Assembly (NCBI GenBank): GCA_013044195.1
Contig: JABEUV010000114.1
Coordinates: 1 to 62,764 of the forward strand
DNA length: 62,764 nucleotides
Direction: 5' to 3'
Source of the DNA: Elusimicrobiota bacterium
Lineage (GTDB): Bacteria; Elusimicrobiota; Elusimicrobia; UBA1565; UBA9628
The notes under the pieces were generated by a model, which made no database searches, had not been told where the DNA came from, and worked only from the letters and a program-made list of their open reading frames with translations. The translations under genes were made by a program, and so were the position numbers. Of the stretch, positions 1-62,764 are shown piece after piece (within the stretch, counting starts at the first letter, position 1; each line of letters starts with the position of its first letter).

Positions 1-5
1 ACAAG

Positions 6-90
6 GGTGGCCGCTTTGTCCGGAACGGTGGCCGCTTTGCTCCGGAACGGTGGCCGCTTTGCTCCGGAATGGTGGCCGCTTTGGTCCGGC
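6..90. repeat. Tandem direct repeat, about four 21-22 nt units (GGTGGCCGCTTTG[C]TCCGGAAC), touching the window edge
   Basis: Read directly: units start at 6, 27, 49 and 71. Units 2 and 3 differ by one base; unit 1 lacks one base; unit 4 is diverged and partial. More copies may lie upstream of the window. Confidence 0.85.
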
Positions 91-188
91 GCACGCACTG
101 ATGATGTTCGTCGCCGTCGTCGTCATCGGGAAGCCGTCATAGCCGACGCGCGCGTCCGCGCCGGGTTGGCGCGAAGACCGGAGGGCGT

Positions 189-407
189 ATGAACCGAAAC
201 TTGATGTCGAGGATGATTAAGCTCGCGTCGGAAACCGGCTTCGAGACGCTGCCCCTGATCAAGCAAGATAGACTGTTCGACCTGGTCGCGCGGTTTGAGC
301 CGCGCGCCATGCAGCTCCTCAGGGAGTCTCCCCGGCTCTCTCTTGAAGAGCGCGTGGCGCGCTGGGCCGAGATACTGCCGCCTCGCGTCAATCCCTCGCT
401 TCAATAA
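189..407 (+). CDS. Hypothetical small protein (72 aa)
   Basis: ORF with non-repetitive translation and G/C-rich third positions, followed by an AT-rich hairpin. No family recognised. Confidence 0.3.
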   Translation: MNRNLMSRMIKLASETGFETLPLIKQDRLFDLVARFEPRAMQLLRESPRLSLEERVARWAEILPPRVNPSLQ

Positions 408-441
408 GGGTGGGCCGCCGCTGGCTTCTACAAATGCGAGT

Positions 442-485
442 ATCAAATAAATGCCTATATAATCGAATATAGGCATTTATTTGAT
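442..485. repeat. Perfect 19-bp AT-rich inverted repeat with 6-nt loop (ATCAAATAAATGCCTATAT / aatcga / ATATAGGCATTTATTTGAT)
   Basis: Arms 442-460 and 467-485 are exact reverse complements. It lies in an AT-rich gap of otherwise GC-rich DNA. It could be a bidirectional terminator or a protein-binding palindrome. Confidence 0.85.
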
Positions 486-669
486 CCGGGATACTTGCTG
501 GTCCTGGTCGATTAATTGCAAATACCCCTCTGGAATCGTTGCAAATCACCCGTTGTCGAGCTATTATCTTAGTACCCATGGCCTACCGCAAGCGCGTCGT
601 CGGGGCCCTGCGTCGTCCGGACTGAGCGTCGTCTATTAATATCAACGCGTTGTTTGTATACTTACACTA

Positions 670-2046
670 ATGAAACGTGTAGTAGAACAGAGGCTCGATT
701 CCTGGCTGGCCAGCCCTGCTCGTCAACCTCTTGTCCTGCGCGGAGCCCGGCAAGTGGGGAAGACCTGGTTGGTTCGCGATCTCGCAACTCGCGCCCGGCG
801 CCGGTTGGTCGAGGTCAATTTCGAGCGCGACCCGTCGCTGAAGCGCCACTTCAGCAGCAACGATCCCCGCCGGATTCTCGGGGAGCTGTCGCTTGCCCTT
901 TCAGTCGATATCGATCCTGCCGCCAGTCTTCTCTTCTTGGATGAGATTCAAGCCGCCGGAGAAGTTCTCGCCAAGCTACGCTGGTTCTATGAAGAGCTGC
1001 CGCAACTGCCGGTGGCGGCTGCGGGCTCGCTCCTCGAGTTCTCCCTTGCCGATCACGCCTTCAGCATGCCGGTCGGGCGCATCGCCTTCCAGCATGTCGA
1101 GCCGATGGGATTTTCCGAATACCTCCAGGCGCACGGTCAAGAGCGGCTGCTCTCGACCATCCGGGACTGGCGTCCCGGCCGGGAGTTCTCCGCCGCCGCG
1201 CACGAGCAAGCGGCGCGCTGGTTCTCGCGGTATGCCATGGTGGGCGGCATGCCGGCGGTCGTCGCGGCCGACGTGGCCGGGCGCGAGCCCCGCGAAGTGC
1301 GCGAGCTGCAGAAGGAACTTCTCGCCGCCTATCGCGCCGATTTCGCCAAGTATGCCGGCCGGATGGACCGCGATATCCTTAATGCGGTCCTGAACTCCGT
1401 CGCCGCGTCGTTGGGACGCAAGTTCGTCTGCGCTCATGTCGGCGAGGGTGTCAAGCAGCACCAGGCCAAGCGCGCGCTCGACTTGCTGACCATGGCTGGT
1501 CTCGTGCGCCAGGTCCGCTATACGGCGGCCAACGGATTGCCGCTCGGCGCCGAAGTGAAGGATTCTTTTCGAAAGGCGGTGGCGGCGGACGTCGGCATCG
1601 TTCATGCGCTCCTGGGCACCCCGGCGGCGCAGGCCTTTCCGTCATGGGAGTCGTTGGCTCCCTCCCTGCGCGGTCAACTGGTGGACCAACTGGCCGCTCA
1701 GCAGCTGCGGCTGACCGATTCCGGCGCCGGCGACGGTCCCGAGCTGTATTACTGGCAGCGCGAGGGGGGGCGACCCGGCGAGATCGATTACATCACACAG
1801 GTTCACGGGCGCATTATCCCGATTGAACTCAAGGCCGGAGCCGCTGGTTCCATGAAAAGTCTGCATCAGTTTATGTACGAACGGAAGTTGGGCCTGGCTG
1901 TGCGCGCGGACGAGAACCCGCCCTCGGCGATGAATCTGGATTTGAAGACCACGCAGGGTCATGCCGTGCGATACCGGCTCGTCTGCGTCCCGGTCTACCT
2001 GCTCTGGAATCTGCCGGACATTCTTTCCTGCGAGGTCGCGAAGTAG
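670..2046 (+). CDS. AAA+ ATPase of the DUF4143-containing type
   Basis: 458-aa ORF with Walker A-like GARQVGKT near the N-terminus. The layout resembles AAA_14 plus a DUF4143 C-terminal region. ATG is at 670 after an AT-rich gap. Confidence 0.8.
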   Translation: MKRVVEQRLDSWLASPARQPLVLRGARQVGKTWLVRDLATRARRRLVEVNFERDPSLKRHFSSNDPRRILGELSLALSVDIDPAASLLFLDEIQAAGEVLAKLRWFYEELPQLPVAAAGSLLEFSLADHAFSMPVGRIAFQHVEPMGFSEYLQAHGQERLLSTIRDWRPGREFSAAAHEQAARWFSRYAMVGGMPAVVAADVAGREPREVRELQKELLAAYRADFAKYAGRMDRDILNAVLNSVAASLGRKFVCAHVGEGVKQHQAKRALDLLTMAGLVRQVRYTAANGLPLGAEVKDSFRKAVAADVGIVHALLGTPAAQAFPSWESLAPSLRGQLVDQLAAQQLRLTDSGAGDGPELYYWQREGGRPGEIDYITQVHGRIIPIELKAGAAGSMKSLHQFMYERKLGLAVRADENPPSAMNLDLKTTQGHAVRYRLVCVPVYLLWNLPDILSCEVAK

Positions 2047-2166
2047 GCGTTTCGACCCGGATTCCTCACGCAGTGCGTGGGTAATTGCCAGCCAAATCGG
2101 TAGCGCGTTTCGATGGCATGAAAAACCCGCTGGCCGGTTACCTAACGATGGCCCCTGCTTCCAATT

Positions 2167-2239
2167 CTGTTTGGTAACGGCGGCACCTTGCGGAAAGTTA
2201 CCAAACAGTTTATACTGATAACGATAATTGTTTGGTAAC
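2167..2239 (+). promoter_or_regulatory. Operator-like triple motif TGTTTGGTAAC (two direct copies, one inverted) overlapping -10-like TATACT/GATAAT
   Basis: CTGTTTGGTAAC at 2167-2178, its exact reverse complement at 2197-2208, and TGTTTGGTAAC at 2229-2239 directly abutting the ATG at 2241. Confidence 0.6.
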
Positions 2240-2240
2240 C

Positions 2241-2573
2241 ATGGCGACCATGAATCCGGTCCGCGGCGTCCTTTCCGAGGAGTTGGAGAACTCCGAGCGT
2301 CTGCTGAAGAGATATCGGCAGGCGATCGCGGTGCTTCCCAAGGGCAGCCTGGTCCCGAAGAAGATCAAGGGCGGGCTGTTCTACTACTTGGCCCACCGCG
2401 AGGGGGATAAGGTCCGCTTCGACTACAAGGGCAAGCTTTCGGCCGGGGAAGTGGCGGACTTCAAGGAGGCGGCGAATCAGAAAGCCCGGTATCGCGGGCT
2501 TATCGCGGATCTCAAGAAGCAGATCGTCTTCCTCAAGCGGGCGCTTCATGAAAGAAAAAGACGCTCCCGTTGA
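2241..2573 (+). CDS. Small protein, putative partner (antitoxin-like) of the downstream nucleotidyltransferase-fold protein
   Basis: Track ORF is 2232-2573; the likely ATG is at 2241 or 2250. The 3' end overlaps the next ORF by 26 nt. Operator-like repeats lie upstream. No family recognised. Confidence 0.5.
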   Translation: MATMNPVRGVLSEELENSERLLKRYRQAIAVLPKGSLVPKKIKGGLFYYLAHREGDKVRFDYKGKLSAGEVADFKEAANQKARYRGLIADLKKQIVFLKRALHERKRRSR

Positions 2574-3228
2574 ACTTGTCGTCGAGGTGCTTCGCCGCCT
2601 GGACAAGGCGGGCGTCCTGCAGGACATGATCCTCATCGGGAGCTGGTGCGTCCACTTCTACAAGGATCATTTCGACGGAGCCGCCTTGTCCGCGATCCGC
2701 ACGCGCGACATGGACTTCCTGATCCCGACGCCGCCCAAGATCAAGGGGGAGACACACATCCTGGACCTCTTGAAAGGCCTGGACTTCGTCCCCGATTTCC
2801 ACGGCGACGGCTCCGTCAGCCTCGGCCATCCCGAACTCATCATCGATTTCCTGGTGGCGGAGCGCGGGCGCGGCTCCGACAAGCCGTATCTCGTGAAGGC
2901 CCTCGGCATCAAGGCGCAGCCGCTGCGATACTTGAGCCTGCTGTCGGACGACACGATCAAGGTCCGCAGCCGCGGTCTTGAGCTGGTCCTCCCGCATCCG
3001 ATCAACTACGCTTTTCAAAAGCTCATCATCAGCGGGCGCCGCGCCTACGAAGCAAAGGCCGTGAAGGATCGCCTTCAGGCGGTCGAAGTTCTGCGGGAGG
3101 TCGTCTCGCGCGGCGGAAAGGAGAAGGCTCGGTCCAAATTCCTGAAGCTGCCGGCGGGCTGGCGCAAGGCGGTTCTGACCGGGCTCAAGGCCGCGCAGGC
3201 CGATGACTTGACCGATTTGCTCTCCTGA
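2548..3228 (+). CDS. Nucleotidyltransferase-fold protein (AbiEii / GSU2403-like type)
   Basis: 226 aa with LIGSW...RTRDMDFLI, which fits a G[SG]...DxD nucleotidyltransferase signature. Overlap-coupled to the upstream small ORF. Confidence 0.6.
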   Translation: MKEKDAPVELVVEVLRRLDKAGVLQDMILIGSWCVHFYKDHFDGAALSAIRTRDMDFLIPTPPKIKGETHILDLLKGLDFVPDFHGDGSVSLGHPELIIDFLVAERGRGSDKPYLVKALGIKAQPLRYLSLLSDDTIKVRSRGLELVLPHPINYAFQKLIISGRRAYEAKAVKDRLQAVEVLREVVSRGGKEKARSKFLKLPAGWRKAVLTGLKAAQADDLTDLLS

Positions 3229-3400
3229 TCCGGGTTAAAATTTATGCCAGATTTATGCCAGTTTGCCCCGAAAACGGGTGTATGTCCATGTAGGTCCTTG
3301 CACCCCCTTTCAAAGCGATTTCTCGACGAGAAACGGTGAAAAAAGGCGGGTCCCGACGAAGGACCGAAAACAGGCCAAATAGCCCTGCGAAGGCAGATAT

Positions 3401-3425
3401 CCAGGTTCGATTCCCGGCGAGCGCA
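3401..3425 (+). other. tRNA 3'-end-like fragment (T-arm CCAGG-TTCGATT-CCCGG plus acceptor-like CGAGCGC-A)
   Basis: Contains GGTTCGATTCC, a near-consensus T-loop. No complementary 5' acceptor strand, D arm or valid anticodon loop lies upstream, so it is not an intact tRNA. Confidence 0.35.
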
Positions 3426-3446
3426 AAAGACGGCTCGGGTTTTTTA
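3413..3446 (+). terminator. Intrinsic-terminator-like hairpin followed by TTTTTTA
   Basis: CCCGGCGAGC ... GCTCGGG stem with a bulge, then a T-run at 3440-3445. It lies about 190 nt downstream of the nearest plus-strand stop (3228). Confidence 0.45.
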
Positions 3447-3507
3447 TTGGCGCCGGGAGCGCTCAGCGCGAGGGTCGCGCTTCCAAAGCGGCGCGACCGG
3501 CCGCGTT

Positions 3508-6228
3508 CTAGAAACTTTCGTATTGCGGCTTCCAGAGCCGCGAGAAGCCGATGGAGACGCCGGTCATCAGGCTGTAGCCCCAGGTCGGTTGGATCTTGAG
3601 CTGGAACCAGGAGAAGTCGACGAAGGGGGCGACGGACAGGTATTTGCGTATCGGGATCGAGAGCTTGGCGTTGACGTCGCCTTCGATGCGCAGGTCGCTG
3701 CTGTTGTCCGTGCGCGTCAGGACGTAGTAGTTGTTCCAGAACTCGGCGTCCAGATGGGCGCCGCGCGAGCCCAGCGGCGTGGAGAGCACGGCGCGCGCGT
3801 GGGCGCCCAACTGCGTGTTCGGCGGGATGCGCGACATGTCGCGTTTGGCCACGCCCGACAGCTCGATGGTCTTGAACACCGAGCCGTCGTAGAATTCCAA
3901 GCCGGGAAAAACCTTGGCCACGTTTGCCAGCGGCAGGCCCGGCAGGGGCTGGAACTGGGTGTCGTACTCGGCGCCGATGGAGGGACCCCAGGACTGCGCA
4001 AGCCAATGCACTGGCGTCGTGCCGACCTTCTCCGTGCCTAAAGTCAGCAGCATGATGCGGTCGTCGGTCACGTTCGTCGCGGCGGGCTGACCGTTGGGTG
4101 CCACGCGGTCGCGCGAGTAGGCCATCTCCACCGTGTTGGTCCACTTGTAGTCGTCGCGCAGGTAGTCCACGTCGGTCTTCAGGTCGCCGCCGACGTAGAG
4201 CTCGTCGCCGCCCTGGACGCGGCTGTTGATCACGTTGGCGAAATCGGAGCGGGCGTAGGTCTTCGTGTCGCGGATGTTGAGGCTGATGTCGCGGAAGTTG
4301 ACGCGCCACAGGCCGGGCTGTTCCAGCGAGCTTCCGCTCATCCAGTCCCGCCACGTGGACGTGGAGGCGCCGACGCGCGTGCGCAGTTCATCGAGAGCCA
4401 GACCCGCGACCGTCGGCGTGCCGGCGATCGCCTCGTAGGGCTGGGGCAGGCCCAACGCGTCGGCCGCCGCGCGCGAGGTCGCGACCAGATAGGAGTCCGT
4501 CGGATCCAGAGGGGCGCCGCGCACGCGGCCCTTGGCGTCCAGGCCGGAGACGACGAAGCGCGGGCGGCCGGTCGGCGGCAGATCGCCGGCTTCGCGGCGA
4601 CGTTGCTCGAGAGACTCCGCTTGGAGCTTTTTGAGCAGGGTGCCGGGGACTCGCGCGCGCACGGCGTAGCCGCCGCCGGCCAGCCACGCGCGCACCAGGC
4701 TCTCGGGCACGGGGCCGACCGTCTGCACCGGCAGGGGCGCGTCCAGGAGCAGGCCCGCCTCCGAGTCGGAGCGCTGGGCGAGCAAGGCCGCCGTCAGCGT
4801 CCAGAAATCGCGGTCGGCGTAGGACGGTTGTCCGCCGCGCTCGGCCGGCGGGAACACCGCGCGCGCCGCGGGCAGGACGGCGGGCTCGGTCGAGCGGCCG
4901 GCGGCGAAGGTCTCCAGCGCCGGCTCCGGATAGCCCGGCAGAGGGCTGATCGCGTCGTCAAGCAGGATCGCGCTTTGGGTTACGGTCCAGTCGGCCAGGT
5001 CGTCGTCGGCCCGGCGGTCGATCTCGACGACGTTGAGCGCGGGCGCGTACGCGCGCACCGGCGGCAGAGGGTTGGCGAAGGCGGGCCGGTCGTCTTGACG
5101 GATCGTCGTCGCCGGCGGGGGGGACGTGATCAAAAACGGCGCCTCGTCGGCGATCAGCAGGTCCAGGCCGCGCACTGAGCCGGCCAGCCGCGCTTCGTCG
5201 GAGGCGCCCAGGTCGCCCAGGGCGATCACTACGTCGGCCTCGCGGCGTAGGCGCGGGATCAGGGATTCCAGCGTCGAGACCGGATCGGCGACGGTCAATC
5301 CGGAGATGCCGACTTGGGAGAGGAGTTTGCCGGCCCAGGCCGGCGTCAGGCCCACCAGCGCCACGCGCGTGCCCGAGGCCTCGAACACCGCGTATGGCGG
5401 CAGGGCGGTCGCCGCGGACGTCGACGCGATTGTCGCGCTTGATGCCCCCACGGCCGCCGCGGCCGCGGCCGTCGAGTAGAAGATATTCGCCGACAGGAAC
5501 GCTACGCCGTCGGGGCGCTCTCGCCGGTAGTCGGCCAGGTCTTTCCAGTGCTCCAGCTCGGAGCCCGACACCGCCGTGTATTTCAGTCCCGCTTTCTCCA
5601 GGGCGCCCAGCTCCGCGCGTCCCGACGCGTCGGACGCGGGCGAGCCGAACGTTCCGCCGCGTGCCACGCCCACCAGCGGTCCGTTTTCCGCTTCGCGCTC
5701 CTCCGCCGCGGCCAGTCGGCCCAGGCCGCCGTAGGTGCGGCTCAGCACGAAGACGTCCTCCAAGGCGCCTTTCCAGCGCAGCCGATAATGCGCGGCCAGC
5801 GCCGTGCGCCAGCGTCCCGACGCGGGCTGGTCCAGCAGGGCGCGCACGGTCAGCAGCGTTCCGCCGCCGTCCAGGCGCGCGGTCGCGGCTTGGGCGTCGT
5901 GCGGCGAGAGGCTGGCCGAGTACGGCCGCCGGTACGTCGCCGGGTCGGCGGCGGCGGCCGTGATCGCGTCGGCCAGGTCCTGATTGGCGGGATAGACGAA
6001 GGCCACCTCGGACTCGGATTCCAGCGCGAGCGCTGCGCCGGCGCCCTCCGGCGCTGCGGAGCCGGCGGGCAGGACGAACTGATGGTCGCGTCCGGCGAAG
6101 GAGCAGGACACCTCGGAGACGGACTCCAGCGCCGCGTACGTGCCGGCCGCGCGCAGCGCGCGCTCCAGCGGACGCTCCAGGCGCTGGGTCAGGCGCGTGG
6201 GCTCGTCTTCGATCAGCGCCAGGCGCAC
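3508..6228 (-). CDS. Large exported protein with degenerate 5'-nucleotidase/metallophosphoesterase-like central region and C-terminal outer-membrane beta-barrel-like tail
   Basis: 906-aa ORF. The C-terminus ...GFSRLWKPQYESF ends in F with alternating hydrophobic strands. The central region has a UshA-like layout without the GNHE motif. A signal-peptide-like segment lies upstream of the first canonical start. Confidence 0.75.
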   Translation of the reverse strand: MRLALIEDEPTRLTQRLERPLERALRAAGTYAALESVSEVSCSFAGRDHQFVLPAGSAAPEGAGAALALESESEVAFVYPANQDLADAITAAAADPATYRRPYSASLSPHDAQAATARLDGGGTLLTVRALLDQPASGRWRTALAAHYRLRWKGALEDVFVLSRTYGGLGRLAAAEEREAENGPLVGVARGGTFGSPASDASGRAELGALEKAGLKYTAVSGSELEHWKDLADYRRERPDGVAFLSANIFYSTAAAAAAVGASSATIASTSAATALPPYAVFEASGTRVALVGLTPAWAGKLLSQVGISGLTVADPVSTLESLIPRLRREADVVIALGDLGASDEARLAGSVRGLDLLIADEAPFLITSPPPATTIRQDDRPAFANPLPPVRAYAPALNVVEIDRRADDDLADWTVTQSAILLDDAISPLPGYPEPALETFAAGRSTEPAVLPAARAVFPPAERGGQPSYADRDFWTLTAALLAQRSDSEAGLLLDAPLPVQTVGPVPESLVRAWLAGGGYAVRARVPGTLLKKLQAESLEQRRREAGDLPPTGRPRFVVSGLDAKGRVRGAPLDPTDSYLVATSRAAADALGLPQPYEAIAGTPTVAGLALDELRTRVGASTSTWRDWMSGSSLEQPGLWRVNFRDISLNIRDTKTYARSDFANVINSRVQGGDELYVGGDLKTDVDYLRDDYKWTNTVEMAYSRDRVAPNGQPAATNVTDDRIMLLTLGTEKVGTTPVHWLAQSWGPSIGAEYDTQFQPLPGLPLANVAKVFPGLEFYDGSVFKTIELSGVAKRDMSRIPPNTQLGAHARAVLSTPLGSRGAHLDAEFWNNYYVLTRTDNSSDLRIEGDVNAKLSIPIRKYLSVAPFVDFSWFQLKIQPTWGYSLMTGVSIGFSRLWKPQYESF

Positions 6229-6311
6229 GGGCGCGGCCGGGGCCGCGCGCGCGGCCAGAGCCGCGGCGAGGATCAGCAGACCGCGGCGCGCTGAACGCGC
6301 GGAGAAAAACT

Positions 6312-8858
6312 TCAGGCCGCGGCGTCCTCTTTCTTGCGCCGCGCCGCGCGAAACGTCAGGCCGCTCTCCCCGGCGTCGACGGCCACCGCGTCGCCGTCCT
6401 TGGCTTCGCCGGTCAGCAGCAGGCGCGCCAAAGGATCGACGACCAGGCGCGCGATGGCGCGCTTGAGCGGGCGCGCGCCGAAGGCGGGATCGTAGCCTTC
6501 GCGCGCGAGCAGGTCCTTGGCCGCGTCGGAGACCTCCAGCGTCACGCGGCGCTCGTTCAGGCGGCGGCGCACCGCGGCCAATTGCACGTCGACGATGCGG
6601 CGCAACTGCGCCCGGTCCAGCGCGGCGAATTCCAGGATCTCGTCGATGCGGTTGAGAAACTCCGGCCGGAAGCGGCTCTTGAGCTCGTCCTTGGGAGCGT
6701 TGGAGGTCATCAGCAGGATGGTGTTGGTGAAGTTGACGGTGCGGCCCTGGCCGTCGGTGAGGCGGCCGTCGTCCATGACCTGCAGTAGGGCGTTGAACAC
6801 GTCCGGGTGCGCCTTCTCGATCTCGTCAAGCAGGATCACGGAGTAAGGGCGGCGGCGCACGGCCTCGGTGAGCTGGCCGCCCTCGTCGTAGCCTACGTAG
6901 CCGGGGGGCGCTCCGATCAGGCGGGCCACGGCGTGCTTTTCCATGTACTCCGACATGTCCAGGCGGATCATGGCCTTGTCGCTGTCGAACAGGAACTCGG
7001 CCAAGGTGCGCGCCAATTCCGTCTTGCCCACGCCGGTGGGGCCGATGAGCAGGAATACGCCGATGGGACGGTTCGGGTCCGACAGCCCGGAGCGCGCGCG
7101 GCGCACGGCCTCGGCCACGGCTTTGACCGCGGCGTCCTGGCCGACGACGCGCTCGTGAAGCTTCTCCTCCATGCGCAGGAGCTTGGCCGACTGCGCTTCT
7201 AATAGTCGTTCGACGGGCACGCCGGTCCAGCGGCTGACCACGCCGGCGATGTCCTCCTCGCCGACTTCCTCCTTCAGCAGTTGGCGCTCCTTCTGTAAAA
7301 CGGCCAGGTCTTTGCGCAGCTTCGCCTGCGCTTTCTCGATCTCGGGAACGCGGCCGAAGCGGATTTCCGCGGCCTTGGCCAGGTCGCCGACGCGCTCGGC
7401 CTTTTTCTCCTCGGCCTTCAACTCCTCGGCCTGCTCCTGAATCTTGCGCAGTTCCGTGATCAGATTTTTTTCCTTCGTCCAATGGCCGCGCAGGTCCGCG
7501 GCCTTTTCCTTCAGGCCCTTGAGCTCCTTCTCCAGTGTTTTCAGCCGTGCGATGCTTCCCGCGTCGCTTTCTTTCTTGAGCGCGGTGGCCTCGATCTCCA
7601 GGCGGCGGATGGCGCGTTCGGACTCGTCGAGCTCCTGGGGCAAAGAGTCGATCTCCATGCGCAGGCGGCTGGCGGCCTCGTCGATCAGGTCGATGGCTTT
7701 GTCCGGCAGTTGGCGGTCGGGGATGTAGCGCGCCGACAGCGTGGCGGCGGCGACCAGCGCCGCGTCGCGGATGCGCACGCCGTGGTGGACCTCGTAGCGC
7801 TCCTTGAGGCCGCGCAGGATCGCCACGGTGTCCTCGATGGACGGCTCGCCCACGTAGACCGGCTGGAAGCGGCGCTCCAGCGCCGCGTCCTTCTCGATGC
7901 CCTTTTTATACTCGTCGAGCGTGGTGGCCCCCACGCAGCGCAGTTCGCCGCGCGCCAGCATGGGCTTAAGCAGATTGGCCGCGTCCATGGCCCCCTCGGC
8001 GGCCCCCGCTCCGACCAGCGTATGAAGCTCGTCGATGAACAGGATCACGCGCCCTTCCTGTGCGGCGACTTCCTTCAGCACGGCCTTCAGGCGTTCCTCG
8101 AATTCACCGCGGAACTTGGCGCCCGCCACCAGCGCGCCCAGGTCCAGAGCGATGACCAGCTTGTCCTTGATTCCCTCCGGCACGTCTCCGGCGACCACGC
8201 GCTGGGCCAGGCCCTCCACGATGGCGGTCTTGCCCACGCCGGGGGCGCCGATTAAAACAGGATTGTTCTTGGTCCGGCGCGCCAAGACTTGGATCACGCG
8301 GCGGATCTCCGCGTCGCGGCCGATCACCGGGTCCAGCTTTCCGCGCCGCGCCGCCGCGGTCAGGTCGCGGCCGTATTTTTCCAGCGCCTGGTAGGACGCC
8401 TCCGGCTCCTGCGTGGTCACGCGCTGGGAGCCGCGCACTTGGGTCAACGCGGCTAAAATCTTGTCCGGCGTCAGGCCGTTCTTCGACAAGATTTTCGCCG
8501 CGCTTTTCCCATGGTCCATCAAGCCCAGGAGAACGTGTTCGACCGAAACAAACTCGTCTTTCATGGCCGCCATCCGTTCCTCGGCCTTGGCCAGAGCCGC
8601 GTCCAGGTCCGGCGACGCGTGCATGCGCCCGCCGGACACCTGCGGTTTCTTGACCAGCGCGCGCTCCGTCTCGTCTGCCAGCGCCTTGACGTCCGCGCCC
8701 GCTTTTTTGAGCACCTCGCCCACGACCCCGCCGTCCTGCGCCAGCAGCGCGCCGAGCAGATGCTCCTCGCCCAGCTCCTGGTGGCCGCGCCGCCGCGCCG
8801 ACTCCTGCGCGTCCGAGAACGCCTGCTGCGTCTTCAAAGTCCAGCGATCGGGATTCAT
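6312..8858 (-). CDS. clpB: ATP-dependent chaperone ClpB
   Basis: 848 aa with a Clp N-domain, two AAA+ modules ([16 protein letters not shown]) and a long coiled-coil middle domain. Full-length match to the ClpB layout. Confidence 0.97.
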
Positions 8859-8932
8859 AAGGGGCCTCCGTCCGCGCGCCGCGCGGCTTTCATCATATTA
8901 ATGATTGCACGTCCGATTCTTCTTCGGCATGC

Positions 8933-9145
8933 CTAAAATCCAGGGAGTGCTTTGCCGTCGATGCGGAAGATCGCCGTAAGCTCCCCTCCTGCTTCGACGG
9001 TCGCAATATTCTTTCCGGCCAACGTCCCGGGAGTTGAAGGCGCGCCTGCGCAACCTGAGACGGACATTGATGCGAGAAAATATAGAAAGAGCCGTTTCGC
9101 CGCGATAGTCGGATGGAATGACCGCATCGGCTCTGTTCGCGTCAT
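8933..9145 (-). CDS. Small putative lipoprotein
   Basis: 70-aa ORF with a hydrophobic leader and lipobox-like SVSGC. Sits between clpB and the serine hydrolase gene. Confidence 0.45.
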   Translation of the reverse strand: MTRTEPMRSFHPTIAAKRLFLYFLASMSVSGCAGAPSTPGTLAGKNIATVEAGGELTAIFRIDGKALPGF

Positions 9146-9158
9146 AAGGCTTATGCGT

Positions 9159-10778
9159 TTATGGAAGGCGCGGGGCTCGCTGATTGAGGCCGCCCTGATG
9201 CAGTACGAGGCTTGTGACTCGGCCGGCCGCGTCGCGTTCGAAAGTCAGGCGCGCATCCGTGATCTTGTAAAAAAATTCGTCCTTGGCCGACGCATACACC
9301 GGAGCTTTTCCCTGCCCGGTGGCCTGCACCGACAGCGAGTCGTCTTCCGTCGTGACCGCGAGGACGAAGTTCGCATTCAGCGCATAGCGGCCCGCATACT
9401 CGGTCACGGTTTCCGCGGGCAGGACGACCTCCTTCGGCATCGGGGGAAGTTCGTCGCGCAACGCGCGTTGGTCGCGACCGTTCTGATGCAGAACGAGCGC
9501 GGCGACTTTGCCGGCATGGTCGCGCTCGAACGAAAGCTCCGCCGGCGCGCCGGATATGGCGAACCGATCAAGTCCGATTTGGCGCAGTTCCAGCCGCGGC
9601 TGTGCCGTGGCCTGTTCAAAAAGAACGCCGCTGAACTCTGTAATGGTCAATGTGAAGTCGGGGGTGAGCGCGTAGCGGCCGACGTAGCCGGCGGCGTCTT
9701 TGACCACGCTGGGCGTCCGGTGCGGGGGCTTGCCGTCGAGCAACGCAAAACCGAGTTCGTTCACGCTCGCGCTCTGATTCGTCAGCACCGCAACCGAGGC
9801 GCCGCCGCCGGCTTGCGTGAAGCCGACGAAGCTTCGATAGCCGGCCGTCCCGCCGTCGTGCCAGATGACGGGACGCTTTGGGTCGACGGTGATTAGAAAG
9901 CCGAGTCCGATCGAGCCGCCGATCTCGTCCGCCGCGCGCTGCGGCGTCGTCGCCGCGGCGAACGCGGCGTGCAGCGGCGCGTCCTTGCCGCCGATGGCCG
10001 CCTTGAGGAATTTCGCAAGTTCGCGCGTCGTGCTGCGCAGCGCGCCGCAGGGCGCATAAGCGTCGAACTCCCAGTTCCCCGCGCGCTTGCCGCCGTCGTG
10101 GCCGGGCGCAAGCTCGGGCGCGGGCTTGGTCCCGGTGAGGGCCACGATCGTCGCGTCCATGCCGAGAGGCCGCAGCACGCGTTCGCGCAGCGCGTCGGGA
10201 AAGGTTTGTCCCCACGCATCGGCCAGCGCCTCGCCCAGGAGCGCCGCTCCGAAATTCGAGTAAGCCATCGCCCGTCCGACGGGAGCGCCCGGGCCGTCGC
10301 GCCGCAGCGACTCGATGAGCGCGGCGCGGTCCACCCCGGCGTAGGGATTGCTTGAGAGCGCCGTGCTGAAATCCGACGGCAGACGGGGCAGGCCCGCGCT
10401 GTGCGTCGCAAGCGAGAGCAGGGTGATCTTGTTCAGCGGCGGCGCCGCGGCGTCGCTCTTCGGCAGCAGGTATTTCGCGGCCGGGTCGAAACGCGAGACC
10501 TTGCCGAGCCGCTCGCTCTCGGCGAGCAAGAGGGCGGTGAACACCTTCGTGACCGAGCCGAGTTCGAACTGCGTGTCGGGCGTAATGGGCCGCGCGTCAT
10601 CCTTGGAGAACCTGCCCGCTTGGAAAAAAGAGGCGCCGTCGGCGTCCACCCAGACCACGGCGACGCCGCCGGGCTGTCCTTTCACGAAAACATCGATCCG
10701 CGACTGCGCGTCGACGGGCGGCTTCGCGGTGCAAATCATGGGGAACGCGAGGATCGCAAGAAGCAACGAAAATCTCAT
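9159..10778 (-). CDS. Serine hydrolase (class C beta-lactamase / PBP family) with two C-terminal repeat domains
   Basis: Signal peptide, then an SxxK motif (SVTK). Two similar C-terminal ~75-aa repeats (Y[VA]GRYAL...LVLHQ.G..QRA) look DUF3471-like. Confidence 0.9.
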   Translation of the reverse strand: MRFSLLLAILAFPMICTAKPPVDAQSRIDVFVKGQPGGVAVVWVDADGASFFQAGRFSKDDARPITPDTQFELGSVTKVFTALLLAESERLGKVSRFDPAAKYLLPKSDAAAPPLNKITLLSLATHSAGLPRLPSDFSTALSSNPYAGVDRAALIESLRRDGPGAPVGRAMAYSNFGAALLGEALADAWGQTFPDALRERVLRPLGMDATIVALTGTKPAPELAPGHDGGKRAGNWEFDAYAPCGALRSTTRELAKFLKAAIGGKDAPLHAAFAAATTPQRAADEIGGSIGLGFLITVDPKRPVIWHDGGTAGYRSFVGFTQAGGGASVAVLTNQSASVNELGFALLDGKPPHRTPSVVKDAAGYVGRYALTPDFTLTITEFSGVLFEQATAQPRLELRQIGLDRFAISGAPAELSFERDHAGKVAALVLHQNGRDQRALRDELPPMPKEVVLPAETVTEYAGRYALNANFVLAVTTEDDSLSVQATGQGKAPVYASAKDEFFYKITDARLTFERDAAGRVTSLVLHQGGLNQRAPRLP

Positions 10779-10832
10779 TTCGTTTGCGGGCGAATCAACG
10801 ACGGCGCAAGATCGTGGCCGACCGAGTATTAT

Positions 10833-13202
10833 TTATTGCGCGACGGTATGTCCCGAGTTCCGCGACGCGGTGGACGGGGCCGCCGCGTTCATGGCCGCCA
10901 GGTCGGAGGCGATGCGCAAAGTCTCCTCCAGTACCGCGTCGGGCGCGTCCGGCGCGCGGGCGGGGCCGTCTTCGTCGTCGAGAGGGTCGACGGCGGAGGT
11001 CGCGGCGGCGGCGGAGGCCGCCGCGGTCGAGGAGGCGACGGCGGGCTTCTTGCCGTCGAGCGTGGCGAGCGTGATCTCGTCGAAGGCCAAAGGCTTGACC
11101 TTGGAATCCGCGCGCTCCTTCTTGCGCGCGGCCTCCCGCTCCTCGTCGGCCTTGGCCTGCGCCAGGCGGGTCTTTTCGTTGAGCGACAGGGCCTTGTCCT
11201 TCTTCTGCTTTTCCCAGCGCTCCAGATCCTCCTTGATCCAGCGGAACTCCTTGGAGGCGGCCACGCGCCGCGCCGAGTCCTTTTCCAGGGCCGGCACGCG
11301 TCCGTCGACCGCGCTCGAGCGCGTGTAGTCGGCGGGCTCGATCTCGTCGTAGGGCAGCGCGTGGGGCTGGGCGGATTCGGTCATTTCCGAGACGTCGCCG
11401 CCCGAGGGCAGATGAATGTCGGGGATCACGCCGCGGTTCTGCGTGGAGCCGCCGGAGACGCGGTAGAATTTCTGCACGGTGAGCTTCAGCGCGCCGGGCT
11501 TGATCGACTGGTAGGCGGGCGGCAGGTAGTCGGACAGCTCCAGCACGGACTGCACCGTGCCCTTGCCGAAGGTGGTCTTGTCGCCGACCACCACCCCGCG
11601 GGCGTAGTCCTGCATGGCGGCGGTGAAGATCTCCGCGGCCGACGCGGAGCCGCGCGAGGTCAGCACCACGAGCGGGCCCGGATAGGCGGCGGCGTCCTCG
11701 CTGGCGCGCAGCACGCGGATGGTGCCGCGCGCGTCCTTGACCTGGACGACCGGACCTTCCTTGATGAAGAGGCCGCTCAGCGAGACCGCTTCCGAAAGCG
11801 CGCCGCCGCCGTTGGCGCGCAGGTCGACGACGATCGCGTCGGCGCCGCGCCGGCGCAGTTCCGCCAGCAGGCGCGCGGTGTCGCGCGTGAGGCTCTTGGC
11901 GTCTTCGCCGCCGCGCATGTCCGCGTAAAAAGAAGGCAGGTCCAAAACGCCGATCTTGGCCGGGCGCGAGCCCTTGACCGGCACTGTGTAAAGGCGCGCC
12001 TTGGCTTCTTGATCGGTGAGCTTGATCTCGTCGCGCACCAGGCTGACCGTCGCGCGCGCCGCGGGGTCCAGCGCGTTGGCCGGGAGTATGCGCAGGCGCA
12101 CGATGGTGCCCTTCTCTCCTCGGATCAACGCGACCACGCGGTCAAGCTTCATGCCCACCACTTCCACGAACGGACCGTCGCCCTGGGCCACGGCCTCCAG
12201 GCGGTCGTTGGGCTTTATCTTCTTGCTGGAGTCCGCGGGCCCGCCGGGAACCAAGGACACGATCTTCGCGTAGCCGTCCTCGGAGCGCAGCACCGCGCCG
12301 ATGCCCACCAAGGACAGCTTCATGCTGATGTCGAAATTCTCTTTTTGCGCGGCGGCCAGGTAGTCCGAGTGCGGGTCGTAGACGTGGGCCAGCGCGGACA
12401 GGTAGTCCTGCAGGATGTCGGAGCCGTCGTACTCTTTATAGCTGCGCAGGAGGCGCTCGTAGCGCGTGTCGATGGTCTCCTTGATCGACAGTTCCTTTTC
12501 GGGAGCGGCGGCGGTCGCGCTGCTGACGGCGGGAGCGGCGGCGACCGCGGGGGCGGCGGTCGCGCTGCTGATGGTCGTCACGGCCGGAGTGGAGACCGTT
12601 GTGGTGCTGACGGCCGCAACGCGGGGGGCGGGAGCCTTCGCGGCGGCAGATGCGGCCGCGGCTTTCGCCTCGGCGGCCTTCATGCGCGACATGCGCTCGA
12701 GAAGGACCTCGTGCTTGATGCGCAGGCGCCAGAGGTTCTCCAGATCGGCGTGCGTCGCGGGCCAGGGCGCGTCGTGACGGTCCAGCACCACGCTCTCGTT
12801 CTTGGTGAAGTCGAAGTCGCGGGAGGTCAGGCGCTTGACCAGGGCCACGCGCTCCTCCAGGCGCTTGAGCACCAGGTTGTAGATCTCGTAGGCGGCCTCC
12901 ACGTCGCCGTTCTTGGCCAGACCGCCCAGCGTCGAGCCGTATTTCGCCGTGAGCTCGTCGACGTCGGACTTCTCCAGGATCATGTGGTTGTAGTCGAAGG
13001 AGTCGATGTACATCTTAAGGAACTGCTGGGACGTGGCCTCATCGATCGGGTGGTGGGCGTAGTGCGTCTGCTCCAGCAGGCGCGTGACCAGTTCCGAGAC
13101 CACCGAGCCGCCGTGGTAGCGCTCCACCTCGGCCGCCGCGGGTCCGACGGCGACGACGGCGGCGAGGGCGGCGGCGGCGAAACGTCGCAGAAAATCTCTC
13201 AT
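10833..13202 (-). CDS. prc: Tail-specific (C-terminal processing) protease, S41 family, Prc-like
   Basis: 789 aa with a signal peptide, PDZ region and S41 core (TSRGSASAAEIF...GKGTVQ). A lysine/glutamate-rich C-terminal domain is typical of Prc. There is an Ala/Thr-rich insert. Confidence 0.92.
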   Translation of the reverse strand: MRDFLRRFAAAALAAVVAVGPAAAEVERYHGGSVVSELVTRLLEQTHYAHHPIDEATSQQFLKMYIDSFDYNHMILEKSDVDELTAKYGSTLGGLAKNGDVEAAYEIYNLVLKRLEERVALVKRLTSRDFDFTKNESVVLDRHDAPWPATHADLENLWRLRIKHEVLLERMSRMKAAEAKAAAASAAAKAPAPRVAAVSTTTVSTPAVTTISSATAAPAVAAAPAVSSATAAAPEKELSIKETIDTRYERLLRSYKEYDGSDILQDYLSALAHVYDPHSDYLAAAQKENFDISMKLSLVGIGAVLRSEDGYAKIVSLVPGGPADSSKKIKPNDRLEAVAQGDGPFVEVVGMKLDRVVALIRGEKGTIVRLRILPANALDPAARATVSLVRDEIKLTDQEAKARLYTVPVKGSRPAKIGVLDLPSFYADMRGGEDAKSLTRDTARLLAELRRRGADAIVVDLRANGGGALSEAVSLSGLFIKEGPVVQVKDARGTIRVLRASEDAAAYPGPLVVLTSRGSASAAEIFTAAMQDYARGVVVGDKTTFGKGTVQSVLELSDYLPPAYQSIKPGALKLTVQKFYRVSGGSTQNRGVIPDIHLPSGGDVSEMTESAQPHALPYDEIEPADYTRSSAVDGRVPALEKDSARRVAASKEFRWIKEDLERWEKQKKDKALSLNEKTRLAQAKADEEREAARKKERADSKVKPLAFDEITLATLDGKKPAVASSTAAASAAAATSAVDPLDDEDGPARAPDAPDAVLEETLRIASDLAAMNAAAPSTASRNSGHTVAQ

Positions 13203-15094
13203 GGTGCGCTCCTTGGGGTGCTTCCGGCCGGGGTCCGGACGAACTGGTTAACAAAGTCTACGTCGTTTTGTAGCGTCCAGTCGAGCCGGGACGCGTTGCG
13301 GTCGACGACGGCGAGCAAGGCGGCGGATTCCTCGGGAGAAAATCCGGCCGCTTGAAAGTCCGCGCTCAGCGCCGCCCGCGTCGCCGGTTCGGCAAGGACG
13401 CGGCGCCACTCGCGGATCGCGGGCGCCAAATCCTCGATCCGGTTGGGCGTTCGGCGCGTCAGCCACGGCATTTCCTGCGCGATGCCCTCGTCGGGGATGC
13501 GCGAGGCGACGGGGGAAATCAGGTGCAGGGACTGCTCGAAGTCGATGAGCGCCGGGCGGCGACCGTTTGAGAACAGGACGTTGCCTTGGTTCATGTCGCC
13601 CAGCCCCAAGCCGCGCGCCAGCACGGCCAGCGCCGCGCGTTGGTCCGGCGTCATCGGCGAGTGGGCGTAGGCGCGCTGGCCCGGGTGCAGTTCCATCACC
13701 AGATACGACTGTCCGCCGCGCTTGACGCCGAAGGCCGACGGCGTTTCGAAATAACGGCCGAAGAATCGGCGCACGACGCGGCGCATGGCCAGCTCTCGGC
13801 GCACGATGTCCCACGAAGCGATTTTGACGACGACCGGCGTCCGGCCCGGCGGTTCGACGGCGAAGACCTGCGTGTTGAGCTTGCCGGGATCGTCGGTATG
13901 GAGGAGTCGCCGCGGAGCCTTGACCGTCAGCGGGTCGTAGCCGAGAACGCGCGCGATCTCGGCGGGGGCGACCGCGCGGTCGGTCAACGCCGCGGGTGCG
14001 GGGTCGGGGTCGTAGGCCACGCGCGGCGGCGGAGGCAGGGCGCGGTCGTGCGCGTCCAGCGCCGCGCGCGCTTGCGAAAGGCGCGGCTCGCTCAGCGCGT
14101 CTGCGACGCGCGTCCAGTCCGCGGAGTCTGGACCCAGGCGTCCGCGCACGCCGGCCAGGAATTGTCCGTCGTCGACGCCGGCGGCGCGGGCGGCCGACGT
14201 CAGCATTTGGGCCAGGACGTCGCCGGGCTTCCCTGAAGACAGACCGTCCAACGACAGAAGATCCCAGCGCGAGTGCCAGCGGTTGAAGGCGAGGTTGTCC
14301 GGGGCCAGGTCCGCCGTCGCGCCGCCGCGGATCAGCTTCGCGGCCAGTTCCGCCCAGCCCTGCTTCTGCGAATCGCGAAAGCCGAAGGAGATGGCCTCCG
14401 CGGCGCTTTCCTCGCGCGCGCCCGCGCGGACCAGCACGGAGCCGTCCCGGCTGATCGTCGCGTCTGTTTCCAGCGGCGGCACGGCGGCGTTCAGCGCTTG
14501 AAAAAGCGCGGCCTGGCGCGCGGCGGCGGGTGTGGCGGGACGCAGGGCTGCGGTGTAATCCCCGGTCCGCGTCGTCCAGAGCTCGGCGTCTGCGCGCCGC
14601 CCCAGAGAGCGGTCCAGCACGAAGCGCGCGCCGCCGGCGCGGACGGTCGAGCCGGAGCGCGGCGCGGCGTCCGACGCGCCGCGGGGAAATAAAGCGCGCG
14701 CTTTCTGCCAGAGGCTTGGCCGCGTCGTTGCCTCGGCGTCGAACAGAGCCCGGCCGGGATCGGCCTGCGTCGCTGCGTCGCCGGAGACGGACGGCCGTCC
14801 CGCGGCCGGGTGCGCGGCCTGCGCCGCGGGCGTAGCCGGCGCGGCCGCCGGCTCTTCTTGCGCGGCTGCGGCGGGAAGAGCCGCGGTCGCGGAGGGCACG
14901 GCCGGGGCCAAGAGCGCGGCGGAGGGCGCGGCCGTCGGCGCGGATAGCGACAGCGAAACTGCGGTCGGCGCCGCGTCCTGCGCGGTTGCGGGGGCCGACG
15001 GCGCTTCCTCGGTGACGGAGAGATCGACCGGCCCCGAGTGGGCCGGCGGGCACAGCGCCATAATAAGGAAATAACTCGCGGCGGGCGGCCTCAT
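13199..15094 (-). CDS. Exported protein with two protein-kinase-like regions
   Basis: The track ORF runs to 15241; the ATG at 15094 gives MRPPAASYFLIMALCPPAHS, a signal-like start. Then comes an Ala/Pro-rich stretch. Kinase-like motifs are DLAPDNLAFN in the first half and VVVKIA, LVMELHPG, LGDMNQGNVLF, IDFEQS in the second. The stop overlaps the prc start (ATGA). Confidence 0.7.
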   Translation of the reverse strand: MRPPAASYFLIMALCPPAHSGPVDLSVTEEAPSAPATAQDAAPTAVSLSLSAPTAAPSAALLAPAVPSATAALPAAAAQEEPAAAPATPAAQAAHPAAGRPSVSGDAATQADPGRALFDAEATTRPSLWQKARALFPRGASDAAPRSGSTVRAGGARFVLDRSLGRRADAELWTTRTGDYTAALRPATPAAARQAALFQALNAAVPPLETDATISRDGSVLVRAGAREESAAEAISFGFRDSQKQGWAELAAKLIRGGATADLAPDNLAFNRWHSRWDLLSLDGLSSGKPGDVLAQMLTSAARAAGVDDGQFLAGVRGRLGPDSADWTRVADALSEPRLSQARAALDAHDRALPPPPRVAYDPDPAPAALTDRAVAPAEIARVLGYDPLTVKAPRRLLHTDDPGKLNTQVFAVEPPGRTPVVVKIASWDIVRRELAMRRVVRRFFGRYFETPSAFGVKRGGQSYLVMELHPGQRAYAHSPMTPDQRAALAVLARGLGLGDMNQGNVLFSNGRRPALIDFEQSLHLISPVASRIPDEGIAQEMPWLTRRTPNRIEDLAPAIREWRRVLAEPATRAALSADFQAAGFSPEESAALLAVVDRNASRLDWTLQNDVDFVNQFVRTPAGSTPRSAP

Positions 15095-15245
15095 GCTTGG
15101 AATATAACAGGACGCGGCCGAGCGCGCCAGGGGCAAGTTTCCGGCGTCCTGGGCACAAGAGGCAAATTCGTCTAGGTCCGCAGGACCTGGCGGCGGACGT
15201 CTGGAGAGGGCATACTGTTTCCATGTTGCGCCAGGAGTCATCTCG

Positions 15246-15860
15246 ATGAAGACCTTGAAAGCGGCGGGCTGTTGCGGCGCGGCGTTGGCGCTGATTTTCG
15301 CCGCGACTCCCTGCGTCCAGGCGCAGAGTATGGAGGACGCTCAGGTGTCAGCGGGCGCGATGTTCGACAATACCGGAACACAGACCGCCTCCGTCGGTGA
15401 TTCCGGAGTGCCCGGAGGACCTGGCGGCCAGATTGGGCCCACGGTCCTGACGGTGAATGGTTCTTCGTCCCACATCACGAGCGACGCGCCCGCGCCGCCT
15501 CCTCCCTCCTCGCTGATGAAGAAAGTCGGCTCGATGCCCGGCGTCATCAAGGCCAACTGGAAAACGTTGTCGATGGGAGCGGCGGCCGGAGCCTTACTTG
15601 GAGTCGGCTTCGGCAGCGCCATCCCGATCGCCGGCCCGGTGGTCGGCGGTATTATCGGCGCGGTGATCGGCGCGGGACTCTTCACGGGCATGGGAGGAGA
15701 CGACAAGGGCGCCCGCATGGGCGAGGTGATGACCACCGCCGGAGTCGGGGCCATGATGGGCATGGCCTACGGCAGCGCGTTTCCGATCATCGGAACGGCC
15801 ATCGGCGGCATCGCCGGGGCCATTTTTGGCGGGGTATTGGGTTTCTTGGCCACGAAGTAG
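15246..15860 (+). CDS. Secreted/membrane glycine-zipper protein
   Basis: Signal peptide (..PCVQAQ) and two Gly-zipper segments (GxxxG runs) near the C-terminus. Confidence 0.6.
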   Translation: MKTLKAAGCCGAALALIFAATPCVQAQSMEDAQVSAGAMFDNTGTQTASVGDSGVPGGPGGQIGPTVLTVNGSSSHITSDAPAPPPPSSLMKKVGSMPGVIKANWKTLSMGAAAGALLGVGFGSAIPIAGPVVGGIIGAVIGAGLFTGMGGDDKGARMGEVMTTAGVGAMMGMAYGSAFPIIGTAIGGIAGAIFGGVLGFLATK

Positions 15861-15908
15861 GCGGCCTTCGGTCGGCCTCGACCTCCGCGCCGCCCTTGAG
15901 CGTGACGT

Positions 15909-15977
15909 GAGGGTCAGTCCTTAACTTGTTAAGTTGTTTGCCCGGGAAACAACTTAACAAGTTAAGGACTGACCCTC
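15909..15977. repeat. Perfect 31-bp inverted repeat with 7-nt loop (GAGGGTCAGTCCTTAACTTGTTAAGTTGTTT / gcccggg / reverse complement)
   Basis: Arms 15909-15939 and 15947-15977 pair base for base. It contains nested palindromes (CTTAAC..GTTAAG). It lies between the stop at 15860 and the start at 15988. Confidence 0.9.
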
Positions 15978-15987
15978 TTGTCAGGTC

Positions 15988-18900
15988 TTGACCGCGGCGG
16001 TTTGGTCCTCTTATACTCCCGGCGTGACTCCCGTGGCTGAAGCCGAAGCGGCGGCGCGCGCCGTGCCGCAGGCGCCGGAATTGCGCGCGGCGTTTTCGGA
16101 CGCGCGGTTTTCGGCATTCCTGGCCGCGCAGGCTTTGGGCGCATTTAACGACAATGCGTTTAAGGCCTTCGTTACCTTGCTGGCGATGGTGGAAAATCCC
16201 GCCGGCGCGCCGCGGCTGATCGCGGTGGCGGGCGGACTGTTTATACTGCCCTTTCTTCTTTTTTCGACCGTGGCCGGAGACGCGGCCGATCGCTGGTCGA
16301 AGTCCAGCCTGCTGGTATTCTTCAAGGCCGCGGAAGTCGTGCTCCTGGCGCTGGCCGTGCCCGCGCTGGCGACGGGCAGCATCAAGGCCCTGCTGGCGCT
16401 GATTTTCCTGATGGGCGTGCACTCGGCGTTCTTCAGCCCGCTGAAGCTCGCGATCTTGCCCGAACTCGTGGGCGACGCGGACTTGTCCCAGGCCAACGGC
16501 CTGTTGCAGATGACGGCCTTCCTGGGCATCGTTCTGGGCACGGCCGCGGCGACGGCGCTGGAGCAGCGCCTGCACGCTCATCCCGCCGTCGCGGCCGCAG
16601 CGCTGGTCCTGGTCGCCGTCGTGGGGCTCCTGGCCGCGCTGGTCGTGCCGAAAACGGCGGCTCTGCGTCCGCAGACCCGGCTGAAGCTCGACATCGTCTC
16701 GCGCACTTACGCCAATCTGCGCGACTTGGCGCGACTGCCCAGCCTGAACCTGGCCACGTACGCGACCGCGTTCTTCTGGTTTATCGGCGCGTTGTTTTTG
16801 ATGAACCTGCTTGTCTACGGCTCGCGGCTGATGGGCCTGGACGAAGCCGCGTGCGGACGCCTGCAGGTGGTGCTGTCTCTGGGAATCGGCGCGGGCTCGT
16901 TCGTGGCGGGGCGGCTGTCGAAGGGACAGGTCGAACTGGGGCTGGTCCCGCTGGGCGCGCTGGGCCTGGTCGCGTTCGCCTTCGACCTGGGCTTTGCCTC
17001 CGCCTCGCCGCGGCGCGTGGTGCTGGACTTGATCCTGCTCGGCCTGTCGGGCGGTTTCTTCGCGGTGCCCTTGCAGGCCTTCATTCAGCAGCGCAGCCCG
17101 GCCAAGGAGCGCGGGCGTATATTGGCCATAGGCAACTTTTTGACCTTCGTCGGCATACTGATCGCGTCGGGCGTCTACTGGGCGCTGGATGCGAAGTTCC
17201 ATCTGGACCCGGCGCAGATATTCCTTGTGTCCGCCGCGATGTCGGCCTTCGTGGCCTTCGAACTGTTGGTGCGCCTGCCGGATTTTTTCCTGCGTCTGGT
17301 CGCGTACCCGTTCGCCAACTTCATCTATAAAATTAAGGTCGTCGGCCGCGAAAACGTACCCATCGATGGCCCTGTGCTTCTTGTGGCCAACCACGTCTCC
17401 TTCGTGGACGCGATCCTGATCGCGATGTCCAACCAGCGCCTGGTGCGCTTCATGATGCTGCGCTCCTACTACGAATTGCCGGTCATCGGCCGCTTCTTCA
17501 AGGCCATGGGCTGTATCCCCGTCTCCAGCGGCGACGGTCCCAAGGCCCTGAAAGCGTCCTTCGAGCGCGCCAAGAACTACATGATGTCGGGCGAGGCGGT
17601 GTGCATCTTCGCCGAGGGCGGCATCTCCCGCCATGGCCAGATGCAGCGCTTCTGCAAGGGTTTCGAGCGCCTGGTCGACGGCGTGGAGGTCCCGATCGTG
17701 CCTGTGCATCTGGACCGCGTCTGGGGCAGCCTGTTCAGCTTTTCCGGAGGCAAGCTCCTGCTCAAAAGACCGCAACGCATACCGTATCCGGTGACGGTGA
17801 GCTTCGGCAAGCCCCTGCCGTCGACGTCCGGGGCGTTCGCGGTGCGCCAGGCCATACTGGAGCTCAGCGCGGAAGCCTTCGGCCTTCGTCTGGCCGACTC
17901 CCCGCCCCTGCCCATCGTCTTCGTGCGTCAGGCCAAGCGCCATCCGCTGCGCGGCGGCATCTCGGATTCGACCGGGGTCGTGCTCAACGGCTTGAAGACC
18001 TTGGTCGGCGCACACCTGTTAGGACGGGCGCTGGCGGCGCTGCTCACGGGAGAAGAGCGCGTCGGCGTGCTGATGCCCCCGTCCGTGCCCGGGGCGCTGG
18101 CGAACTTCGGCCTATCTCTGGAGGGAAAAGTCCCGATCAATCTCAACTACACGGCGTCCAAGGACGTCGTCGACGCGTGCCTGGACAAGGCGGGCGTCAA
18201 GACCGTCGTGACCTCGCGCCGTGTGGCCGAAAAACTGGGTTGGGAGCCGCGCGGGCGCAAAATTTATCTGGAGGACGTCGCACCGTCCATCACGGGCGCG
18301 CGCAAGGCGCTGACCGCGGCGGCGTTCCTGCTGACGCCGACCGCGATCTTGGAACGAACGGTCTTCGCGCGGGCGCGCGGCTCATTGGACCGGCCGGCGA
18401 CGATCTTGTTTACCAGCGGCTCGACCGGCGTGCCCAAGGGCGTGGTGCTGACGCATGCCAACGTGCTGTCGAACATACTGGCGGTCGCACAGGTCTACCC
18501 GTTGGGCCTGGACGACTGCATGCTGGGAGTCCTGCCATTTTTCCACGCGTTCGGCTTCACCGCGACCTTGTGGCTGCCGCCGTGCGTGGGGATGAGTGCC
18601 GCGTATCACTTCACGCCGCTCGACGCGCGGGTGATCGGCTCTTTGGTCGAGAAGCGCCGCGCCACCATTCTCATCGGCACGCCGACCTTCCTGCTGACCT
18701 GGATGCGCCGCGTGGAGCCGGCGCAGTTTGCGAGCATGCGCTACGTCATCGCGGGCGCGGAGAAGCTGCGCGACGAGTTGTCGCGCGCCTTTCAGGAGAA
18801 GTACGGGTTGACCCCGCTTGAAGGCTACGGCGCCACGGAGTTGTCGCCCGTGGCCGCCGTCAATATCCCGAACATCGACTGGCCCGGCAATAAACAGGTC

Positions 18901-19473
18901 GGCGCCAAGCCGGGCACGGTGGGCCGCCCTCTGCCGGGCGTGTTCATGAAGGTGGTCGATCCCGACACGGGCCGCGAGTTGGGCGCCGACGAGCCGGGCC
19001 TTCTTCTGGTCAAAGGCCCGAACGTCATGAAAGGCTACCTCGACGACGAGGAGCGCACGCGCGAGGTTCTGCGCGACGGCTACTACGTCACCGGCGACAT
19101 CGCTAAGATCGACGAGGACGGCTTCGTGACGTTGACCGACCGTCTGTCGCGCTTTTCAAAAATCGGCGGCGAGATGGTGCCGCACATCCGCGTCGAGGAA
19201 GCTCTGCAGGACGCGTTGGGCGCCGTGGATCCCGCGTTCGTGGTCGCGGCCGTGCCCGACGACAAGCGCGGCGAGCGGCTGGTCGTGCTCTACAAGGGTG
19301 AACTTGATTTGGACGCGGTGCTCAAGAAGGTCTTGGACTCCGGTCTGCCCAAGCTGTGGCTGCCGGATAAGGCGAACTTTCACCCGGTCGCGGAGTTTCC
19401 GTTGCTTGGTTCGGGCAAGGTGGACTTGCAGGGGCTTAAGGCCGAGGCGCGGCGTCTGGAGGCGGTCGCATGA
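15988..19473 (+). CDS. Fusion of lysophospholipid MFS transporter (LplT-like), PlsC-type acyltransferase and acyl-ACP synthetase/AMP-ligase (Aas-like)
   Basis: 1161 aa: an N-terminal ~12-TM MFS region, an acyltransferase HX4D motif (NHVSFVD), and an AMP-binding motif TSGSTGVPKGV. The TTG start at 15988 is uncertain; in-frame GTGs lie at about 16024 and 16033. Confidence 0.9.
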   Translation: MTAAVWSSYTPGVTPVAEAEAAARAVPQAPELRAAFSDARFSAFLAAQALGAFNDNAFKAFVTLLAMVENPAGAPRLIAVAGGLFILPFLLFSTVAGDAADRWSKSSLLVFFKAAEVVLLALAVPALATGSIKALLALIFLMGVHSAFFSPLKLAILPELVGDADLSQANGLLQMTAFLGIVLGTAAATALEQRLHAHPAVAAAALVLVAVVGLLAALVVPKTAALRPQTRLKLDIVSRTYANLRDLARLPSLNLATYATAFFWFIGALFLMNLLVYGSRLMGLDEAACGRLQVVLSLGIGAGSFVAGRLSKGQVELGLVPLGALGLVAFAFDLGFASASPRRVVLDLILLGLSGGFFAVPLQAFIQQRSPAKERGRILAIGNFLTFVGILIASGVYWALDAKFHLDPAQIFLVSAAMSAFVAFELLVRLPDFFLRLVAYPFANFIYKIKVVGRENVPIDGPVLLVANHVSFVDAILIAMSNQRLVRFMMLRSYYELPVIGRFFKAMGCIPVSSGDGPKALKASFERAKNYMMSGEAVCIFAEGGISRHGQMQRFCKGFERLVDGVEVPIVPVHLDRVWGSLFSFSGGKLLLKRPQRIPYPVTVSFGKPLPSTSGAFAVRQAILELSAEAFGLRLADSPPLPIVFVRQAKRHPLRGGISDSTGVVLNGLKTLVGAHLLGRALAALLTGEERVGVLMPPSVPGALANFGLSLEGKVPINLNYTASKDVVDACLDKAGVKTVVTSRRVAEKLGWEPRGRKIYLEDVAPSITGARKALTAAAFLLTPTAILERTVFARARGSLDRPATILFTSGSTGVPKGVVLTHANVLSNILAVAQVYPLGLDDCMLGVLPFFHAFGFTATLWLPPCVGMSAAYHFTPLDARVIGSLVEKRRATILIGTPTFLLTWMRRVEPAQFASMRYVIAGAEKLRDELSRAFQEKYGLTPLEGYGATELSPVAAVNIPNIDWPGNKQVGAKPGTVGRPLPGVFMKVVDPDTGRELGADEPGLLLVKGPNVMKGYLDDEERTREVLRDGYYVTGDIAKIDEDGFVTLTDRLSRFSKIGGEMVPHIRVEEALQDALGAVDPAFVVAAVPDDKRGERLVVLYKGELDLDAVLKKVLDSGLPKLWLPDKANFHPVAEFPLLGSGKVDLQGLKAEARRLEAVA

Positions 19474-19913
19474 GGCCGGGCGCGATGGCGCTGGCGTGCC
19501 TGCTGGCCGCGGCGCCCGTGCGGGCGCTCGCCGACGCGCCCACCGCCGCGTCGTCGACCGAGACCGAGACCGAGACCGACCCGTCTCAGCGCTACAAGAA
19601 CGAGGGCCCGGTGGTCGACAACGCGGCCAGCTTCATCGGCGTGATGACCGTCCTTCCCGCGGCGGCCGTGGGCGCACTGTTCTGTCCGGTGAAGCTTGCC
19701 GGCCAAAAGGTATCCCCGGGTGCGGACTACCGGCGGCGCTACAAGGACTGCGTGGCCGCGGGCGCGAACGGCGGTTCGCAGATATTTTATACGGTCGGCG
19801 GTTTCCCGTTTCTCGTGCTCAAGCGCGTTTTCTGGGACGCGCCGCATCGTGTGCTGATTAAAATACGCAAGCCGAAGAAGACACCTCCTATCTCTGCGGC
19901 CCCGGCCCGATGA
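19470..19913 (+). CDS. Small exported hypothetical protein
   Basis: 147 aa with a signal peptide (..VRALADA). Start and stop overlap the neighbouring genes as ATGA at both ends. Confidence 0.5.
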   Translation: MRPGAMALACLLAAAPVRALADAPTAASSTETETETDPSQRYKNEGPVVDNAASFIGVMTVLPAAAVGALFCPVKLAGQKVSPGADYRRRYKDCVAAGANGGSQIFYTVGGFPFLVLKRVFWDAPHRVLIKIRKPKKTPPISAAPAR

Positions 19914-21412
19914 TCCTGGCCTTCACGGCCCTTCTCATCGGCGCCAACGCGGCGTTCGTGCTCATGGAGTTCGCGCTGATGCGCGTGCGGCCGGCCCGCA
20001 TCGAACTGCTGGCGCGGCGCGGCTCGCCGCGCGCGGCGGCGGTGCAGGACGTGCTCGCCCGGCTCGACGAACACATCGCGGCCATGCAGGTATGTCTAGC
20101 CGCGATCGCGATCGCGCTGGGCGCGGTCGCCGAGCCGGACGTGATGTCCGTCCTACGCGCCTGGCTGTCGCGCTGGGCCGTCGTCCTGCCGCCGGCATCG
20201 ATCCGGGCTCTGTCGTTTGCCGCGGCGGTCGCCGCACTCGCCTCCGTCCAGTTGCTTCTGGCCGAGTTGGTGCCGCGCGCCCTGGCCGCGCAGTTCGCGG
20301 AGACGGTCGCGCTGGTCGGCGCGCGGCCGCTCAAGCTGCTGGCGCGCGCCCTGCGCCTGCCCATCCGTCTGGCCACGGCCGCTTCGCGCGGCCTGCTGGC
20401 GCCGTTCGGCCTGAAGCCGGCCACCGAGGCGGACCGCGTCGTCGGTCTCGATGAGATGCGCGTATTGCTGGGCGAGGCGCAGGAAAAGGGGCGACTGCCG
20501 CTGGAACGCCTTTTTCTTCTTGAAAATCTGTTCGACTTCGGCACCGCGAAGGCCGTCGAGGCCATGCGTCCGCGCGAGAGGATCGCTTACCTGTCCCTGG
20601 TCCGGCCGTGGAGAGAGAACCTGGCCGTCATCCGCGACAAGCGCTTCACGCGCTATCCGCTGTGCGAGCGGGACATCGACACGTCGATCGGCTTCGTGCA
20701 TATCAAGGATTTGGTGCTCGGCGAGACCGTCGGAGAGCCGGATCTGCGCCGCCTGCGGCGCGATCTATTCGAGACCGTGGAGGCCGAGCCGTTGGAGCGG
20801 CTGGTCAAGACCATGCCCGACCGCGGCGCGCACATGGCGTTGGTGCGCGATGCGACGGGGCGAGTGTCCGGCGTGCTCACGCTTGAGGACGTTTTCGAGG
20901 AGATCGTCGGCGAGATACGCGACGAATTCACCCATCCGCGCGACTGGACCGACGGACTGCTCTTTGAGCGCGCGGCCGTCGATGCGAACCTGCCCCAGGG
21001 CGACCGGGGCGGCGCGATCGCGCGTCTGGTCGAGCGCCTGAAAGCGGCGCGCCCGGAACTGGACGCGCCTGCGGCGTTCTCGGCCGTCTGGGAGCGCGAG
21101 CGCGCGTTTGCGAGCGCCGTTGGGCGCGGAGTTCTGGTGCCGCATGCGCGCCTGCCGGGGCTTCCCGGACCCATGATCGCCGTGGGCCGCTACGCCAAGC
21201 CGGAGCCTTCCTCCGCTCCCGACGGCGTGCCGATCCGCCTCATCTTTCTCGTTCTGACCCCCGCGGAGTCTCCGGTCGTCCAGCTCAAGATCCTGCGGCG
21301 CATCGCCTCGCTGGTGACCAACGAGACCTTGCGCCGCAAGCTGTGGCGCGTGCGCAGCGATGAATCCCTGCTTGAGCTTCTGCGCACCGCCGATACCTTG
21401 CTCGCCGCGTAG
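19910..21412 (+). CDS. CNNM/DUF21 membrane domain + CBS pair + PTS EIIA(Ntr)-like domain fusion
   Basis: The N-terminus shows the DUF21 pattern (EFALMRVRPARIELL), followed by a CBS pair. The C-terminal ~140 aa align well by eye to PtsN, including the GVLVPHARL histidine loop and LIFLVLTPAES. Confidence 0.85.
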   Translation: MILAFTALLIGANAAFVLMEFALMRVRPARIELLARRGSPRAAAVQDVLARLDEHIAAMQVCLAAIAIALGAVAEPDVMSVLRAWLSRWAVVLPPASIRALSFAAAVAALASVQLLLAELVPRALAAQFAETVALVGARPLKLLARALRLPIRLATAASRGLLAPFGLKPATEADRVVGLDEMRVLLGEAQEKGRLPLERLFLLENLFDFGTAKAVEAMRPRERIAYLSLVRPWRENLAVIRDKRFTRYPLCERDIDTSIGFVHIKDLVLGETVGEPDLRRLRRDLFETVEAEPLERLVKTMPDRGAHMALVRDATGRVSGVLTLEDVFEEIVGEIRDEFTHPRDWTDGLLFERAAVDANLPQGDRGGAIARLVERLKAARPELDAPAAFSAVWERERAFASAVGRGVLVPHARLPGLPGPMIAVGRYAKPEPSSAPDGVPIRLIFLVLTPAESPVVQLKILRRIASLVTNETLRRKLWRVRSDESLLELLRTADTLLAA

Positions 21413-21455
21413 CGGCCGCCGGGCGTCGGCATGTACGTTGCTACGTGAAAGTTCG

Positions 21456-22499
21456 ATGGATGCGCGGTTTTTCGTGACGGGCCTCAATCATCTCGAGACT
21501 TCCGTTCAGTGCCGGGAGCGCCTGGTGCGCGCGGACTCGTCGCTGGAGGAGTCGTTTCGCGGCCTGCGCGTCGAGGCGGGCTTGACCCAGGCGGTTCTGC
21601 TGTCGACGTGCAGCCGCCTGGAGGTCTACGGCTGGTCGCCCGATCCCGCGGCGGCGCGCGCGCGTACGGCGGCGTGGTTCATCGAGCGCGCCGGCCTTGA
21701 GGCGCGCCGCCATCTCGACGAACGCGCGGGAGAGGACGCTCTGGCGCATTTGTTTCGAGTGGCGTCGGGTCTGGAGTCCTGGATTCTGGGCGAGACCGAG
21801 ATATTGAGCCAGGTGCGCAAGGCCTACGCGGCCTCCGTCGCCGCGGGTGCGGCGGGCGCGGAATTGCATCGTATTTTTCAGAGCGCCGTCGCGGCGGGCA
21901 AAGCCGCGCGCGCGGCCACGGGCATTCAGGATGGCATTCATTCGATCGGCGGGGCCGCGGCTTTGCTTGCGCGCCGCATCTTCGGCGAGCGCGACGGCGG
22001 ACGTGTCGTCGTCTTCGGCGCGGGCGAGGCCGCTCGGGCCGTCTGCCGCCATCTTGCGGCCAAGGATTTCAACCGCCTGCTGATCGCCAACCGAACGCGC
22101 GAACGCGCCGAAGAGTTGGCGCGGCTGATCGGCGGCCAAGCCGCCACATTCGAGGAAGGCCTGCGCGCGCTCGCCGATGCGGACGCCGCGGTCTTCTCCG
22201 TTTCGTCTTCCGGGCCGGTTCTAGAGCGCGCGGAGTTGGAGCGCCGCCTGGCCGGGCGACACCGGCCGATCTTTCTCATCGATCTGGGCCTGCCGCGCAA
22301 CGTGGACCCGGAGTGCGCGGGCTTGCCCGACGTTTTTCTCTACGGCTTGGACGACTTGAAGGACGTCGTCGCGCGCAGCATGGAGCGCAAGGCCGGGGTC
22401 AAAAAGGAAGCGGAGGCCGTGGTCCGGGAGGCCGCGGCCGACTGCGTTCTTCAGCTCGACAAGGCCCGCTTGCGGCGTGAAGCGGCGCCCGCGGCCTAA
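21456..22499 (+). CDS. hemA: Glutamyl-tRNA reductase
   Basis: MDARFFVTGLNH..., catalytic-Cys motif LSTCSRLEVYG, and a Rossmann motif VVVFGAGEAA. The track ORF starts at 21360; the ATG at 21456 fits HemA N-termini. Confidence 0.92.
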   Translation: MDARFFVTGLNHLETSVQCRERLVRADSSLEESFRGLRVEAGLTQAVLLSTCSRLEVYGWSPDPAAARARTAAWFIERAGLEARRHLDERAGEDALAHLFRVASGLESWILGETEILSQVRKAYAASVAAGAAGAELHRIFQSAVAAGKAARAATGIQDGIHSIGGAAALLARRIFGERDGGRVVVFGAGEAARAVCRHLAAKDFNRLLIANRTRERAEELARLIGGQAATFEEGLRALADADAAVFSVSSSGPVLERAELERRLAGRHRPIFLIDLGLPRNVDPECAGLPDVFLYGLDDLKDVVARSMERKAGVKKEAEAVVREAAADCVLQLDKARLRREAAPAA

Positions 22500-23245
22500 T
22501 GCATCACGCCGAATAGCTCCACGTCGAAAGTCAGCGCGGCGTTCGGCGGAATTTTCGGCGGACGGCCTTCCCGGCCGTAGGCCATCTCCGGCGGACAGAC
22601 GAAACGGGCGCGGCCGCCGGCTTTCATGCGCGGCAGGGCCTGGGACCAGCAGCGAATAGCGGAGGCCAGCGGAATCATCGCGGGCAGGCCGGCGCGGTGG
22701 GAGCCGTCGAACACGGTGCCGTCGCTCAGGGTGCCGACGTAGCGGACCTTGACCGTGTCCTCGGGTCCGGGAGCCTCTCCGGTTCCGGCGCGCAGTTCGG
22801 TGAAGGAGAAATCGGGCGGTGCGGCCAGGGGGCCCTCAAGCTCAAGGGTCAAGGCCCCGGGGCCCTGCACGGAGGCTTCGCGGCAACCGCTGGGACGGTC
22901 GGCGGGGGCGGTCATGGAGACGGCGCCGCGCTTCAAAAGTTCGCGGTATCGCGCGTCGACGTCGTCCACGGACAGGACGATGGTCGCCAGGGAGTCCGCG
23001 GTCGCCGCGTCCAGCTCCAGCGGCGCGGTGTCGGTCGAAAACATCACGCGGTCGTCCCCGCGGTAGGTCGGCGTCCAGCCCATCAGACGGCTCAGGCGGT
23101 CGACGGCGGCGGGCAGATCGCGCACGCCGGCGCGCACGCGGGCGAACCGAGGGCGGTCCGGGTTGCTTGGCGCGGCGCCCGCGCGGGCCAGCGCCGATAT
23201 GATGAGCCCGGTCGTGAAAAAAAGAGGGGCAAGCCGCTTCGACAT
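22496..23245 (-). CDS. Exported glyoxalase/VOC-like domain fused to FKBP-type peptidyl-prolyl isomerase
   Basis: Signal peptide. The C-terminal part is FKBP-like (VKVRYVGTLSDGTVFDGS...LTFDVELFGV). Confidence 0.8.
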   Translation of the reverse strand: MSKRLAPLFFTTGLIISALARAGAAPSNPDRPRFARVRAGVRDLPAAVDRLSRLMGWTPTYRGDDRVMFSTDTAPLELDAATADSLATIVLSVDDVDARYRELLKRGAVSMTAPADRPSGCREASVQGPGALTLELEGPLAAPPDFSFTELRAGTGEAPGPEDTVKVRYVGTLSDGTVFDGSHRAGLPAMIPLASAIRCWSQALPRMKAGGRARFVCPPEMAYGREGRPPKIPPNAALTFDVELFGVMH

Positions 23246-23298
23246 GCGCAGATACTAGAACATCGCGCGCCGTTTGTCGGCGGAAGATGGAAGCCCCC

Positions 23299-23314
23299 CG
23301 GCTCTTTTGTTGCA
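23299..23314 (+). promoter_or_regulatory. Candidate sigma-54 (-24/-12) promoter cGGCTC-ttttg-TTGCA
   Basis: GG at 23300-23301 and GC at 23312-23313 have the canonical spacing. The -12 element is TTGCA. It lies about 48 nt upstream of the ATG at 23362. Chance matches are expected at this stringency. Confidence 0.3.
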
Positions 23315-23361
23315 TAAGAGATTGTCGACGCGGATAAGACGTAAATCGCTGAGGAGAGGAC

Positions 23362-23796
23362 ATGAATAAAATTCTGATCGTCGCGGCCGCCATGACGGCC
23401 CTGCTGTGGACGGGCGCGGCGCGAGCCGACGACCCGACGTTTCCGGCCGACAACGGCCCCGATTCGATCGACGTGTCGAAGTATCCCAAGGATCAGCAGG
23501 AGAACTATAAGGTGTTCTCCGAGAAATGCTCGCGTTGCCACACGTTGGCGCGACCCATCAACACGAGCGTCGCTGCGCCCGAGGATTGGAAGGCCACCGT
23601 CGAGAAGATGCGCCGCAAGCCGCGCTCGGGCATCAGTGACGACGCGCAGAAGCAGATCGCGGATTTCCTGATTTACAACGCCGGGCAAAAGAAGGTCGCG
23701 GCCAGCACGAGCGCGGGTCAGAAATCCGTTGCGAATCCCTCCGCGGCGCAGACGGACGCGAAGGCCGTGTCCGCCGGAGCCGGGGCGAAGAACTAG
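23362..23796 (+). CDS. Small exported c-type cytochrome-like protein
   Basis: Signal peptide and a single CxxCH (CSRCH). The downstream W..TV.KM....SGIS......I..FL pattern recalls the haem domain of quinohaemoprotein amine dehydrogenase alpha subunits. Confidence 0.65.
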   Translation: MNKILIVAAAMTALLWTGAARADDPTFPADNGPDSIDVSKYPKDQQENYKVFSEKCSRCHTLARPINTSVAAPEDWKATVEKMRRKPRSGISDDAQKQIADFLIYNAGQKKVAASTSAGQKSVANPSAAQTDAKAVSAGAGAKN

Positions 23797-23839
23797 AAAC
23801 ATTAGCGGACAGCCGCGCCTTCGGGTTCGGCCGAAAAGT

Positions 23840-23884
23840 CTTCCGCCCGCCGTCGAATTGAGACGGCGGGCGGAAGTGTTTTAT
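23840..23884. terminator. Strong intrinsic terminator, 15-bp perfect stem, T-run on the plus side and A-run on the other (bidirectional)
   Basis: CTTCCGCCCGCCGTC (23840-23854), loop gaattga, GACGGCGGGCGGAAG (23862-23876), then TGTTTTAT. It sits between convergent genes. Confidence 0.8.
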
Positions 23885-23909
23885 GGGGCCAAGCGGCGCA
23901 AGCGCGGAT

Positions 23910-25034
23910 TCAGCGCGGCGAAGCGGGAACGTAGGCGCAGGACGCATCCTCGGCCCAGGCGTCGCCGGTCGTCGCCCACGCGCGCGCGCGCGAGCCGCCG
24001 CAGGATTGGCGGTACTCGCAGACGCCGCATTTCCCGCCCAAGCGCTCGTGGTCGCGCAGGCCCGTGAACAGCGCGTCCTCGCGGTAAAGGCGCGCCAGGC
24101 TGCCGTCGCGCACGTTGCCGCGGACCTCCGGCAGGAAGCCGGAGGGGCAGACGCCGCCCAGGTGATCGACGAACATGAAGCCGTCGCCGGCGTTGACCGC
24201 GCGGTCCGGCAGGCGCAGTCCCGACCGCACGCTGGCGGGCCGCGCGACGGCGCGCTCCACGCGCTCGGCGGCGCCGCTTCCCGCGGCGGCCTCCAGAACC
24301 TTCAGGTAGCGCCGGAAATGCGGCGCCTCGGTGAGCTTGACGACGAATTCCTTCTCCAGCGACAGACGTCGCAGGCGCGCGAAAACAGTTTCGAACTGCT
24401 CCGGCGTCAAGCCGCCCAGGGCCGCGCCGCGGCCCACGGGAATCAGAAAAAACACTTCCCAGAACGCGATCGGCAGGGAGGAGACCAGATCGACGATGCT
24501 CTCGAAAGAGCCGATGTTCCATGCGCCAAGGCAGGTGTTGATCTGCATGGGCAGGCCCAGCTCCCGGCTCCACTCGACGGCCTGCAGCACTCGCGCAAAC
24601 GCGCCCGGCGCGCGACGGAACTCGTCATGGGATCGCGCCGTGTCGCCGTCGAGGCTGAAGGCGACTTGGTCCAGGCCGGCGTCCTTGAGTGAGGCCAGGC
24701 GTTCTCGCGTCAGGTTCGGCGTCGCCGCCGGGATGGTGCCCACGCGCAGCTTCCGGCTTTTGGCGTGCCGCACCAGATCTTCGAGGTCCTCGCGCACGAG
24801 GGGATCTCCGCCGGAGAGGATCAGGATCGGCGTACCCATGTCCGCAACCTGGTCGATCAGCTTGAAGCCCTCGTCGGTGGACAGTTCGCGCGGGTCGCGG
24901 CTCAGGTCGGCGTCGGCGCGGCAGTGGGCGCAGGACAGCGCGCATGAGCGCGTGGTCTCCCAGATGACGAGCAACGGGGCCGACGAGAAATCGAACGGCT
25001 TCGGCGGAAGGACGGCGTCTTTGGGAGCTAGCAC
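23910..25034 (-). CDS. Radical SAM enzyme with C-terminal SPASM-type Cys-rich domain (AhbD/NirJ/PqqE-like)
   Basis: CALSCAHC (Cx3Cx2C) near the N-terminus. The C-terminal part has CPSG...CGVCEYRQSCGGSRARA. GTG start at 25034. Confidence 0.88.
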   Translation of the reverse strand: MLAPKDAVLPPKPFDFSSAPLLVIWETTRSCALSCAHCRADADLSRDPRELSTDEGFKLIDQVADMGTPILILSGGDPLVREDLEDLVRHAKSRKLRVGTIPAATPNLTRERLASLKDAGLDQVAFSLDGDTARSHDEFRRAPGAFARVLQAVEWSRELGLPMQINTCLGAWNIGSFESIVDLVSSLPIAFWEVFFLIPVGRGAALGGLTPEQFETVFARLRRLSLEKEFVVKLTEAPHFRRYLKVLEAAAGSGAAERVERAVARPASVRSGLRLPDRAVNAGDGFMFVDHLGGVCPSGFLPEVRGNVRDGSLARLYREDALFTGLRDHERLGGKCGVCEYRQSCGGSRARAWATTGDAWAEDASCAYVPASPR

Positions 25035-25043
25035 GCTTGTTGT

Positions 25044-25709
25044 TTATGCAACGTTACGGCCGCGGCGCCGCACCGGCCGTGCTTGCGTGGAGGCGCCGAG
25101 ATCTTCCAGCTGAGGGCGAAGGAAAAATTCCGCGCCGAGAGAACGCGCGAGTGCTTCGACCGCGGGGAGGTCGACGTCCGGGCGGTCTACCGCGGTGACG
25201 CGCGTACGCAGTCCGGCCGCCGCGCAGTCCGCGGCGAAGGCGCAGGCCGCGGCGAAGCCCGCCGCGCGGTATTCGGGCCGCGGACGGTGCAAGGTCAGCC
25301 ACTGCGCGGGATCGGCGGTGTTCACGCTGACGGAGACTCGGTCGACTGCGCCGCGCAGGTCCGGGACGATGTCCCGTCCGCAGATCAGTCGGCCCAGCCC
25401 CACCGTGTTGAGGCGCACGGAGATGTCTGGTCGCAGATGTCGGGCGTGCCTTGCGGCGGCGAGCAGAACGTCGAGACGCTGGGTCGGTTCGCCGTAGCCG
25501 CAGAAGACCAGTTCGCGGTAGCTCGTCGTCGGGCCCAGGCGGGCTTCGAGGCCGTCCAGTATCTCGCGCCTCGAAGGTTCGTGGGGCAAAAGCAGATCGC
25601 GCCCGCGGAAGCTCCAATCCCAGCGCGTCTTTACGCAGAAAGAGCAGGCCGTCGGACAACGGTTGGTGATGTTGAGATACAAGCCGCCCTCAAATTCATA
25701 AAACACCAT
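25044..25709 (-). CDS. Small radical SAM protein
   Basis: MVFYEFEGGLYLNITNRCPTACSFCVK (Cx3Cx2C), about 221 aa. ATG at 25709 is preceded by GGAGAAG. The N-terminal extension in the track ORF is discarded. Confidence 0.82.
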   Translation of the reverse strand: MVFYEFEGGLYLNITNRCPTACSFCVKTRWDWSFRGRDLLLPHEPSRREILDGLEARLGPTTSYRELVFCGYGEPTQRLDVLLAAARHARHLRPDISVRLNTVGLGRLICGRDIVPDLRGAVDRVSVSVNTADPAQWLTLHRPRPEYRAAGFAAACAFAADCAAAGLRTRVTAVDRPDVDLPAVEALARSLGAEFFLRPQLEDLGASTQARPVRRRGRNVA

Positions 25710-25746
25710 AGCTTCTCCGTGTGGCAACGAGACGGCCGCGATCGTT

Positions 25747-26961
25747 TTACGCCGCCCTGGACTTCTTCCGGCGGGTGGGTGCTGAGACGGCGGCGATCTC
25801 GGGCGGCAGGTCGGCAAGCTCCACGCGGGGGCCTGAGGCCATGATCAGCGAGCGCTCGACGGCGTGCTCCAACTCGCGCACGTTTCCCGGCCAGGCATAG
25901 GCGCCCATGGCCTTGATCGCCGCGGGCGAGAAGCGCGACGCGCTGGAACCGGTGCGCACGCGGGCGCGCTTCAGAAACGACTCGGCCAGTATGGGGACGT
26001 CTTCGGGGCGCTCGCGCAGCGGCGGGATGGCGATCGGGAACACTTTCAAGCGGTAGTAGAGATCGTCGCGGAACTTGCCTTCGGCGACCAGCTTCAGCAG
26101 ATCGCGGTTGGACGCGGCGACCACGCGCGCGGAAATTTTCACCGGGTGATTGTCCCCGACGCGGCGGATCTCGCCTTCCTGGAGCGCGCGCAGGAGCTTG
26201 ACCTGGAGCCCGGGCGTCGTCTCGGTGATCTCGTCGAGGAACAAAGTACCGCCGGAGGCTTCCTCGAAGAGCCCGCGCTTGTTGCGGTCGGCGCCCGTGA
26301 ATGATCCTTTGACGTGTCCGAACAGCTCGCTTTCGAGCAGACCTTCCGGCAGCGCGCCGCAGTTGATCGCGACGAAGGAGCCGTCGCGGCGCGGGGAGTT
26401 TTCATGGATGGCGCGGGCGACCAGTTCCTTGCCGGTGCCGGATTCGCCGGTGACCAGGACGGTCGCGTCGGTCGACGCGACCTTGGCGACGAGCTCCAGC
26501 ACGCGCTCCATCGCGGGGCTGGCGGAGATGATCTTGGCGAAGCCTTGGCGCTCGCGCACCTCGGCGCGCAGGCGGCGCACCTCCCCGACCAGGTCGCGGT
26601 GCTCGATCGACTTGCGCAGCGACAGCGCCAGCTCTTCCGGCTCCACGGGCTTGGTCATGTAGTCGAACGCGCCGGCCTTCATCGCGGCGACGGCGTTGTC
26701 GATGGAGCCGTGGCCCGTGATCACGACGACGCCGGTCTCGGGCTGGCTGGACTTGACGGACGCCAGCACCGTCAGGCCGTCGCCGGTGCCCAGGCGCAGG
26801 TCGGTGACGACCGCGTCGAAGAGCTCTTTTTCGACGCGCGCGCACGCGGCCGGCGCTTCTCGCGCCGTTTCGACGCGGAAGCCCAGGCGTTTGAGTTCCA
26901 GCGCCAGCAGCGCCGACTGCGCGCCGTCGTCCTCGACGAGAAGTATCTTTTTTTCGTCCAT
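25747..26961 (-). CDS. Sigma-54-dependent response regulator (REC + AAA+ activator) lacking a C-terminal HTH domain
   Basis: MDEKKILLVEDD... receiver domain, Walker A GESGTGKE, GAFTGA-type loop GSFTGA, and an ending ...ELADLPPEIAAVSAPTRRKKSRAA with no Fis-type HTH. The 689-aa track ORF is an artefactual upstream extension. Confidence 0.92.
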   Translation of the reverse strand: MDEKKILLVEDDGAQSALLALELKRLGFRVETAREAPAACARVEKELFDAVVTDLRLGTGDGLTVLASVKSSQPETGVVVITGHGSIDNAVAAMKAGAFDYMTKPVEPEELALSLRKSIEHRDLVGEVRRLRAEVRERQGFAKIISASPAMERVLELVAKVASTDATVLVTGESGTGKELVARAIHENSPRRDGSFVAINCGALPEGLLESELFGHVKGSFTGADRNKRGLFEEASGGTLFLDEITETTPGLQVKLLRALQEGEIRRVGDNHPVKISARVVAASNRDLLKLVAEGKFRDDLYYRLKVFPIAIPPLRERPEDVPILAESFLKRARVRTGSSASRFSPAAIKAMGAYAWPGNVRELEHAVERSLIMASGPRVELADLPPEIAAVSAPTRRKKSRAA

Positions 26962-26963
26962 AG

Positions 26964-28052
26964 TCAGGCCTGCGCCGTCGGCAGAAGAACAGTGAACGCG
27001 GCGCCGCCCATTTCGGACGCGCCGGCCTCGATGCGCCCGCCGTGCGCGCGCGCGATGCGGTCGGCGATGGCCAGGCCCAGGCCGGTTCCCTGCGACTTCG
27101 TGGTCTTGAACGGTTGGAACAATTCGTCCCGGGAGGATTCGGCGACGCCCGGCCCGTCGTCTTCGACTCTCAGCAGGACGAAGCCCTCCCGGCGCCCCGT
27201 CGAGAGGCGAACGCGACCTTGGCCGGCGACCGCCTGCGCGGCGTTGAGCGCCAGGTTCCAGACGATTTGGCGGACCTGATCGGAGTCGAGTCGGAACGGG
27301 GCGAGCCCCGCGTCGAGCGCGGTCTCGATGCGGACGTCCGGCTGCCCTTCGGCGACGACGCGGGCGACGTCGCCGACCAGAACGTTGAGGTCGGCGCGCT
27401 CCAGGCGCAGGCTGCGCGGCCGCGCGTAGGCAAGGAAATTGGTCAGCGTCTCGTTGAGGCGGCGTCCCTCGTCGCGCAGAATCTGGAGCACGAGTTCGCG
27501 GTCCTCGCGCGGCAGGTTTTCGTTGGCGAGCTGGCGCGCGGCCATGGTGATCGAGCCAAGCGGGTTGCGGATTTCGTGGGCGACGACCGCCGCCATCTGC
27601 CCGAGTTGGGCGAGCGCCTCGGCTTGCGCGACGCGCTCCTGCAGGCTGCGCAATTCGCCGACTTCGACGCCGTTGGAGATGTAGCCGACGACCTCGCCGC
27701 GTTCGTCGCGTACGGCCGTGATCGTCAAGACGATCGGCACCTCGCGGCCGTCGCGCGCGCGGTTGACCAACTCGCCGCGCCAAAAGCCGAGGTTCGGATC
27801 GAGGATGCGGCCCCACATTTCCTTGTACGTCTCGTCGGTCGTGCGCTGGGAGCGGATCAGGCGCGGGTTTTGACCGACGGCCTCCTCTCGCGACCAGCCG
27901 TAGTGGCGCACGAACGCTTCATTGACGTCGCGGATGACGCCGTCGCGATCGCAGTAGAACATGACGTCGTTGGAGCGGCGGAAGGCTTGGTAGAGCGTCA
28001 GCGCCAGGGCATGTTCGTCCTGCGGGGAAGCTCTCGTCGCAGGATTGGTCAT
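26964..28052 (-). CDS. Cytoplasmic PAS-domain sensor histidine kinase
   Basis: PAS domain (DRDGVIRDVNEAF...), H-box VAHEIRNPL, and an HATPase G-box (GTGLGLAI). No TM segments. The stop is 2 nt from the regulator start. Confidence 0.9.
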   Translation of the reverse strand: MTNPATRASPQDEHALALTLYQAFRRSNDVMFYCDRDGVIRDVNEAFVRHYGWSREEAVGQNPRLIRSQRTTDETYKEMWGRILDPNLGFWRGELVNRARDGREVPIVLTITAVRDERGEVVGYISNGVEVGELRSLQERVAQAEALAQLGQMAAVVAHEIRNPLGSITMAARQLANENLPREDRELVLQILRDEGRRLNETLTNFLAYARPRSLRLERADLNVLVGDVARVVAEGQPDVRIETALDAGLAPFRLDSDQVRQIVWNLALNAAQAVAGQGRVRLSTGRREGFVLLRVEDDGPGVAESSRDELFQPFKTTKSQGTGLGLAIADRIARAHGGRIEAGASEMGGAAFTVLLPTAQA

Positions 28053-28087
28053 AATGTTGCTAGACTCAATATGAGGTTCGTGCTTAT

Positions 28088-28116
28088 ATTGTAGCGCTTC
28101 GCGAAAGCAAGACCAA
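28088..28116 (-). promoter_or_regulatory. Candidate sigma-70 promoter for the kinase/regulator operon (TTGGTC - 17 nt - TACAAT on the minus strand)
   Basis: The minus strand reads TTGGTC ttgctttcgcgaagcgc TACAAT, ending about 35 nt upstream of the ATG at 28052. It is in the 71-nt divergent gap shared with the rpoN-like gene. Confidence 0.4.
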
Positions 28117-28123
28117 GAATAAA

Positions 28124-29206
28124 ATGCGACAAGAAATGGGCGTTCGCGCGCAGCAGAAGCTGGCGGTTTTGGGACGCTTGCGCATGGCGGACTGGATTGA
28201 GATGCCGGAGCGCGAGTTCGCGCGCGAGATCGAGCGCGTCGAAAAGGACCCGCTGTTCCGGCGCCTTCACTACGGCGCGGACGGACTGCCGTCCGCCATC
28301 CGGCGGCGGCGCTGGCCCGGCGGCCGGCTGTCCTCAAGCTTCTACGGAGTCGATGAGTCCCGCATCGGCGCGGGCCAGCGCGTGGACGTGGAGGGCAGTC
28401 TCGACGCGCGCCGCGACGTCCTGCCGCTGATCCGTCGCATGGGCCGCGCCTCTTTCGAGCGCTACTTCCTGCACGGCGACGAGCCCGCGACCTTGCCTGA
28501 GATCGCGAAGCGCACGGGTCTCAGCGAAAGCGAGGTCGCGCGCGTCAACGATCTGCTTCTGGAGATCGGCGCGCAAGCCGAGTTCGCCGGCGCTCCGCGC
28601 GTCGCTCCGACCCAGCCCGGCGCGGCGTGCCTGGCGCGGCTCGCGCTTGAGGGGGACAAGATCGTCTTTGAATTCGCCTCGCCGTATTGGGCGCGCGGGC
28701 TCTATCAGGTTCGCTACGACGACATCGAGTCTTGGAAGTCCTCCGGCAACCTGACCGGGCCGGAGCGGCGGCGCTTGCGCCACCTGCTCAAGCGTTTGGA
28801 AACGTTGAACCTGCGCCAGAGCACGATCTTCCGCATACTCGAGTCGTTCTCGGCGATCCAGGCCGATTTCCTGCGCAGCCGCGACCCCGCCGACCTGCGT
28901 CCGGTCAGCCTGCGCCTTCTGGCCCGCCGCCTGGACCTGGCGCCGAGCACCGTCAGCCGCGCTCTGGCGCGGCGCACGCTGCGCCTGCCTTGGGGTCCGG
29001 AGGTGCCGATGATTTCTTTCGTGCCGGGGCAGCGCCGGGTTCTCAAGGAACTGCTTTCCGGATGGCTGCGCGAGAATCCCGATAAAACCGACGCGGACTT
29101 CGCGCGGCGCTTCAAGGTGGAGCGCGGCATCGACATCTCGCGGCGCACGGTCAATGCGGTGCGCCATGCGCTGACGCGCGAGTCGGGGGTGCTTTCTGAA
29201 TCCTGA
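28124..29206 (+). CDS. rpoN: Compact sigma-54 family factor (RpoN-like, 360 aa)
   Basis: Region I-like N-terminus MRQEMGVRAQQKLAVLGRLRM...EKDPLF, core-binding-like LETLNLRQSTIFRILESFSAIQADFL, HTH LDLAPSTVSRALARR, and an RpoN-box-like ISRRTVNAVRHAL. Much shorter than typical RpoN of about 480 aa. Confidence 0.75.
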   Translation: MRQEMGVRAQQKLAVLGRLRMADWIEMPEREFAREIERVEKDPLFRRLHYGADGLPSAIRRRRWPGGRLSSSFYGVDESRIGAGQRVDVEGSLDARRDVLPLIRRMGRASFERYFLHGDEPATLPEIAKRTGLSESEVARVNDLLLEIGAQAEFAGAPRVAPTQPGAACLARLALEGDKIVFEFASPYWARGLYQVRYDDIESWKSSGNLTGPERRRLRHLLKRLETLNLRQSTIFRILESFSAIQADFLRSRDPADLRPVSLRLLARRLDLAPSTVSRALARRTLRLPWGPEVPMISFVPGQRRVLKELLSGWLRENPDKTDADFARRFKVERGIDISRRTVNAVRHALTRESGVLSES

Positions 29207-29243
29207 ATCCGCTCCCCGACGGACGGCCACGGCGCGCGACGCG

Positions 29244-29639
29244 ATGCGCCCGCTGGCGCTCGTCCTGCGCGAATCCGACGACGCTTGGACCGCGGCCAAA
29301 AGCCTGTTCGACGGAGGGCAGGCGGGCGCTCCGGTCGTGGACACCGAAGGGCGGTTGACCGGAGTCCTGTCGCAGTCGGACCTGGCCGCTTACCTGCGCG
29401 AGCGTTCCCAGCGGGCCGCGGACTTCTACGCCGAGCCGGACCGCGACCCGGGCCAGACGCGGCCCCCCGCCCGTGTCGGCCAGCTTATGTCGCGCCTGCT
29501 CGTCTTGGTGCCCGAGGACATGGCGCTTGAGGAAGTCGAGCGGCACATGCTGCGCCGCCGCGTCCAGCGCGTGCTGGTGACGCGCGACGGGTGCGCGTTG
29601 GGCGTGATCTCCGCCCTCGACCTCCTGCGCTCGCGCTGA
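29244..29639 (+). CDS. CBS-pair domain protein
   Basis: 131 aa with two CBS motifs (APVVDTEGRLTGVLSQSDL; VLVTRDGCALGVISALDLL). Confidence 0.85.
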   Translation: MRPLALVLRESDDAWTAAKSLFDGGQAGAPVVDTEGRLTGVLSQSDLAAYLRERSQRAADFYAEPDRDPGQTRPPARVGQLMSRLLVLVPEDMALEEVERHMLRRRVQRVLVTRDGCALGVISALDLLRSR

Positions 29640-29652
29640 GCGTCGCGGCCGC

Positions 29653-30147
29653 TCAGGCCTGTTGGGGCGCGTCCGACTTGAGTCCCGGCCCCGGCCGATA
29701 CCCCGCGTGGAGCGCGAGGAACTCGCGCACGGCCTGCGACGCGATCGATTCGGCGACGGTGAAATCGGCCGCGGTGTTCGCCCGGCGGTCGCCGCAGACC
29801 GCGCAGGACCATTCTTCGGCGGAGCGGCCGTCGACGACGCCGCTGGAGAGCTTCATCGGGCGCAGGCACTTAGAGCAATGCGGCACCCCCGCGGAAACCG
29901 AAACGATCAGCTTGCGCCGCTCGTCGATGCTGAGTTCGGGAAACCACAGCAGAGCGAACGCGGTTTGGCGGGATTGATAAAGCCGCGGGGGAGCCTCCGG
30001 CGGAGGCCGGTTCTTCTCCGCGATCAGCGCGCGCTCCAGCGCCTCGACCTCGCGGCGAAGTCGAGACGTCCGTCGGGCGAGCGCCGCGCAGGCGGCGGCC
30101 AGCAGAGCGGCCAGCGCCGCGAGGCCGACCGTCGATTCGAAGGCCAT
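29653..30147 (-). CDS. Membrane-anchored protein with CxxC...CxxC zinc-ribbon-like motif
   Basis: MAFESTVGLAALAALLAAACAAL is a TM anchor. It is followed by a coiled-coil segment, then CSKC...CAVC. The track ORF starts at TTG 30183; the ATG at 30147 is preferred. Confidence 0.5.
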   Translation of the reverse strand: MAFESTVGLAALAALLAAACAALARRTSRLRREVEALERALIAEKNRPPPEAPPRLYQSRQTAFALLWFPELSIDERRKLIVSVSAGVPHCSKCLRPMKLSSGVVDGRSAEEWSCAVCGDRRANTAADFTVAESIASQAVREFLALHAGYRPGPGLKSDAPQQA

Positions 30148-30200
30148 ACGCCTTAGCGTAGCCCGGATGTCGGGTCCTTGCAAGGGGGCCGGTACGCACG

Positions 30201-30231
30201 ACGGCCGGGCGCCGACGACGCGCCCGGCCGT
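30201..30231. other. GC-rich 11-bp perfect hairpin between two minus-strand genes
   Basis: ACGGCCGGGCG (30201-30211), a 9-nt loop, CGCCCGGCCGT (30221-30231). No U-run on either strand, so terminator function is uncertain. Confidence 0.5.
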
Positions 30232-30250
30232 CTGACGAACGGACGACGAG

Positions 30251-31657
30251 TTAGAAGCCGACTTCGAACTGCACCGACACGCGGTCGCCCAGCGGCGCCA
30301 GCGTCGCGCTGTTGGCGGCCAGCGTCGGCTGGTAGAGCACCGTGCTGTTTTGGTAGTCCCGCTTCGTGTCCACCGAGTACTCGATGAAGCCCTTGAGGTT
30401 GGGCGTGAAGTAGTGCGCCAACTGGGCCGTCACGTAGTTGAACTGTTGCGTACCGTTGTAGGTCGTCAGCCAGTTCTCGCGCACCAGCGGCACCAGGAAC
30501 GGCGTGTCTTCTCCGTGGCGCTTGTAGTAGTAGGCAAGCTCCGCGTAGGCGGCCTTGTTGGTGTCGTTGAGCTGATAGACGCTGTCGTAGTCGTGGCTGT
30601 ACAGGAAGGCCCCGCGCGCGGCGAAGCCGTTGTACTCCCACAGCGCGTCGAAGCCGCCGCGCTGGAACTGTTCAAGCTCCGTTCCGTTGCCCACGCCTCC
30701 GGGCAGGAAATTGCCGCCCAGGCCGCCGGCGGCGGTGGGGCGCTCCTGGCCGTAGGAACCGAAGGTTCCGATCATGATGCCGTTGCCGTTGTCGAGCGCC
30801 AGGCGGATGTTGCCGTTGGTCGGTGCGCTGCCCTGAACGCCGGTGTTGCTGTCCTTTGAGGCGCCGGCGGCATAATACAGGAACGAATCGCCGCGCAGGT
30901 TGACCTGGCCGTTGACGCCCACCAACTGCTGCATGGTCAGCATCGTGTTGCCGCTGATGGATCCCTGCCCTTGCATCAGCAGGTCGGTGGCGCGGTTGGC
31001 GATGGTCGGCGTCTCATTGGAGACGATGGTCTGATACGGATCGTCGGCGAAGAAGTTTCGCCGCGCCATGATGACGTTCATCCACTGGAACGGGTGCCAG
31101 CCCAGCCGGATGTCGCCCATGCCCGGAGTAAAGCCGCCCGGCGCGTTGGCGTCGAGCTCGCCCAGGTAGGAGATGTGGCGCGCCACGTCGCCGCCGGCGA
31201 TGAAGGCGTCCACGTCGTTGATCGGCTGGGACTGGAAGCCGTTCGGGTTCGGACCCGCCGTGCCGCCCATCTGAGCGCCTTGGCTGGACATGTTGCCGTG
31301 GCCGTTATCGATGGGCCGCGCGCGCACGATCACCGCCCACGGCGTCATGGCCTCGGTCCACAGGCTGCCGTCCTGGCTCTTGAGCACGCCGTCGCTGCCG
31401 TCGCGCTCGCGCACGAAGCCGTTCATCTTGAACTGGCGGCCGTAGGCGTTGAGCACGGGGTAGCCGGCGTGGCACTGGGAACAGGACATCTTGTACTTGC
31501 GGGCGAACGAAGGCAGGGCTTCGGCCTGATCGACGCCGTCGGGCCGGACGGGGCAACGATGCATCAGACGGCTGATCGCGGGCGGAGCGATCCAGGCGGC
31601 GGCCAGGGCGGCGGCGACAAGCGCGCCCCGGGCGGCGCTGTGACGATTTAGACTCAT
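30251..31657 (-). CDS. Outer-membrane beta-barrel (porin-like) protein with an N-terminal CxxCH motif
   Basis: ATG at 31657 follows AAAGGAG. Signal peptide, then KMSCSQCHAGYPVLNAYGRQFKMNGF near the mature N-terminus. Alternating beta-strand pattern, ending ...VSVQFEVGF. Confidence 0.72.
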   Translation of the reverse strand: MSLNRHSAARGALVAAALAAAWIAPPAISRLMHRCPVRPDGVDQAEALPSFARKYKMSCSQCHAGYPVLNAYGRQFKMNGFVRERDGSDGVLKSQDGSLWTEAMTPWAVIVRARPIDNGHGNMSSQGAQMGGTAGPNPNGFQSQPINDVDAFIAGGDVARHISYLGELDANAPGGFTPGMGDIRLGWHPFQWMNVIMARRNFFADDPYQTIVSNETPTIANRATDLLMQGQGSISGNTMLTMQQLVGVNGQVNLRGDSFLYYAAGASKDSNTGVQGSAPTNGNIRLALDNGNGIMIGTFGSYGQERPTAAGGLGGNFLPGGVGNGTELEQFQRGGFDALWEYNGFAARGAFLYSHDYDSVYQLNDTNKAAYAELAYYYKRHGEDTPFLVPLVRENWLTTYNGTQQFNYVTAQLAHYFTPNLKGFIEYSVDTKRDYQNSTVLYQPTLAANSATLAPLGDRVSVQFEVGF

Positions 31658-31879
31658 GAATGATCTCCTTTGGATACGGGCTTGCCGCCGCATACGGCGA
31701 GCGGTCGACTATCGTTACGCAACGATTCGTCCGAACAAGGGTTTTTTAAGGTGCATCGCGCAGGAATTATGCAAATTTTTCTATTCTTGAGCGGCGGATT
31801 TTTTCGCGGAAGGCGCTGAAGCGCAAGGTCGTCTTCGGATGGACCGCGGCGACGCGGCGGCGCATGATGTCTCCGGCGT

Positions 31880-33019
31880 TTATGGAAATTCCTTCGCGAC
31901 GGCCCTGGGAAGAAGGACGGAGAAGCGGCTGCCTTCGCCCGGCGTCGACTCGACGCGGATGTCTCCGTTCATCGCGGACAGGGCGCGGCGGCAGAAAGCC
32001 AAGCCCAAGCCCGTGCCCTTCGTTCGTCCTTGCCGGCGCGCCTGCGCCTGGTGGTAGCGGTCGAAGAGAAGCGGAAGCTCTTCTTCGGGGATTCCGGGAC
32101 CATTGTCCGTCACATGGAAAAGAATGACGTCCGGCGACGCCGCGTCCAGAGAAAGCTCCACGCGGCCTCCTTCCGGCGTATACTTTATGGCGTTGTCGAG
32201 AAGATTCTGTAGAATCCGCTCCAAGAGGGATTCGTCGGCCAGCACGCGCGCGGGGTCCGTCGCGCGCACGGTCAGCGACACGCCGCGCGAGCGCGCCAGC
32301 GGCTCCTGGTCCGCCGCGCAGCGCGCGGCGACCTCCGCGCCGTCGAGTTCCCGCGCCTCGACCGGCATCAGTCCCGCGTCGAGCTTGGCGACGTCCAGGT
32401 AAAGGTCGAGGAGTTCGGCCATGCGGCGGCAGTTCGCCACGCCGATGCGCAGGTTCTCGGCGTCGAGCGTCACCGGCGCGCCGCCCTGCGCGTCGTCCTG
32501 GAGGGACGCCAGCACGGCTTGGATGCTCGTCAGCGGATTGCGCAGGTCGTGGGCGAGCATGTGGCGCCAATCCGCGCGCTCCGTCTCCAGGCGCTCCTGG
32601 GCCGTGGCGTCCTCGATGATGGTCAGCCGCTTGCCCGGATGCGCGCGGTCAAGCCAAGCCGTCGCGGTCTTCAGGCAGCGCACGCGCAGGCTTTTGCGCT
32701 CATCGACCCGGGAGATCGCGTCGTCGCGCCACGCGAAGAACGGCTTGGCGCCGTAGCGGCCTTGGAAGGTCGCCGCCGTCGCGGAGCTCCCGGCCTTCTT
32801 CAGCGCGCAGGCGCGAGCGCAGTCGTCTCCGTCCGGGCACGTCAGGCGCGCGCAGAGAAGGTCGCAGAGGGACGCCTCGCCGATTTGATCGAGACCGAAG
32901 CCTAAAAGACGCTCGGCGGGCGGGTTGAGATAAAGGATGCGGCCGTTGTCGTCGGACAGGCAGATGCCGTCGGTGAGCTGATCAAATAGAGGCAACAGCG
33001 CCGCGGCGTTTTCACTCAC
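31880..33019 (-). CDS. PAS-domain sensor histidine kinase with a Cys-rich PAS region
   Basis: PAS domain (DDNGRILYLNPPAERLLG) containing CDLLCARLTCPDGDDCARAC. H-box LAHDLRNPL and an HATPase domain. Confidence 0.9.
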   Translation of the reverse strand: MSENAAALLPLFDQLTDGICLSDDNGRILYLNPPAERLLGFGLDQIGEASLCDLLCARLTCPDGDDCARACALKKAGSSATAATFQGRYGAKPFFAWRDDAISRVDERKSLRVRCLKTATAWLDRAHPGKRLTIIEDATAQERLETERADWRHMLAHDLRNPLTSIQAVLASLQDDAQGGAPVTLDAENLRIGVANCRRMAELLDLYLDVAKLDAGLMPVEARELDGAEVAARCAADQEPLARSRGVSLTVRATDPARVLADESLLERILQNLLDNAIKYTPEGGRVELSLDAASPDVILFHVTDNGPGIPEEELPLLFDRYHQAQARRQGRTKGTGLGLAFCRRALSAMNGDIRVESTPGEGSRFSVLLPRAVAKEFP

Positions 33020-33842
33020 GGCCGCCTCCCGAAGCCGCGGCGGGAATGGCGAGTACCGGAATCGGAGAGAAGCGCGCCAGGCGTTCGGCCGTGGTTCCCA
33101 GGACCATGTCGCCGAGCAGCGATTTGGGGCGGGCGAGAAGAACCATTAAATCACGACCGCGCGTAGCCCTTAAAATCGTCGGGACGGGCCGGCCGAGCTT
33201 GACCTCGGCCGTCGGATGAGTGTCGCGGCGCACGTTCTTCGGCAGGCGGCGCAGACGAGCGGAAAGCAGGCGTTCCGGATTCGTGCCGAAGATGGGATCC
33301 TCGATGACGTGGAGGACGTCGAGCCGGGCCTTGAACGCGCGCGCGACAAGCCCCGCGGCGAGCAATCCGCGCGCGGCGTCGCGGTCCTCGGCGATGGGCG
33401 CCAGCACGCGCCGGGGCGGGCGGAAGTTTTTACGCACCACGAGCACGGGCGCCGGGGACTCGCGGATGACCGACTCCGCGACCGAACCGAGTAACGCGCG
33501 CAGGAGCCCGCGCCGTCCGTGCGTGCCCACGACGACGAGGTCCGCTCCGCGCCGGCGCGCGACGCGCGCAATCAGCGTCGCGGGCTCGCCGTAGCCCGCG
33601 TGCAGCGGCAGGTCGCCGGTCACGCGCAAGCGCAGGTTTCGGACGGTGCGTCGCAGGTTTTCGCGGTCTTCCGCGTAGGGTCCGTAGGCGAAGAGCTCCG
33701 CGGTGAGAGGGGCCTCGCAGTAGACGGCTTCCAGCGACGCATGGCAACGACGCGCCAGCAACTTGGCCGCGCGCAACGCGCGCGCGGAGGCGTCGGAGAA
33801 ATCGACGGCGACGAGGATGCGGCGAGGTGGAAAGCGCAACAT
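33012..33842 (-). CDS. Tandem universal stress protein (two UspA domains)
   Basis: RILVAVDFSDAS..., DLVVVGTHGRRGL...GSVAES, and a second Usp repeat. Overlaps the downstream kinase gene by 8 nt. Confidence 0.9.
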   Translation of the reverse strand: MLRFPPRRILVAVDFSDASARALRAAKLLARRCHASLEAVYCEAPLTAELFAYGPYAEDRENLRRTVRNLRLRVTGDLPLHAGYGEPATLIARVARRRGADLVVVGTHGRRGLLRALLGSVAESVIRESPAPVLVVRKNFRPPRRVLAPIAEDRDAARGLLAAGLVARAFKARLDVLHVIEDPIFGTNPERLLSARLRRLPKNVRRDTHPTAEVKLGRPVPTILRATRGRDLMVLLARPKSLLGDMVLGTTAERLARFSPIPVLAIPAAASGGGRE

Positions 33843-33898
33843 AACCCTCCTCCGGACGGCATTGATTGTGAATGCAATGAAAATGCCAATTATAACTC

Positions 33899-33914
33899 AG
33901 GCGCTTCCGTTGCG
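33899..33914 (+). promoter_or_regulatory. Candidate sigma-54 promoter aGGCGC-ttccg-TTGCg
   Basis: GG at 33900-33901 and GC at 33912-33913. It lies 35 nt upstream of the ATG at 33948, with GGAGG in between. An AT-rich tract (ATTGATTGTGAATGCAATGAAAATGCCAATTATAA) is just upstream. Confidence 0.35.
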
Positions 33915-33947
33915 CCCTTGTTCTTCGACGGGTCCGGAGGTGGCGCC

Positions 33948-34358
33948 ATGGCGACTCACGTCGGGGCGGACGGACGCACGGAGGTGCGCGCGCGGCTGAT
34001 CCGGCTGGTTGCGCTTTTGGGCCGCGCCGAAGGCGTGGGCTGGGACGACCAGACGCGGGTGGATGTGCGCAGCCTGTGCGCCCGGGAGCGGCGTCTGCGC
34101 GAGGCCTTGCGCCGCCACGGCAAAAAAGACGGCGCCCTGGCGCGGACGCTGGCGTCCCGCGGCGACTTGGAGGACGCCGGCACCTTGGACCGCCAACGCG
34201 AGTCGATCGAAAACGAGGCGCGTTTGTTGGGCGCGCTGACCGGTCTCTGCGACGGCCGCCACGTGTATGCGGTGCGCGGCGTCGTCTCCAGGCTCGCCGA
34301 GGACGTGCAGAAGCATCTGGAATTCCACGAGAATCTGCAGTCGCGGGGGGCTTTATGA
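33948..34358 (+). CDS. Hypothetical protein (136 aa)
   Basis: The ATG at 33948 is preceded by GGAGG. The stop overlaps the next start (ATGA). No family recognised. Confidence 0.5.
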   Translation: MATHVGADGRTEVRARLIRLVALLGRAEGVGWDDQTRVDVRSLCARERRLREALRRHGKKDGALARTLASRGDLEDAGTLDRQRESIENEARLLGALTGLCDGRHVYAVRGVVSRLAEDVQKHLEFHENLQSRGAL

Positions 34359-34873
34359 GCGTGATCGCGGCGCTGGCGCACGAGCATCGCGTATTTTTAC
34401 GCATGATCGACCGCATCGAGCGGACGTTGTCCCGCACGGAGGCGGAGGGGCGCGCGTACGCCCGCGTCGACCTGCTGGTCTTTCTGACGGCGTTGGAGCG
34501 CCACGAGGAGATCGAGGCGGAGGCTTTCGCCGATCCTCCGGACTCGTCCGACGAGGGGACGTCTCAGGCCGCCGCGGAGTCGAGCCGCGAGCACGCCGAA
34601 ATCGACGTCCTGCGCGACGAGATCCGCGGCATGCTGGAGGAGTCCTCCGGTTCGTGGGAGCATTTTTCTTCGCGCGCGCGGGAACTGACCGCGCGGCTGA
34701 GGCGTCACTTCGAAATCGAGGAGCAGAATATCTGGCCGCGCTACGCGCACGCCGCCGGCCGTTCCCGGGCGCGGGCGCTCGCGCGGCGCGTCGACGAGCG
34801 GGTGAAACGGCTGGAGCGCGAACTGGAGCTGGAGCGCGAGGATGCCGTGGATTATCTCGACGGCCGGCGTTGA
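34355..34873 (+). CDS. Hemerythrin-like (HHE cation-binding) domain protein
   Basis: Spaced His/Glu motifs: AHEHRVF, ERHEEIEAE, REHAEID, RRHFEIEEQNIWP. Confidence 0.75.
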   Translation: MSVIAALAHEHRVFLRMIDRIERTLSRTEAEGRAYARVDLLVFLTALERHEEIEAEAFADPPDSSDEGTSQAAAESSREHAEIDVLRDEIRGMLEESSGSWEHFSSRARELTARLRRHFEIEEQNIWPRYAHAAGRSRARALARRVDERVKRLERELELEREDAVDYLDGRR

Positions 34874-34913
34874 CGGCCGTCGGCCGGGAAGGCGCGCCCG
34901 CGGCGTCTCCGGG

Positions 34914-35234
34914 TCAGGCTTCGGGGCTGGGAACGACGAGCAGCGGAGCGTCGAGCAGGCGCATGACCCGCTCCGTCGTTGAACTGAACAGCGTCCCGAA
35001 CGCGGACTGGGTGCGCCGCGCGCCCATGACCACCAGGTCCGCGCGCCGGTCTCGGGCGGCGCGCAGGACGGCGTCCGCCGGGTCGGCCGCGACGGCGATC
35101 TCCACGACTTCGCAGAGCCGGCGCAGGTCCGCGCGGTTCCAGGGGCAGTCGGCCGCGGCGAGTATCCGCCGTGGCGGGAAACGGCCGACGGCGAGTCGTC
35201 GCGAGGCGCTCTCGCGCGGAGTCTTCTCGATCAT
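34914..35234 (-). CDS. Short universal-stress-protein-like protein
   Basis: The 106-aa C-terminal half matches the Usp hallmark DLVVMGARR...G..FSSTTERVMRLLDAPLLVV. The N-terminal part is shorter than canonical. Confidence 0.55.
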   Translation of the reverse strand: MIEKTPRESASRRLAVGRFPPRRILAAADCPWNRADLRRLCEVVEIAVAADPADAVLRAARDRRADLVVMGARRTQSAFGTLFSSTTERVMRLLDAPLLVVPSPEA

Positions 35235-35334
35235 GGCGTGGCCTCCGAGGTACTGTTGTATTGATGCCGCGCGGCGCGAAAGGATTCTCCCGGGGCGCGG
35301 GCCGCAGACGCCTCGGCGCGCTTTCTCGGCCGTC

Positions 35335-35661
35335 CTACGCGAACTGATCGTCGCGCCGCACGACGAACTCGTGCGGCTCCGCGCTGACCGCGAAGCCTTC
35401 GGCGGTGACGAAGCGGGCGACGGCCTCGTGCTCGCCTTCGTCGTAGCCCGACCAGTCGAACCACCAGTAGCCGACGGCCGGGCGGCACGGCCGCCAATCG
35501 CCTTGGTCGACGGCGATCTCGACGGAGCGGGCGCTCTCGGGGGCGCTGATGCGGAACGTGTAGGTCATGCCGACGATCGTCTGGTATTGGCGCGGAAAGT
35601 CGACCGACAACTGGGTGCGCGCGGACGGCGGGGCGGTCTTCTCAAGCGTCGCGGTGGTCAT
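35335..35661 (-). CDS. Small Ig-like/E-set (CBM48-like) domain protein
   Basis: YTFRISAPESARSVEIAVDQGDWRPC resembles the N-terminal E-set/glycogen-binding modules of GH13 enzymes. 108 aa. Confidence 0.45.
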   Translation of the reverse strand: MTTATLEKTAPPSARTQLSVDFPRQYQTIVGMTYTFRISAPESARSVEIAVDQGDWRPCRPAVGYWWFDWSGYDEGEHEAVARFVTAEGFAVSAEPHEFVVRRDDQFA

Positions 35662-35786
35662 GGCGTGCCCTCCCTATGAGCCCGGCCTAAGTCGTTCATG
35701 GAGGTTGCAACGCCTCGGCCGCGCGCGCTCCGGACGCCGCGGTGCGTGTGATTCGATCGACGTCGTTTTGCTAGATTGGAGCCGCT

Positions 35787-38147
35787 ATGAAAACCATCGC
35801 GCGAAAACCGCTGTCCGATCAGGAACTCTCGCGCCTCGACGCCTACTGGCGCGCGGCCAATTATTTGTCGGTCGGGCAGATTTATCTGCTCGACAACCCC
35901 CTGCTCAAGGTTCCGCTGGAGCGCGCGCACGTCAAGCCTCGCCTGCTGGGCCACTGGGGCACGACGCCGGGCTTGAACCTGATCTATGCTCACGTCAACC
36001 GGCTGATCCGCGCGCGCGGTCTGGACGCTTTGTTCATCGCCGGTCCCGGCCACGGCGGCCCCGCGGCCGTCGCCAACGCCTACCTGGAAGGCACCTACAG
36101 CGAGGTCTACCCGCACATCACGCGCGACGAGGACGGCCTGCGTCGGCTTTTTAAGCAGTTCTCGTTTCCGGGCGGCATTCCCAGCCATGTGGCGCCGGAA
36201 ACGCCGGGTTCGATTCATGAAGGCGGGGAGCTGGGCTATGCGTTGGCTCACGCCTACGGCGCGGTCTTCGACGATCCCGACTTGCTGGCGGTGTGCGTGA
36301 TCGGCGACGGCGAAGCCGAGACCGGTCCGCTGGCGGCGAGCTGGCACTCCAACAAGTTCCTCAACCCGCGGCGCGACGGCGCGGTGCTGCCCATCCTCGC
36401 GCTCAACGGCTACAAGATCGCCGGGCCCACGGTGTTGGCGCGCATTCCCGAAAGCGAGCTCCTCTCCCTTCTGCGCGGTTACGGCTACGACCCGGTGATC
36501 GTCTCCGGCGACGTTCCCGCGCGCGTCCACCAGCGCATGGCCGCCGCGTTGGACGCGTGCGCCGACAAGATCGCGCAGATCCAGCGCGCCGCGCGCGCGC
36601 GGCACGCGCGCTCCGTGCGCCCGGCCTGGCCGATGATCGTCCTGCGCACGCCGAAAGGCTGGACCGGACCGAAGGTCGTCGACGGCCGGCCGATCGAGGG
36701 CACGTTTCGCGCCCATCAGGTGCCGATGGGCGACATGGACAAGCCCGAGCATCTGACTTTGCTCGAGTCGTGGATGAAGGGCTACCGGCCGGAGGAGCTC
36801 TTCGACGCGCGCGGACGCCTGCGCGCGGAGTTGGCCGCGCTGGCGCCTAAGGGAGTTCGGCGCATGAGCGCCAGCGCGCGCGCCAACGGCGGCTTGCGCC
36901 TGCGCGATCTGCGCCTGCCGGACTATCGCGCGTATGCCGTCGACGTGCCTCGCCCGGGGGCCGCGGACTCCGAAGCCACGCGCGCGCAGGGGCGCTTTCT
37001 GCGCGACGTGCTCAAGGCCAACCGCCGCACTTTCCGCGTGTTCGGCCCCGACGAGACGGCGTCCAACCGCTGGAACGCGGTCTTCGAGGTCGACCAGCGC
37101 TGTCTGATGGCGGAGATCCTGCCCGGCGACGAGGCCGTCTCCCACGACGGCCGCGTCATGGAGGTTTTGAGCGAACACATGTGCCAGGGCTGGCTGGAAG
37201 GCTACCTGCTCACCGGCCGCCACGGCTTCTTCAACTGCTACGAGGCCTTCATCCACATCATCGACTCCATGTTCAACCAGCACGCGAAGTGGCTGAAGGT
37301 CACGCGCGGTCTGCCCTGGCGCAAGCCCATCGCCTCGCTGAATTACCTGCTGAGCTCCCACGTCTGGCGCCAGGACCACAACGGCTTCTCTCACCAGGAT
37401 CCGGGCTTTCTGGACCATGTCGTCAACAAGAAAGCCGAAGTCGTGCGCGTCTATCTGCCGCCGGACCAGAACACCTTGCTGTCCGTGACCGACCACTGCC
37501 TGCGCAGCCGCGGCTACGTCAACGTGGTGGTGGCGGGCAAGCAGCCCGCGCCGCAGTGGCTGACCATGGACCAGGCCGCCGCGCACTGCGCGGCCGGCGT
37601 CGGGATCTGGGATTTCGCGGGAGACCCCGGGGAGCCCGACGTGGTTCTGGCGTGCTGCGGCGACGTGCCCACACTGGAGATTTTGGCCGCGGCGGCCCTG
37701 CTGCGTGCCGCCGAGCCGGACATCAAGCTGCGGCTGGTCAACGTCGTCAACCTGATGAAGCTCCAGCCGCGCGAGGAACACCCGCACGGCCTGTCCGATG
37801 AGGAATTCCTCGACCTCTTCACGCGCGACAAGCCGGTGGTCTTCGCCTTTCACGGCTACCCGTGGCTGATCCACCGCCTGACCTACCGCCGCCCCAACAG
37901 CGCGAACATTCACGTGCGCGGCTACAAAGAAGAGGGCTCGACGACGACGCCGTTCGATATGGCCGCGCGCAACGACATGGACCGCTACCGCTTGGCCATC
38001 GATGCCGTCGAGCGCGTGCCGCGCTTCTCCGCGCGCGCCGACGCTCACCGCCGCGCGTGGAGCGAGAAGCTGGCGGCCAATAAGGCCTACATCGCCGAGC
38101 GCGGCGAGGACCTGCCCGAGATCCGTGACTGGCGCTGGTCGCGCTGA
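35787..38147 (+). CDS. xfp: Phosphoketolase (xylulose-5-P/fructose-6-P)
   Basis: 786 aa. The N-terminus [21 protein letters not shown]...[10 protein letters not shown] and a full-length ThDP-enzyme layout are typical of Xfp. Confidence 0.96.
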
Positions 38148-38172
38148 GGGATTCCTGCTTCCGGAAGACCGC

Positions 38173-40551
38173 ATGACAGACCGCTCTCACGAAAGGCTGA
38201 TGGAGCAGATTCTTGAATGCGTGGGAGAGGCCATCCATGTGCTCGACATGGAGGGTCTGGTCGTCTATGAAAACGCTCATGCCGTGAATATGTTCGGCGG
38301 CGGGATGATTGGAAGGCGCGGACACGAGATCGTTCATTCGCGCCGGGAGGACGGAACGCCGTGCCCGATCGAGCAGTGTCCGATCACATTGACTTTGCAG
38401 GACGGGCGTCTGCGGCGCGTGTCGGATGATTTCTTTTGGCGTCAGAACGGTAGCGGATTTCCGGTGGACTATACCTGCGCGCCTCTGCGCGGCGGCGAAG
38501 GCGCCATGACCGGCGCCGTGGTCAGCTTCCGCGACGCTTCCGCGTTTCGCAATGCCTCGAACGTCGTGCGCGCCCATGAAGACGAACTTCGCCTTCTGAC
38601 GCGCCAATTGGAGAAGGAGCGCGCGTGCCTGATCGCAGCCCAGGCGGTGGCCAAGATCGGAAGCTGGGAGACCGATCTGGCGACCCTAAGCGCGGAATGG
38701 TCCGAGGAGGCTCACCGTATTTTCGAAACGGACGGCGCCGTTTTCCGGCCCACGCATCAAGCCTTTCTGGCCATGGTGCATCCCGAAGACCGCGCGCGCG
38801 TGGACGAAGCTTTCGGGGATTCGCTCAAAGACGATTCCGCGCGGGTGATCGAACACCGTGTTCTCTTACCCGACGGGCGCATTAAAACGGTCGAAGAGCG
38901 CTGGCGGGTGTTCGCCGACGCGTCGGGCCGCTTCGTTAAGGCGGTCGGGACATGCCAGGATATCACCGAACGAAAACGGACCGAAGGCCTGCTGCGCGAG
39001 AGCGAGGAAAAGTTTACTCAGCTCTTCGAATCCAGCCCCGCGAAGATCGCCATCGGCGACATGTTCGGTCGGATGGTGGACGTTAACGAGGCCTACGCGG
39101 AGTTTCTCGGATATGCGCGTCGGGAGATGGCGGGCCGCAGCCTCGCGGATCTGGGGATCCTGCCGCCGCAAGAATTGGAAAGGCTTATTCAAAAAGGCCG
39201 CGGGCCGGGGGCGGCCATGCGCGACGTCGAGGTCAAAATGACGGCGCGGGACGGCCGGCCGCTGCAGGTGCTGATGTCGGCGAACATACTTGTATTGAAC
39301 GGAGTGCAACACCGCGTCGCGACTTTGGTGGACATCACGGAGCTGCGACGCGCCGAAGAAGAGCGGCGTCGCCTGCAGGAGCAGGCCTTGCGCGCGCAGC
39401 GAGTGGAAAGCATCGGAACGCTGGCCGGAGGCATTGCTCATGATCTAAACAACAGCTTGTCGCCGATCATGATGTCCCTGCAGCTGCTGAGGATGAAGCT
39501 TCCCGATTTGGATTCGAAAGAACTGATCGACACTTTGGAGGGTTGCGTTCAGCATGCGGCGGACATGGTCCAACAGGTGCTGACCTTTTCCCGGGGCGTC
39601 GAAGGCCGCCGGATCGCCGTGGATCCGTTGGTCGCGGCCGGAGATATCCGCAAGATCGTGCGCGACACTTTCCCCAAGACGATCGAATTCGAGTTGGCCG
39701 CGGCGCCGGAGGTCAGGAGCGTCCTTGGCGACCCGACTCAGTTCTACCAGGTGCTGTTGAATCTCTGCGTCAACGCGCGCGACGCCATGCCCGCGGGCGG
39801 CAAGATCACGGTGACCATCGACAACGTGCGTCTGAGCGTGACGGATGTCGAACGCCTGGGCGGGGGGGCTCCCGGCGACTGCGTGCTTCTCGTGGTTTCA
39901 GACACGGGCATCGGGATTCCGCGAGAAAATCGCGAAAAAGTATTTGAACCGTTCTTCACCACCAAGGGCGTCGGCCAAGGCACGGGATTGGGCTTGTCGA
40001 CCACGCTTGCCATCGTCAAGAGTCACGGCGGCGCCATCGCGCTGGAAAGCGAGCCGGGGCGAGGATCTCGATTTCTCGTCTATTTGCCCGCCGCCCCGCT
40101 CGGCCCGACCGCGCGCGGTTCCTCCGCGGCGGAGCTTCCGTGCGGACGCGGCGAGAGGCTTCTCGTCGTCGACGACGAGGTCGCCATCCGCAACCTGCTC
40201 AAGAGAATTCTTGAATCTTACGATTATCGAGTGATGCTTGCGGCGGACGGGCGGGAGGCCGCGGCGCTCTACGCTCAGCACGGCCCATCCATCGCGGCCG
40301 TGCTGACCGATATGGCCATGCCCGGCATGGGCGGGGCGGCGCTGATTTCCGCGCTGCGCGCAATGAACCCCGCGCTCGTCATCCTGGCTTCCAGCGGACA
40401 CTCGTCGGACGTTGAGAAGTCTCAAGTTCTCTGCGACCCCTCGATACGATTCCTCGCCAAACCGTACTCCACCGAGGCGCTGTTGAAGAATATCCGGAGC
40501 GTCCTCGACGCGGGCGGCGGGGCCGGTGAACCGCGTTCGGTCCCGACGTAA
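38173..40551 (+). CDS. Hybrid sensor histidine kinase (three PAS, HisKA, HATPase, receiver)
   Basis: ATG at 38173, in frame with the track ORF. H-box IAHDLNNSL, G-box GTGLGLS, and a C-terminal receiver RLLVVDDE...DMAMPGMGG. Confidence 0.92.
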   Translation: MTDRSHERLMEQILECVGEAIHVLDMEGLVVYENAHAVNMFGGGMIGRRGHEIVHSRREDGTPCPIEQCPITLTLQDGRLRRVSDDFFWRQNGSGFPVDYTCAPLRGGEGAMTGAVVSFRDASAFRNASNVVRAHEDELRLLTRQLEKERACLIAAQAVAKIGSWETDLATLSAEWSEEAHRIFETDGAVFRPTHQAFLAMVHPEDRARVDEAFGDSLKDDSARVIEHRVLLPDGRIKTVEERWRVFADASGRFVKAVGTCQDITERKRTEGLLRESEEKFTQLFESSPAKIAIGDMFGRMVDVNEAYAEFLGYARREMAGRSLADLGILPPQELERLIQKGRGPGAAMRDVEVKMTARDGRPLQVLMSANILVLNGVQHRVATLVDITELRRAEEERRRLQEQALRAQRVESIGTLAGGIAHDLNNSLSPIMMSLQLLRMKLPDLDSKELIDTLEGCVQHAADMVQQVLTFSRGVEGRRIAVDPLVAAGDIRKIVRDTFPKTIEFELAAAPEVRSVLGDPTQFYQVLLNLCVNARDAMPAGGKITVTIDNVRLSVTDVERLGGGAPGDCVLLVVSDTGIGIPRENREKVFEPFFTTKGVGQGTGLGLSTTLAIVKSHGGAIALESEPGRGSRFLVYLPAAPLGPTARGSSAAELPCGRGERLLVVDDEVAIRNLLKRILESYDYRVMLAADGREAAALYAQHGPSIAAVLTDMAMPGMGGAALISALRAMNPALVILASSGHSSDVEKSQVLCDPSIRFLAKPYSTEALLKNIRSVLDAGGGAGEPRSVPT

Positions 40552-40562
40552 GATCGGAATTA

Positions 40563-40578
40563 AGGCCGAATCGTTGCT
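40563..40578 (+). promoter_or_regulatory. Candidate sigma-54 promoter aGGCCG-aatcg-TTGCT
   Basis: GG at 40564-40565 and GC at 40576-40577. It lies 26 nt upstream of the ATG at 40603, so the leader would be very short. Confidence 0.25.
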
Positions 40579-40602
40579 ACGTCATTTAAGGTGAGGAAGC
40601 GA

Positions 40603-41070
40603 ATGCGTTTGTTGAGTGGTCCTATTCCGGATAATAAAATCCGGATTACCGGCCTGTCGACGACGGTGCGCCACGCGCTTCAGGCGCTGGCGGGGATGCG
40701 AGTGCGGGCCCAGCGTGCCGGCGACGTCGCGCGGCGCCGCGGCCTGCCGGAGGCCGCGCTGTCCAAGATATTCCAGCGTCTGGCCAAGTTCGGCCTTCTG
40801 GAATCTCGGCGCGGTCCCGGCGGCGGCTACCGGTTGGCGCGTTCGCCCGCGGAGACCAGTCTGGCGGCCGTCGCCGACGCGTTGGAGCCGTCGGACCGGC
40901 GGCACGGGCGCTGCCTGATCGAGGATCGACCGTGCGGCGGCGGCGCCGTCTGCGCGCTGCACGAGGCCGGCGTCGCTGCGGAGGCGCAACTGCGTGGGGC
41001 GATGTCGTCGTTGACCCTCGCCGATCTGGCGCCGCGCCGACGCGTGGCCGCCGGCCGGGCGGCGAAATAA
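40603..41070 (+). CDS. Rrf2-family transcriptional regulator (NsrR/IscR-like, three clustered Cys)
   Basis: HTH LSKIFQRLAKFGLLESRRGPGGGYRLAR. Cys ligand spacing is C..x6..C..x5..C (RCLIEDRPCGGGAVCALH). The ATG at 40603 follows AGGTGAGGA. Confidence 0.9.
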   Translation: MRLLSGPIPDNKIRITGLSTTVRHALQALAGMRVRAQRAGDVARRRGLPEAALSKIFQRLAKFGLLESRRGPGGGYRLARSPAETSLAAVADALEPSDRRHGRCLIEDRPCGGGAVCALHEAGVAAEAQLRGAMSSLTLADLAPRRRVAAGRAAK

Positions 41071-41071
41071 C

Positions 41072-41551
41072 ATGTCCTGGGCCGACGCGACGGTTCACTG
41101 GCTGCACCTGACCGCGGCGATCCTCTGGGTCGGCGGGACGTTGTTCACGTCTTTGGTCGTGCATCCGGTCCTGAGCGAGAAGCTTTCCGTTGGAGAGCGC
41201 TCGGCCGTTTACGAGGCGTTGGGGCGGCGGCTCAACGCCGTGCAGTGGGGGACCTGGGCGGTTCTGCTGGCGACGGGCCTTTGGAAATTGTGGGGACTGC
41301 GCGCGACGCCCGACGTTTTTCTGGGGCCGTTCGGCCGCATTTTGGCCGTCAAGTTGACGCTCGTGGCGCTGATGGTCGCGCTGAGCCTGATCCACTCGTT
41401 GTCCTGGGGGCCGGCGCTCACACGCGGCAACCTGACGCCCCCGGCGCGCGCGGCGCTGGCCCGTCGCGCCGCTTTCTGGGGAAAAATCAACGCGCTGGTG
41501 ATGCTCGCCATCGTGTTCTGCGCCGCTTTGCTGAGGTATAACCCATGGTAA
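41072..41551 (+). CDS. CopD-like 4-TM membrane protein
   Basis: HWLHLTAAILWVGGTLF motif, four hydrophobic helices, 159 aa. Confidence 0.65.
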   Translation: MSWADATVHWLHLTAAILWVGGTLFTSLVVHPVLSEKLSVGERSAVYEALGRRLNAVQWGTWAVLLATGLWKLWGLRATPDVFLGPFGRILAVKLTLVALMVALSLIHSLSWGPALTRGNLTPPARAALARRAAFWGKINALVMLAIVFCAALLRYNPW

Positions 41552-41757
41552 ATGAAAAAGAAGAGCCGACTTTGGAACTGACCGTGCTGGAGACGCTGGA
41601 GCGCTGGCCCGCCGCGCGCGCGGTGCTGGTCGCGCGCGGGCTGGACCTGTGCTGCGGCGGCGTGCATCCGGTAGGAATGGCGGCGCGCGCGCACGGCGTG
41701 GACCCCGAGGCGCTTCTCGCGGAGCTGCGCTCGGCCGCGAGCGACGGTCGCGTGTGA
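41545..41757 (+). CDS. Stand-alone ScdA_N / DUF542-like domain (N-terminal domain of YtfE/DnrN-type iron-centre repair proteins)
   Basis: 70 aa with DLCCGG (compare DYCCGG of YtfE) followed by AARAHGVDPEALLAEL. Overlaps both neighbours. Confidence 0.72.
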   Translation: MVNEKEEPTLELTVLETLERWPAARAVLVARGLDLCCGGVHPVGMAARAHGVDPEALLAELRSAASDGRV

Positions 41758-43091
41758 ACGGCGAGGCGCCTAAGCCGGCGGCGTTCCGGGGCAGCGGGCC
41801 TTTTCTGCGTACCGCGCCGCCTCTGTGGCTGCCTCTACGCCACTTCGCGCTGGCGTCCGCGGCGCTGCTGGTCTTCGCGGGCGGTGTCGCCTGGCGCGGA
41901 GGGGATTTGGTCGGTTTTGATTTCAACGCGCGCTTCGCGCTGGGGCTGGTGCACGTCTTGACGCTGGGCTGGGTCGCGCAAACCATTCTAGGAGCTTGGT
42001 GCCAGATGCTGCCGACGCACGGGGAGACGCCGCTGGCGTTTCCGCGGATCGCGACGGCCGGCTGGTGGCTCTTCGCGCTGGGTGCGGCGGCGTATGTCGG
42101 CGCGCTGTGGGGCGGAATTGAGCGCTATTGGGTCCCGGTGTCGGCCGCCGCGGCCGGGCTGGCGCTGGAGCTTTTCGCGCTGGCCGCCACGCACGCGCGC
42201 GCGCGAAAGCGCGATGAGACGTGGCTTCATTTTGCCGCGGCGCTGGGTTGGCTGGCCGCGCTGGCGACGGCCGGCGTGCTGCTGGCCTACGACCGCGAGC
42301 GCGGGCTGCTGTTTGGCGACCCGGAGGGCGCGTTGATCGCGCACGTGCACATGGCGCTGATCGGCTTCGTGGCGACGGCGATCTACGGCGCGGGCCGCCG
42401 CCTGATTCCGTGGGTCGCGCTGAGCCAGGTCCGCGGGCGCTGGGCGGGACGCGCGAGCTTCGCTTTGACGCAGTTGGGTCTGGCGGGGCTCGCGCTTGAT
42501 GCCTTGTTCTTCGGCCGTCGGCTGATGCCGCTCTGGGCGCTCCTGATCGCGGCGGGCTTCGTTTTGTATGCGCTCCAACTGGGACCGCTGTTTGGCGGCG
42601 GCGCGTCGTTTGAGCCGTCCTTGGCGTTGACCTTGCTGTCGTTTGCCGGCGGCGTCTTATGGGCGGCGCTCGGCCTGGGGCTGGCGTTCGGACGCTTCGC
42701 CGACGCGGCGCCGGCGCGCGCGGCCTACGTCTGGGCGGCGCTCGTCGGCTGCGTGACGCCGATGATCCTGGCCCAGGTCCACAAGATCGCGCCGTTTTTG
42801 GTCTGGCTGCACGTCTACAGCCCGCGCGATTGGACGCCGCCGGTCAAGGTTCCCAAGATCGACGATCTGACCAGCCGCGGCTTGGCGTGGGCGGAGTTCT
42901 TCGCGCTGGCCGTCGCAGCACCCCTGGGAACGGCGGGTTTATGGTTGGAGCGCGGCGGGCTGGTGCGGGCGGCCGGCTTCTGCCTATCCGCGGCGGCCGC
43001 GGGCTACGCCTGGAATCTCGGTCTAGCTCTGCGGCACGTCGTGCGCCCCGACGGGCGCTGGACGCTGCCGACGGTTCACGCGGGAGAATAA
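41754..43091 (+). CDS. 12-TM histidine-rich integral membrane protein, paralog A (possibly NnrS-like; family unassigned)
   Basis: The GTG at 41754 overlaps the upstream stop (GTGTGA). About 12 hydrophobic helices. Conserved LGLVHVLTLGW, ALIAHVHMALIGF, QVHKIAPFLVWLH. By eye, roughly 45-50% identical to the ORF at 43825-45135. Confidence 0.8.
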   Translation: MNGEAPKPAAFRGSGPFLRTAPPLWLPLRHFALASAALLVFAGGVAWRGGDLVGFDFNARFALGLVHVLTLGWVAQTILGAWCQMLPTHGETPLAFPRIATAGWWLFALGAAAYVGALWGGIERYWVPVSAAAAGLALELFALAATHARARKRDETWLHFAAALGWLAALATAGVLLAYDRERGLLFGDPEGALIAHVHMALIGFVATAIYGAGRRLIPWVALSQVRGRWAGRASFALTQLGLAGLALDALFFGRRLMPLWALLIAAGFVLYALQLGPLFGGGASFEPSLALTLLSFAGGVLWAALGLGLAFGRFADAAPARAAYVWAALVGCVTPMILAQVHKIAPFLVWLHVYSPRDWTPPVKVPKIDDLTSRGLAWAEFFALAVAAPLGTAGLWLERGGLVRAAGFCLSAAAAGYAWNLGLALRHVVRPDGRWTLPTVHAGE

Positions 43092-43112
43092 AGTCCCAAA
43101 GGAGAAATCGCA

Positions 43113-43556
43113 ATGGCTGACGAAATGATTTCGGATTTTTTTAAAAAGGATCACGACGAGATCGACGCGCTGCTGGCGGCCGTCGATTTCGATCGGCCCA
43201 AGGAAGCCCTGCCGATTCTCGCGGAGTTCGACCGGAGGCTGGAGCGGCACATCGTCTGGGAAGAGGAGATCCTGTTTCCGACGGCGGCGCGCCTGGCGCC
43301 CCCGTTGGCGCACGGGCCCATCGCCGTCATGCTTGAAGAGCACATACTCATCCGCAAGGACAAGCGGGACGCCCTTGAGCGGCTTGCCGCGGGAGACGGA
43401 GCCGGCGCGAAACGTTCCACCGCCGCGATGCTGGAGGTTCTGGGCGGGCACAACATGAAGGAAGAGCAGATTCTCTATCCGACGTGCGACCGCGTCCTGG
43501 CCGGCGCGCAAGCGGCGCGGGTGATGGACGTCATCCGCGAAAAGAGCCGCGGCTAG
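43113..43556 (+). CDS. Hemerythrin-domain protein
   Basis: DFFKKDHDEID, LERHIVWEEEILFP, MLEEHILI, GGHNMKEEQILYP. This is a classic HHE pattern. Confidence 0.85.
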   Translation: MADEMISDFFKKDHDEIDALLAAVDFDRPKEALPILAEFDRRLERHIVWEEEILFPTAARLAPPLAHGPIAVMLEEHILIRKDKRDALERLAAGDGAGAKRSTAAMLEVLGGHNMKEEQILYPTCDRVLAGAQAARVMDVIREKSRG

Positions 43557-43852
43557 GGCATCAGCCGACGGCGTCCTTCCGCGGAGAGCATCGCCGGAGA
43601 CCAGGGCGGGTCCCAGTCGAGCGTGATGGAGACGGCGCGGTTTCCGGCGACGTCGTCGAGCGCGTCCTGCGCCATCTGGATGATCGTGGGGCCCAGCGGG
43701 CAGCCTTGCGACGTGAGCGTCAGGCGCACGTCCACGCTTGCCGGAGTCACCTCCAGTCCATACAGGAGGCCCATCGTCACCACGTCGAGTCCCACTTCGG
43801 GGTCGATCACCGAACCCAAGGCGGTCAGCGCGGCGCGCTTGTCTTTGTCCAT
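43553..43852 (-). CDS. DUF59 / SufT-like metal-sulfur cluster assembly domain protein
   Basis: MDKDKRAALTALGSVIDPEVGLDVVTMGLLYG...TSQGCPLG. The ATG at 43852 overlaps the upstream gene end by 28 nt. Confidence 0.78.
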   Translation of the reverse strand: MDKDKRAALTALGSVIDPEVGLDVVTMGLLYGLEVTPASVDVRLTLTSQGCPLGPTIIQMAQDALDDVAGNRAVSITLDWDPPWSPAMLSAEGRRRLMP

Positions 43853-45135
43853 GCTCCCTCCCGAATGAGAAACGATAGGCTCAGTCCCGTGTTGACGGCG
43901 TAAAGTGTGGCGGTCGCCAGGAGGAACAAGGATCCCGCGCGCAGCAGCGTCTGTGATCCCATCAGGAAGCCCGCGGTCCCGAGCGCGACGGCGGGGACCA
44001 TGGCGAAAAATTCCACCCAGGCAAGCCTTTCGCTGGCCAACTCCGTCATCTTGGGAGGAGGGCTCTTCGCAGTCCAGGGGCGGCTGCCGAACAGGTGCAG
44101 CCAGACGAGGAAAGGCACGATCTTGTGGACCTGCCCCAGAATGAACGGCGTGGCCCAGCCCACGAGGGCGGCGTAAATATAAGCGGCCAGGATGTTGGCG
44201 TCGTCGCGCAGAAACCCGAACGCAAGCCCGACGCCGAGCAAGACCCAGACCGCGCCGCCGGTCAAGGCGAGGAGCGTGTAGGCGAGGGCCGGGTCGATGC
44301 GCCGGTTGCGCGCGGAAAAAATTCGCCGCATCTGCCAGGCGTAGGCTGCGTAGGCCGCCGCGAGCAGGCACGCCCAGAGGGGCAGCAGCCGGCGGCCGAA
44401 GAATAGACCGTCCGCCGTCAACCCGGCGAGGCCCGCGAGCGTCAGGACCAGCGCAAGCCTCCCCGGCGTCTTGGAGTCCACGTGCGCGAGCGCGAACATC
44501 GCGACCAGTCGGTACGACACGCCGACGATCGTCAGCGACACCCAGCCCACGAGGGCCAGATGAACGTGCGCGATCAGCGCGCCGTGCGGATCATGAAAGA
44601 GTATGCCGCGTTCGCGGTCCCAGGCCAGCATCAACCCCAGCGCGATCACCGCGGCGAGGAGCGAAATCGAGACGGCGAGGTGGCGCGCCGTCCAGTCCAG
44701 ACGGGGGGCCAGGATCATCGTGCGCGCAAAGCAGGCGAGATAGACTCCGACGGACCCGACGAGCAGGACCGCCGCAATCCAATAGCGGCTTCCGCCCAGC
44801 CACAGCTCCCCGACGAAGCCAGAGAGCCCCAGGATGAAGGCCCACCATGCCCAACGTGCGGCCTCCGGCCAAGCCAGAGGCGTTTCCCAGAGCACGGCCG
44901 AAAGCTGGCAGATCGCCCCGAAGATCGTCATCGTGATCCAGCCCAACGTCAGGACGTGAACCAGGCCGAGGACCCATTCGGCCCGGAAGCCGAAGTCCAG
45001 GAAGCGGTCCGTTCCCCACGCGAACGCGGCCGCGAAAATCCAGAAGGCGACGGCCGCGGCGGCGAAGTGCCGCATCGGCAGGTCGATCGGCGGGGATTTG
45101 GCGAGATTGAGGGGCGGGGCGGACGCCGTGCTCAT
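43825..45135 (-). CDS. 12-TM histidine-rich integral membrane protein, paralog B
   Basis: 436 aa with the same motifs as paralog A (LGLVHVLTLGW identical; ALIAHVHLALVGW; QVHKIVPFLVWLH). The start overlaps the upstream stop (ATGA). Confidence 0.8.
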   Translation of the reverse strand: MSTASAPPLNLAKSPPIDLPMRHFAAAAVAFWIFAAAFAWGTDRFLDFGFRAEWVLGLVHVLTLGWITMTIFGAICQLSAVLWETPLAWPEAARWAWWAFILGLSGFVGELWLGGSRYWIAAVLLVGSVGVYLACFARTMILAPRLDWTARHLAVSISLLAAVIALGLMLAWDRERGILFHDPHGALIAHVHLALVGWVSLTIVGVSYRLVAMFALAHVDSKTPGRLALVLTLAGLAGLTADGLFFGRRLLPLWACLLAAAYAAYAWQMRRIFSARNRRIDPALAYTLLALTGGAVWVLLGVGLAFGFLRDDANILAAYIYAALVGWATPFILGQVHKIVPFLVWLHLFGSRPWTAKSPPPKMTELASERLAWVEFFAMVPAVALGTAGFLMGSQTLLRAGSLFLLATATLYAVNTGLSLSFLIREGAWTKTSAPR

Positions 45136-45371
45136 CGCGATTTCCGGATCGTCAGGCGATAGCGGTTCTCGGCGAGCTTGATGATCTCGTGCGCGAAGCC
45201 CGCCGCGTCCAGGTGCGCATACAGCGGCACGGGTTCCCGGAAATGCTCCACGACGAGACGGTCCTCGGGTCCCAGCGCCGTCACCGCTTCAAGAATGCGG
45301 ACCATCGGCTCCGGCGGCTCGAGGTCGCTTACGTCGAGGTTCACCGTTTTTCCTTCGCTCGGCTTATCCAT
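45132..45371 (-). CDS. DUF2249-like (TusA-fold-like) small protein
   Basis: 79 aa: LDVSDLEPPEPMVRILEAVTALGPEDRLVVEHFREPVPLY. There is no Shine-Dalgarno sequence before the ATG at 45371. Confidence 0.72.
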   Translation of the reverse strand: MDKPSEGKTVNLDVSDLEPPEPMVRILEAVTALGPEDRLVVEHFREPVPLYAHLDAAGFAHEIIKLAENRYRLTIRKSR

Positions 45372-45405
45372 GAGCTTAGAGTAGCACTCGTCGCCGGTGG
45401 GGAAC

Positions 45406-45419
45406 CTGCGCCGGCGCAG
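45406..45419 (-). promoter_or_regulatory. FNR/NnrR-type palindrome CTGCG-ccgg-CGCAG centred 41.5 nt upstream of the ATG at 45371, with -10-like TACTCT at 45383-45378
   Basis: The 14-mer is part of a perfect 20-nt palindrome (45403-45422). It matches TTGCG-N4-CGCAA at 8 of 10 positions. If +1 is the A of the ATG, the centre is at -41.5 and TACTCT occupies -12 to -7. Confidence 0.5.
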
Positions 45420-45435
45420 GTTTTTTAAGCGGCCG

Positions 45436-46143
45436 TCAGCCGGCGCCGTCGCGCAGCGCCGCGGGCTTGAGTATTTTGATGCGCTTCCAGCGCGCGTCGA
45501 TGAGGCCCGCCTCGCGCAGCCGTCCGAGGACTCGGATCGCCGTCTCCACGGTGGTGCCGGCCATCTCGGCCACCTCCTCGCGGCCCAGGCGCAGTTCCGG
45601 ACCAAGAGAGAGCGACAGCATCCAGAGGATGTAGCCGATGCGGCGCTCGGCGGGCTCCTTGACCATGGAGCGCAATGCCTGGGAGTGGCGCAGGTGATCG
45701 CCGACCTCGGCGTAGACGGCCTGCGAGAACGGCGGATGGCGGCGCAGCAGTTCGTCGAAGTCCGCCGTGCGGATGCGGTAGACCTCGCTGTCTTGAAGGC
45801 ACACGGCGTTCACGGGGTAAGGCCGCTTGTCGAGAGCGGGCATCATCCCGAAGAGACGCCCGGGAACGATGATCTCGAGAATCACCGGATCGTCCTTCGG
45901 CGACAGCTTCACCGCCTTGATCAGCCCCGAGCGCAGCAGGTACGCCGCGTCCGCCGCCGCGCCCTCCGAGAAGATCGTCTCTCCCCGGGGGTGGCGGCGC
46001 AGGACGAACGCCCGAGAAACGCGCTCCAGGTCCGCGGACGCAAGGCCTTTCAGGAAGGGGATTTTGGCGAGAAAAGAATCCACGAGTTCGATGATATCAA
46101 TTCCCTTCCGGGCTAAGGACCTGAGCGCCTTCCGACGAGACAA
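45436..46143 (-). CDS. Crp/Fnr-family transcriptional regulator
   Basis: cNMP-binding-like beta-roll (RGETIFSEGAAADAAYLLRSGLIK) and a C-terminal HTH (REEVAEMAGTTVETAIRVLGRL). No N-terminal Cys cluster is seen, so it looks Dnr/NnrR-like rather than FNR proper. Confidence 0.9.
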   Translation of the reverse strand: MSRRKALRSLARKGIDIIELVDSFLAKIPFLKGLASADLERVSRAFVLRRHPRGETIFSEGAAADAAYLLRSGLIKAVKLSPKDDPVILEIIVPGRLFGMMPALDKRPYPVNAVCLQDSEVYRIRTADFDELLRRHPPFSQAVYAEVGDHLRHSQALRSMVKEPAERRIGYILWMLSLSLGPELRLGREEVAEMAGTTVETAIRVLGRLREAGLIDARWKRIKILKPAALRDGAG

Positions 46144-46177
46144 GCCGGCGGAAGGCGCCCAGGCGAGCTATTCCTCG

Positions 46178-46735
46178 TCAGTGTCCGTGACCGCCGCAGC
46201 CGCAGCCGCCGGAGCGAGCGGCCTTCTTGTGGAAATAGACCTTCCAGTCGTCCTCGGCGAGGCGTTCCGCCCAGGCCTCGAAGCCTTTGCCGCCCAGCAG
46301 TTGATACAGCGGGCGCGGCTCGAAAATCGCGCGCAATACGAATACGCCGCCCTCCGCGGTCTGCGTCGCCGCGGCCATGATCTTGGGGAAAGGTTCCAAG
46401 CCCGCGCGCAGATCTTCACGAACGTCGACGACATTCGCCGAGTCGGGCTTGGCCCATGCCGGACGCGCCGTTTCGGCGCCCGGGGCCGCCGCGCCCGAGC
46501 CCGCCGCCACGCGCTTGATCAGCACGGACCACTGCTCCGGACCCTTCTCGACGGCCGTCCACTCGAACTCGCCCGCGCGCTCGGCGCTGAACTCGTAGAA
46601 AAGCGGCTTAGGATCATGGTCGTTGACGAGCTTGAGCGCTTTCCCGACGGGGAGCTCTTCCCAGGCCTTGAAAATCTTCGGGTGCCTCTCGCGCGGCGGC
46701 ATCGATCTCACGTCGACCAGCACTTCTTGCTCCAT
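46178..46735 (-). CDS. Double DUF2249-like protein with C-terminal Cys/His tail
   Basis: First half: RHPKIFKAWEELPVGKALKLVNDHDPKPLFYEF. The second half resembles the 45132-45371 product. It ends ...SGGCGCGGHGH. Confidence 0.78.
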   Translation of the reverse strand: MEQEVLVDVRSMPPRERHPKIFKAWEELPVGKALKLVNDHDPKPLFYEFSAERAGEFEWTAVEKGPEQWSVLIKRVAAGSGAAAPGAETARPAWAKPDSANVVDVREDLRAGLEPFPKIMAAATQTAEGGVFVLRAIFEPRPLYQLLGGKGFEAWAERLAEDDWKVYFHKKAARSGGCGCGGHGH

Positions 46736-46929
46736 GTCGTCCTCCTCGCGGCGAATGCGCCGCTGGTCAAAGGCTAGCAGGGAACCGGCCGATCAAATAT
46801 GCGCTGGCGTAGGATTTAACGACGCCGCCGTTGCGCGCGCGCGGCGCCGCGGGTGCCGCGACCGGTTCAGCCTCCATTCTTAACGCGACAATATCCGTCC
46901 TGACCATCTCGGCCGCGACGTTCGAGCGT

Positions 46930-47053
46930 GCGAACAGGGCGTTCCTATCCATGTGATGATAATGAAGACTCGATTCTGGGCTCTTTGACATCTCGTGAAG
47001 GCTGTTTTCGGCATGGCGCGCCGAGCGCGATAAGATCACAATAATAGCAAGCG
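46930..47053 (+). repeat. Conserved ~120-nt element, copy A, upstream of the plus-strand gene at 47130
   Basis: Hand alignment with the reverse complement of 51941-52061 gives 75 of 93 core positions identical without indels. Perfect blocks are TTCCTATCCAT, GATTCTGGGCTCTTTGAC and GTTTTCGGCATGGCGC. Confidence 0.85.
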
Positions 47054-47129
47054 ATTCGGGGGGGCCGGAGTTGCTCCCCCGGTGCGGTCCGAGGGCGCTC
47101 TGTCGGGTGAAGCAAATGGAGTCTGAATA

Positions 47130-47432
47130 ATGCCGAAATCTTCTTGGTGTCTGCTTTTACCCAGCGAGGGGGGTTCATTCGCGGCGGCGACGCGCGTCGT
47201 GGAGAAACAGATTGAGCTGTACTACGCCTCGGCCTCGAGTTTTGGCGAGAGCGACCTGGCGGAATTCTTGGGCGGCGTCCATGAAGAAGCGGGAGAGATC
47301 GCGGCGGAACGGGCAAGGGAAGGCGTGCCGGTGGATGATATCGCTGCGGAGCTTGTTTTTTTCCTGAACAAGGCGATCTTCCGCGCAAGAAGGCGGCGGC
47401 CTACGGCGCTGCGAACGCCGCGCGGTTCTTAA
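47130..47432 (+). CDS. Hypothetical protein (100 aa)
   Basis: ORF with GGAG 11 nt upstream, followed 4 nt later by the CheY-like gene. No family recognised. Confidence 0.45.
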   Translation: MPKSSWCLLLPSEGGSFAAATRVVEKQIELYYASASSFGESDLAEFLGGVHEEAGEIAAERAREGVPVDDIAAELVFFLNKAIFRARRRRPTALRTPRGS

Positions 47433-47436
47433 GGGC

Positions 47437-47823
47437 ATGGCCTTCCTCCTTGTCGTCGACGATGATGCCGACGTGTTGGATTTGCTCGATTGGCATTGCC
47501 GTGAGCGCGGGCATGCGGTCGCCGTCGCCTCGTCTTGCGAAAAGGCATTGACTTGGCTGCGCGTCGCCCGGCCGCCTCGCCTGATCCTGCTCGATTTCTT
47601 TCTGCCGAAGATGGACGGGGCCTGTTTCGTCGAGTTGTTGCGCGCCGGCGAATCAACCAGGGCGATCCCGGTGATTATTATGAGCGCCGCCTCGCCGGAT
47701 TGGGTTGCGCGGAGACTCGTCCCCGACCCCCTCGTGCGGGTGGTATGCAAGCCTTTCGACTTCGCGAGTCTGGATCGGATGATCGAAGAATCGATGTCTG
47801 CGTCCGGCGCGGAGGGTGATTAG
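47437..47823 (+). CDS. Single-domain response regulator (CheY-like receiver)
   Basis: LLVVDDDADVL..., phospho-acceptor LILLDFFLPKMDG, and conserved KPF near the C-terminus. Confidence 0.88.
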   Translation: MAFLLVVDDDADVLDLLDWHCRERGHAVAVASSCEKALTWLRVARPPRLILLDFFLPKMDGACFVELLRAGESTRAIPVIIMSAASPDWVARRLVPDPLVRVVCKPFDFASLDRMIEESMSASGAEGD

Positions 47824-47827
47824 CGCG

Positions 47828-48685
47828 TCAGAAATCAAAAAACTTGAAAGCATTCAGTTCGATGCCGACCAAGGCCGTGTCGGGGCCCTTGCGGCAGGTC
47901 CTCAGGATCGCGGACCCGTGGAACGCGTCGCTCAGCCGGACGCTGTACGCTTGGAATTCGCTCAGCGAGCAGCGCAGAACGTAGGATTTGCAGAACAGCC
48001 GCCGTCCGCTCGGCTTTTGCAGTTCCCGCCACAATCCCGTGAGCTTCCCGTAGGCCTGGACCAGACGCGGATCGTTCGTGTTATTGGAGACCATGATTTT
48101 TTCGGGCCCGGGGCACCAGAAGCGGCCCGTCGCGTCCCGCTTGAGGATGCCCGCGGATTTCAACTGCTCCGCGGCCTTGCGGACTTTCTCCGGGTCGAGC
48201 TTGAGCAGGCCCGCCAAATCCCCGGGGCTCCAGCGCCGCAGGTCGTTGGAGAGTATTTCATAAACGCCGTACGCCGCCGGGCTCGAGCAGTAGGCGAGCA
48301 CCTGCTGCGCGGAAATCGGGCGCGAGTTTTCCCGGGCGTGCCGTACGAGCGCGCTCTGGATATCCGGCTCTTGGTTGTGTCCGCCCTTGAGCCACGCGGA
48401 GCGCAGCAGGTCCATGAGATCGGCCGGGAATTTCTGCCGGAAGTACTCCTCCAGCAGGCGCCGCGCCGAGTCCAGGTCCTCGCGAAACCCCAGCGCCGCG
48501 CACACCGCCGCCAGGAGCCGCTCGCTGGGCCCGCAGCGGCCTTTCTCGACGTTCGCGTAATGGCGGTAGGTGCAGCCGAAGTGCCCCGCGCCGCCGGCGG
48601 TCCTGTAGAACTTCCTGGCCGAGGCGAATCCCCTCTCCTCGCGCATGTTGACCAGCATCAATCCGAAACGGCCCCAATCTTCCAT
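47828..48685 (-). CDS. HTH-like N-terminus plus DUF4423-like region (recalls the TIGR02147 family)
   Basis: The ATG at 48685 is preceded by GGAGGAG. 285 aa. N-terminus: RGFASARKFYRTAGG...YRHYANVEKGRCGPSERLL. The family call is from memory and unverified. Confidence 0.55.
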   Translation of the reverse strand: MEDWGRFGLMLVNMREERGFASARKFYRTAGGAGHFGCTYRHYANVEKGRCGPSERLLAAVCAALGFREDLDSARRLLEEYFRQKFPADLMDLLRSAWLKGGHNQEPDIQSALVRHARENSRPISAQQVLAYCSSPAAYGVYEILSNDLRRWSPGDLAGLLKLDPEKVRKAAEQLKSAGILKRDATGRFWCPGPEKIMVSNNTNDPRLVQAYGKLTGLWRELQKPSGRRLFCKSYVLRCSLSEFQAYSVRLSDAFHGSAILRTCRKGPDTALVGIELNAFKFFDF

Positions 48686-48738
48686 TGCTCCTCCGAAATA
48701 CCGCCGCCCGGACATTCTCTCAAATGCCGCCGCGCTCT

Positions 48739-49074
48739 TCACGGCGCGACGGTCAGCTGGCAGGCCGCGCCGGCGCCGTACGGCGCGGCGGCGACCGTGA
48801 CGCCTGCGGCGGTCGCGCACGCGCAGGAGCAGCCGCCGCCCGCGCAGGCCACCCCCGCCGCGGACGCGCAACTGGCGCCCGCCAGCGCCCACGCGGCCGC
48901 CACTTGATCGAGCGCCGACTGCGCGGAGACGTCCTGCGTCGCGCGGTCGACGGCACCGGAGGTTTCCCGCGCGGCCTGCAGCCGCCAGCGCAGGGTCATG
49001 GCCGTGATGAGGCACAGAATCACGATCACGACGAGCGTCGACGCCATCACTTGGCCGCGCGGAGCTTTCGTCAT
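48739..49074 (-). CDS. Pilin-like small protein (hydrophobic N-terminal helix, Cys/Ala/Gly-rich C-terminus)
   Basis: MTKAPRGQVMASTLVVIVILCLITAMTL. The start overlaps the upstream stop (ATGA). Confidence 0.5.
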   Translation of the reverse strand: MTKAPRGQVMASTLVVIVILCLITAMTLRWRLQAARETSGAVDRATQDVSAQSALDQVAAAWALAGASCASAAGVACAGGGCSCACATAAGVTVAAAPYGAGAACQLTVAP

Positions 49075-49622
49075 TGGTTCGTCCCGGCCGCCGCGTTGAA
49101 CGCGATCGTCTCGTCGACGCTTTGAGATTGGGTCTGCGGTCCCGTCTGCGCCGAGACCAGATAAGCGAATCGGACGGCGCCTGCCGACGGCCGCGAGAAA
49201 TACCACGGCGATGCCGGGTCGTGGGACACTCCCGCGGCGATCGCCAGGCCGCCCGCGGCCGCGCAGGTCGTCGGCGGCATGGGACAGCCGGGGGAGCGGT
49301 AAAAATAAAGGACCCCGCCGCTCTCGCAGAACTGGAATGCTTCCACGGTCGCGGCCGGGTCCATCGGGCCCAGCCTCTGGTCGTAGTTCAGGCAACCGAG
49401 CAGCAAGTCGGACGTCTGGCCGGTCGCGGCCGGCGTATCGACCTCGGTCGCCTGGCGCAGTTCCATCTCCACGGCGCGCCAGGCCATGTAAGCGTCGCCC
49501 TGCACGCGCGTTTGTCGAACGTCGACGATTTGCTGGCGCACCGAGACCGTCAGGACGTCCATTCCCGCGGCCAGCACCGTCGCGCCCAGCGACAGCGCGA
49601 TGACGACTTCCATCAAGTTCAT
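49071..49622 (-). CDS. Pilin-like protein whose Met1 begins a mature-pilin-like N-terminus (MNLMEVVIAL, Glu at position 5)
   Basis: Start is fixed by the upstream stop at 49630 and GAGG 5 nt upstream. There is no leader peptide or Gly at -1. 183 aa. Confidence 0.55.
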   Translation of the reverse strand: MNLMEVVIALSLGATVLAAGMDVLTVSVRQQIVDVRQTRVQGDAYMAWRAVEMELRQATEVDTPAATGQTSDLLLGCLNYDQRLGPMDPAATVEAFQFCESGGVLYFYRSPGCPMPPTTCAAAGGLAIAAGVSHDPASPWYFSRPSAGAVRFAYLVSAQTGPQTQSQSVDETIAFNAAAGTNQ

Positions 49623-49629
49623 CGCGGCC

Positions 49630-50136
49630 TCACGGCGGCTCCTGCCACGTCACGCTGAAGGCGACGGTCGGCTGCGGCCCCAGCGCCGTGGGCGTCGTCG
49701 TCACCGTATAAGAGACCGCCCCTCCCAGCGCCGCCAGCTCCGGCGCCCACGCGGCGGCGCTGAGCGGGTGCGCTCCCGCTTGGAGCGCGTAGCAGCCGCA
49801 GGCGTCGCCCGGCAGCCCCCAGCCGTTGGGCGCGACGCCCGGTCCCGCGACCAAGGCGGTGTCGGCCGTCACGTATGCCTTCAGCGCCTGCGAGACGCGC
49901 CGGACGACCTGCGCCGCCGCCGCCCGCCTTTGCGTTCTTCCCACCGATTGCCGGTCCGTCACCAGCGCGCTCAGAACGCCGCTTGCCGCGACCAGGAGCA
50001 GGAGCATCGCGACGACGACCTCGACGAGCAGGTGGCCCGCGTCGCGCCTTCGGCGGCGGCCGGCGATGGAACTTTTTGCGCCCCTCGCGCGTATATAAAG
50101 GACGGCCCTTGGGCCTTTCGACCCTGGCGCCGACAT
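49630..50136 (-). CDS. Prepilin-type protein (long basic leader, G|HLLVEVVVAMLLLL, Glu +5)
   Basis: MSAPGSKGPRAVLYIRARGAKSSIAGRRRRRDAG then HLLVEVVVAM... is a class III signal-like arrangement. ATG at 50136. Confidence 0.6.
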   Translation of the reverse strand: MSAPGSKGPRAVLYIRARGAKSSIAGRRRRRDAGHLLVEVVVAMLLLLVAASGVLSALVTDRQSVGRTQRRAAAAQVVRRVSQALKAYVTADTALVAGPGVAPNGWGLPGDACGCYALQAGAHPLSAAAWAPELAALGGAVSYTVTTTPTALGPQPTVAFSVTWQEPP

Positions 50137-50160
50137 ATTCTCAGGAGGTATCATCCGCTT

Positions 50161-50475
50161 ATGTCCGATCTTGGTTCCGATTCCGCCCCGGCCACGAAGG
50201 CCGACCTCGCCGCCGTGAAGTCCGAACTGAAGTCCGACATCGCCGCGTCCACCAGGCGCTTGGCCCATGAGATCGTCAAGACCAACGCCCGCGTCGACCG
50301 CCTGGGCGACGACCTTCGCGGCGAGATGCGCGCGCTACGCGGCGACGTCGCCAAGACGATGGACGCCGCCGTCTCCCGCATGGAGACCCTCTGGCGGGAG
50401 TCCGCCCTCCTGCCCGGAATCATCGACGACCACGACCGCCGCATCTCCGCCCTGGAAACCCGCGCTTTGCGTTGA
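50161..50475 (+). CDS. Small coiled-coil protein
   Basis: 104 aa with heptad-like charged repeats. AGGAGG lies 12 nt upstream of the ATG at 50161. Confidence 0.5.
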   Translation: MSDLGSDSAPATKADLAAVKSELKSDIAASTRRLAHEIVKTNARVDRLGDDLRGEMRALRGDVAKTMDAAVSRMETLWRESALLPGIIDDHDRRISALETRALR

Positions 50476-50505
50476 GCGTCCGGACGAGCGCGTCACAGGC
50501 CCATC

Positions 50506-50946
50506 TCAACGCTTCACCGCCCGTTTTTTCTTGCTTTTCTCGAACGCGCGCATGGCGCCCTCCATTTTCTTCTGGAACTCCGGCGTGGAGAAGATCGCCT
50601 GCGACAGCCTTTGCTCCGCCTGGAACTCCGGATTTTCCTGGATGTCCCGCTCCTGCTGCAGCAACGGAATCATGTCCGACGTCGCCTCGTCCTTGTCGAT
50701 GTCGCCCCTGACGAAGCCCGCCGAAACCTCGGCGATTTTTGCCTCGGCCTCCCGCAGCCGCTCCTGAAAAACGCAGAACTCCGGATCCGCCGCCTTCATG
50801 ATCCGCTCTTGAACCTTCTGCATCTCGATCATTTCCGGCGCGGCCGTTATTTGCGGCGGCTCGAACGTCTGCGCTGTAAGAAATCCGGCCGTCGCCGGAA
50901 ACAATCCCGCGATCAAAACGAACCGCCCCGGTTTACGCATCGTCAT
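50506..50946 (-). CDS. Exported helical hypothetical protein
   Basis: MTMRKPGRFVLIAGLFPATAGFLTAQ is a signal peptide. GGAGGAGG lies upstream. The sequence is Glu/Lys/Gln-rich. Confidence 0.55.
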   Translation of the reverse strand: MTMRKPGRFVLIAGLFPATAGFLTAQTFEPPQITAAPEMIEMQKVQERIMKAADPEFCVFQERLREAEAKIAEVSAGFVRGDIDKDEATSDMIPLLQQERDIQENPEFQAEQRLSQAIFSTPEFQKKMEGAMRAFEKSKKKRAVKR

Positions 50947-50954
50947 CCTCCTCC

Positions 50955-51899
50955 TCATCTTTTGTAGCACCTGTTCAGGTGCGCGCCGTAGCCGCCGTTT
51001 TCGTAAGTCTGCATATTCAGAACCCAGCCGGGAGCGCAGGCCGTCGGCTCGCAAATAAACGTGTATACCCCGCCCCAGCAAAAGCACGCCGTCGCCGGAA
51101 AGACCGGAGTCCAGCCCGGGCAATCGCCGCCTTGCGTTCCACTCACGGCTCCCCCAAGGGAACCCCAGGCGGCTCCATCGCACACTTCGGCGGCGCCGCT
51201 GGAGGAATTCCAACGCAGCGTCCCCGCCTTGGAGGCGGTGCAGGCGGCGGTGTCATCCCCCAGTTGAACGCCGCCGGCGACGGAGAGCCGCGAGGCGGGT
51301 GCATTGGTACCCACTCCGACGTTGCCATTTCCTCCAAAAACTACGGCTTCCTGCGTTGCGTTATTGTTCAGGGGGCCAGCATAGAGACTGAGTCTCTCAC
51401 TCGGAAGTTGAACGTCATTTACACCAAACCAGAATCTCCAAGAGTCGTCCGACACGTTAAATTCAAGTTTCGGATGGTCATTCCCGTTATTCCCCAAAGT
51501 CACCCCGGTACGGTCGCCGGGCAGACTGTGGGTAATGCTAGCCTGTCGAGACGATTTGATTGAGCCGGTGACCTCAAGAGGGTAGACGGGAATTGTCGTT
51601 CCGATGCCTACCATTCCGGATGCGTTCGTCGGCGGAACCAGGATGGTATTGCCGGCGTTGCGATTGAGGGTGGTGTCGGCCGGGGTCGCGCCGGAGTTTC
51701 CGGTCGTGACGATTTGATTGTAGACGCCGGCCGGGATGGGGTAGGTCGCCGTCATGGTCAACTGCTGGGAGTAAAGCACGCCCGACGCCGCGCCGAGGGC
51801 GACAAGGGCCGCCAGCAACAGGCAGGCCTTCCGGTCCACGACGATCGTCACGCGTCTTGAATCCTGGTTCCCCGGACTTTTTTCCCCGAACATCATCAC
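50955..51899 (-). CDS. Exported tail-fibre-like protein with Cys-rich C-terminal domain
   Basis: TM/signal segment, then repeated motifs GMVGIGTTIPVYPLEVTG and GNVGVGTNAPASRLSVAG, then C..KAGTLRWNSSSGAAEVCDGAAW. The C-terminus has CPGW...CAPGW. The coding DNA is visibly less GC-rich than its neighbours. Confidence 0.62.
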   Translation of the reverse strand: MMMFGEKSPGNQDSRRVTIVVDRKACLLLAALVALGAASGVLYSQQLTMTATYPIPAGVYNQIVTTGNSGATPADTTLNRNAGNTILVPPTNASGMVGIGTTIPVYPLEVTGSIKSSRQASITHSLPGDRTGVTLGNNGNDHPKLEFNVSDDSWRFWFGVNDVQLPSERLSLYAGPLNNNATQEAVVFGGNGNVGVGTNAPASRLSVAGGVQLGDDTAACTASKAGTLRWNSSSGAAEVCDGAAWGSLGGAVSGTQGGDCPGWTPVFPATACFCWGGVYTFICEPTACAPGWVLNMQTYENGGYGAHLNRCYKR

Positions 51900-51940
51900 C
51901 CTCCGCCCGGCGCATTGAAATCCCCTCGGCGCTTACTATC

Positions 51941-52061
51941 GTAATTGTACGCAGGCCGGTGCGCCATGCCGAAAACGGCCCTCATGCGGGGTCAAAGAGC
52001 CCAGAATCAGGACTTCATAAACGTCGAATGGATAGGAATTCCTTGTTCGCGCGACTCAACA
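51941..52061 (-). repeat. Conserved ~120-nt element, copy B, upstream of the minus-strand gene starting at 51899
   Basis: The reverse complement aligns to 46930-47053 (see copy A). It has the same orientation relative to its downstream gene. Confidence 0.85.
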
Positions 52062-52160
52062 TGATCCGGCGGACGAGGGTTTCTAGGCCCAATGGCCGCC
52101 GTTGAAGGGGGCCTGAGGACTCTGCCGCGCCGTCGGCGATCCATGTAAAATATAAACACG

Positions 52161-54026
52161 ATGCGGCGGATCAATTTGTTCTTCGGCGGCCTCGTTATTC
52201 TTCTGTCCGGTGGAGCCGCCGCGCAGATGCGGGTCGACGTTCCGGCCGATGTCCGGCTGGCCGCGTCGGCGCCGGGCGTTTCCGCGTTGGCCCCGACGCT
52301 GCCGACGGCCGGACCGCTGGCGGCGGCCGCGCCCGCGCGCACGGCTCCCATTTTTTCTCCCTCGTCCGTCGCGATTGGCCCGACGGCGGCTGCGACGGAC
52401 CCCGCGGCCTCCGTCGCGAATGCTCTTGAAGACGGCGGCGCGCGCGGTGCGGCAATGGCTCCGGCCGCCGCGGCGGTTCCCGCCTATGGACGCGGCGGAT
52501 CCGTCGGCGCGGCGCATGCGCAGGCCGCGGCTTTATTCGACGGCGGTCGCCCGCTCAACGTGCTGATGGCGGGCGCCGAGGCGGTGCCGTTCATCAAGAC
52601 GGGAGGGCTTGCCGACGTCGTCGACGCGCTTTCCCGCGGCTTGGCCGAACGCGGCCATCGCGTCGTGCTGGTCTTGCCTAAATACCGGGCGCTCAAGCTG
52701 GACGGGGTGGCGCTTTCGCGCGCGGGCGAGGTTTCGGTTCCGATGGGCGGCCGCAACGAGACCGCCCGTCTCTGGAAGGCGAAGGTCGGCGGCGTCGACC
52801 TCGTGCTTCTGGATCATGAGGGATATTACGACCGTCCGGGAGGCCCCTACCAGGGCAAGACGTCGGTTTACGCAGACGACGACAACGCCGAGCGCTTTGC
52901 GTTCTATTCGCGCGCGGCCTTGGAGGCCGCACGGGCTCTGGGTTTCAAGCCGGACATCGCGCACGCGCACGACTGGCATGCCGGCCTCATGGCGGCCTAC
53001 CTCAAGCTGACCTACGGCAACGATCCGTTTTTTGCGGCGACGCGCTCCGTCGTCACGATCCATAATCTTGCGTTTCAAGGCGTCTATCCGATCGAGGCGG
53101 CCGCGCGCGCCGGCTTCTCGGGCGAACAGGCGGCGCCCATGGGCCCGTTGGAATACTGGGGCGGCATCAGCTATCTGAAGGGAGGCTTGGCGCTTGCCGA
53201 CGCGGTCACGACGGTCAGTCCGACTTACGCGCGCGAAATTCGGGAGAAATCCGAGTTCGGCATGGGCCTGGAGGGCGTGCTCAACGCGCGCTCCGACGGC
53301 GTGCTCGGCATACTCAACGGCCTGGACCCGGAGCTCAACGACCCGCGTACGGACGCTCATATCGCCCGCAATTACGGCTCCGGGGACGTCGCCGAGGGCA
53401 AGGCCGCGAACAAGGCGTGGCTCCAGCGGCGGCTTGGGCTTGAGCAACGGCTGGGCGCGCCGTTATTCGTGGTCGCTTCGCGCTTGGCGGCACAAAAGGG
53501 AATCGACCTCGTCCTCGAGTCCATCGACGAGCTTGTCGCCCGCGGAGCGCAGGTCGTCGTGACCGGGTCCGGCGATGCGGCTCTGGAGGAGAGCCTTGCG
53601 GCGGCCGTCGCGCGGCATCCGGGTCAGGTCGCGGCTCATCCGTTCGACGAGATATTCGTTCACGCGGTCTATGCCGCGGCCGATTTTCTGCTGATGCCCT
53701 CGCGCTTTGAGCCGTGCGGACTGTCCCAGCTCATCGCGCATCGCTACGGCGCCTTGCCGATCGTCACCCCCACCGGCGGCTTGGTCGACACGGTTCGTGA
53801 CCTGCGCCTCGACGCTTCGCGCGGGGATGGCATCATGATGCGCGAGTTCTCCGTGCGCGGTCTCGTCGAGGCCGTCGAGGCCGCGATCGCCGCCTATCGC
53901 CGCCCCGCCTCTCTCTCGGCGGCGCGCGCGACCGCGATGGGCAATGACTCGTCTTGGGGTTCCGCGCTCGACGCGTACGTCGCGCTCTACCGCAGACTGA
54001 CCGGCGCTGCGGAGTCGGCGCGTTGA
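52161..54026 (+). CDS. glgA: Glycogen/starch synthase (GT5) with ~130-aa N-terminal signal-like + Ala/Pro-rich extension
   Basis: The catalytic core starts near 52560 (NVLMAGAEAVPFIKTGGLADVV). The ORF is open from the ATG at 52161 (MRRINLFFGGLVILLSGGAAAQ). The start is uncertain; GTG 52560 or ATG 52566 are alternatives. Confidence 0.9.
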   Translation: MRRINLFFGGLVILLSGGAAAQMRVDVPADVRLAASAPGVSALAPTLPTAGPLAAAAPARTAPIFSPSSVAIGPTAAATDPAASVANALEDGGARGAAMAPAAAAVPAYGRGGSVGAAHAQAAALFDGGRPLNVLMAGAEAVPFIKTGGLADVVDALSRGLAERGHRVVLVLPKYRALKLDGVALSRAGEVSVPMGGRNETARLWKAKVGGVDLVLLDHEGYYDRPGGPYQGKTSVYADDDNAERFAFYSRAALEAARALGFKPDIAHAHDWHAGLMAAYLKLTYGNDPFFAATRSVVTIHNLAFQGVYPIEAAARAGFSGEQAAPMGPLEYWGGISYLKGGLALADAVTTVSPTYAREIREKSEFGMGLEGVLNARSDGVLGILNGLDPELNDPRTDAHIARNYGSGDVAEGKAANKAWLQRRLGLEQRLGAPLFVVASRLAAQKGIDLVLESIDELVARGAQVVVTGSGDAALEESLAAAVARHPGQVAAHPFDEIFVHAVYAAADFLLMPSRFEPCGLSQLIAHRYGALPIVTPTGGLVDTVRDLRLDASRGDGIMMREFSVRGLVEAVEAAIAAYRRPASLSAARATAMGNDSSWGSALDAYVALYRRLTGAAESAR

Positions 54027-54067
54027 TTGACAGCCGCGGATAAAACCGCGACAATGCCGACGGAACG

Positions 54068-55603
54068 ATGAAATTGGGAACCCGCGGTTGCGGACTGCTT
54101 TTGCATCCGACGTCTCTGCCGGGGCCGCACGGCGTCGGCGACCTCGGTGCGCCGACGCGGAAGTTCGTCGAGACGCTGGCCGCCTGCGGGCAGTCGTGGT
54201 GGCAGATGCTGCCGGTCGCGCCGCCGGGCGGCTGCCGCTCGCCGTATAACGCGGTCTCGGCGTTCGCGGGCAGTCCGCTGCTGCTGAGCCTGGACGCGCT
54301 CGTCGAGGAGGGCTTCCTGTCGCGCGCCGACGCGCAGGCGCCGGATTTTCCCGCCGACCGCGTGGATTTCGCCGCGGCGGAGGGCTTCAAGCTGCCGCGT
54401 CTGCTCAAGGCGCATGAGAATTTTTCCGCGCGCGCGTCCTCGGCGGCGAAGGCTGAACTTGAGTCCTTCTGCGCCGAGCAGAGGGAATGGCTGGAAGATT
54501 ACGCTCTGTTCTCCGCTTTGCGGCAGGCCCACGGCGGCGCGCCGTGGACGACATGGGACGAGGGTCTGCGCGCGCGCCGTCCGGCGGCGCTGGCGAACGC
54601 ACGCAAAGGCCTGGACGAGCCTATCCGCTTCCACCGCTTCGTTCAGTTTCAGTTCGCGCGCCAATGGGACGCCCTGCGCCGACTGTGCGCCGAGAAAGGC
54701 GTGGGCCTGATCGGCGACATCCCCATTTTCGTGGCGCACGACAGCGCCGACGTCTGGGCCAACCCGGGGTTGTTCTGGCTGGATAAGAAAGGCCTCCGGC
54801 TCAAGGTCGCGGGCGTGCCGCCGGACTACTTCAGCAAGACCGGCCAGCTGTGGGGCAACCCGTTGTACCGCTGGGACGCGATGCGCAAGGACGGCTACAA
54901 GTGGTGGGTCGAGCGCCTGCGTTCGGCCTTCGGGCGTTTCGACGCGGTCCGACTGGATCATTTCATCGGCTTTCACAACTACTGGGAGATCCCGGCCGAC
55001 TCGCCGACGGCCGAGCGCGGGCGCTGGGTGCTGGGCCCCGGCGCCGCGCTGTTCGAGCGGGCGCGCAAGGTCTTGGGCGAACTGCCGTTGATCGCCGAGG
55101 ACCTGGGTGTCGTGACCGAGGAGGTCAAGTCTTTGCGCGACCGCTGCGGTTTCCCGGGGCTCAAGGTCCTGCTGATGGCCTTCGGCACCGACCCCGAGGC
55201 CGACAGCTACAAGCCCTACAGTTACCCGCGCCGCAGCGTCGTCTACACCGGCACGCACGACAACGATACCGTCGCGGGCTGGTTCAACGACGCCGGTTCG
55301 GCGTCCAGCACGCGGACCGCCGACGAGGTCCGCGGCGAGCACGCCGCCGTCCTGCGCTACCTGGGAACCGACGGGCGGGACATCCATTGGGACATGATCC
55401 GCCTGGCGCTGTCGTCGGTCGCGGACACGGCGATCATCCCCGTGCAGGACGTGCTGGGCCTGGGCAGCGAGGCGCGCATGAACCTTCCCGGGACCGCGTC
55501 GGGAAACTGGGGCTGGCGGATGAGTCCGGGGGCGCTTGACGGCGCGCCGGGCACGAGGCTCTCGGAGATGACGGAAACCTTCGGCCGCCGTCCGGTCCGC
55601 TGA
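54068..55603 (+). CDS. malQ: 4-alpha-glucanotransferase (amylomaltase, GH77)
   Basis: 511 aa: GLLLHPTSLPGPHGVGDLG, DIPIFVAHDSADVW, RLDHFIGF. Full-length MalQ layout. Confidence 0.95.
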   Translation: MKLGTRGCGLLLHPTSLPGPHGVGDLGAPTRKFVETLAACGQSWWQMLPVAPPGGCRSPYNAVSAFAGSPLLLSLDALVEEGFLSRADAQAPDFPADRVDFAAAEGFKLPRLLKAHENFSARASSAAKAELESFCAEQREWLEDYALFSALRQAHGGAPWTTWDEGLRARRPAALANARKGLDEPIRFHRFVQFQFARQWDALRRLCAEKGVGLIGDIPIFVAHDSADVWANPGLFWLDKKGLRLKVAGVPPDYFSKTGQLWGNPLYRWDAMRKDGYKWWVERLRSAFGRFDAVRLDHFIGFHNYWEIPADSPTAERGRWVLGPGAALFERARKVLGELPLIAEDLGVVTEEVKSLRDRCGFPGLKVLLMAFGTDPEADSYKPYSYPRRSVVYTGTHDNDTVAGWFNDAGSASSTRTADEVRGEHAAVLRYLGTDGRDIHWDMIRLALSSVADTAIIPVQDVLGLGSEARMNLPGTASGNWGWRMSPGALDGAPGTRLSEMTETFGRRPVR

Positions 55604-55605
55604 TC
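55551..55605 (+). repeat. Direct repeat copy 1 (authentic 3' end of malQ including its stop)
   Basis: 55 nt, 52 of them identical to 57150-57204. Confidence 0.9.
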
Positions 55606-55723
55606 CCCCCAGTCGGCACGTTCGCGCCCGGATGAGTCGAATTTTGGCGCGGCCGCCGGCAGAAGTGAGCTGATTTCTCCTGCTTTGTTGGCGTGCGGCG
55701 ACAGTTTCTGGAGGGAAGCCTAT

Positions 55724-57061
55724 ATGAAGACCGCTTCGATGTTCATTCTCGTCTCGTTGGCGCAGACGCTCGCGTTGCCGGTTGGCGCGGCGAATTCGCA
55801 AGGCGAGGCCACGCCCCACGGCTGCGAGCCGAGCAATGTCACGGCCACCTTCCTGGGCCACGCCATTCGCTACAGTTGTTTCGAAGGCGACAACTCTATC
55901 ACTGAACAACAGTTGATTAATCGACAACAGTCGCAGGGAGGACAGATAAACGGTTCCGCGAGAGGAGCAAGCTCGCGCGGCTCGTCGTATGATCCTACGA
56001 GCGGAATGAGGATCGCGTTTTCTCCCGATCCGAAATGCCGGTTCGCGGCGGGGACGACGATGGAACTTCGCAATCCCTGCTTGCTGATCAGCGACAATGA
56101 CCAGGATATCCTGCCCAAGTATGCGATTGGCTACGTGAACAGATGCTTCCCGAATGGGGGAAAAGTATACACGTTGGGAGCCTGCGTTGCCTCGTATCAC
56201 CGCAAAGCGGGGGCCCACCACACATCGGGGTCGCTCACCATTACTCGCTGGCCGTCGCCAACGCCGCTGCGAGGCTCCGGCGTGGTCGCCTTTCGCTTCT
56301 CGCCGGGCGCTACGGTCACGGGCTTCTACACGAAGATGGTCGGGTATATGCCGATCGAGACCGAGGTCGCGGTTGCGCTTGCGGGGTCGGCGAGCATGAA
56401 AGTTTCCTACTGGTCGCCACGCTTAAAGAAGAGCTCGAGCTCCAGCTCCAGCGCCGGAACCGCCGGTGGCGGAACCGCTGGCGGTGGCGAAACTGTTCTT
56501 GCGACGTACACTTCTGGGACCAATAGATTCCCAGCTCAAGCCATGGGGAAGAGCCTCACTTTTAAAGTTTGGGGCGGCGGCGGCGGGGGTGAAGACGGCA
56601 CCAACTACAATGGCGTTAGCGGCGGCGGCGGCGGCGGATATAACCAGACAACAATTCAAGTCAACTCCAGCGATGCGCAAGGGTTCACTGTCGTGGTTGG
56701 CGCCGGCGGCAAGGGCAATAGCAACGGCGGCGAGAGTTTGGTCATTAATAGCGTGGGGATGGGCATTATCTCCGCCAAGGGTGGCACGGGGGGCAGCACC
56801 TTTGCCAACACTCCTGCTCCTGGTGGGAGCGGGAGCATCGTGGGTGGTGCTGGAAGCCCCGGGACTAATACGACTGGTGGAGCGGGTGGGAATGGGGCCA
56901 ATGGCGGCGGAAGCGGCGGAACTGGCGCGGCGCAAAATCAAGACGGCATTAATGGCCTGTCTCCAGGAGGAGGAGGGGGAGGGGCGGGAGCTCTTGTTAG
57001 TGTCGGCTCCGATAAGGTCAGCAGCGGCGGCAATGGGGAAGTCATCATAGAGACGCCGTGA
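55724..57061 (+). CDS. Exported protein with C-terminal glycine-rich (tail-fibre-type) domain
   Basis: The ATG at 55724 follows GGAGGGA. Signal peptide MKTASMFILVSLAQTLALPVGA. The C-terminal ~200 aa contain GGGG/GxGG runs and end ...SSGGNGEVIIETP. The 5' half is visibly less GC-rich. Confidence 0.7.
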   Translation: MKTASMFILVSLAQTLALPVGAANSQGEATPHGCEPSNVTATFLGHAIRYSCFEGDNSITEQQLINRQQSQGGQINGSARGASSRGSSYDPTSGMRIAFSPDPKCRFAAGTTMELRNPCLLISDNDQDILPKYAIGYVNRCFPNGGKVYTLGACVASYHRKAGAHHTSGSLTITRWPSPTPLRGSGVVAFRFSPGATVTGFYTKMVGYMPIETEVAVALAGSASMKVSYWSPRLKKSSSSSSSAGTAGGGTAGGGETVLATYTSGTNRFPAQAMGKSLTFKVWGGGGGGEDGTNYNGVSGGGGGGYNQTTIQVNSSDAQGFTVVVGAGGKGNSNGGESLVINSVGMGIISAKGGTGGSTFANTPAPGGSGSIVGGAGSPGTNTTGGAGGNGANGGGSGGTGAAQNQDGINGLSPGGGGGGAGALVSVGSDKVSSGGNGEVIIETP

Positions 57062-57149
57062 ATCCGGCATGGGAAACGCATCGAATTTCTCGGATTTTGG
57101 CGATGGTTTTGGAACCCCGCTGGCGCGCCGCGCGCATGGCCCAGTCTCG

Positions 57150-57204
57150 GCATGAGGCTTTCGGAGATGACGGAAACCTTCGGCCGCCGCCCGGTCCGCT
57201 GATC
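57150..57204 (+). repeat. Direct repeat copy 2 (orphan malQ 3'-end remnant abutting the MFS gene stop)
   Basis: Same 55-mer with 3 mismatches. Its TGA directly abuts the TCA (stop) of the convergent MFS gene. Confidence 0.9.
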
Positions 57205-58510
57205 AGTCCACGTCGAGCGCGCGCAGGCTGGGGGTGATCGCCGCGGCCAGCAGCAGAAGGGCGCCGCCGAAGCCGACGGCCGCCGCCTGGTTGTCGTGCA
57301 GGAACTTCATCAGGAAGCCGCCCAGCCCGACCGAGACGAGTATTTCCGGGAACACGATGAACATGTTGAACATCCCCATGTAGATCCCGTATTTCTCCTT
57401 CGGGAGATGCTCGACGAGGATCACGTAGGGCATCGCGACGATCGAGGCCCAGCCGATGCCGGCGGCGACCATCGGGAGGTACAGCCAGCGCGGGTCGTGG
57501 ATGAACGGCACCGAGAGCAGGCCGGCGCCGCACACAAGCAGGGCGAAGGCGTGGGTGAAGCTGCGGCCCAGGAGCTTCACGCAGGCGGGGATGCACAGCG
57601 CGAACAGCGGCGTCGCGATCCCCTTGACCATCGTCGTGCGCGCGGCCCAGCGGATTCCGCTTTCGTAGAGCGCGGAGTGCGGGTCGACGGCGCCGAACAC
57701 GTTGTGCGCCACGGCCACCGCGTAGTACATCCACATGCAGAACAGTCCCATCCACGTGAAGAACTGGATCACGGCCAGCCGCTTCATCACGGGCGGCATG
57801 TGGGCGTAGCAGTCGCGCGTCTCGCTCGCCCATTCCGTCAGCGCCTGCCCGACGGTTTGCGACGAGGCCTTCCGGAACGCGTCCATGTCGTCGGGCGGAT
57901 ACTCGGACGTCGTGACCACCGTGTAGAGGATGGAGACGAGGAAGATCGCAGCACAGGCGTAGAACGACAGCGCCATGGGCTGCGCTCCGAACGCGGCGAG
58001 CGCGGGGAACGTCTTGTTCATGTCGATGGAGGCGATGTAGTTGCCGACGATCGTGCCCAGGCCGATCATCAGGCTTTGCATCGCGTAGCCCGAGGGTCGC
58101 TGCGCGGAGTTCTGCTTGTCGGCGACGAAGGCGCGAAAGGGCTCCATGCTGATGTTGAGCGAGGTGTCCAGCACCCACAGCAGGCCGGCCGCCATCCACA
58201 GCGACGAGGATGAAGGCATCAAAGTCAGCGCCGTGGTCGCCAGGACCGCCCCGCATAGAAAGTACGGCCGACGGCGCATGCGCAGGGCCGGAATCCAGGT
58301 CTTGTCGCTCATGTAGCCGATGATCGGCTGGACGATCAGCCCCGTCATCGGCGCGGCCAGCCACAGCAGCGCCAGCTGGTCGGGCTTGGCGCCCAGTTTC
58401 TCGTAGATCGAGCTCATGCGCGCAAACTGTATCTCGAAGCCGTGCTGGATGCCGAAAAATCCGACGCTCATGTTGACGATCTGCCAGATCGACAGATCGG
58501 GTTTTTTCAT
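57203..58510 (-). CDS. Sugar:H+ symporter, GPH/SUT (SLC45-like) type MFS
   Basis: 435 aa: LWLAAPMTGLIVQPIIGYMSDKTW...RMRRRPY, typical of sucrose/maltose-type symporters. 12 TM. Confidence 0.88.
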   Translation of the reverse strand: MKKPDLSIWQIVNMSVGFFGIQHGFEIQFARMSSIYEKLGAKPDQLALLWLAAPMTGLIVQPIIGYMSDKTWIPALRMRRRPYFLCGAVLATTALTLMPSSSSLWMAAGLLWVLDTSLNISMEPFRAFVADKQNSAQRPSGYAMQSLMIGLGTIVGNYIASIDMNKTFPALAAFGAQPMALSFYACAAIFLVSILYTVVTTSEYPPDDMDAFRKASSQTVGQALTEWASETRDCYAHMPPVMKRLAVIQFFTWMGLFCMWMYYAVAVAHNVFGAVDPHSALYESGIRWAARTTMVKGIATPLFALCIPACVKLLGRSFTHAFALLVCGAGLLSVPFIHDPRWLYLPMVAAGIGWASIVAMPYVILVEHLPKEKYGIYMGMFNMFIVFPEILVSVGLGGFLMKFLHDNQAAAVGFGGALLLLAAAITPSLRALDVD

Positions 58511-58513
58511 CGG

Positions 58514-61273
58514 CTATCTCCAGAAGGAGGTTCCGGCGAAGACCGAGGCCGCGATCGCCAGGACCGACCACAGCGCCGCACCCGCGGCGATGCGCGTCGC
58601 CGTCGGCTTGGGCAGCAGCCCGGCCCGCGCCAGCTGGGCCAGGATCACCAGCGGGCCCGTGACGCCGAACGCGCAGCCGACGACGTTATACCAGCGTCCG
58701 GACGCCATGAACACCGGCACGAGCAGGAGGTTGCCGACCAGGCCGACGAGCAGGTACAAAGGTTTTACGCCGCGCAGTTTTTCCAGCGCCGTCGCCCGGG
58801 CCTGCGCGTCCGTGCCGCGCGCGGCGGCGACCAGCTTCGAGTTCTGGAGAATCTGCGGCAGGGGGAAAGCCGCGAACACCGCGGCCGCCGCGATGCCCAG
58901 CGCCGAGACGGCCGCCCCGTGCGCCAGGAGCAGGGGTGCGGCCAGCGCCGAGGCGACGGACGCGGCGACGGTCAGCGCCCAGCGCGTGCGGGAGACGCGC
59001 CCGGCCGCGGCCAGCTGGGTCAGGATGATCAGCGAGCCCGCAGCGCCCACCAGCGCGTTGGCGATCAGCGCCGGGCTGCCGCTGGCCAGGAACGAAGGGA
59101 AGTTGAAGAGATTTCCAACGACCAGCGCCAACTGCGAGCCGACGCTGACGCCGGCCAGGCGCTGACTTGCCTGGGCGGCCGCGTCGCCGCCCGCCTTGAG
59201 CGCGCGCATGTTGCGCCGGTTCTCGGCGATCTGCACCCACGGAAAGAAGAGGAAGACGGAGTTCGCGGCCCAGCCGCAGGCGGCGGCGAAGACGCCGTAG
59301 TGCGCGGCCGTCAGCCACGCGGCGATCGGCTTTGCAGCGCCGGCCGCCGGCGCCGTCGCGATCGCCGCCAGGTTTCGCTTCGCCGCCGGCGCAACGCGCT
59401 GCTGGGCGGGCAGCACGACGTCGCGGACGAACGGCGCCATCAGCGCCGTGGGGCGACCCGCGGCGTCCACGATCTGCTCGATGCGCAAAAGCGTAAACGA
59501 GCCGTAGCCGGCGGCCATCATCGCGCTCACGTTCCGGTAGCCGGTTTCGCCGGAGATGGGTAGGGCGTTCTCGCCGTGCAGTGGCACGCCTTTGCTTCGG
59601 GCCAGCCCGGCGATTTGGGCGGCGAGCGCGTGCGGCGCGCTGTAGAACGGCGCCGTGGCGGCCAGCGAGTCGTCCATCTCGATGCACGTAAAGATCAGTT
59701 CCGCGCCGAACTTCTTGACCCGGTCGATCAGCCGGCCGTAGTCGAAGTATCCGGCGGCGCGCTCGGCGGCGTGCGGCATGTCGGGGCTGTCGTAGAGCCA
59801 GTGCACGCCGGCCAGCTTCACGCCGAACCCGGCGCCGAACGTCGGATGCAGGCGCCGACCAGCGAGTTCCAGCATGCGGTCCAGATGCCGCTCCAGCACG
59901 CCCTGGTACCAGCCGAGGAAGTCCCGGCCGTAGGGCGTCTTCGCCCCGTCGCGGAAGAAACGGTCGCCGTCGCCGGGCGGCTGGACTTCGTCGAAGGATT
60001 TCAGGGCCGTGCCCCACGCGGCGTTGAGGCGGCCCAGGTCGCCGCCGTATTTCTCCGTCATGCTCCGGCGAAAATCAGAGCGGGCGGGCGCTGAGTAGGC
60101 CTGTAGCCGGCCGCGTTCGGGAAACTTCCAGCCGGCCTCCAGATTGTACGACGGGTAGCGCAGCTCGCCGGCCGGTCCCAGGCTGAGCTCGATTTTGGGG
60201 ATGATGTCGGAGTCGGACGCGAAGTTCTGAGCGAAGGACGCCATCGCGGCGTCGTAATGCTTATAGACGTCCTGGTTCCAGAACGCCACGTACTCGTCGT
60301 CCACGAAGCCCTTCTCGTCGACGAACTTCATGTCGTCGGGGTTCGTTGCCGACTTCCAGACCCACGACGGCACGGGCTGGTTGCAGTTATCGCCCACGTT
60401 GCCGCCGCAGCGATGGAAGGAGAGAATCGGGACCCACTTGAGCCCGGCCGCGCGCACGGCGTCGGCGTAGCGCTTGTAGTAGCTCCAGTCGTAGCGGCCT
60501 TCGTTCTTCTCGAACTTTCCCCACCACAGGTCGCTGGTGATGCCGGCGACGCCGTTGTCTTTCAGCGTCTTGAGCTGCGCGCCGAACGCGTCCCAGTCCT
60601 GGATGTCGAGCAAAGACCCCATCACGTAGACCTGCTGGACCTGCGCGGAGGGCGCAAGCTCGCCGAGGCTCGTCCGGCGTCCCGGGAGCGTTCCCATCGC
60701 GGCGTCCGGCCGCGCGTACGGCTCGCCGCGCGTCTTGTCGCCGTCGAAGAGAAACCGGCCGTCCTGGGAGGCGGCGCCTGAAGGCCGCGCCCGTGCGGCC
60801 TTCGGCGCGCCGGCCGGGGCGGCCGCGTTCCGGATCGCGGATCCGGCGGGCTGTCGCGGCGAAGGGCCGAGAGGCTGAGCGTCGGCCGCGGAGGCGGCCG
60901 TGATCGGCGCGGCGGAGGGTGCGGCCGCGCCGAGAGCCGCGATGCGCGCGGGTGCGTCGGCCGCGGCGGCCGCGGCCGGCGCAAGCGCCGGCGCGAGGGC
61001 GGACGCGAGGGCGGTTTGGACGCCGTTCAGCGACGCGACCGGCGCCGTCGGCGCAAGCGCAAGCGCGATCGGCGCGATCGCGCCGGCCGTGACGGACGCG
61101 CCGGATTGGGCCCCGGAGGTCGCGGCGGATGCGGCTTGCGCGGATTCGACGGATTGGGCCAGCGCCGAAGCGAGGAACGGGGCGTTCGGGACCGCGGTCG
61201 ACAGGCACAAAAAAACGGGAAGGAGCGCCTTGAGAAGGCTCCTCCCGTTTCCGCGCCGTGCCCGTCCCGACAT
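58514..61273 (-). CDS. Exported GH14 beta-amylase fused to a C-terminal 7-8 TM PQ-loop/SWEET-like domain
   Basis: Signal peptide, then an Ala-rich linker. GH14 signatures are DLWWGKFE and SFHRCGGNVGDNCNQPVPSWVW. The C-terminal ~270 aa have PQ-type motifs FFPWVQIAEN and FPLPQILQNSK in a 3-1-3(+1) helix layout. Confidence 0.86.
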   Translation of the reverse strand: MSGRARRGNGRSLLKALLPVFLCLSTAVPNAPFLASALAQSVESAQAASAATSGAQSGASVTAGAIAPIALALAPTAPVASLNGVQTALASALAPALAPAAAAAADAPARIAALGAAAPSAAPITAASAADAQPLGPSPRQPAGSAIRNAAAPAGAPKAARARPSGAASQDGRFLFDGDKTRGEPYARPDAAMGTLPGRRTSLGELAPSAQVQQVYVMGSLLDIQDWDAFGAQLKTLKDNGVAGITSDLWWGKFEKNEGRYDWSYYKRYADAVRAAGLKWVPILSFHRCGGNVGDNCNQPVPSWVWKSATNPDDMKFVDEKGFVDDEYVAFWNQDVYKHYDAAMASFAQNFASDSDIIPKIELSLGPAGELRYPSYNLEAGWKFPERGRLQAYSAPARSDFRRSMTEKYGGDLGRLNAAWGTALKSFDEVQPPGDGDRFFRDGAKTPYGRDFLGWYQGVLERHLDRMLELAGRRLHPTFGAGFGVKLAGVHWLYDSPDMPHAAERAAGYFDYGRLIDRVKKFGAELIFTCIEMDDSLAATAPFYSAPHALAAQIAGLARSKGVPLHGENALPISGETGYRNVSAMMAAGYGSFTLLRIEQIVDAAGRPTALMAPFVRDVVLPAQQRVAPAAKRNLAAIATAPAAGAAKPIAAWLTAAHYGVFAAACGWAANSVFLFFPWVQIAENRRNMRALKAGGDAAAQASQRLAGVSVGSQLALVVGNLFNFPSFLASGSPALIANALVGAAGSLIILTQLAAAGRVSRTRWALTVAASVASALAAPLLLAHGAAVSALGIAAAAVFAAFPLPQILQNSKLVAAARGTDAQARATALEKLRGVKPLYLLVGLVGNLLLVPVFMASGRWYNVVGCAFGVTGPLVILAQLARAGLLPKPTATRIAAGAALWSVLAIAASVFAGTSFWR

Positions 61274-61439
61274 CTCCGCCTCCGTGCGAGGTCCTATGTC
61301 TCTTATGCCGCCGCCATGACGAGTATATCTCGGTCTCGGGACGCTTGCCAGGGACCAAGAAGGACGACCGTGGAACGCGATGGGCCTAATCGGGCCTGGG
61401 CCTTTCGGTCGGCGCGGCGACGCGCCGTCGGTTCGTTGC

Positions 61440-61455
61440 GGGTCGAAATGTTGCT
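61440..61455 (+). promoter_or_regulatory. Weak sigma-54-like match gGGTCG-aaatg-TTGCT
   Basis: GG at 61441-61442 and GC at 61453-61454, 38 nt upstream of the ATG at 61492. The -24 element is poor. Confidence 0.2.
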
Positions 61456-61491
61456 AAAGTGGCTTATGCCCGCCGTCAAGGAGAGCCGCTC

Positions 61492-62292
61492 ATGATTTTC
61501 CCTGCGCGCCGCATCCTGGTACCCGATGATTTAACGTCGGCTTCGCGCCGTACGTGGGCGTGGGCGCGCCGCTTCGCCGCTCCGGGAGCGTGCTTGGAAT
61601 CTTTGTTCGTCTACGACCCGCCGATCACGCCGATACTGGGTCTTCCCGCGCCCGAGTTGACCGAGGCCGACGAGGAGAGCCTGCGTGAGCGCCTGCGCGC
61701 GCGGCGGCCCGGCGGCTCGGATTACCGCGTCGAGTGCGGCGATCCCGCTTTCCGCATCTTGCGCCGCGCCCGGCACGCGGACCTGGCGGTTCTCGGCACG
61801 CATCACCGCGTCGGCTTGTCCCGCGCCTTGTTGGGCTCGGTCGCCGAGGCGGTGGCGCGGGACGCCGAAATCCCGGTGCTGGCCGTGGGGGCGCCGCTGC
61901 GCCGGGTGTCGTCGGTGTTGGCGCCGGTCAACGGCGAGCCGTATGCCTTCGCGGGGCTGGCGCTCGCCGCGCAGGCCGCGGCGTTTCTGGGCGCGAGGTT
62001 GACGGTGCTGAACGTGCGCGCGCAGGCCGGTGGTGAAGGCGACTCGCGTCGGCTGGTGCGCGGCCTGATCGAGCGTCTTCCGGCGGCCGCGCGCGACAAG
62101 ACGCGTCCGCGCGTGGCGACGGCGTACGGCGATCCGGTGTCGGCCATTCTTGAAGAATCGGTCCGTCACGGCCTCGTCGTCCTGGCCGCGCGCCGCAAAC
62201 GGCTGTTGAGCGCGTGGGTTCTGGGCGGCACGGTGGAGCGCGTCCTGCGGCACTCGCGAGTTCCGGTGCTCTCCGTTCCTGCCCATATTTGA
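61492..62292 (+). CDS. Tandem universal stress protein
   Basis: The ATG at 61492 follows AAGGAGAG. RILVPDDLTSAS..., DLAVLGTHHRVGL...GSVAEA, and a second Usp repeat. Confidence 0.9.
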   Translation: MIFPARRILVPDDLTSASRRTWAWARRFAAPGACLESLFVYDPPITPILGLPAPELTEADEESLRERLRARRPGGSDYRVECGDPAFRILRRARHADLAVLGTHHRVGLSRALLGSVAEAVARDAEIPVLAVGAPLRRVSSVLAPVNGEPYAFAGLALAAQAAAFLGARLTVLNVRAQAGGEGDSRRLVRGLIERLPAAARDKTRPRVATAYGDPVSAILEESVRHGLVVLAARRKRLLSAWVLGGTVERVLRHSRVPVLSVPAHI

Positions 62293-62327
62293 GCCCGATG
62301 CCTCTCGAAACCTGTTAGACTGGGCGG

Positions 62328-62764
62328 GTGACGACGCTTTCCCCGCGGGCGTACCTTCATAATTTTCGGCCGCTGGATTTCGGCGTGCGCGTGGCGCAGT
62401 CCGACGGTGCTGCGTGGTTGAGGCGCGCGCTGGCGCGCGTTCATGAAGGCGGCTTCGGCGCGGCGCAGAAGCGCGCCGACGCGTTGTATGCGCGGCTGGG
62501 ACGCGGCGGGGCCATTGAGGAGCGCGTCAGCGTCGTGGTCGACTACGTGCAAAGCGACTGGGAGCGCATGACTTTGTTCAAGCCTTCGGCGGGGGCACCG
62601 TGGCATCGGCCGCCGTTGGAGGCGCGCATGGCTCTTTTTGAGGAGACGGCCCTGCGCTTGGCCGAGACGGCGTTTACCGCGGGGGAGGTCGCGCCCGGCG
62701 CGCTGGTGCAGGTGTCGTGCACCGGCTACGCCTCGCCGCACGCCGTCCAGCGCGCGGCCGCGCG
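62328..62764 (+). CDS. Type III polyketide synthase / chalcone-synthase-like protein, 5' partial (runs off the window)
   Basis: Not in the ORF track because no stop is reached. My translation from the GTG at 62328 ends ...RLAETAFTAGEVAPGALVQVSCTGYASPHAVQRAA, which resembles the region before the active-site Cys of type III PKS/KAS III enzymes. Confidence 0.5.
   Translation, partial: MTTLSPRAYLHNFRPLDFGVRVAQSDGAAWLRRALARVHEGGFGAAQKRADALYARLGRGGAIEERVSVVVDYVQSDWERMTLFKPSAGAPWHRPPLEARMALFEETALRLAETAFTAGEVAPGALVQVSCTGYASPHAVQRAAA

Follow-up and report, generated by a model that had tools for sequence, protein, structure and literature searches.

The locus under study, positions 40603-46735 of the window (the whole analysed stretch: 62,764 nt of an Elusimicrobiota bacterium, GCA_013044195.1, contig JABEUV010000114.1, positions 1-62,764, forward strand), holds ten open reading frames in two converging arms, and Pfam and NCBIfam-type profile searches found in them the domains that an earlier note had named in this mirror layout. 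The plus arm opens with an Rrf2-family regulator carrying a three-Cys motif of the Fe-S type (40603-41070; PF02082, 8e-24), followed by a CopD-like 4-TM membrane protein with an HxxH in TM1 (41072-41551; PF05425, 4.6e-9) that also matches the DUF4149 and DUF2214 profiles, a stand-alone ScdA_N/DUF1858-type domain with a CCGG motif (41545-41757; PF04405, 2.2e-9), the 12-TM protein A (41754-43091; 445 aa from a GTG start, P0087 in our set), and a hemerythrin-like di-iron domain protein (43113-43556; PF01814, 3.8e-16). The minus arm, read outward from the point of convergence, consists of a DUF59 protein (FeS_assembly_P, SufT-like) with a conserved CP motif (43553-43852; PF01883, 1e-15), the 12-TM protein B (43825-45135), a single DUF2249 of the EPPEPM type, TusA-like and of the DrpB C-terminal kind (45132-45371; PF10006, 3.4e-16; TusA, 4.6e-5), a Crp/Fnr-family regulator (45436-46143; cNMP_binding, 7.5e-21; HTH_Crp_2, 8.6e-14), and a 185-aa protein with two DUF2249 domains (46178-46735; 1.1e-42). 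The Crp/Fnr gene, previously taken as the outer bracket of the locus, stands second in the minus arm.

Junction lengths were recomputed as +1, -7, -4 and +21 nt along the plus arm from Rrf2 and as -28, -4, +64 and +34 nt along the minus arm from DUF59, the 28 nt being the overlap of the DUF59 gene with the stop of 12-TM B; the convergent hemerythrin and DUF59 ends share a further 4 nt. The observation that almost every junction is an overlap or a gap under 25 nt holds, with two exceptions. This arrangement is far from chance, as the same gene sets surround homologues in 79 independent genomes.

ScdA_N/DUF1858 is the N-domain of RIC/YtfE and of DrpB, and the ScdA_N protein gave weak matches to the N-terminal regions of RIC, YtfE and ScdA; the hemerythrin-like protein had sub-threshold matches to YtfE, RIC and DnrN, and the DUF59 protein matched the SUF_assoc and SufT profiles. 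Judging by sequence and promoter geometry, the true start of the single-DUF2249 gene may be GTG 45344. In the double-DUF2249 protein a DrpA-type domain (PPRERHP, NDHDP) precedes a DrpB-middle-type domain and a Cys/His tail (GGCGCGGHGH), and its residues 1-76 share 54% identity with Thermus DrpA.

Regulators and promoter elements

The Rrf2 protein (HGRCLIEDRPCGGGAVC) has its three cysteines spaced C-x6-C-x5-C and scored 74 bits against rrf2_super; its NsrR equivalog score was 22.8 bits against the 182 needed, so the label "NsrR-type" that had been attached to it is unproven. The Crp/Fnr protein, with the recognition helix VETAIRVL, has one cysteine only and is therefore not an FNR-type Fe-S sensor. 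Neither protein reached an NsrR, NnrR or Dnr equivalog score.

A sigma-54-type (-24/-12) promoter-like element, GGCCGAATCGTTGCT, lies on the plus strand at 40564..40578, 25 nt before the Rrf2 ATG, and a GG-N10-GC/TTGCW element likewise precedes Rrf2 genes at loci L001 (two sites), L004, L014 and L020. Over the whole window the motif showed no significant enrichment (11 matches vs 6.0 expected), and several of the 11 stand at promoter positions. The plus arm thus appears to have a sigma-54-type promoter, with a putative Fe-S-type Rrf2 regulator as its first gene.

On the other arm, a perfect 20-bp palindrome, AACCTGCGCCGGCGCAGGTT (45403..45422), with the core CTGCG-N4-CGCAG, resembles an NnrR-type Crp/Fnr box (NnrR consensus ctTTGcgnnnncgCAAag; PMC1274295). 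It is the only perfect box match in the window, and its centre lies ~41.5 nt before the inferred transcription start, with an extended -10-like element, TGCTACTCT, on the minus strand at 45378..45386. The combination of box, 19-nt spacing and TGnTAnnCT element recurs at L010, L012, L015, L016 and L023, and 11 of the 21 matches to TGCG-N4-CGCA in 1.1 Mb precede module genes by no more than 160 nt. Ahead of the first minus-arm gene, and on the same strand, 46771..46817 holds a degenerate copy of the box (46794-46817) and then TGCTAGCCT (46771-46779); this degenerate box had one match in the window vs 0.05 expected and is conserved upstream of the orthologous genes in L010, L012 and L014. The minus arm would accordingly form two transcription units, each behind an NnrR-like box ~41.5 nt upstream of its predicted start. 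Both boxes are probably bound by the arm's own Crp/Fnr protein, which would give positive autoregulation.

The 12-TM proteins and their oxidase-like fold

Proteins A and B are 48% identical across 421 residues (E = 6e-105), which confirms that they are paralogues, and their family comprises ~1,240 clusters at 50% identity from at least 451 species genomes, with no dedicated model in Pfam or NCBIfam. B is of the widespread type, while A belongs to a paralogue clade confined to Elusimicrobia and associated with Rrf2 and nos: its orthologues at L001, L020, L022 and L024 have contexts of Rrf2, ScdA_N and nosZ, and the plus-arm-type copy in relatives sits within or beside nosZ clusters. The locus is two diverged copies of one widespread, conserved NO/denitrification-linked module.

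The earlier note had left the 12-TM proteins unassigned; they belong to the haem-copper oxidase (HCO) superfamily. The COX1 profile matched 19 of 29 family members tested, and PF00115 gave B 15.5 bits (gathering threshold 34.8) and left A unmatched. The AF2 model of B has 12 long helices (pLDDT 92.7, pTM 0.92), and its top Foldseek matches, each with probability 1.0, were cbb3 CcoN (TM 0.73), NorB and ba3, with TM-scores to oxidase and NO-reductase structures of 0.62-0.74. A match between the family profile and CcoN (E = 3e-8) places TM1-3 on helices IX-XI and pairs H60 with the second histidine of the HxH motif in helix X, and a weak alignment (probability 19.5%) places TM5-10 on helices I-VI and H190 on the helix II His. 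H60 (TM2) and H190 (TM6), the only invariant histidines (252/252 representatives; protein B numbering), would thus align with the two axial low-spin haem ligands of cbb3, one of the two alignments being weak. The Pfam alignment differs in pairing TM6 with helix X; the three 4-helix units of the fold are mutually homologous, and the register is therefore ambiguous. Also invariant are Q77, K338 and W345, while H192 is conserved in 80% of representatives and H337 in 45%.

The family alignment contains no conserved counterpart of the high-spin haem ligand or of the three CuB/FeB ligands. Model and alignments together indicate an HCO/NO-reductase subunit-I fold that has lost its binuclear-centre ligands. 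We infer from the two conserved histidines and from homology that the 12-TM protein may bind one bis-His b-haem near the outer membrane face, and that it is neither a respiratory oxidase nor an NO reductase. It shares with CcoN and NorB (PF00115) the overall fold, the homology of TM1-3 to helices IX-XI and the low-spin ligand counterparts, but the window proteins lack the high-spin haem His and the three CuB/FeB His, they have no subunit II, CcoO or NorC partner, and compared with HCO their units seem to follow a circularly permuted order.

NnrS (PF05940) is a haem- and copper-containing 12-TM protein of the NnrR, NsrR and NorR regulons. It was rejected as an identity for the family, since just one of the 29 members tested hit its profile, with E = 0.38. 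NnrS resembles the window proteins in its 12 TM helices, distant HCO kinship and membership of NO-responsive regulons, and by analogy a similar protective role is plausible; it differs in its set of conserved residues, and the window module has dedicated DUF2249 and DUF59 partners.

Gene neighbourhoods and related systems

We counted neighbours at 79 loci from many phyla, scoring Crp/Fnr and DUF59 within 4 kb and nosZ within 7 kb. DUF2249 was present at 77 loci and DUF59 at 72 (directly downstream of the 12-TM gene in 64), followed by ScdA_N/DUF1858 at 52, mostly fused to two DUF2249 domains, Crp/Fnr at 46, a 4-TM single-unit HCO homologue at 35, a small ferredoxin at 21, nosZ at 15 and hemerythrin at 13. 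A CopD-like protein also adjoins the module at L001, L023, L078, L082, L086 and L087, and qNOR, NorB-like and COX1/COX2-like genes lie near it at several loci; the window itself contains no nir, nor or nos genes. Natural fusions join the 12-TM protein to DUF59 (P0152, P0195, P0240) and to DUF2249-ScdA_N. The neighbourhood is therefore not peculiar to this genome, and the coherent system that had been proposed is borne out, as is its NO/denitrification link by the nosZ and nor neighbours, the NnrR-like operator and the Fe-S-type Rrf2.

The locus holds both halves of the di-iron repair proteins RIC/YtfE/ScdA/DnrN, ScdA_N (CCGG) and a hemerythrin-like domain; unlike in RIC, each half has its own gene, the 12-TM gene lies between the two, and neither half reaches RIC, YtfE or DnrN equivalog scores. 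Every DrpB domain type (DUF1858/ScdA_N and two types of DUF2249) is likewise present, but divided over three polypeptides on both arms, with a Crp/Fnr gene inserted and no nar operon nearby. On a Thermus thermophilus plasmid, narGHJI-narK-drpA-drpB runs straight on into module genes: first those for a 4-TM HCO homologue and a protoglobin, then one for a member of the 12-TM family (hhalign probability 99.9%, E = 3e-34), and last DUF59.

Pei, Li, Kinch and Grishin (2014, Protein Sci 23:1220) reportedly described three-unit HCO-homology (HCOH) proteins. These are alike in having 12 TM helices as three homologous 4-helix units akin to HCO/NOR subunit I, two conserved histidines only with a single predicted haem, a genomic link to denitrification/NO genes and DUF2249, and nearby 4-TM single-unit homologues, a comparison by description that does not imply membership of exactly this 12-TM family. 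New beside HCOH are the Elusimicrobia paralogue split, the quantitative neighbourhood statistics, the DUF59 and DUF2249 fusions, the promoter/operator architecture and the drpAB link. A passage in a later paper credits Pei et al. with the HCO-homology proteins and their DUF2249 association (PMC11218638). The suggestion that the system was undescribed holds for the function of the 12-TM family; the kind of protein is known computationally, and for the DUF2249 partners DrpA and DrpB there are genetic data in Thermus (PMC6282519).

Possible roles of the module

The module is likely an NO/denitrification accessory, for sensing or metal-centre protection, and not a respiratory enzyme. In our preferred reading (probability about 0.4) the two diverged copies each provide a haem protein whose partners help it protect, repair or mature metal centres. 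The 12-TM protein would respond in the membrane to NO, or to an NO-created redox state, and with DrpA/DrpB-type DUF2249, ScdA_N/DUF1858, DUF59 and hemerythrin partners at its cytoplasmic face would act on iron or other metal centres during N-oxide respiration, much as NnrS plus RIC/YtfE. Physical contact with the partners is supported by the gene fusions and the near-universal adjacency. Experiments on related genes add to this reading: Thermus without drpA and drpB makes a poorly active nitrate reductase and shows altered regulation (PMC6282519), a Bradyrhizobium DUF1858 gene adjoining nnrR is strongly NnrR-dependent (PMC6710368), and DUF2249 genes are induced during haloarchaeal denitrification (PMC11218638). 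In rhizobia, plasmid-borne denitrification islands place the module beside nnrR, nirK, nnrS and nosR. DrpA is reported to be periplasmic, a poor fit with a cytoplasmic partner (PMC6282519).

In Thermus, mutants lacking DrpA or DrpB express more DnrS, DnrT and nitrate reductase, and in those lacking both the promoters no longer depend on nitrate; DrpB is bound to the membrane but has neither a TM segment nor a known anchor (PMC6282519). The authors regard both proteins as nitrate sensors, which counts against a repair role (PMC6282519). A sensor-transducer is possible, if on the unlikely side: the haem protein would sense NO, O2 or a nitrate-dependent redox state and alter DUF2249 binding or sequestration, and these DrpA/DrpB-type proteins would in turn govern the neighbouring Crp/Fnr (DnrT/NnrR-like) activator, in a membrane-based partner switch that needs no phosphorylation and has DUF59 and hemerythrin as auxiliaries. 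The drp mutant phenotypes agree with this, as do the single haem site that the 12-TM protein appears to keep without a catalytic site, the sensor-type globin (protoglobin) inside the Thermus module, the 12-TM member two genes downstream, which could anchor DrpB, and the presence of a Crp/Fnr gene within 4 kb at 46 of the 79 loci. DUF59, however, is linked more universally than the regulator (72 loci against 46), is fused to the 12-TM protein in some cases, and has a biology of metal-cluster assembly rather than signalling; a regulator beside its target operon is common and no proof that the operon's products signal back; and drpA drpB double mutants have a nitrate reductase activity defect at normal protein levels.

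That defect, an enzyme still made and poorly active, with altered regulation (PMC6282519), would also suit a trafficking or maturation role, which we consider improbable, in which the 12-TM protein, with the plus-arm CopD-like protein, transports haem, iron or copper for denitrification enzymes of the periplasm or membrane, such as NosZ, Nor and Nar, or inserts them there, and DUF59 and DUF2249 serve as cytoplasmic metallochaperones. The CopD-like partner, the Cys/His-rich tails of DrpA-type DUF2249 proteins, the ties of DUF59 to metal-cluster assembly (SUF_assoc, SufT), and the position of the plus-arm clade inside or beside nos clusters (it follows nosL in L004 and precedes Rrf2-cytochrome c-nosZ in L001 and L020) all point that way. 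Yet no transport proteins are known to have the HCO fold, nosZ is absent within 7 kb at 64 of the 79 loci, and the proposal partly overlaps the protection and repair reading, from which computation cannot separate it. Very doubtful is a cryptic enzyme that transforms NO or N-oxides and feeds an adjacent N2O reductase; the 12-TM protein would act in it either by itself or jointly with the 4-TM homologue and with soluble partners that bind metal. Homology to NorB and oxidases, nosZ adjacency at 15 of 79 loci, the ferredoxin at 21, the 80% conservation of H192 as a third His, and Q77 and K338, which could line a site or channel, are set against the missing high-spin haem and CuB/FeB ligand counterparts, the canonical qNOR or NorB genes adjoining the module at several loci, and the coexistence of NnrS and a norCB context with it in rhizobia.

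Locus layout and the fold of the 12-TM proteins

All ten ORFs that the earlier note had listed for the locus (40603-46735) were present and had the domains it stated. The plus arm encodes Rrf2 (40603-41070), CopD-like (41072-41551), ScdA_N (41545-41757), 12-TM protein A (41754-43091) and hemerythrin (43113-43556), and the minus arm encodes a double DUF2249 protein (46178-46735), Crp/Fnr (45436-46143), a single DUF2249 (45132-45371), 12-TM protein B (43825-45135) and DUF59 (43553-43852). The gene junctions are overlaps or short gaps, except for +64 and +34 nt flanking the Crp/Fnr gene, and the arms are convergent and share 4 nt. There is no intergenic spacer between the arms; a terminator-like hairpin with a T-run (43550-43567, minus strand) lies exactly at the DUF59 stop, within the 3' end of the convergent hemerythrin gene, and scans with sigma-70 and terminator consensus patterns found nothing further. 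The window has a G+C content of 62-72%, and the close homologues (88% identity) came from Elusimicrobia MAGs, pointing to an origin in that group. Over 421 aligned residues, A and B share 48% identity.

Canonical NnrS (PF05940) was tried as an identity for A and B and rejected: neither matched the model, and a single one of 29 family members did (E = 0.38). There was also no match of A or B to any NCBIfam model. Against PF00115 (COX1), B scored 15.5 bits, below the 34.8 gathering cut-off, and A gave no match; some distant family members passed (best 3e-20), and COX1 was matched by 19 of the 29 members in our alignment A1. A search with B returned 212 relatives, nearly all annotated as hypothetical proteins and many with a precomputed PF00115 match. 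The A1 profile identified cbb3 CcoN chains in the PDB (E = 3e-8), with TM1-3 (…GLVHVLTLGW…) aligned to CcoN helices IX-XI (…GHVHAGALGW…); CcoN was reached by the family profile only, and a phmmer search of PDB sequences with the distant member P0117 gave no match. The AlphaFold2 model of B (pLDDT 92.7, pTM 0.92) has 12 long helices, and Foldseek placed cbb3 CcoN at the top (3mk7, TM 0.73), then NorB, ba3, aa3 and bo3 subunit I, the best matches all having probability 1.0 and 11-15% identity. By model and Foldseek, B has the 12-TM subunit-I fold of the PF00115 catalytic subunits.

H60 and H190 (B numbering) were the sole invariant His residues, present in 252/252 representatives; W345 (99%), Q77 (98%), K338 (96%), H192 (80%), H347 (60%) and H337 (45%) were conserved to lesser degrees. 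The set of six His ligands conserved in haem-copper oxidases (HCO; two low-spin, one high-spin and three CuB/FeB) is not present in the family, nor is there an HH pair in the helix VII equivalent. In the alignment of the A1 profile to CcoN, H60 falls on the HxH of helix X, at its second His, a low-spin haem ligand; the first His, which is the high-spin ligand, is Leu in the 12-TM family. An hhalign comparison with the cbb3-like CcoN of L027, a related locus from another genome, put TM5-10 on helices I-VI; in this weak alignment (probability 19.5%) H190 matched the His of helix II, which is the second low-spin ligand, and the CuB His position was Ala. Together these alignments suggest that the 12-TM proteins have the subunit-I fold with its three 4-helix units circularly permuted, and, if the register we infer is right, that the low-spin haem site was kept and the binuclear centre lost. 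The 12-TM protein would then bind one bis-His b-haem, and an oxidase fold reduced in this way would bear on the evolution of the haem-copper oxidase superfamily. The locus ORFs and domain search revealed no CoxB, CcoO or NorC redox partner subunit.

Pei et al. 2014 reportedly described HCO-homology (HCOH) proteins of three units, in which two His are conserved and whose context is denitrification. The A/B family likewise has 12 TM helices in three HCO-like units, and the two conserved His of the HCOH proteins, where a single haem is predicted, are matched by H60 and H190 in the same 252/252 representatives. The locus probably carries a lineage-specific duplicated, mirror-arranged variant of these proteins, which had already been described computationally; in our full-text literature search we found no experimental papers relevant to HCO-homology proteins or DUF2871. 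One member, P0122 (862 aa), gave two full-length matches to the family profile and is a tandem double 12-TM protein; this fusion recalls the paralogue pair of the window and is a hint that 12-TM proteins may act as dimers.

Conserved neighbourhood and the Thermus DrpA/DrpB genes

At 50% identity, the clusters matched in an exhaustive profile search number 1,243 with a cut-off of E <= 1e-30 and 4,642 with E <= 1e-3, and relatives are encoded in at least 451 stretches (one genome per GTDB species). They occur among others in Elusimicrobiota, Ignavibacteriota/Bacteroidota, Gemmatimonadota, Verrucomicrobiota and Planctomycetota, and also in Methylomirabilota, Rokubacteria, Myxococcota, Deinococcota and Alphaproteobacteria; the cultured Rosettibacter primus encodes a relative. 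The family is found beside nosZ, nor, nir and nar genes, yet neither Pfam nor NCBIfam has a dedicated model for it.

The module is conserved across the 79 loci that we fetched from other genomes and annotated by ORF calling and jackhmmer with seeds from the window and annotated loci. Within 4 kb of the 12-TM gene, the distance used unless another is given, we found DUF2249 in 77/79 loci (directly upstream in 61), DUF59 in 72/79 (directly downstream in 64), ScdA_N/DUF1858 in 52/79, mostly fused with two DUF2249 domains in the architecture of DrpB (a DUF2249 protein of Thermus thermophilus, as is DrpA), Crp/Fnr in 46/79, a 4-TM single-unit HCO homologue in 35/79 and a small ferredoxin in 21/79. 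nosZ occurred within 7 kb in 15/79 loci, and anywhere in the fetched locus there was a hemerythrin in 13/79 (12 within 4 kb) and an Rrf2 in 11/79 (6 within 4 kb). Look-ups of precomputed Pfam matches agreed with the jackhmmer counts. Genes of N-oxide respiration are associated with the module, and in some loci genes for qNOR, NorB-like proteins or a COX1/COX2-like pair adjoin it. There are natural fusions of the 12-TM protein to a C-terminal DUF59 (P0152, P0195, P0240) and to DUF2249 and ScdA_N (P0263), and the soluble partners would dock at the cytoplasmic side. By orthology assignment, B is the widespread type with a Crp/Fnr, DUF2249 and DUF59 context, and A belongs to an Elusimicrobia-specific clade with relatives in L001, L020, L022 and L024 (more distantly in L004 and L021), which occur with Rrf2, CopD-like and ScdA_N genes, inside or adjoining nos clusters and without DUF59.

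Genetic data exist for two of the partners. In Thermus thermophilus, drpA (DUF2249) and drpB (DUF1858 plus two DUF2249) lie downstream of the nar operon and were regarded as a bicistronic unit; losing either gene increases expression of DnrS, DnrT and nitrate reductase, losing both leads to nitrate-independent promoters and a poorly active nitrate reductase, and DrpB is membrane-bound though it has no TM segment (PMC6282519). When plasmids were searched by tblastn with a DrpB-like protein from one of the module loci, Thermus DrpB was recovered (37-39% identity, 94% of its length aligned); a profile search with DrpB-like proteins had no Thermus entry among the best 120 of 1,804 matches. The annotated order in Thermus is narGHJI, an MFS transporter, drpA (72 aa) and drpB (273 aa), then a hypothetical protein (144 aa), a protoglobin-domain protein, a second hypothetical protein (383 aa) and a 'metal-sulfur cluster assembly factor'. 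On plasmid pTTJL1801 of T. thermophilus JL-18 (L088 7798-10584), we identified these genes after drpB as encoding a 4-TM single-unit HCO homologue (the 144-aa protein; COX1, 4e-5), the protoglobin, a 12-TM family member (the 383-aa protein; hhalign probability 99.9%, E = 3e-34) in which H60, H190 and K338 are kept, and DUF59 (the assembly factor). With the HCO homologue, the 12-TM member and DUF59 following it there, drpAB thus forms the start of the conserved module in Thermus.

The window carries the same partner domains. Residues 1-76 (46508-46735) of the 185-aa double DUF2249 protein share 54% identity with Thermus DrpA, including its motifs PPRERHP and NDHDP, and the 79-aa DUF2249 is of the EPPEPM (TusA-like) type that DrpB carries at its C-terminus. 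Whereas DrpB has DUF1858 and two DUF2249 domains in one chain, in the window the DrpB-type domains are split over ScdA_N (70 aa), the double DUF2249 protein (first domain DrpA-type) and the 79-aa DUF2249; relatives such as those in L002, L006 and L069 have the full DrpB architecture and 37-39% identity to Thermus DrpB. The double DUF2249 protein ends in a Cys/His-rich tail, GGCGCGGHGH (46178-46210), and a DrpA-type DUF2249 of Sinorhizobium meliloti (L090 5278-5556) has a similar one, GCECCCGSDH; their composition suggests a metal-binding appendage.

Recognition of drpAB, the 12-TM protein and DUF59 as one module appears to be new, as do the quantitative neighbourhood data, the fusions and the ligand mapping. 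It joins DrpA and DrpB, the only components with genetic data, to DUF59 and a conserved partner in the membrane, neither of which the original Thermus study considered, and makes the 12-TM family member a candidate anchor for the membrane-bound DrpB.

The module is found on rhizobial plasmids too. In Mesorhizobium there are genes for a 12-TM protein (probability 99.8%), a double DUF2249, DUF59, DUF1858, Crp/Fnr, pseudoazurin and NnrS, with NosR further on, and on an S. meliloti plasmid the module lies beside nirK and a Crp/Fnr regulator gene, then pseudoazurin. The 12-TM gene on the S. meliloti RCAM1750 plasmid (L090 5605-6964) is unannotated, sits between two DUF2249 genes and is split over two frames, so that it is a pseudogene with a frameshift or reflects an error in sequencing; a literature search with the S. 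meliloti locus tags found no mention of them in papers. In Bradyrhizobium, a DUF1858 gene adjoining nnrR depends strongly on NnrR (PMC6710368), and in Haloferax all four of four DUF2249 genes are induced during denitrification (PMC11218638); a passage of the latter paper credits Pei et al. 2014 with linking DUF2249 to the HCO superfamily.

Possible roles of the module

We favor, at a probability of about 0.4, the view that the module serves to protect, repair or mature metal centres in a manner linked to NO. We do so because no partner is as constant as DUF59, which in some cases is fused to the 12-TM protein, because RIC-type domains and ferredoxin recur, because the nitrate reductase of Thermus mutants that lack both DrpA and DrpB is inactive, and because NnrS offers a precedent. 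The regulatory phenotypes in Thermus support a rival reading, a membrane sensor-transducer that acts via the DUF2249 proteins onto the Crp/Fnr activator, which we consider possible but somewhat doubtful, and a function in cofactor trafficking seems to us unlikely. The 12-TM protein might instead be a cryptic catalytic NO enzyme; we think this very improbable because the ligands of the binuclear centre are missing and canonical NOR genes coexist with the module.

It would be a long shot that the 12-TM protein, the 4-TM homologue, the metal-binding DrpA/DrpB-type partners, DUF59 and ferredoxin form an unrecognized complex that transforms or scavenges NO. Such a complex would mean a non-canonical conversion of NO to N2O, or NO sequestration, feeding the adjacent clade-II-type N2O reductase in hosts that are often without classical NOR, and it would be a new functional branch of the haem-copper oxidase superfamily. 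The turnover of N2O and NO by non-classical denitrifiers has ecological importance, and its controlling accessory factors are poorly known.

Regulators, promoter elements and other features of the window

The Rrf2 protein (PF02082, 8e-24) resembles NsrR in its fold and in having three Cys, here spaced as C-x6-C-x5-C, where NsrR has its three Cys cluster ligands; it did not reach the NsrR equivalog NF008240 (22.8 against 182 bits), and no NsrR-like operator was identified upstream of the Rrf2 arm. ScdA_N and hemerythrin, which are fused in RIC/YtfE/ScdA, are separate genes in the window and scored 29 and 32 bits against TIGR03652 (cut-off 204.7). The Crp/Fnr protein (235 aa) reached no NCBIfam equivalog score and has the Crp/Fnr fold without the FNR N-terminal Cys cluster, as in the NnrR/Dnr class; having a single Cys, it does not belong to the FNR-type Fe-S sensors.

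The stretch that separates the Crp/Fnr stop from the DUF2249 start holds a perfect 20-bp palindrome, AACCTGCGCCGGCGCAGGTT (45403-45422), with an extended -10-like element, TGCTACTCT, 19 nt after it; the palindrome centre is ~41.5 nt upstream of the transcription start predicted from the -10-like element. The geometry of box and -10 element suggests that GTG 45344 is the real DUF2249 start codon. A degenerate copy of the box (46794-46817), followed by TGCTAGCCT, lies upstream of the first minus-arm gene, and box, spacing and -10-like element are shared before module genes in L010 (three copies), L012, L015, L016 and L023. Exact TGCG-N4-CGCA had 21 matches in 1.1 Mb of loci, 11 of them <=160 nt upstream of module genes. 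Against the NnrR consensus ctTTGcgnnnncgCAAag, i.e., TTGCG-N4-CGCAA (PMC1274295), the candidate core CTGCG-N4-CGCAG agrees at 4/5 positions per half-site, one base off in each, and its spacing to the extended -10 element is as expected of an NnrR-class target, ~41.5 nt before the transcription start. The window has two classical FNR/DNR boxes (TTGA-N6-TCAA), neither at a promoter of the locus. A further TGCG-N4-CGCA box, CTGCGGAGGCGCAA (40977-40988), lies in the last part of the Rrf2 coding region, preceding the CopD-like start by ~90 nt, and could be an internal Crp/Fnr site tying the two arms, or chance.

A sigma-54-type GG-N10-GC element, GGCCGAATCGTTGCT, lies 25 nt before the Rrf2 start and is kept before the Rrf2 genes of five related loci, including Rrf2-cytochrome c-nosZ operons. 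This pattern showed no significant enrichment in the whole window (11 observed, 6.0 expected); 5 of the 11 matches were directly upstream of genes in the correct orientation. The NnrR-like box and sigma-54 promoter architecture also appears to be new, and the module would be controlled by the adjacent regulators. GGC-N7-TTGCW elements occur at 23300-23314(+), 25047-25061(-), 33873-33887(-), 35706-35720(-) and 40564-40578(+), and directly downstream of them are genes for a cytochrome c (23362-23796), a radical SAM protein (23910-25034) and a Usp (33012-33842), an ORF at 35335-35661, and the Rrf2 arm. ORF 28124-29206 encodes a 360-aa protein with a Sigma54_DBD domain, and we found no enhancer-binding protein for sigma-54 among the products of the window.

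nosZ is absent from the window; homologues of the window's small c-type cytochrome-like protein (23362-23796) lie between Rrf2 and nosZ in the Elusimicrobia loci L001, L004, L014 and L020. Three long ORFs with a strong coding signature (GC3 0.82-0.90), at 3508-6228(-), 13199-15241(-) and 30251-31693(-) (906, 680 and 480 aa), matched no Pfam family (E <= 1e-3 or 1e-4). Besides the hemerythrin gene of the locus, the window has another gene for a protein with this domain (PF01814, 8e-13) at 34358-34870; it lies 6 kb upstream, in the neighbourhood of Usp genes and genes for PAS histidine kinases.

Follow-up and report, generated by a model that had tools for sequence, protein, structure and literature searches.

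Paralogous 12-transmembrane relatives of haem-copper oxidases with a predicted role in the nitric-oxide response

Two proteins with 12 transmembrane helices (TM), here called paralogues A and B, are encoded side by side in a 62,764-nt stretch of DNA from an Elusimicrobiota bacterium (the window, meaning the whole stretch analysed). By predicted fold and by profile comparison they belong to the superfamily of haem-copper oxidase (HCO) and nitric oxide reductase (NOR) subunit I. They are members of a widespread family that nearly always adjoins small cytoplasmic proteins linked to nitric-oxide (NO) stress and denitrification. On sequence evidence, its likeliest role is to act in the NO response as a membrane protein carrying haem b.

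Two convergent operons and their paralogues

The window contains two convergent operons, one per subtype, each with one 12-TM family member. The rightward operon (+ strand) opens with an Rrf2-family (NsrR-like) transcription regulator (40591–41070; Pfam PF02082, E = 8.8e-24), followed by a 4-TM CopD-like/DUF4149/DUF2214 membrane protein (41072–41551; PF05425, 37 bits against a cut-off of 32.1) and a 70-aa ScdA_N (DUF542) protein with a CCGG motif (41545–41757; PF04405, 37.2 bits against a cut-off of 32.5), whose gene is absent from the list of open reading frames and was recovered by translation. The stop codon of this small gene overlaps the GTG start of paralogue A (GTGTGA; 445 aa, 41754–43091, identified by BLASTP to B). 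A longer reading of A from 41649 is unlikely, because the ScdA_N gene fills 41545–41757 and homologues begin at the GTG. Next comes a hemerythrin-like di-iron protein of the YtfE/RIC C-terminal-domain type (43113–43556; PF01814, E = 3.8e-16), which the NCBIfam YtfE/RIC/DnrN models match only below threshold.

The leftward operon (− strand) begins with a 185-aa double-DUF2249 protein (46178–46735; PF10006 in two stretches, E = 1.1e-42; ribosome-binding site GAGGAGGA), which is DrpB-like but lacks the DUF1858 domain. It continues with a Crp/Fnr-family transcription regulator (45436–46143; Pfam cNMP_binding and HTH_Crp_2) and a DrpA-like, single-domain DUF2249 protein of 79 aa (45132–45371; PF10006, E = 3.3e-16), whose stop codon overlaps the ATG start of paralogue B (ATGA; 436 aa, 43825–45135, characterized by BLASTP, profiles, an AF2 model and Foldseek). 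The last gene encodes a 99-aa DUF59/FeS_assembly_P protein (43553–43852; PF01883, E = 1.1e-15; start and ribosome-binding site GGGAGGGAG) and shares 28 nt with the 3′ end of B. Around A and B the window encodes no denitrification enzyme; the genes nearby are for PAS kinases, Usp and phosphoketolase, together with glycogen genes.

An earlier note on this DNA had estimated by eye that A and B share about half their residues, and BLASTP agrees, with 203 identities over 421 positions (48%, E = 2e-105). This similarity is far beyond chance, and A and B are diverged paralogues. The motifs that the note listed occur in both proteins: the identical 11-mer LGLVHVLTLGW (A 63–73, B 56–66), ALIAHVH with its HVH triplet (A 193, B 186), QVHKI (A 341, B 335) and FLVWLH (A 348, B 342). 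The helices guessed to carry them are also correct, corresponding to TM2 (52–82), TM6 (183–214) and TM10 (313–349) of the AF2 model. HPEVY/HHMF-type motifs and the GFRPFF motif of NnrS are absent from both proteins, again as noted. The label ‘histidine-rich’ is not borne out: A and B carry 10–11 His per ~440 residues (2.3–2.5%) and are therefore not rich in this residue. In what follows, H60, H190, H192, Y319, H337, K338 and H347 are numbered as in B; H60, H190, H192 and Y319 correspond to H67, H197, H199 and a Tyr in A.

Fold, internal repeats and candidate cofactor sites

Pfam and NCBIfam searches yielded no family that claims A or B. The gathering threshold of the COX1 family (PF00115) was not reached by B (15.5 bits against 34.8) and A had no match to it, while a precomputed PF00115 match is present on some homologues. 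The AF2 model (pLDDT 92.9, pTM 0.92) has 12 helices, the number predicted earlier, and in a Foldseek comparison with the PDB the top 50 matches are all HCO/NOR subunit I, the best being the cbb3 oxidase subunit CcoN at a TM-score of 0.74–0.75 (0.75 for CcoN of 3mk7/6xkw; 0.62–0.64 for NorB). The Foldseek comparison with oxidase and NOR folds had been proposed in the earlier note, with placement in a cofactor-free transporter family as the contrary outcome; no transporter is among the structural neighbours, and profiles and fold both point to HCO/NOR haem proteins. The family profile matches residues 302–406 of cbb3 CcoN (helices 9–11; E = 2.5e-8), and hhalign of this profile against a CcoN alignment gives a probability of 95%.

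The sequence is internally triplicated. Three 4-helix units (EU1, EU2 and EU3: TM1–4, TM5–8 and TM9–12) align with one another at hhalign probabilities of 98–99% (E = 1e-14 to 1e-16), and each scores best against TM9–12 of CcoN. The 12-TM fold with a pseudo-threefold arrangement of three 4-helix units, a hallmark of HCO/NOR catalytic subunits, is found in the AF2 model, the Foldseek matches and the hhalign repeats alike. In the register of these repeats, H60 is equivalent to H192 and Y321, and L58 to H190 and Y319. A positive-inside count, made by eye over the AF2 helices, places ~19 Lys/Arg on the N-in side against 8 on the other; domains fused to the C terminus are therefore cytoplasmic.

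Conservation was assessed across 146 diverse family representatives, clustered at 50% identity or below. H60 in TM2 and H190 in TM6 are the sole invariant histidines (100% each), so that loss of histidines in wider homologues, the outcome that the earlier note had named as contrary to its proposal, does not apply to this pair. Its claim of conserved histidines stands for the TM2 residue and for the first His of the HVH triplet, but the second, H192, is kept in only 66%. The helix-10 histidines do not qualify as conserved features: H337 is His in 10% and Tyr in 60%, H347 is His in 41%, and both lie at the cytoplasmic end of the 37-residue TM10, not at the depth of the TM2 and TM6 residues. Conserved columns are densest in TM2, TM6 and TM10, and the best-conserved motif after the two invariant histidines is the cytoplasmic K338-I-x-P-F-L-V-W (K338 95% conserved). 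Y319 in TM10 is Tyr in 67% and otherwise hydrophobic, and it varies together with H192: 92 representatives have both, 44 have neither and 10 have only one of the two, with joint loss found in several separate sequence clusters. Position 321 (Y321 in B) is variable.

H60 and H190 lie ~7–8 residues into their helices on the outer side, as in HCOs. By alignment to Pseudomonas aeruginosa CcoN (P0267, whose numbering is used for CcoN H61), the canonical sites are otherwise largely missing. The low-spin haem pair is absent: in the collinear alignment its TM2 ligand, CcoN H61, falls on L58, and the TM10 HxH, which supplies the other ligand through its second His, is represented by Y319 and Y321. The first His of that HxH, proximal ligand of the catalytic high-spin haem, is likewise missing and has Y319 as its register equivalent. 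The CuB/FeB site is absent as well, since the CcoN His pair (PHHLH) aligns with E110 and L111 and no conserved His occurs in TM3 or TM7; by register, the CuB-His position of TM6 is filled by H192. The two invariant histidines, the missing TM7 His-His and the L58/Y321 pair at the low-spin positions make it likely that haem is bound and unlikely that copper is, and the predicted cofactor set would differ from those described for HCO, NOR and NnrS. The earlier suggestion of haem and/or copper ligation thus keeps its haem part, which the invariance of H60 and H190 fits, but not its copper part. The two universal histidines would be enough for one haem, with no copper site predicted.

Family distribution and gene neighbourhoods

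At E ≤ 1e-30 the family comprises at least 1,281 clusters at 50% identity, with members in at least 451 GTDB species genomes. Many phyla are represented, among them Elusimicrobiota, Ignavibacteriota/Bacteroidota, Gemmatimonadota, Verrucomicrobiota, Planctomycetota and Methylomirabilota, as well as rhizobia and haloarchaea, where members are also found on plasmids. We compared 84 loci carrying a family member. A gene for DUF59, an Fe–S maturation factor, is present in 74 of them, almost always directly downstream of the family gene; DUF2249 is encoded in 61, and in most loci its gene precedes that of the family member. Further neighbours are DrpB-like proteins (60), Crp (49), a 4-TM COX1-like protein (38), ferredoxin (23), NosZ (16, counted within 7 kb) and Rrf2 (12). 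The 4-TM protein is a single-unit HCO-like relative encoded in the same operons as family members. Some partners are also fused to the 12-TM protein: three representatives (P0159, P0242 and P0195) carry a C-terminal DUF59, one carries DUF2249 and ScdA_N at the C terminus, and a tandem fusion of two 12-TM proteins occurs.

The A-type orthologues L003, L017–L019 and L021 keep company with ScdA_N (encoded upstream in all five), DUF2249 and Rrf2 (flanking in L003, L017 and L019), and three of them (L003, L017 and L018) lie near nosZ. Orthologues of the CopD-like 4-TM protein adjoin family genes in L003, L020, L075, L083 and L084; profile comparison detects no match between this protein and the 12-TM family. 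No electron-entry subunit (CcoO, NorC or CoxB) was found among the window neighbours by Pfam or among the called genes of L001–L004, where the sole cupredoxin/COX2-like match is NosZ in L003.

Relation to known systems and possible functions

Pei, Li, Kinch and Grishin reportedly defined, computationally and in 2014 (Protein Sci), ‘HCO-homology’ (HCOH) proteins, some of which are said to consist of three 4-TM units, each most like HCO TM9–12, with few (two) conserved histidines and an NO/denitrification gene context. A and B resemble these in having three 4-helix units closest to HCO helices 9–12, two universal histidines, DUF2249 and denitrification/NO neighbourhoods, and a 4-TM single-unit relative. 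The family fits the three-unit HCOH kind so defined, at the level of the kind rather than of a named HCOH family. The co-varying H192/Y319 pair, the DUF59 and DUF2249 + ScdA_N fusions, and the family size come from the present analysis. Compared with CcoN and NorB, the overall 12-TM fold and N-in topology are alike, and the family’s IAHVHLALVGW recalls IGHVHAGALGW of CcoN, an HxH helix followed by xxxxGW; this helix, however, is TM6 in the family and TM10 in CcoN/NorB, and the family differs further in its missing ligands and in having no cytochrome c or cupredoxin subunit.

NnrS, a haem- and copper-containing 12-TM protein of NnrR/NsrR/Dnr-type NO-responsive clusters, plausibly has a protective rather than a respiratory role, given work in Vibrio cholerae and Rhodobacter. 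The family resembles it in size, helix number and NO-responsive setting, and a protective role is plausible for both. Membership was nevertheless rejected: neither A nor B matches PF05940 at E ≤ 0.1, and the family profile aligns with Mesorhizobium NnrS, which does carry the motif (YGFRPFF), at an hhalign probability of 0.1%. The Mesorhizobium family cluster encodes this NnrS as a separate gene, and the two proteins are therefore not interchangeable.

ScdA_N, hemerythrin and DUF2249, the partners found beside A and B, are the domains of the di-iron repair proteins RIC/YtfE/ScdA and of Thermus DrpA/DrpB split apart; they are soluble proteins and unrelated to the 12-TM protein. In Thermus, the DUF2249 proteins DrpA and DrpB act in the control of nitrate respiration and alter transcription driven by the nar and dnr promoters; the master activator there is DnrT, and DrpB is membrane-associated without a known membrane partner (PMC6282519). 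A report on Haloferax describes induction of DUF2249 genes under denitrification and, citing Pei et al. 2014, links DUF2249 to the HCO superfamily (PMC11218638).

Taken as a whole, the observations are probably best explained if A and B are HCOH-kind HCO/NOR paralogues that act as membrane haem proteins in NO and denitrification stress. H60 and H190 would face the same pore, formed by TM3–6 plus TM2, and there ligate one haem b; this geometry is read from the repeat register and the pseudo-threefold arrangement, not from model coordinates. To our knowledge, that pore holds no cofactor in any known oxidase or NO reductase. By register, H192 and Y319 of A and B stand where canonical oxidases have a CuB His and the catalytic haem’s proximal His, and a second cofactor with His/Tyr ligation may be bound there. 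On the evidence of synteny and fusions, the cytoplasmic side with its conserved residues (R276, D281 and K338-IxPFLVW) works with DUF59, DrpA/DrpB-like DUF2249, ScdA_N and hemerythrin; Crp/Fnr and Rrf2 regulators control the family genes or are encoded beside them, and nosZ is often adjacent. The 12-TM protein would bind membrane-dissolved NO and, acting together with partner iron proteins, clear it or lessen the harm it does to iron centres, giving protection of the NnrS type. Counting against this reading, no denitrification enzyme is encoded close to A and B, and nosZ lies within 7 kb in only 16 of the 84 loci. NO, O2, nitrite or redox state fit the data alike as the ligand, and the invariant histidine pair could instead have a structural role, coordinate a metal or lie on a proton path.

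The DrpA/B-like and Crp partner set fits a regulatory role equally with a protective one, and a signal-transducing membrane sensor is the rival that we take most seriously, although we consider it a good deal less probable. In that case NO, O2 or redox state would be sensed in the membrane through the haem, and the conserved cytoplasmic face would signal through DrpA/DrpB-like DUF2249 proteins to the adjacent Crp/Fnr (DnrT-like) and on to denitrification and N2O-reductase genes. Crp/Fnr in 49 of the 84 loci, DrpA-like and DrpB-like genes directly upstream in ~60 of them, the Thermus precedent and the DUF2249 + ScdA_N fusion speak for it; by contrast, DUF59, ferredoxin and the extra 4-TM HCO-like protein suggest an enzyme or repair complex rather than signalling, the A-type orthologues lack Crp, and no family member has a fused output domain. 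A more tentative proposal, somewhat less probable again, is that the cofactor sites have shifted round the pseudo-threefold axis, with a universal bis-His haem in the normally empty pore and a facultative His/Tyr site where the catalytic centre normally sits. With DUF59, DUF2249, ScdA_N and hemerythrin docked, the protein would form a hitherto unrecognized membrane machine; this might be an enzyme that processes NO without metal B, or else the missing membrane sensor that acts upstream of DrpA/DrpB–Crp control of denitrification and N2O reduction.

We regard a new type of catalytic NO reductase, or of oxidase, as unlikely. Haem-only or haem/haem, and drawing electrons from a ferredoxin or hemerythrin partner, it would accord with the HCO/NOR fold, with H192 and Y319 at the register of CcoN catalytic-site residues, and with ferredoxin and nosZ in the loci; yet the FeB/CuB ligands, proximal His and low-spin pair are all missing, no NorC, CcoO or subunit II partner is encoded in the operons of the window or of L001–L004, H192 and Y319 are both missing from a third of the family, and the COX1 score is well below its cut-off. 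Equally doubtful is a cofactor-free scaffold, channel or transporter on a retained HCO fold, which would use its histidines for transport or structure and might move iron, haem or a nitrogen oxide, or anchor the soluble DUF59/DUF2249 proteins. Most canonical ligands are indeed gone, the best-conserved remaining motif is cytoplasmic, and haem-transfer proteins typically place a Tyr at a ligand position; against this, both invariant histidines lie at the haem-ligand register of the repeat, on the outer side of TM2 and TM6, and the structural neighbours are all haem proteins.

Respiration and N2O emission both depend centrally on HCOs and NO reductases, of which cofactor-poor relatives are abundant; the present family has neither a name nor a Pfam model and is known from sequence only. 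The window itself is a modest gain, adding two further members to a large family. Finding the function of the 12-TM proteins would assign roles to several large DUF families together. The family often adjoins clade-II-type nosZ clusters, and its function could also account for the sensing or survival of NO in many non-proteobacterial N2O reducers.

Two convergent operons with paralogous 12-helix membrane proteins

The locus is organized as two convergent operons, each encoding one of two proteins with 12 transmembrane helices (TMs), A and B. The rightward operon (+ strand) carries genes for an Rrf2 regulator (40591–41070), a 4-TM CopD-like/DUF4149/DUF2214 protein (41072–41551), a 70-aa ScdA_N protein (41545–41757; Pfam PF04405, 37.2 bits), paralogue A (41754–43091) and a hemerythrin (43113–43556). 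The ScdA_N gene, absent from our open reading frame (ORF) list because of its 80-aa cut-off, starts before the CopD-like gene has ended, and its stop overlaps the GTG start of A (GTGTGA). Together, ScdA_N and hemerythrin constitute a 'split RIC/YtfE' on either side of A. The leftward operon (− strand) encodes a double-DUF2249 protein (46178–46735), a Crp/Fnr regulator (45436–46143), a single DUF2249 protein (45132–45371) whose stop overlaps the start of B, paralogue B (43825–45135) and a DUF59/FeS_assembly_P protein (43553–43852).

A and B are 48% identical across 421 residues (E = 2e-105) and have in common the identical 11-mer LGLVHVLTLGW, as well as ALIAHVH and QVHKI..FLVWLH, so that the paralogy and shared motifs described in an earlier, sequence-only note are real. 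Its label 'histidine-rich' is not justified, as each protein contains only 10–11 histidines (2.3–2.5%).

Genes near A and B encode PAS kinases, Usp, phosphoketolase, a response regulator and glycogen-metabolism proteins; no denitrification enzymes are found among the genes of the window. PAS histidine kinases, one hybrid PAS-kinase-receiver protein and a lone receiver domain cluster densely round the locus (26964–28337 (−), 31880–33019 (−), 38002–40551 (+) and 47437–47823 (+)), adjoined by a tandem-Usp protein (33012–33842) and the phosphoketolase (35787–38147). The kinase and receiver proteins are possible additional regulators of both operons. Scanning the whole window for the FNR/Dnr box TTGAT-N4-ATCAA with at most 2 mismatches gave 18 sites against 6.2 expected, a number reached in 0 of 100 shuffles. 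No convincing site lies in either operon's promoter region: the nearest (46953–46966) has 2 mismatches, and the best in the window (48648–48661, 1 mismatch) is beyond both operons. Three further long ORFs on the − strand (3508–6228, 30251–31693 and 47828–49015; 906, 480 and 395 aa) have coding-like GC3 and, at the thresholds applied, match no Pfam family. Elsewhere, a 500-aa protein (19910–21412, +) has an unusual make-up, a CNNM transmembrane domain alongside a PTS EIIA-2 domain.

Haem-copper oxidase fold and triplication

Pfam gave a sub-threshold COX1 match for B (15.5 bits against a cut-off of 34.8; residues 187–252 on profile positions 343–407) and none for A, and NCBIfam matched neither. 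Searching for homologues returned 212 relatives, the closest 88% identical, all annotated 'hypothetical protein' and mostly from Elusimicrobia metagenome-assembled genomes (MAGs), which makes Elusimicrobiota the probable source of the window; the family goes unmentioned in an Elusimicrobia genomics paper (10.1101/765248). The single sequence of B found no match among PDB chains and only a profile search succeeded: a profile of 25 members matches residues 302–406 (helices 9–11) of CcoN, subunit I of cbb3 oxidase (E = 2.5e-8). An AlphaFold2 model built on the profile alignment is confident (pLDDT 92.9, pTM 0.92), with 12 long helices, and places the shared motifs in TM2, TM6 and TM10, in agreement with the helices 2, 6 and 10 predicted earlier. 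Foldseek's top 50 PDB matches consist exclusively of subunit I from haem-copper oxidases (HCOs) or NO reductases, CcoN scoring best (TM-score 0.74–0.75) and NorB reaching 0.62–0.64, which bears out the earlier suspicion of an HCO-like protein. NnrS, likewise proposed for comparison, is not matched: hhalign gave a probability of 0.1% for the family profile against the NnrS of a Mesorhizobium gene cluster that also contains a family member.

When a 255-sequence alignment was cut into three 4-helix units (TM1–4, TM5–8 and TM9–12), the thirds matched one another with hhalign probabilities of 98–99% (E = 1e-14 to 1e-16), so that the protein is clearly one 4-helix unit in three copies. A shared motif with G-W at its end recurs in the second helix of every unit, its two registers being occupied (B numbering) by L58 and H60 in TM2, H190 and H192 in TM6, and Y319 and Y321 in TM10. 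In a 3 × 3 hhalign table of family against CcoN units, which addressed whether the relationship is collinear or circularly shifted, each family unit was most like CcoN helices 9–12. Mean-field direct coupling analysis (DCA) of the 255 sequences gave no usable helix contacts, its top pairs being artefacts of gaps near the termini and in TM6/TM12.

Conserved histidines and putative haem site

Conservation was counted over 146 representatives clustered at 50% or lower. Columns are most densely conserved in TM2, TM6 and TM10, and none reaches 80% in TM1, TM4, TM8, TM9 or TM11. The claim of conserved membrane histidines stands for H60 (TM2) and H190 (TM6), both at 100%, and falls for H192 (66%), H337 (10% His, 60% Tyr) and H347 (41%). 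Also retained are G73 (100%), Q77 (97%), K338 (95%) and Y319 (67%). Both H192 and Y319 occur in 92 sequences and neither in 44, with only 10 discordant. Joint loss is found in several separate sequence clusters, and the pattern suggests a single site, coupled and dispensable, more than an effect of a single clade.

The picture of the site combines CcoN alignments with the collinear structural superposition, helices as numbered. CcoN residues follow P. aeruginosa CcoN (P0267), whose alignment is shallow because homologue searching gave only >80% identical Pseudomonas sequences. Against it, hhalign produced two significant alignments (probability 95%), the longer being shifted by four helices (family 66–287 on CcoN 214–475) and setting IAH190VH192LALVGW on IGH346VH348AGALGW; by extension, H60 falls on the TM6 CuB histidine H208. 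In a weak collinear alignment (19%), L58 is the residue opposite the TM2 haem ligand of CcoN. The family lacks the canonical low-spin haem pair, whose positions are taken by L58 and Y321; H192 is at a CuB histidine position and Y319 at the proximal histidine position of the catalytic site. The universal pair H60 and H190 has no counterpart in canonical HCOs.

HCOs are reported, by Tsukihara in 1996, to have three pores, each composed of four helices and the final helix of the arc before it. Of these pores, only the one built by TM3–6, cofactor-free in oxidases, is bordered by both TM2 and TM6, and we therefore place a putative haem b there. In this geometry, deduced from the repeat register, H60 and H190 would provide a bis-His (or His plus distal His) ligation of one haem, at a pseudo-symmetry mate of the canonical low-spin site. 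The facultative H192/Y319 site, at the usual catalytic position, may hold a second cofactor. Copper ligation, also proposed in the earlier note, is without support: the TM7 CuB/FeB His-His pair of CcoN corresponds, in the shifted alignment, to E110/L111.

Distribution, neighbours and likely role

A profile search of 1.84 billion representatives matched 1281 clusters with E ≤ 1e-30; relaxing the cut-off to E ≤ 1e-10 raised the number to 2973. Scanning GTDB species genomes with one conserved peptide identified at least 451 carriers, among them Elusimicrobiota, Ignavibacteriota/Bacteroidota (including the cultured Rosettibacter primus and a MAG assigned to Ignavibacterium album), Gemmatimonadota, Verrucomicrobiota, Planctomycetota, Methylomirabilota, Rokubacteria, Myxococcota and Chloroflexota; plasmid matches come from Ensifer, Sinorhizobium, Mesorhizobium, Shinella and haloarchaea.

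We searched 84 loci with the window's proteins and with neighbours drawn from other loci. DUF59 is encoded in 74 of the 84, nearly always immediately downstream of the family gene, followed by DUF2249 (61), a DrpB-like DUF1858-DUF2249-DUF2249 protein (60), Crp/Fnr (49), a 4-TM COX1-like/DUF2871 protein (38), a small ferredoxin (23), NosZ (16), Rrf2 (12), ScdA_N (10), hemerythrin (6) and a CopD-like protein (5). The 4-TM COX1-like gene comes directly behind DUF59, and the ferredoxin gene is usually next in line. Its 151-aa product in one locus (L001, 9581–10036, +; comparable in 37 others) matches family TM5–6, including an AHTH motif (hhalign probability 74%), and on this similarity appears to be a single-unit relative within the family's operons. 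The CopD-like protein of the rightward operon, considered for the same role, was dropped after hhalign against the family gave no match. B-type genes are accompanied by Crp, DUF2249 and DUF59, and A-type genes by ScdA_N, DUF2249 and Rrf2 in five Elusimicrobia loci (L003, L017–L019 and L021), with nosZ near the A-type gene in three; the window carries one gene of each type.

The representative profile search also contained fusion proteins (P0159, P0242, P0195, P0255 and P0122). P0159, P0242 and P0195 join the 12-TM protein to a C-terminal DUF59, one representative joins it to DUF2249 and ScdA_N, and the 862-aa P0122 consists of two 12-TM copies in tandem, an arrangement suggestive of dimers, perhaps A–B heterodimers. 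The fusions confirm that the 12-TM protein and its partners are physically coupled. By eye, the loops of the model hold about 19 K/R on the N-in side against 8 opposite, which puts the C terminus and the conserved R276/D281/K338-IxPFLVW on the cytoplasmic face, the probable docking side for DUF59, DUF2249, ScdA_N and hemerythrin.

Pei, Li, Kinch and Grishin reportedly defined, in 2014, 'HCO homology' (HCOH) proteins comprising four-helix single-unit and 12-helix three-unit families, NnrS included; most are said to have two conserved histidines, to be predicted to bind one haem and to occur in contexts linking them to denitrification and NO detoxification. All findings on the 12-TM family agree with this description. 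The kind has already been recognized computationally, and what is new here is further members and some detail.

We infer a role in the response to NO and denitrification stress, and favour a protective membrane haem protein that would bind or remove NO. The main rival is a sensor feeding DrpAB-Crp. In most of the 84 loci, DrpA-like and DrpB-like genes lie directly upstream of the 12-TM gene; in Thermus, DrpA (DUF2249) and DrpB (DUF1858 and two DUF2249) act through DnrS/DnrT to modulate how nitrate-respiration genes are transcribed, and DrpB attaches to the membrane through an unknown partner (PMC6282519). Four DUF2249 genes of Haloferax mediterranei are induced under denitrification (PMC11218638), and the same paper, with reference to Pei, Li, Kinch & Grishin 2014, notes a link between DUF2249 and the HCO superfamily. 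Less likely are a true NO reductase and a cofactor-less scaffold. Experimentally untouched, the 12-TM family is an attractive target.

Follow-up and report, generated by a model that had tools for sequence, protein, structure and literature searches.

The 62,764-nt stretch from an uncultivated Elusimicrobiota bacterium analysed here (the window) carries two sequences, the arms, in inverted orientation around a 5.1-kb block of genes. We consider it probable, at roughly 60%, that the arms are paralogous copies of one promoter-plus-operator region of about 120 bp, each driving one convergent operon of a pilus-like (pseudopilin/adhesin) cluster. One regulator most likely switches both operons together via the arms, and the arrangement is most likely an ordinary one, not a mobile element.

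The repeat search returned an inverted repeat of 120 nt with 75% complementary arms and 4887 nt between them; the window contains no longer repeat, whatever its type. An ungapped recount gave 90 identities out of 120 with 0 indels (P(>=90/120) = 3.6e-29, composition-based chance identity 0.26), indicating that the inverted pair is real and far beyond chance. Identity dropped to background within about 10 nt beyond 46920 and 47050. The best 93-nt core (46931-47023 versus 52049-51957) reproduced on recomputation exactly the 75 identities given in the preliminary description, and the perfect blocks named there, TTCCTATCCAT, GATTCTGGGCTCTTTGAC and GTTTTCGGCATGGCGC, were recovered as well. A second similar stretch that it reported, ACAAT..ATAG.AAGCG, is present, but only when a 3-nt gap is introduced; in the ungapped register these bases read TAAGATCACAATAATA / TACAATTACGATAGTA. 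Its statement that the window holds no other copy was borne out: nhmmer with a two-copy model found nothing more at E<1, the 18-mer with up to 3 mismatches had 2 matches in the window against 0.01 expected, and additional matches of the 16-mer were at chance level only. No copies were found in the plasmid, phage, viral, GTDB-genome and JGI-metagenome collections, and none further in 226 kb of related loci.

Both arms lie nearer to the inward than to the outward gene of their divergent intergenic regions, with 35 nt from the right arm to the start codon of p314 and 77 nt from the left arm to that of p100. Their polarity toward the inward-pointing ORF is identical (47130, plus; 51899, minus), as had been described. 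In the alignment, the best inward sigma-70-like matches of the two arms coincided in position (left, TCGGCA-17-TAAGAT, 8/12; right, TCGGCA-17-TACAAT, 9/12), and no outward candidate of at least 7/12 was found in the left region. The candidate -35 is poor, and the left site scores only 8/12. From these matches we infer transcription starts at about 47043-47050 (+) and 51937-51930 (-); another -10 that overlaps the first (CACAAT/TACGAT) is just as possible, which leaves the start site uncertain. In relatives, canonical TTGACA-17-TAnAnT promoters lie at a similar distance from the homologous genes. Since both arm regions are divergent, the outward genes (DUF2249 and glgA) may also have a role there.

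Table 1. Positions of the arms, their conserved elements and the surrounding genes in the window
Feature	Position	Strand	Right-arm counterpart	Remarks
Left arm	46927..47046	+		Similarity traceable ~46922 to ~47053; in 394-nt divergent intergenic region, DUF2249 gene / ORF p100
Right arm	51934..52053	-		In 261-nt divergent intergenic region, adhesin-like p314 / glgA
Outermost block TCGAGCGTGCGAAC	46922-46935	+		Counterpart in L019, TCGAGCGTGTGAAC
Outer block GCGAACA	46931-46937	+	52049-52043 (-)
Outer block TTCCTATCCAT	46942-46952	+	52038-52028 (-)	11-nt perfect
Block B GATTCTGGGCTCTTTGAC	46972..46989	+	52008-51991 (-)	18-nt perfect
Block C GTTTTCGGCATGGCGC	47004..47019	+	51976-51961 (-)	16-nt perfect
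Candidate -35 hexamer TCGGCA	47008-47013	+	51972-51967 (-)	Inside block C
Candidate -10 hexamers, left arm	TAAGAT 47031-47036; CACAAT 47037-47042	+		Overlapping pair
Candidate -10 hexamers, right arm	TACAAT 51949-51944; TACGAT 51943-51938	-
Tandem-DUF2249 protein gene	46178..46735	-		Left outward flank
ORF p100	47130..47432	+		First ORF 3ʹ of left arm; source annotation 77 aa, GTG 47199
CheY-like response-regulator receiver, single-domain, 128 aa	47437..47823	+		Left operon, last gene
HTH_31 / DUF4423-like protein, 285 aa	47828..48685	-		Right operon, last gene
Pseudopilin-like p111	48739-49074	-
Pseudopilin-like p183	49071-49622	-
Pseudopilin-like p168	49630-50137	-		Prepilin-like G|HLLVE motif
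Coiled-coil ORF, 104 aa	50161..50475	+		Opposite strand within minus-strand operon; RBS GGAGG
p145, secreted protein	50506..50940	-		Right operon, second gene
p314, adhesin-like	50955..51899	-		First gene 3ʹ of right arm; start GTG 51899 or ATG 51893; SD GGAGGG
glgA with N-terminal extension	52161..54026	+		Right outward flank; malQ next

Conservation within the arms is concentrated in the perfect blocks of 18, 16 and 11 nt. These longest runs total 45 nt, so that mismatches are clustered (P = 0.010, one test on two copies). The centres of the three invariant blocks are spaced at 31-33 bp (roughly three turns of the helix), and block B would lie at about -72 to -55 from the inferred start. A rival view makes the arms a relic without function, left by an inverted segmental duplication or rearrangement that copied a promoter-sized piece; the two copies would now be decaying, with no more than one of them still a promoter. 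The cluster is clearly rearranged compared with its relatives, with one gene order in L016/L021/L024, another in L019/L007/L015 and a third in the window. The homologous L019 cluster and other parts of the window contain segmental duplications, an orphan ORF (p100) stands behind the left arm, and there are just two copies, with no close relative in which purifying selection could be seen. However, 25% divergence without an indel, the clustering of mismatches, a similarity that ends sharply on both sides and is confined to the promoter-proximal part of both intergenic regions, and blocks common to L019, another organism, make a relic unlikely.

Conservation near start codons with equal polarity to the downstream gene would also suit arms that are transcribed as conserved cis-acting 5ʹ leaders or small RNAs, their blocks acting as RNA (in a riboswitch-like element, or in a leader that binds a protein or sRNA), and a hairpin follows the left arm at about 47056-47080. 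But this hairpin is missing at the right arm, neither strand folded better than shuffles (z-scores +1.0, +0.4, +1.2 and -0.3), and the consensus folds held 0 and 2 compensatory pairs and disagreed with the single-sequence folds. There was no consistent covariation and no conserved terminator in the arms, and Rfam gave zero matches for them, at the gathering score or at E<=1. By these computations the arms are not structured RNA, and we regard an RNA role as quite improbable.

The outward strand carries an open frame in both arms (...RHAEN..SKSPES.LH...MDRN.LFAR.N), and a gene caller placed a 61-aa gene at 46767-46952 (-) in one assembly, as if the arms encoded a small protein. Yet mismatches were distributed over the codon phases as 12/8/10 with no third-position excess, no start codon or ribosome-binding site was common to both arms, the products (61 versus 25 aa) differed wholly after 12 residues, and a GC3 of 0.54-0.73 is atypical for genes of this genome. 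As judged from these coding tests the arms are not coding, and a small protein is scarcely credible.

Two convergent operons make up the 5.1-kb "module", and their gene cluster is conserved in Elusimicrobiota. Many contigs from this group have CheY-like, adhesin-like, pseudopilin-like and DUF4423-like genes side by side, and on this comparison both operons belong to one conserved functional cluster. The pseudopilin-like trio is syntenic with homologues in L007, L015, L016, L019, L021, L024, L026, L027 and L028, and p145 homologues come after the adhesin-like gene in L005, L015, L019 and L027. The p314 family in Elusimicrobiota has an N-terminal TM helix, a constant domain of ~100 aa and a variable C-terminus. 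The HTH_31 / DUF4423-like protein, with both Pfam matches below gathering score and 58% identity to its L019 homologue, is a candidate DNA-binding regulator. The coding status of p100 is uncertain because it is an orphan with low GC3. The 104-aa coiled-coil ORF is where an independent Logan assembly is interrupted, on both sides.

The preliminary description offered two readings, and the second, degenerate terminal inverted repeats of a transposase-less cassette, would mean that a non-autonomous mobile cassette (mobile insertion cassette/foldback-like) had brought in the module. The arms do enclose a discrete block between unrelated surroundings, an NO-stress cluster on one side and glycogen genes on the other (the DUF2249 gene lies in a cluster also holding Crp, hemerythrin, ScdA and Rrf2 genes), GC3 of the end genes is lower (p100 0.67, CheY 0.75, p314 0.70) than that of their neighbours (0.82-0.90), and glgA has other neighbours in the closest relatives. 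Against this, the arm ends have no target-site duplication, conservation is strongest inside the arms rather than at their termini, no transposase, integrase, invertase or recombinase was found among the ORFs scanned over the whole 62.7-kb window, and the searches described above yielded no extra copies. Relatives carry the cluster without flanking inverted repeats, and the one collinear copy in L019 stands in promoter position. Mobile-cassette termini are therefore very unlikely.

Surface-structure loci are typical targets of inversion switches, and the arms, as inverted repeats with long perfect cores beside a variable adhesin-like family with some members annotated as Pfam Shufflon_N, could be the places where a programmed inversion crosses over. 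The perfect 16-18-bp blocks would then serve a recombinase from another locus in turning the 5.1-kb segment around, swapping which operon faces which outside region. However, two independent assemblies of the organism have the same orientation at both junctions with no break at the arms, and, as noted, the scan of the window found no recombinase. Moreover, a flip of the whole segment keeps each arm with its own operon, so that no obvious switch would result unless promoters lay outside the arms. We hold programmed inversion to be highly improbable.

The first reading, duplicated promoter/operator/leader regions under common control, fits all testable evidence, namely position, polarity, the shared sigma-70-like site, the blocks at fixed spacing, the lack of a coding or RNA-structure signal and a collinear relative. 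This relative belongs to the closest homologous cluster, L019/L020, on another Elusimicrobiota contig, where the operon is preceded by a weakly similar sequence that follows the arms collinearly and in their orientation: TCGAGCGTGtGAAC, 51 nt (against 52 in the window) and TTCTGGGCcgTTTGA..CCGC..GGGCCG. The match (p ~0.003-0.015 per arm) was the best among ~21 upstream regions tried and is moderately significant; nhmmer alone did not report it. L019 is the only place where TTCTGGGCnnTTTGA of block B was seen again, in front of the homologous operon, and neither TTCTGGGCnnTTTGA nor TGTTTTCGGCA occurred elsewhere in 252 kb of related sequence. L019 has no inverted partner of this copy and no convincing sigma-70 site at the aligned position. 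A separate repeated upstream element, lying next to DUF4423-like or pilin genes, has 6 copies in L023 and is present in L007, L027 and L028 as well, and repeated upstream regions thus appear habitual for these Elusimicrobiota clusters.

If the arms are promoter-plus-operator regions, the order toward the gene would be GCGAACA, TTCCTATCCAT, ATGAAG..GATTCTGGGCTCTTTGAC, GTTTTCGGCATGGCGC with the poor -35 TCGGCA, 17 bp, and TAnnAT as the -10, with transcription starting ~40 nt (right) or 85 nt (left) 5ʹ of the first start codon. The block spacing and the lack of indels suggest one or more proteins bound on one face of the DNA, which would activate or gate the weak core promoter. A signalling operon (p100-CheY) and a structural operon (p314, p145, the three pseudopilin-like genes and the HTH/DUF4423-like gene) would thereby be switched together. 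The HTH/DUF4423-like protein, whose gene closes the right operon, is the most economical candidate for such a binder, and the circuit would then be autoregulatory. We would expect the single-domain CheY-like protein to work through protein contacts, not on DNA.

Among known systems, the arms resemble the duplicated upstream regions of a regulon, such as activator-dependent sigma-70 promoters with upstream activator sites, in that one ~120-bp sequence stands 5ʹ of two transcription units of one functional cluster, with fixed polarity and distance class, strictly spaced blocks and a weak -35 that shares bases with one of the invariant blocks. They differ in that the invariant blocks (18 and 16 bp) lack the dyad or direct-repeat symmetry of known HTH operators, that no known motif was recognised in them, and that they are confined so far to one organism and one weak relative. 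Mobile insertion cassettes and MITE-like elements likewise place inverted repeats around a few kb of passenger genes without a transposase. Unlike these, the arms show neither multicopy spread nor IS-like termini, sit in promoter position, and enclose genes of a chromosomal cluster that is repeat-free in relatives. With fimS/FimBE, the Mpi-controlled invertible promoters of Bacteroides and the R64 shufflon/Rci, the locus shares inverted repeats at a pilus-like site with a variable adhesin-like family. Known invertible switches have a dedicated recombinase that turns over a promoter or coding cassette flanked by short repeats of 9-30 bp, whereas the 120-bp, 75%-identical arms here enclose entire operons, each with its own upstream region, in the single orientation seen. 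The L023-type element is similarly intergenic (~110-170 nt) and repeated with fixed polarity 5ʹ of several genes in clusters of this type; its 3ʹ end is promoter-like (TTGTTG-18-TACACT type), and its upstream core, ATAGnCCGATTGCCG, is invariant. Unlike the arms, to which it has no detectable homology (nhmmer E>0.2), it occurs in as many as 6 copies at one locus and shows conservation across several organisms.

The arms, two copies of a conserved element that bracket the 5.1-kb module, form a 120-nt inverted repeat with 75% complementarity and a spacer of 4887 nt, and this pair was the longest repeat of any kind within the 62.7-kb window. In the ungapped register, 90 of the 120 positions were identical (P(≥90/120) = 3.6e-29 at a composition-based chance identity of 0.26), and the similarity fell to the background level within about 10 nt beyond both ends. 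The preliminary description had reported a 93-nt core with 75 identities, which we recovered with its best window at 46931-47023 versus 52049-51957, and its three perfect blocks (A, B, and C) were found where it had placed them. The gene positions also bore out that both copies have the same polarity toward the inward gene, and a third copy was indeed absent from the window. Inside the blocks, only weak dyad or direct-repeat similarities were detected, and these were not relied on: TTCTGGGC and TTTTCGGC occur 32 nt apart, and GAAC-N5-GTTC is present in the left arm only. The mismatches between the arms were clustered, the three longest perfect runs totaling 45 nt, a value reached by 1.0% of permutations. 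On this one test, the arms have not decayed neutrally, and the lack of any indel in 120 nt at 25% divergence points the same way. Both features argue against the arms being a neutral relic of a duplication, an explanation that we regard as unlikely.

Both arms are located in divergent intergenic regions, nearer to the inward gene, and the interval between them consists of two convergent operons (see the table). In the left operon, a homologue search of 5.8 billion clustered proteins with p100, the first ORF, returned p100 itself only; its GC3 is 0.67, and its start in the source annotation is 23 codons further downstream. Given the orphan status and low GC3 of p100, the CheY-like receiver may be the only functional gene of this operon. 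The p100 ORF itself could be spurious or a gene of recent origin, or it could form part of a long leader in front of the CheY-like gene. In the right operon, the HTH_31/DUF4423-like protein gave Pfam matches below threshold only. Protein searches placed the window in Elusimicrobiota. The family of p314, the first product of this operon, is restricted to this phylum; its members combine a transmembrane helix with a constant N-terminal part (about 100 residues) and a C-terminus that varies, and contigs often carry several paralogues. The AlphaFold model of this family (pLDDT 59.5) was too poor for a structure search, and PDB sequence searches were uninformative.

Two further observations concern the arrangement of these operons. 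A coiled-coil ORF of 104 aa, which has a good ribosome-binding site, lies antisense midway in the pilin operon, 24 nt from the start of the divergent pseudopilin gene. Contigs of the separate Logan assembly of the same organism end at 50171 and 50428, both within this ORF, which suggests low coverage or polymorphism there. The convergent operons end 4 nt apart, with no terminator-like site between the two stops, so that converging transcription would collide or overlap.

Positions of the features discussed (window coordinates unless a related locus is named)
Feature	Position	Strand	Remarks
Left arm	46927-47046	+	
Right arm	51934-52053	-	
Block A, left arm	46942-46952	+	11 nt; predicted -102 to -92 from start
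Block B, left arm	46972-46989	+	18 nt; predicted -72 to -55
Block C, left arm	47004-47019	+	16 nt; predicted -40 to -25
Tandem-DUF2249 gene	46178-46735	-	outer border, left intergenic region
p100	47130-47432	+	left operon, first; inner border, left intergenic region
CheY-like receiver, single domain	47437-47823	+	left operon, second
p314 (314 aa)	50955-51899	-	right operon, first; inner border, right intergenic region
p145		-	right operon, second
Antisense coiled-coil ORF	50161-50475	+	between p145 and pseudopilin-like genes
Three pseudopilin-like genes	50137-48739	-	right operon, third to fifth
HTH_31/DUF4423-like gene	48685-47828	-	right operon, last
glgA	52161-54026	+	outer border, right intergenic region
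GlgA N-terminal extension	52161-52553	+	
Left inward promoter candidate	47008-47036	+	TCGGCA-17-TAAGAT, 8/12; 94 nt upstream of p100 start
Right inward promoter candidate	51972-51944	-	TCGGCA-17-TACAAT, 9/12; 45 nt upstream of p314 start
Predicted transcription start, left	47043-47050	+	
Predicted transcription start, right	51937-51930	-	
rpoN-like ORF	28124-29206	+	360 aa
ORF preceding rpoN-like ORF	27042-28094		
Direct repeat, 56 nt	55550-55605 / 57149-57204		95% identical
Gly_rich_2 ORF	55685-57061		about 445-458 aa
Two inverted repeats, ~96-116 nt	42466-42835 and 44072-44444		72-73%
L019 segmental repeats	5693-5809, 9493-9586, 10333-10380; 6126-6298, 9737-9909		in L019
L023 element	2867-3039, 3826-3992, 5397-5549, 6593-6775 (-), 7881-8068, 14288-14416		in L023
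L023-type element, other organisms	L007 2006-2168; L027 ~1749-1814; L028 ~1250-1330		

When 30 related loci were compared by tblastn, the module proteins repeatedly had the same partners. An adhesin-like gene adjoins three pseudopilin-like genes, either before or after them; a receiver gene is often just upstream (L003 and L016); and DUF4423-like genes are common in the vicinity (L007, L019, L021, L023, and L027). These recurring neighbors mark the module as a conserved chromosomal cluster, which in the window has the standard gene set in rearranged form and is not arbitrary cargo.

The alternative that the arms are the ends of a mobile cassette is very unlikely. No adjacent direct repeat was found that could represent a target-site duplication (flanks ...GTTCGAGCGT and GCGACTCAAC...), and neither Pfam scans nor precomputed Pfam calls detected a transposase, integrase, invertase, or tyrosine recombinase among the window ORFs. 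Further, the arms had no copies outside the window when 31 related loci and collections of plasmids, phages, viral sequences, GTDB genomes, and JGI metagenomes were searched. Blastn of the element against plasmids and phages and a looser block pattern against viral contigs gave zero matches, as did the exact two-block pattern in GTDB genomes and JGI metagenomes, a search in which the source organism's own copy likewise went unmatched. With nhmmer models of two or three copies, the 31 loci (226 kb) yielded the same organism only, L019/L020 being added once they were inside the model. The sole hint of a foreign origin is the lower GC3 of the genes at the module ends. In the glgA loci nearest to that of the window (77-79% identity), the neighbors differ on both sides, and since the relatives are rearranged, an "empty site" comparison is uninformative. 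That the arms are the sites of an inversion switch is rated lower still; no recombinase was detected among the window ORFs. Two independently assembled Logan contigs of the same organism matched both junctions at 100%, in one orientation, and neither junction is broken at an arm. It would likewise be surprising if the 5.1-kb block moved or flipped with the arms and their perfect 16-18-bp cores serving as recognition sites for an enzyme, a recombinase or a transposase, whose gene lies outside the window; if so, the whole pilus/adhesin module would be an invertible or mobilizable cassette of a kind undescribed in Elusimicrobiota. A generic dispersed repeat of the REP/BIME type was rejected, as there are two copies only, which are non-palindromic and have the same position relative to the cluster operons.

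We also considered whether the arms are expressed as protein or RNA. On the outward strand, a single frame is open across both arms, and a 61-aa gene was once called there by a gene caller. The two outward frames have no start codon or ribosome-binding site in common, their products diverge completely after 12 residues, and the 30 mismatches are split 12/8/10 by codon phase, so a coding sequence was rejected; a small ORF is barely credible. For an RNA-level leader, folding was no better than that of dinucleotide shuffles on either strand of either copy (z = +1.0, +0.4, +1.2, and -0.3), and no Rfam family matched the arms at the gathering score or at E<=1. The covariance analysis that had been proposed for the arms found 0 and 2 compensatory pairs in the consensus folds (alifold, both strands), giving no folding signal, and this explanation is improbable.

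A simple -35/-10 scan was applied to both intergenic regions in both directions. The best inward sigma-70-type candidates occupy the same aligned position in the two arms, and no outward candidate was found in the left intergenic region. With -35 elements that score 4/6, the match is weak. In relatives, promoters of the canonical TTGACA-17-TAnAnT type precede the homologous genes at comparable distances, indicating that the lineage does use sigma-70-type promoters, and the -35 of the window is comparatively poor against theirs. As a second, overlapping -10 is located 6 nt downstream (CACAAT on the left and TACGAT on the right), the predicted transcription starts are given as ranges, and the leaders would measure about 40 nt on the right and about 85 nt on the left. 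The centers of neighboring blocks lie 31 and 33.5 bp apart, about three helical turns, and a weak core promoter may thus be activated by a factor bound to one face of the helix; the HTH_31/DUF4423-like protein is the candidate binder.

Other promoter types were rejected by inspection. The sigma-54 pattern GG-N10-GC (TGGCAC-N5-TTGC) is not conserved in both arms: in AGGCTGTTTTCGGCA the GC is one base too near for the consensus, and TGGCGC-N5-GCGC gives a sigma-54-like fit in the left arm only. For ECF-type promoters, the spacing was wrong or not conserved between the arms. Elsewhere in the window, an rpoN-like ORF with a Sigma54_DBD domain and an HTH match is shorter than usual RpoN and follows an ORF with no Pfam match and lower GC3; rpoN may be split here, or of an unusual form.

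The cluster closest to that of the window is in L019/L020, where protein identities are 58% for the DUF4423-like, 55-71% for the pseudopilin-like, and 51% for the adhesin-like proteins. In L019, the first pseudopilin gene is preceded by a divergent region of 314 nt that contains TCGAGCGTGTGAAC in arm orientation, followed after 51 nt (52 in the window) by TTCTGGGCCGTTTGAAGTCCGCTTCGGGGCCG, and this pair is collinear with two parts of the arms, the outer block and the stretch that runs from block B into the beginning of block C. The similarity gave, for the two arms, p = 0.010 and 0.003 against dinucleotide shuffles and p = 0.015 and 0.012 against 2346 real windows, L019 being the best among about 21 upstream regions compared; the about 20 others showed no similarity to the arms. 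The L019 element is a single copy with no inverted partner. Its outer-block core, TGTGAACT, occurs three times in L019, 142-164 nt upstream of three transcription units, and four times in the whole data set, and TTCTGGGCnnTTTGA and TGTTTTCGGCA had no further occurrence in 252 kb of non-redundant related sequence. The resemblance is suggestive, not conclusive, that the arms descended from the native upstream regulatory region of the cluster.

The related loci also contain repeats of their own. L019 has two additional downstream copies of the DUF4423-like gene's 3' end (87-90% identity) and one additional copy of the beginning of the next gene (77%), and these look like cassette-like segmental duplications. 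A different intergenic element of ~110-170 nt is present in up to six copies in one Elusimicrobia MAG contig (L023) and recurs in three further organisms. Every copy precedes a gene in fixed polarity, beside DUF4423-like or pseudopilin genes. The element combines the invariant core ATAGnCCGATTGCCG with a 3' end that resembles a promoter of the TTGTTG-18-TACACT type; it had no Rfam match, and no homology to the arms of the window could be detected.

The window also contains other repeats. A direct repeat copies the malQ 3' end, including the stop, 1.6 kb downstream, around an ORF with a Gly_rich_2 domain, and looks like an att-like insertion into the malQ 3' end with target duplication. Two inverted repeats derive from two paralogous convergent membrane-protein genes (445 aa, +, and 436 aa, -), surrounded by DUF2249, hemerythrin, ScdA, Rrf2, and Crp genes that look like a nitric-oxide/oxidative-stress cluster. 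GlgA of this lineage has an N-terminal extension of ~130-180 residues that begins like a signal peptide and continues with an Ala/Pro-rich stretch, and which, judged from lengths of 600-676 aa, is present in nearly all of the closest Elusimicrobiota homologues (P0086-P0175).

Of the two readings offered in the preliminary description, that of a transposase-less mobile cassette found no duplication, enzyme, or further copies behind it, and that of duplicated promoter/operator regions is favored as the most likely. We estimate a probability of about 0.6 that the arms are paralogous promoter/operator regions coupling the expression of the two convergent operons of a pilus-like cluster. A plausible candidate regulator is the HTH/DUF4423-like protein of the same cluster. 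The arms would then be the first identified DNA target of the uncharacterized HTH/DUF4423 (TIGR02147-like) family, which we consider more likely than a moving or flipping unit. If so, they would provide a concrete cis-element, comprising three invariant blocks and a weak core promoter, for a pilus-like/adhesin cluster with a wide distribution across the uncultivated phylum Elusimicrobiota, and would nominate a binding partner from a family of which a full-text search turned up a mention in a single paper. This would be a modest gain for the study of regulation in a phylum with little experimental knowledge: the arms are a fresh instance of a familiar type of feature, not a new kind of genetic element.
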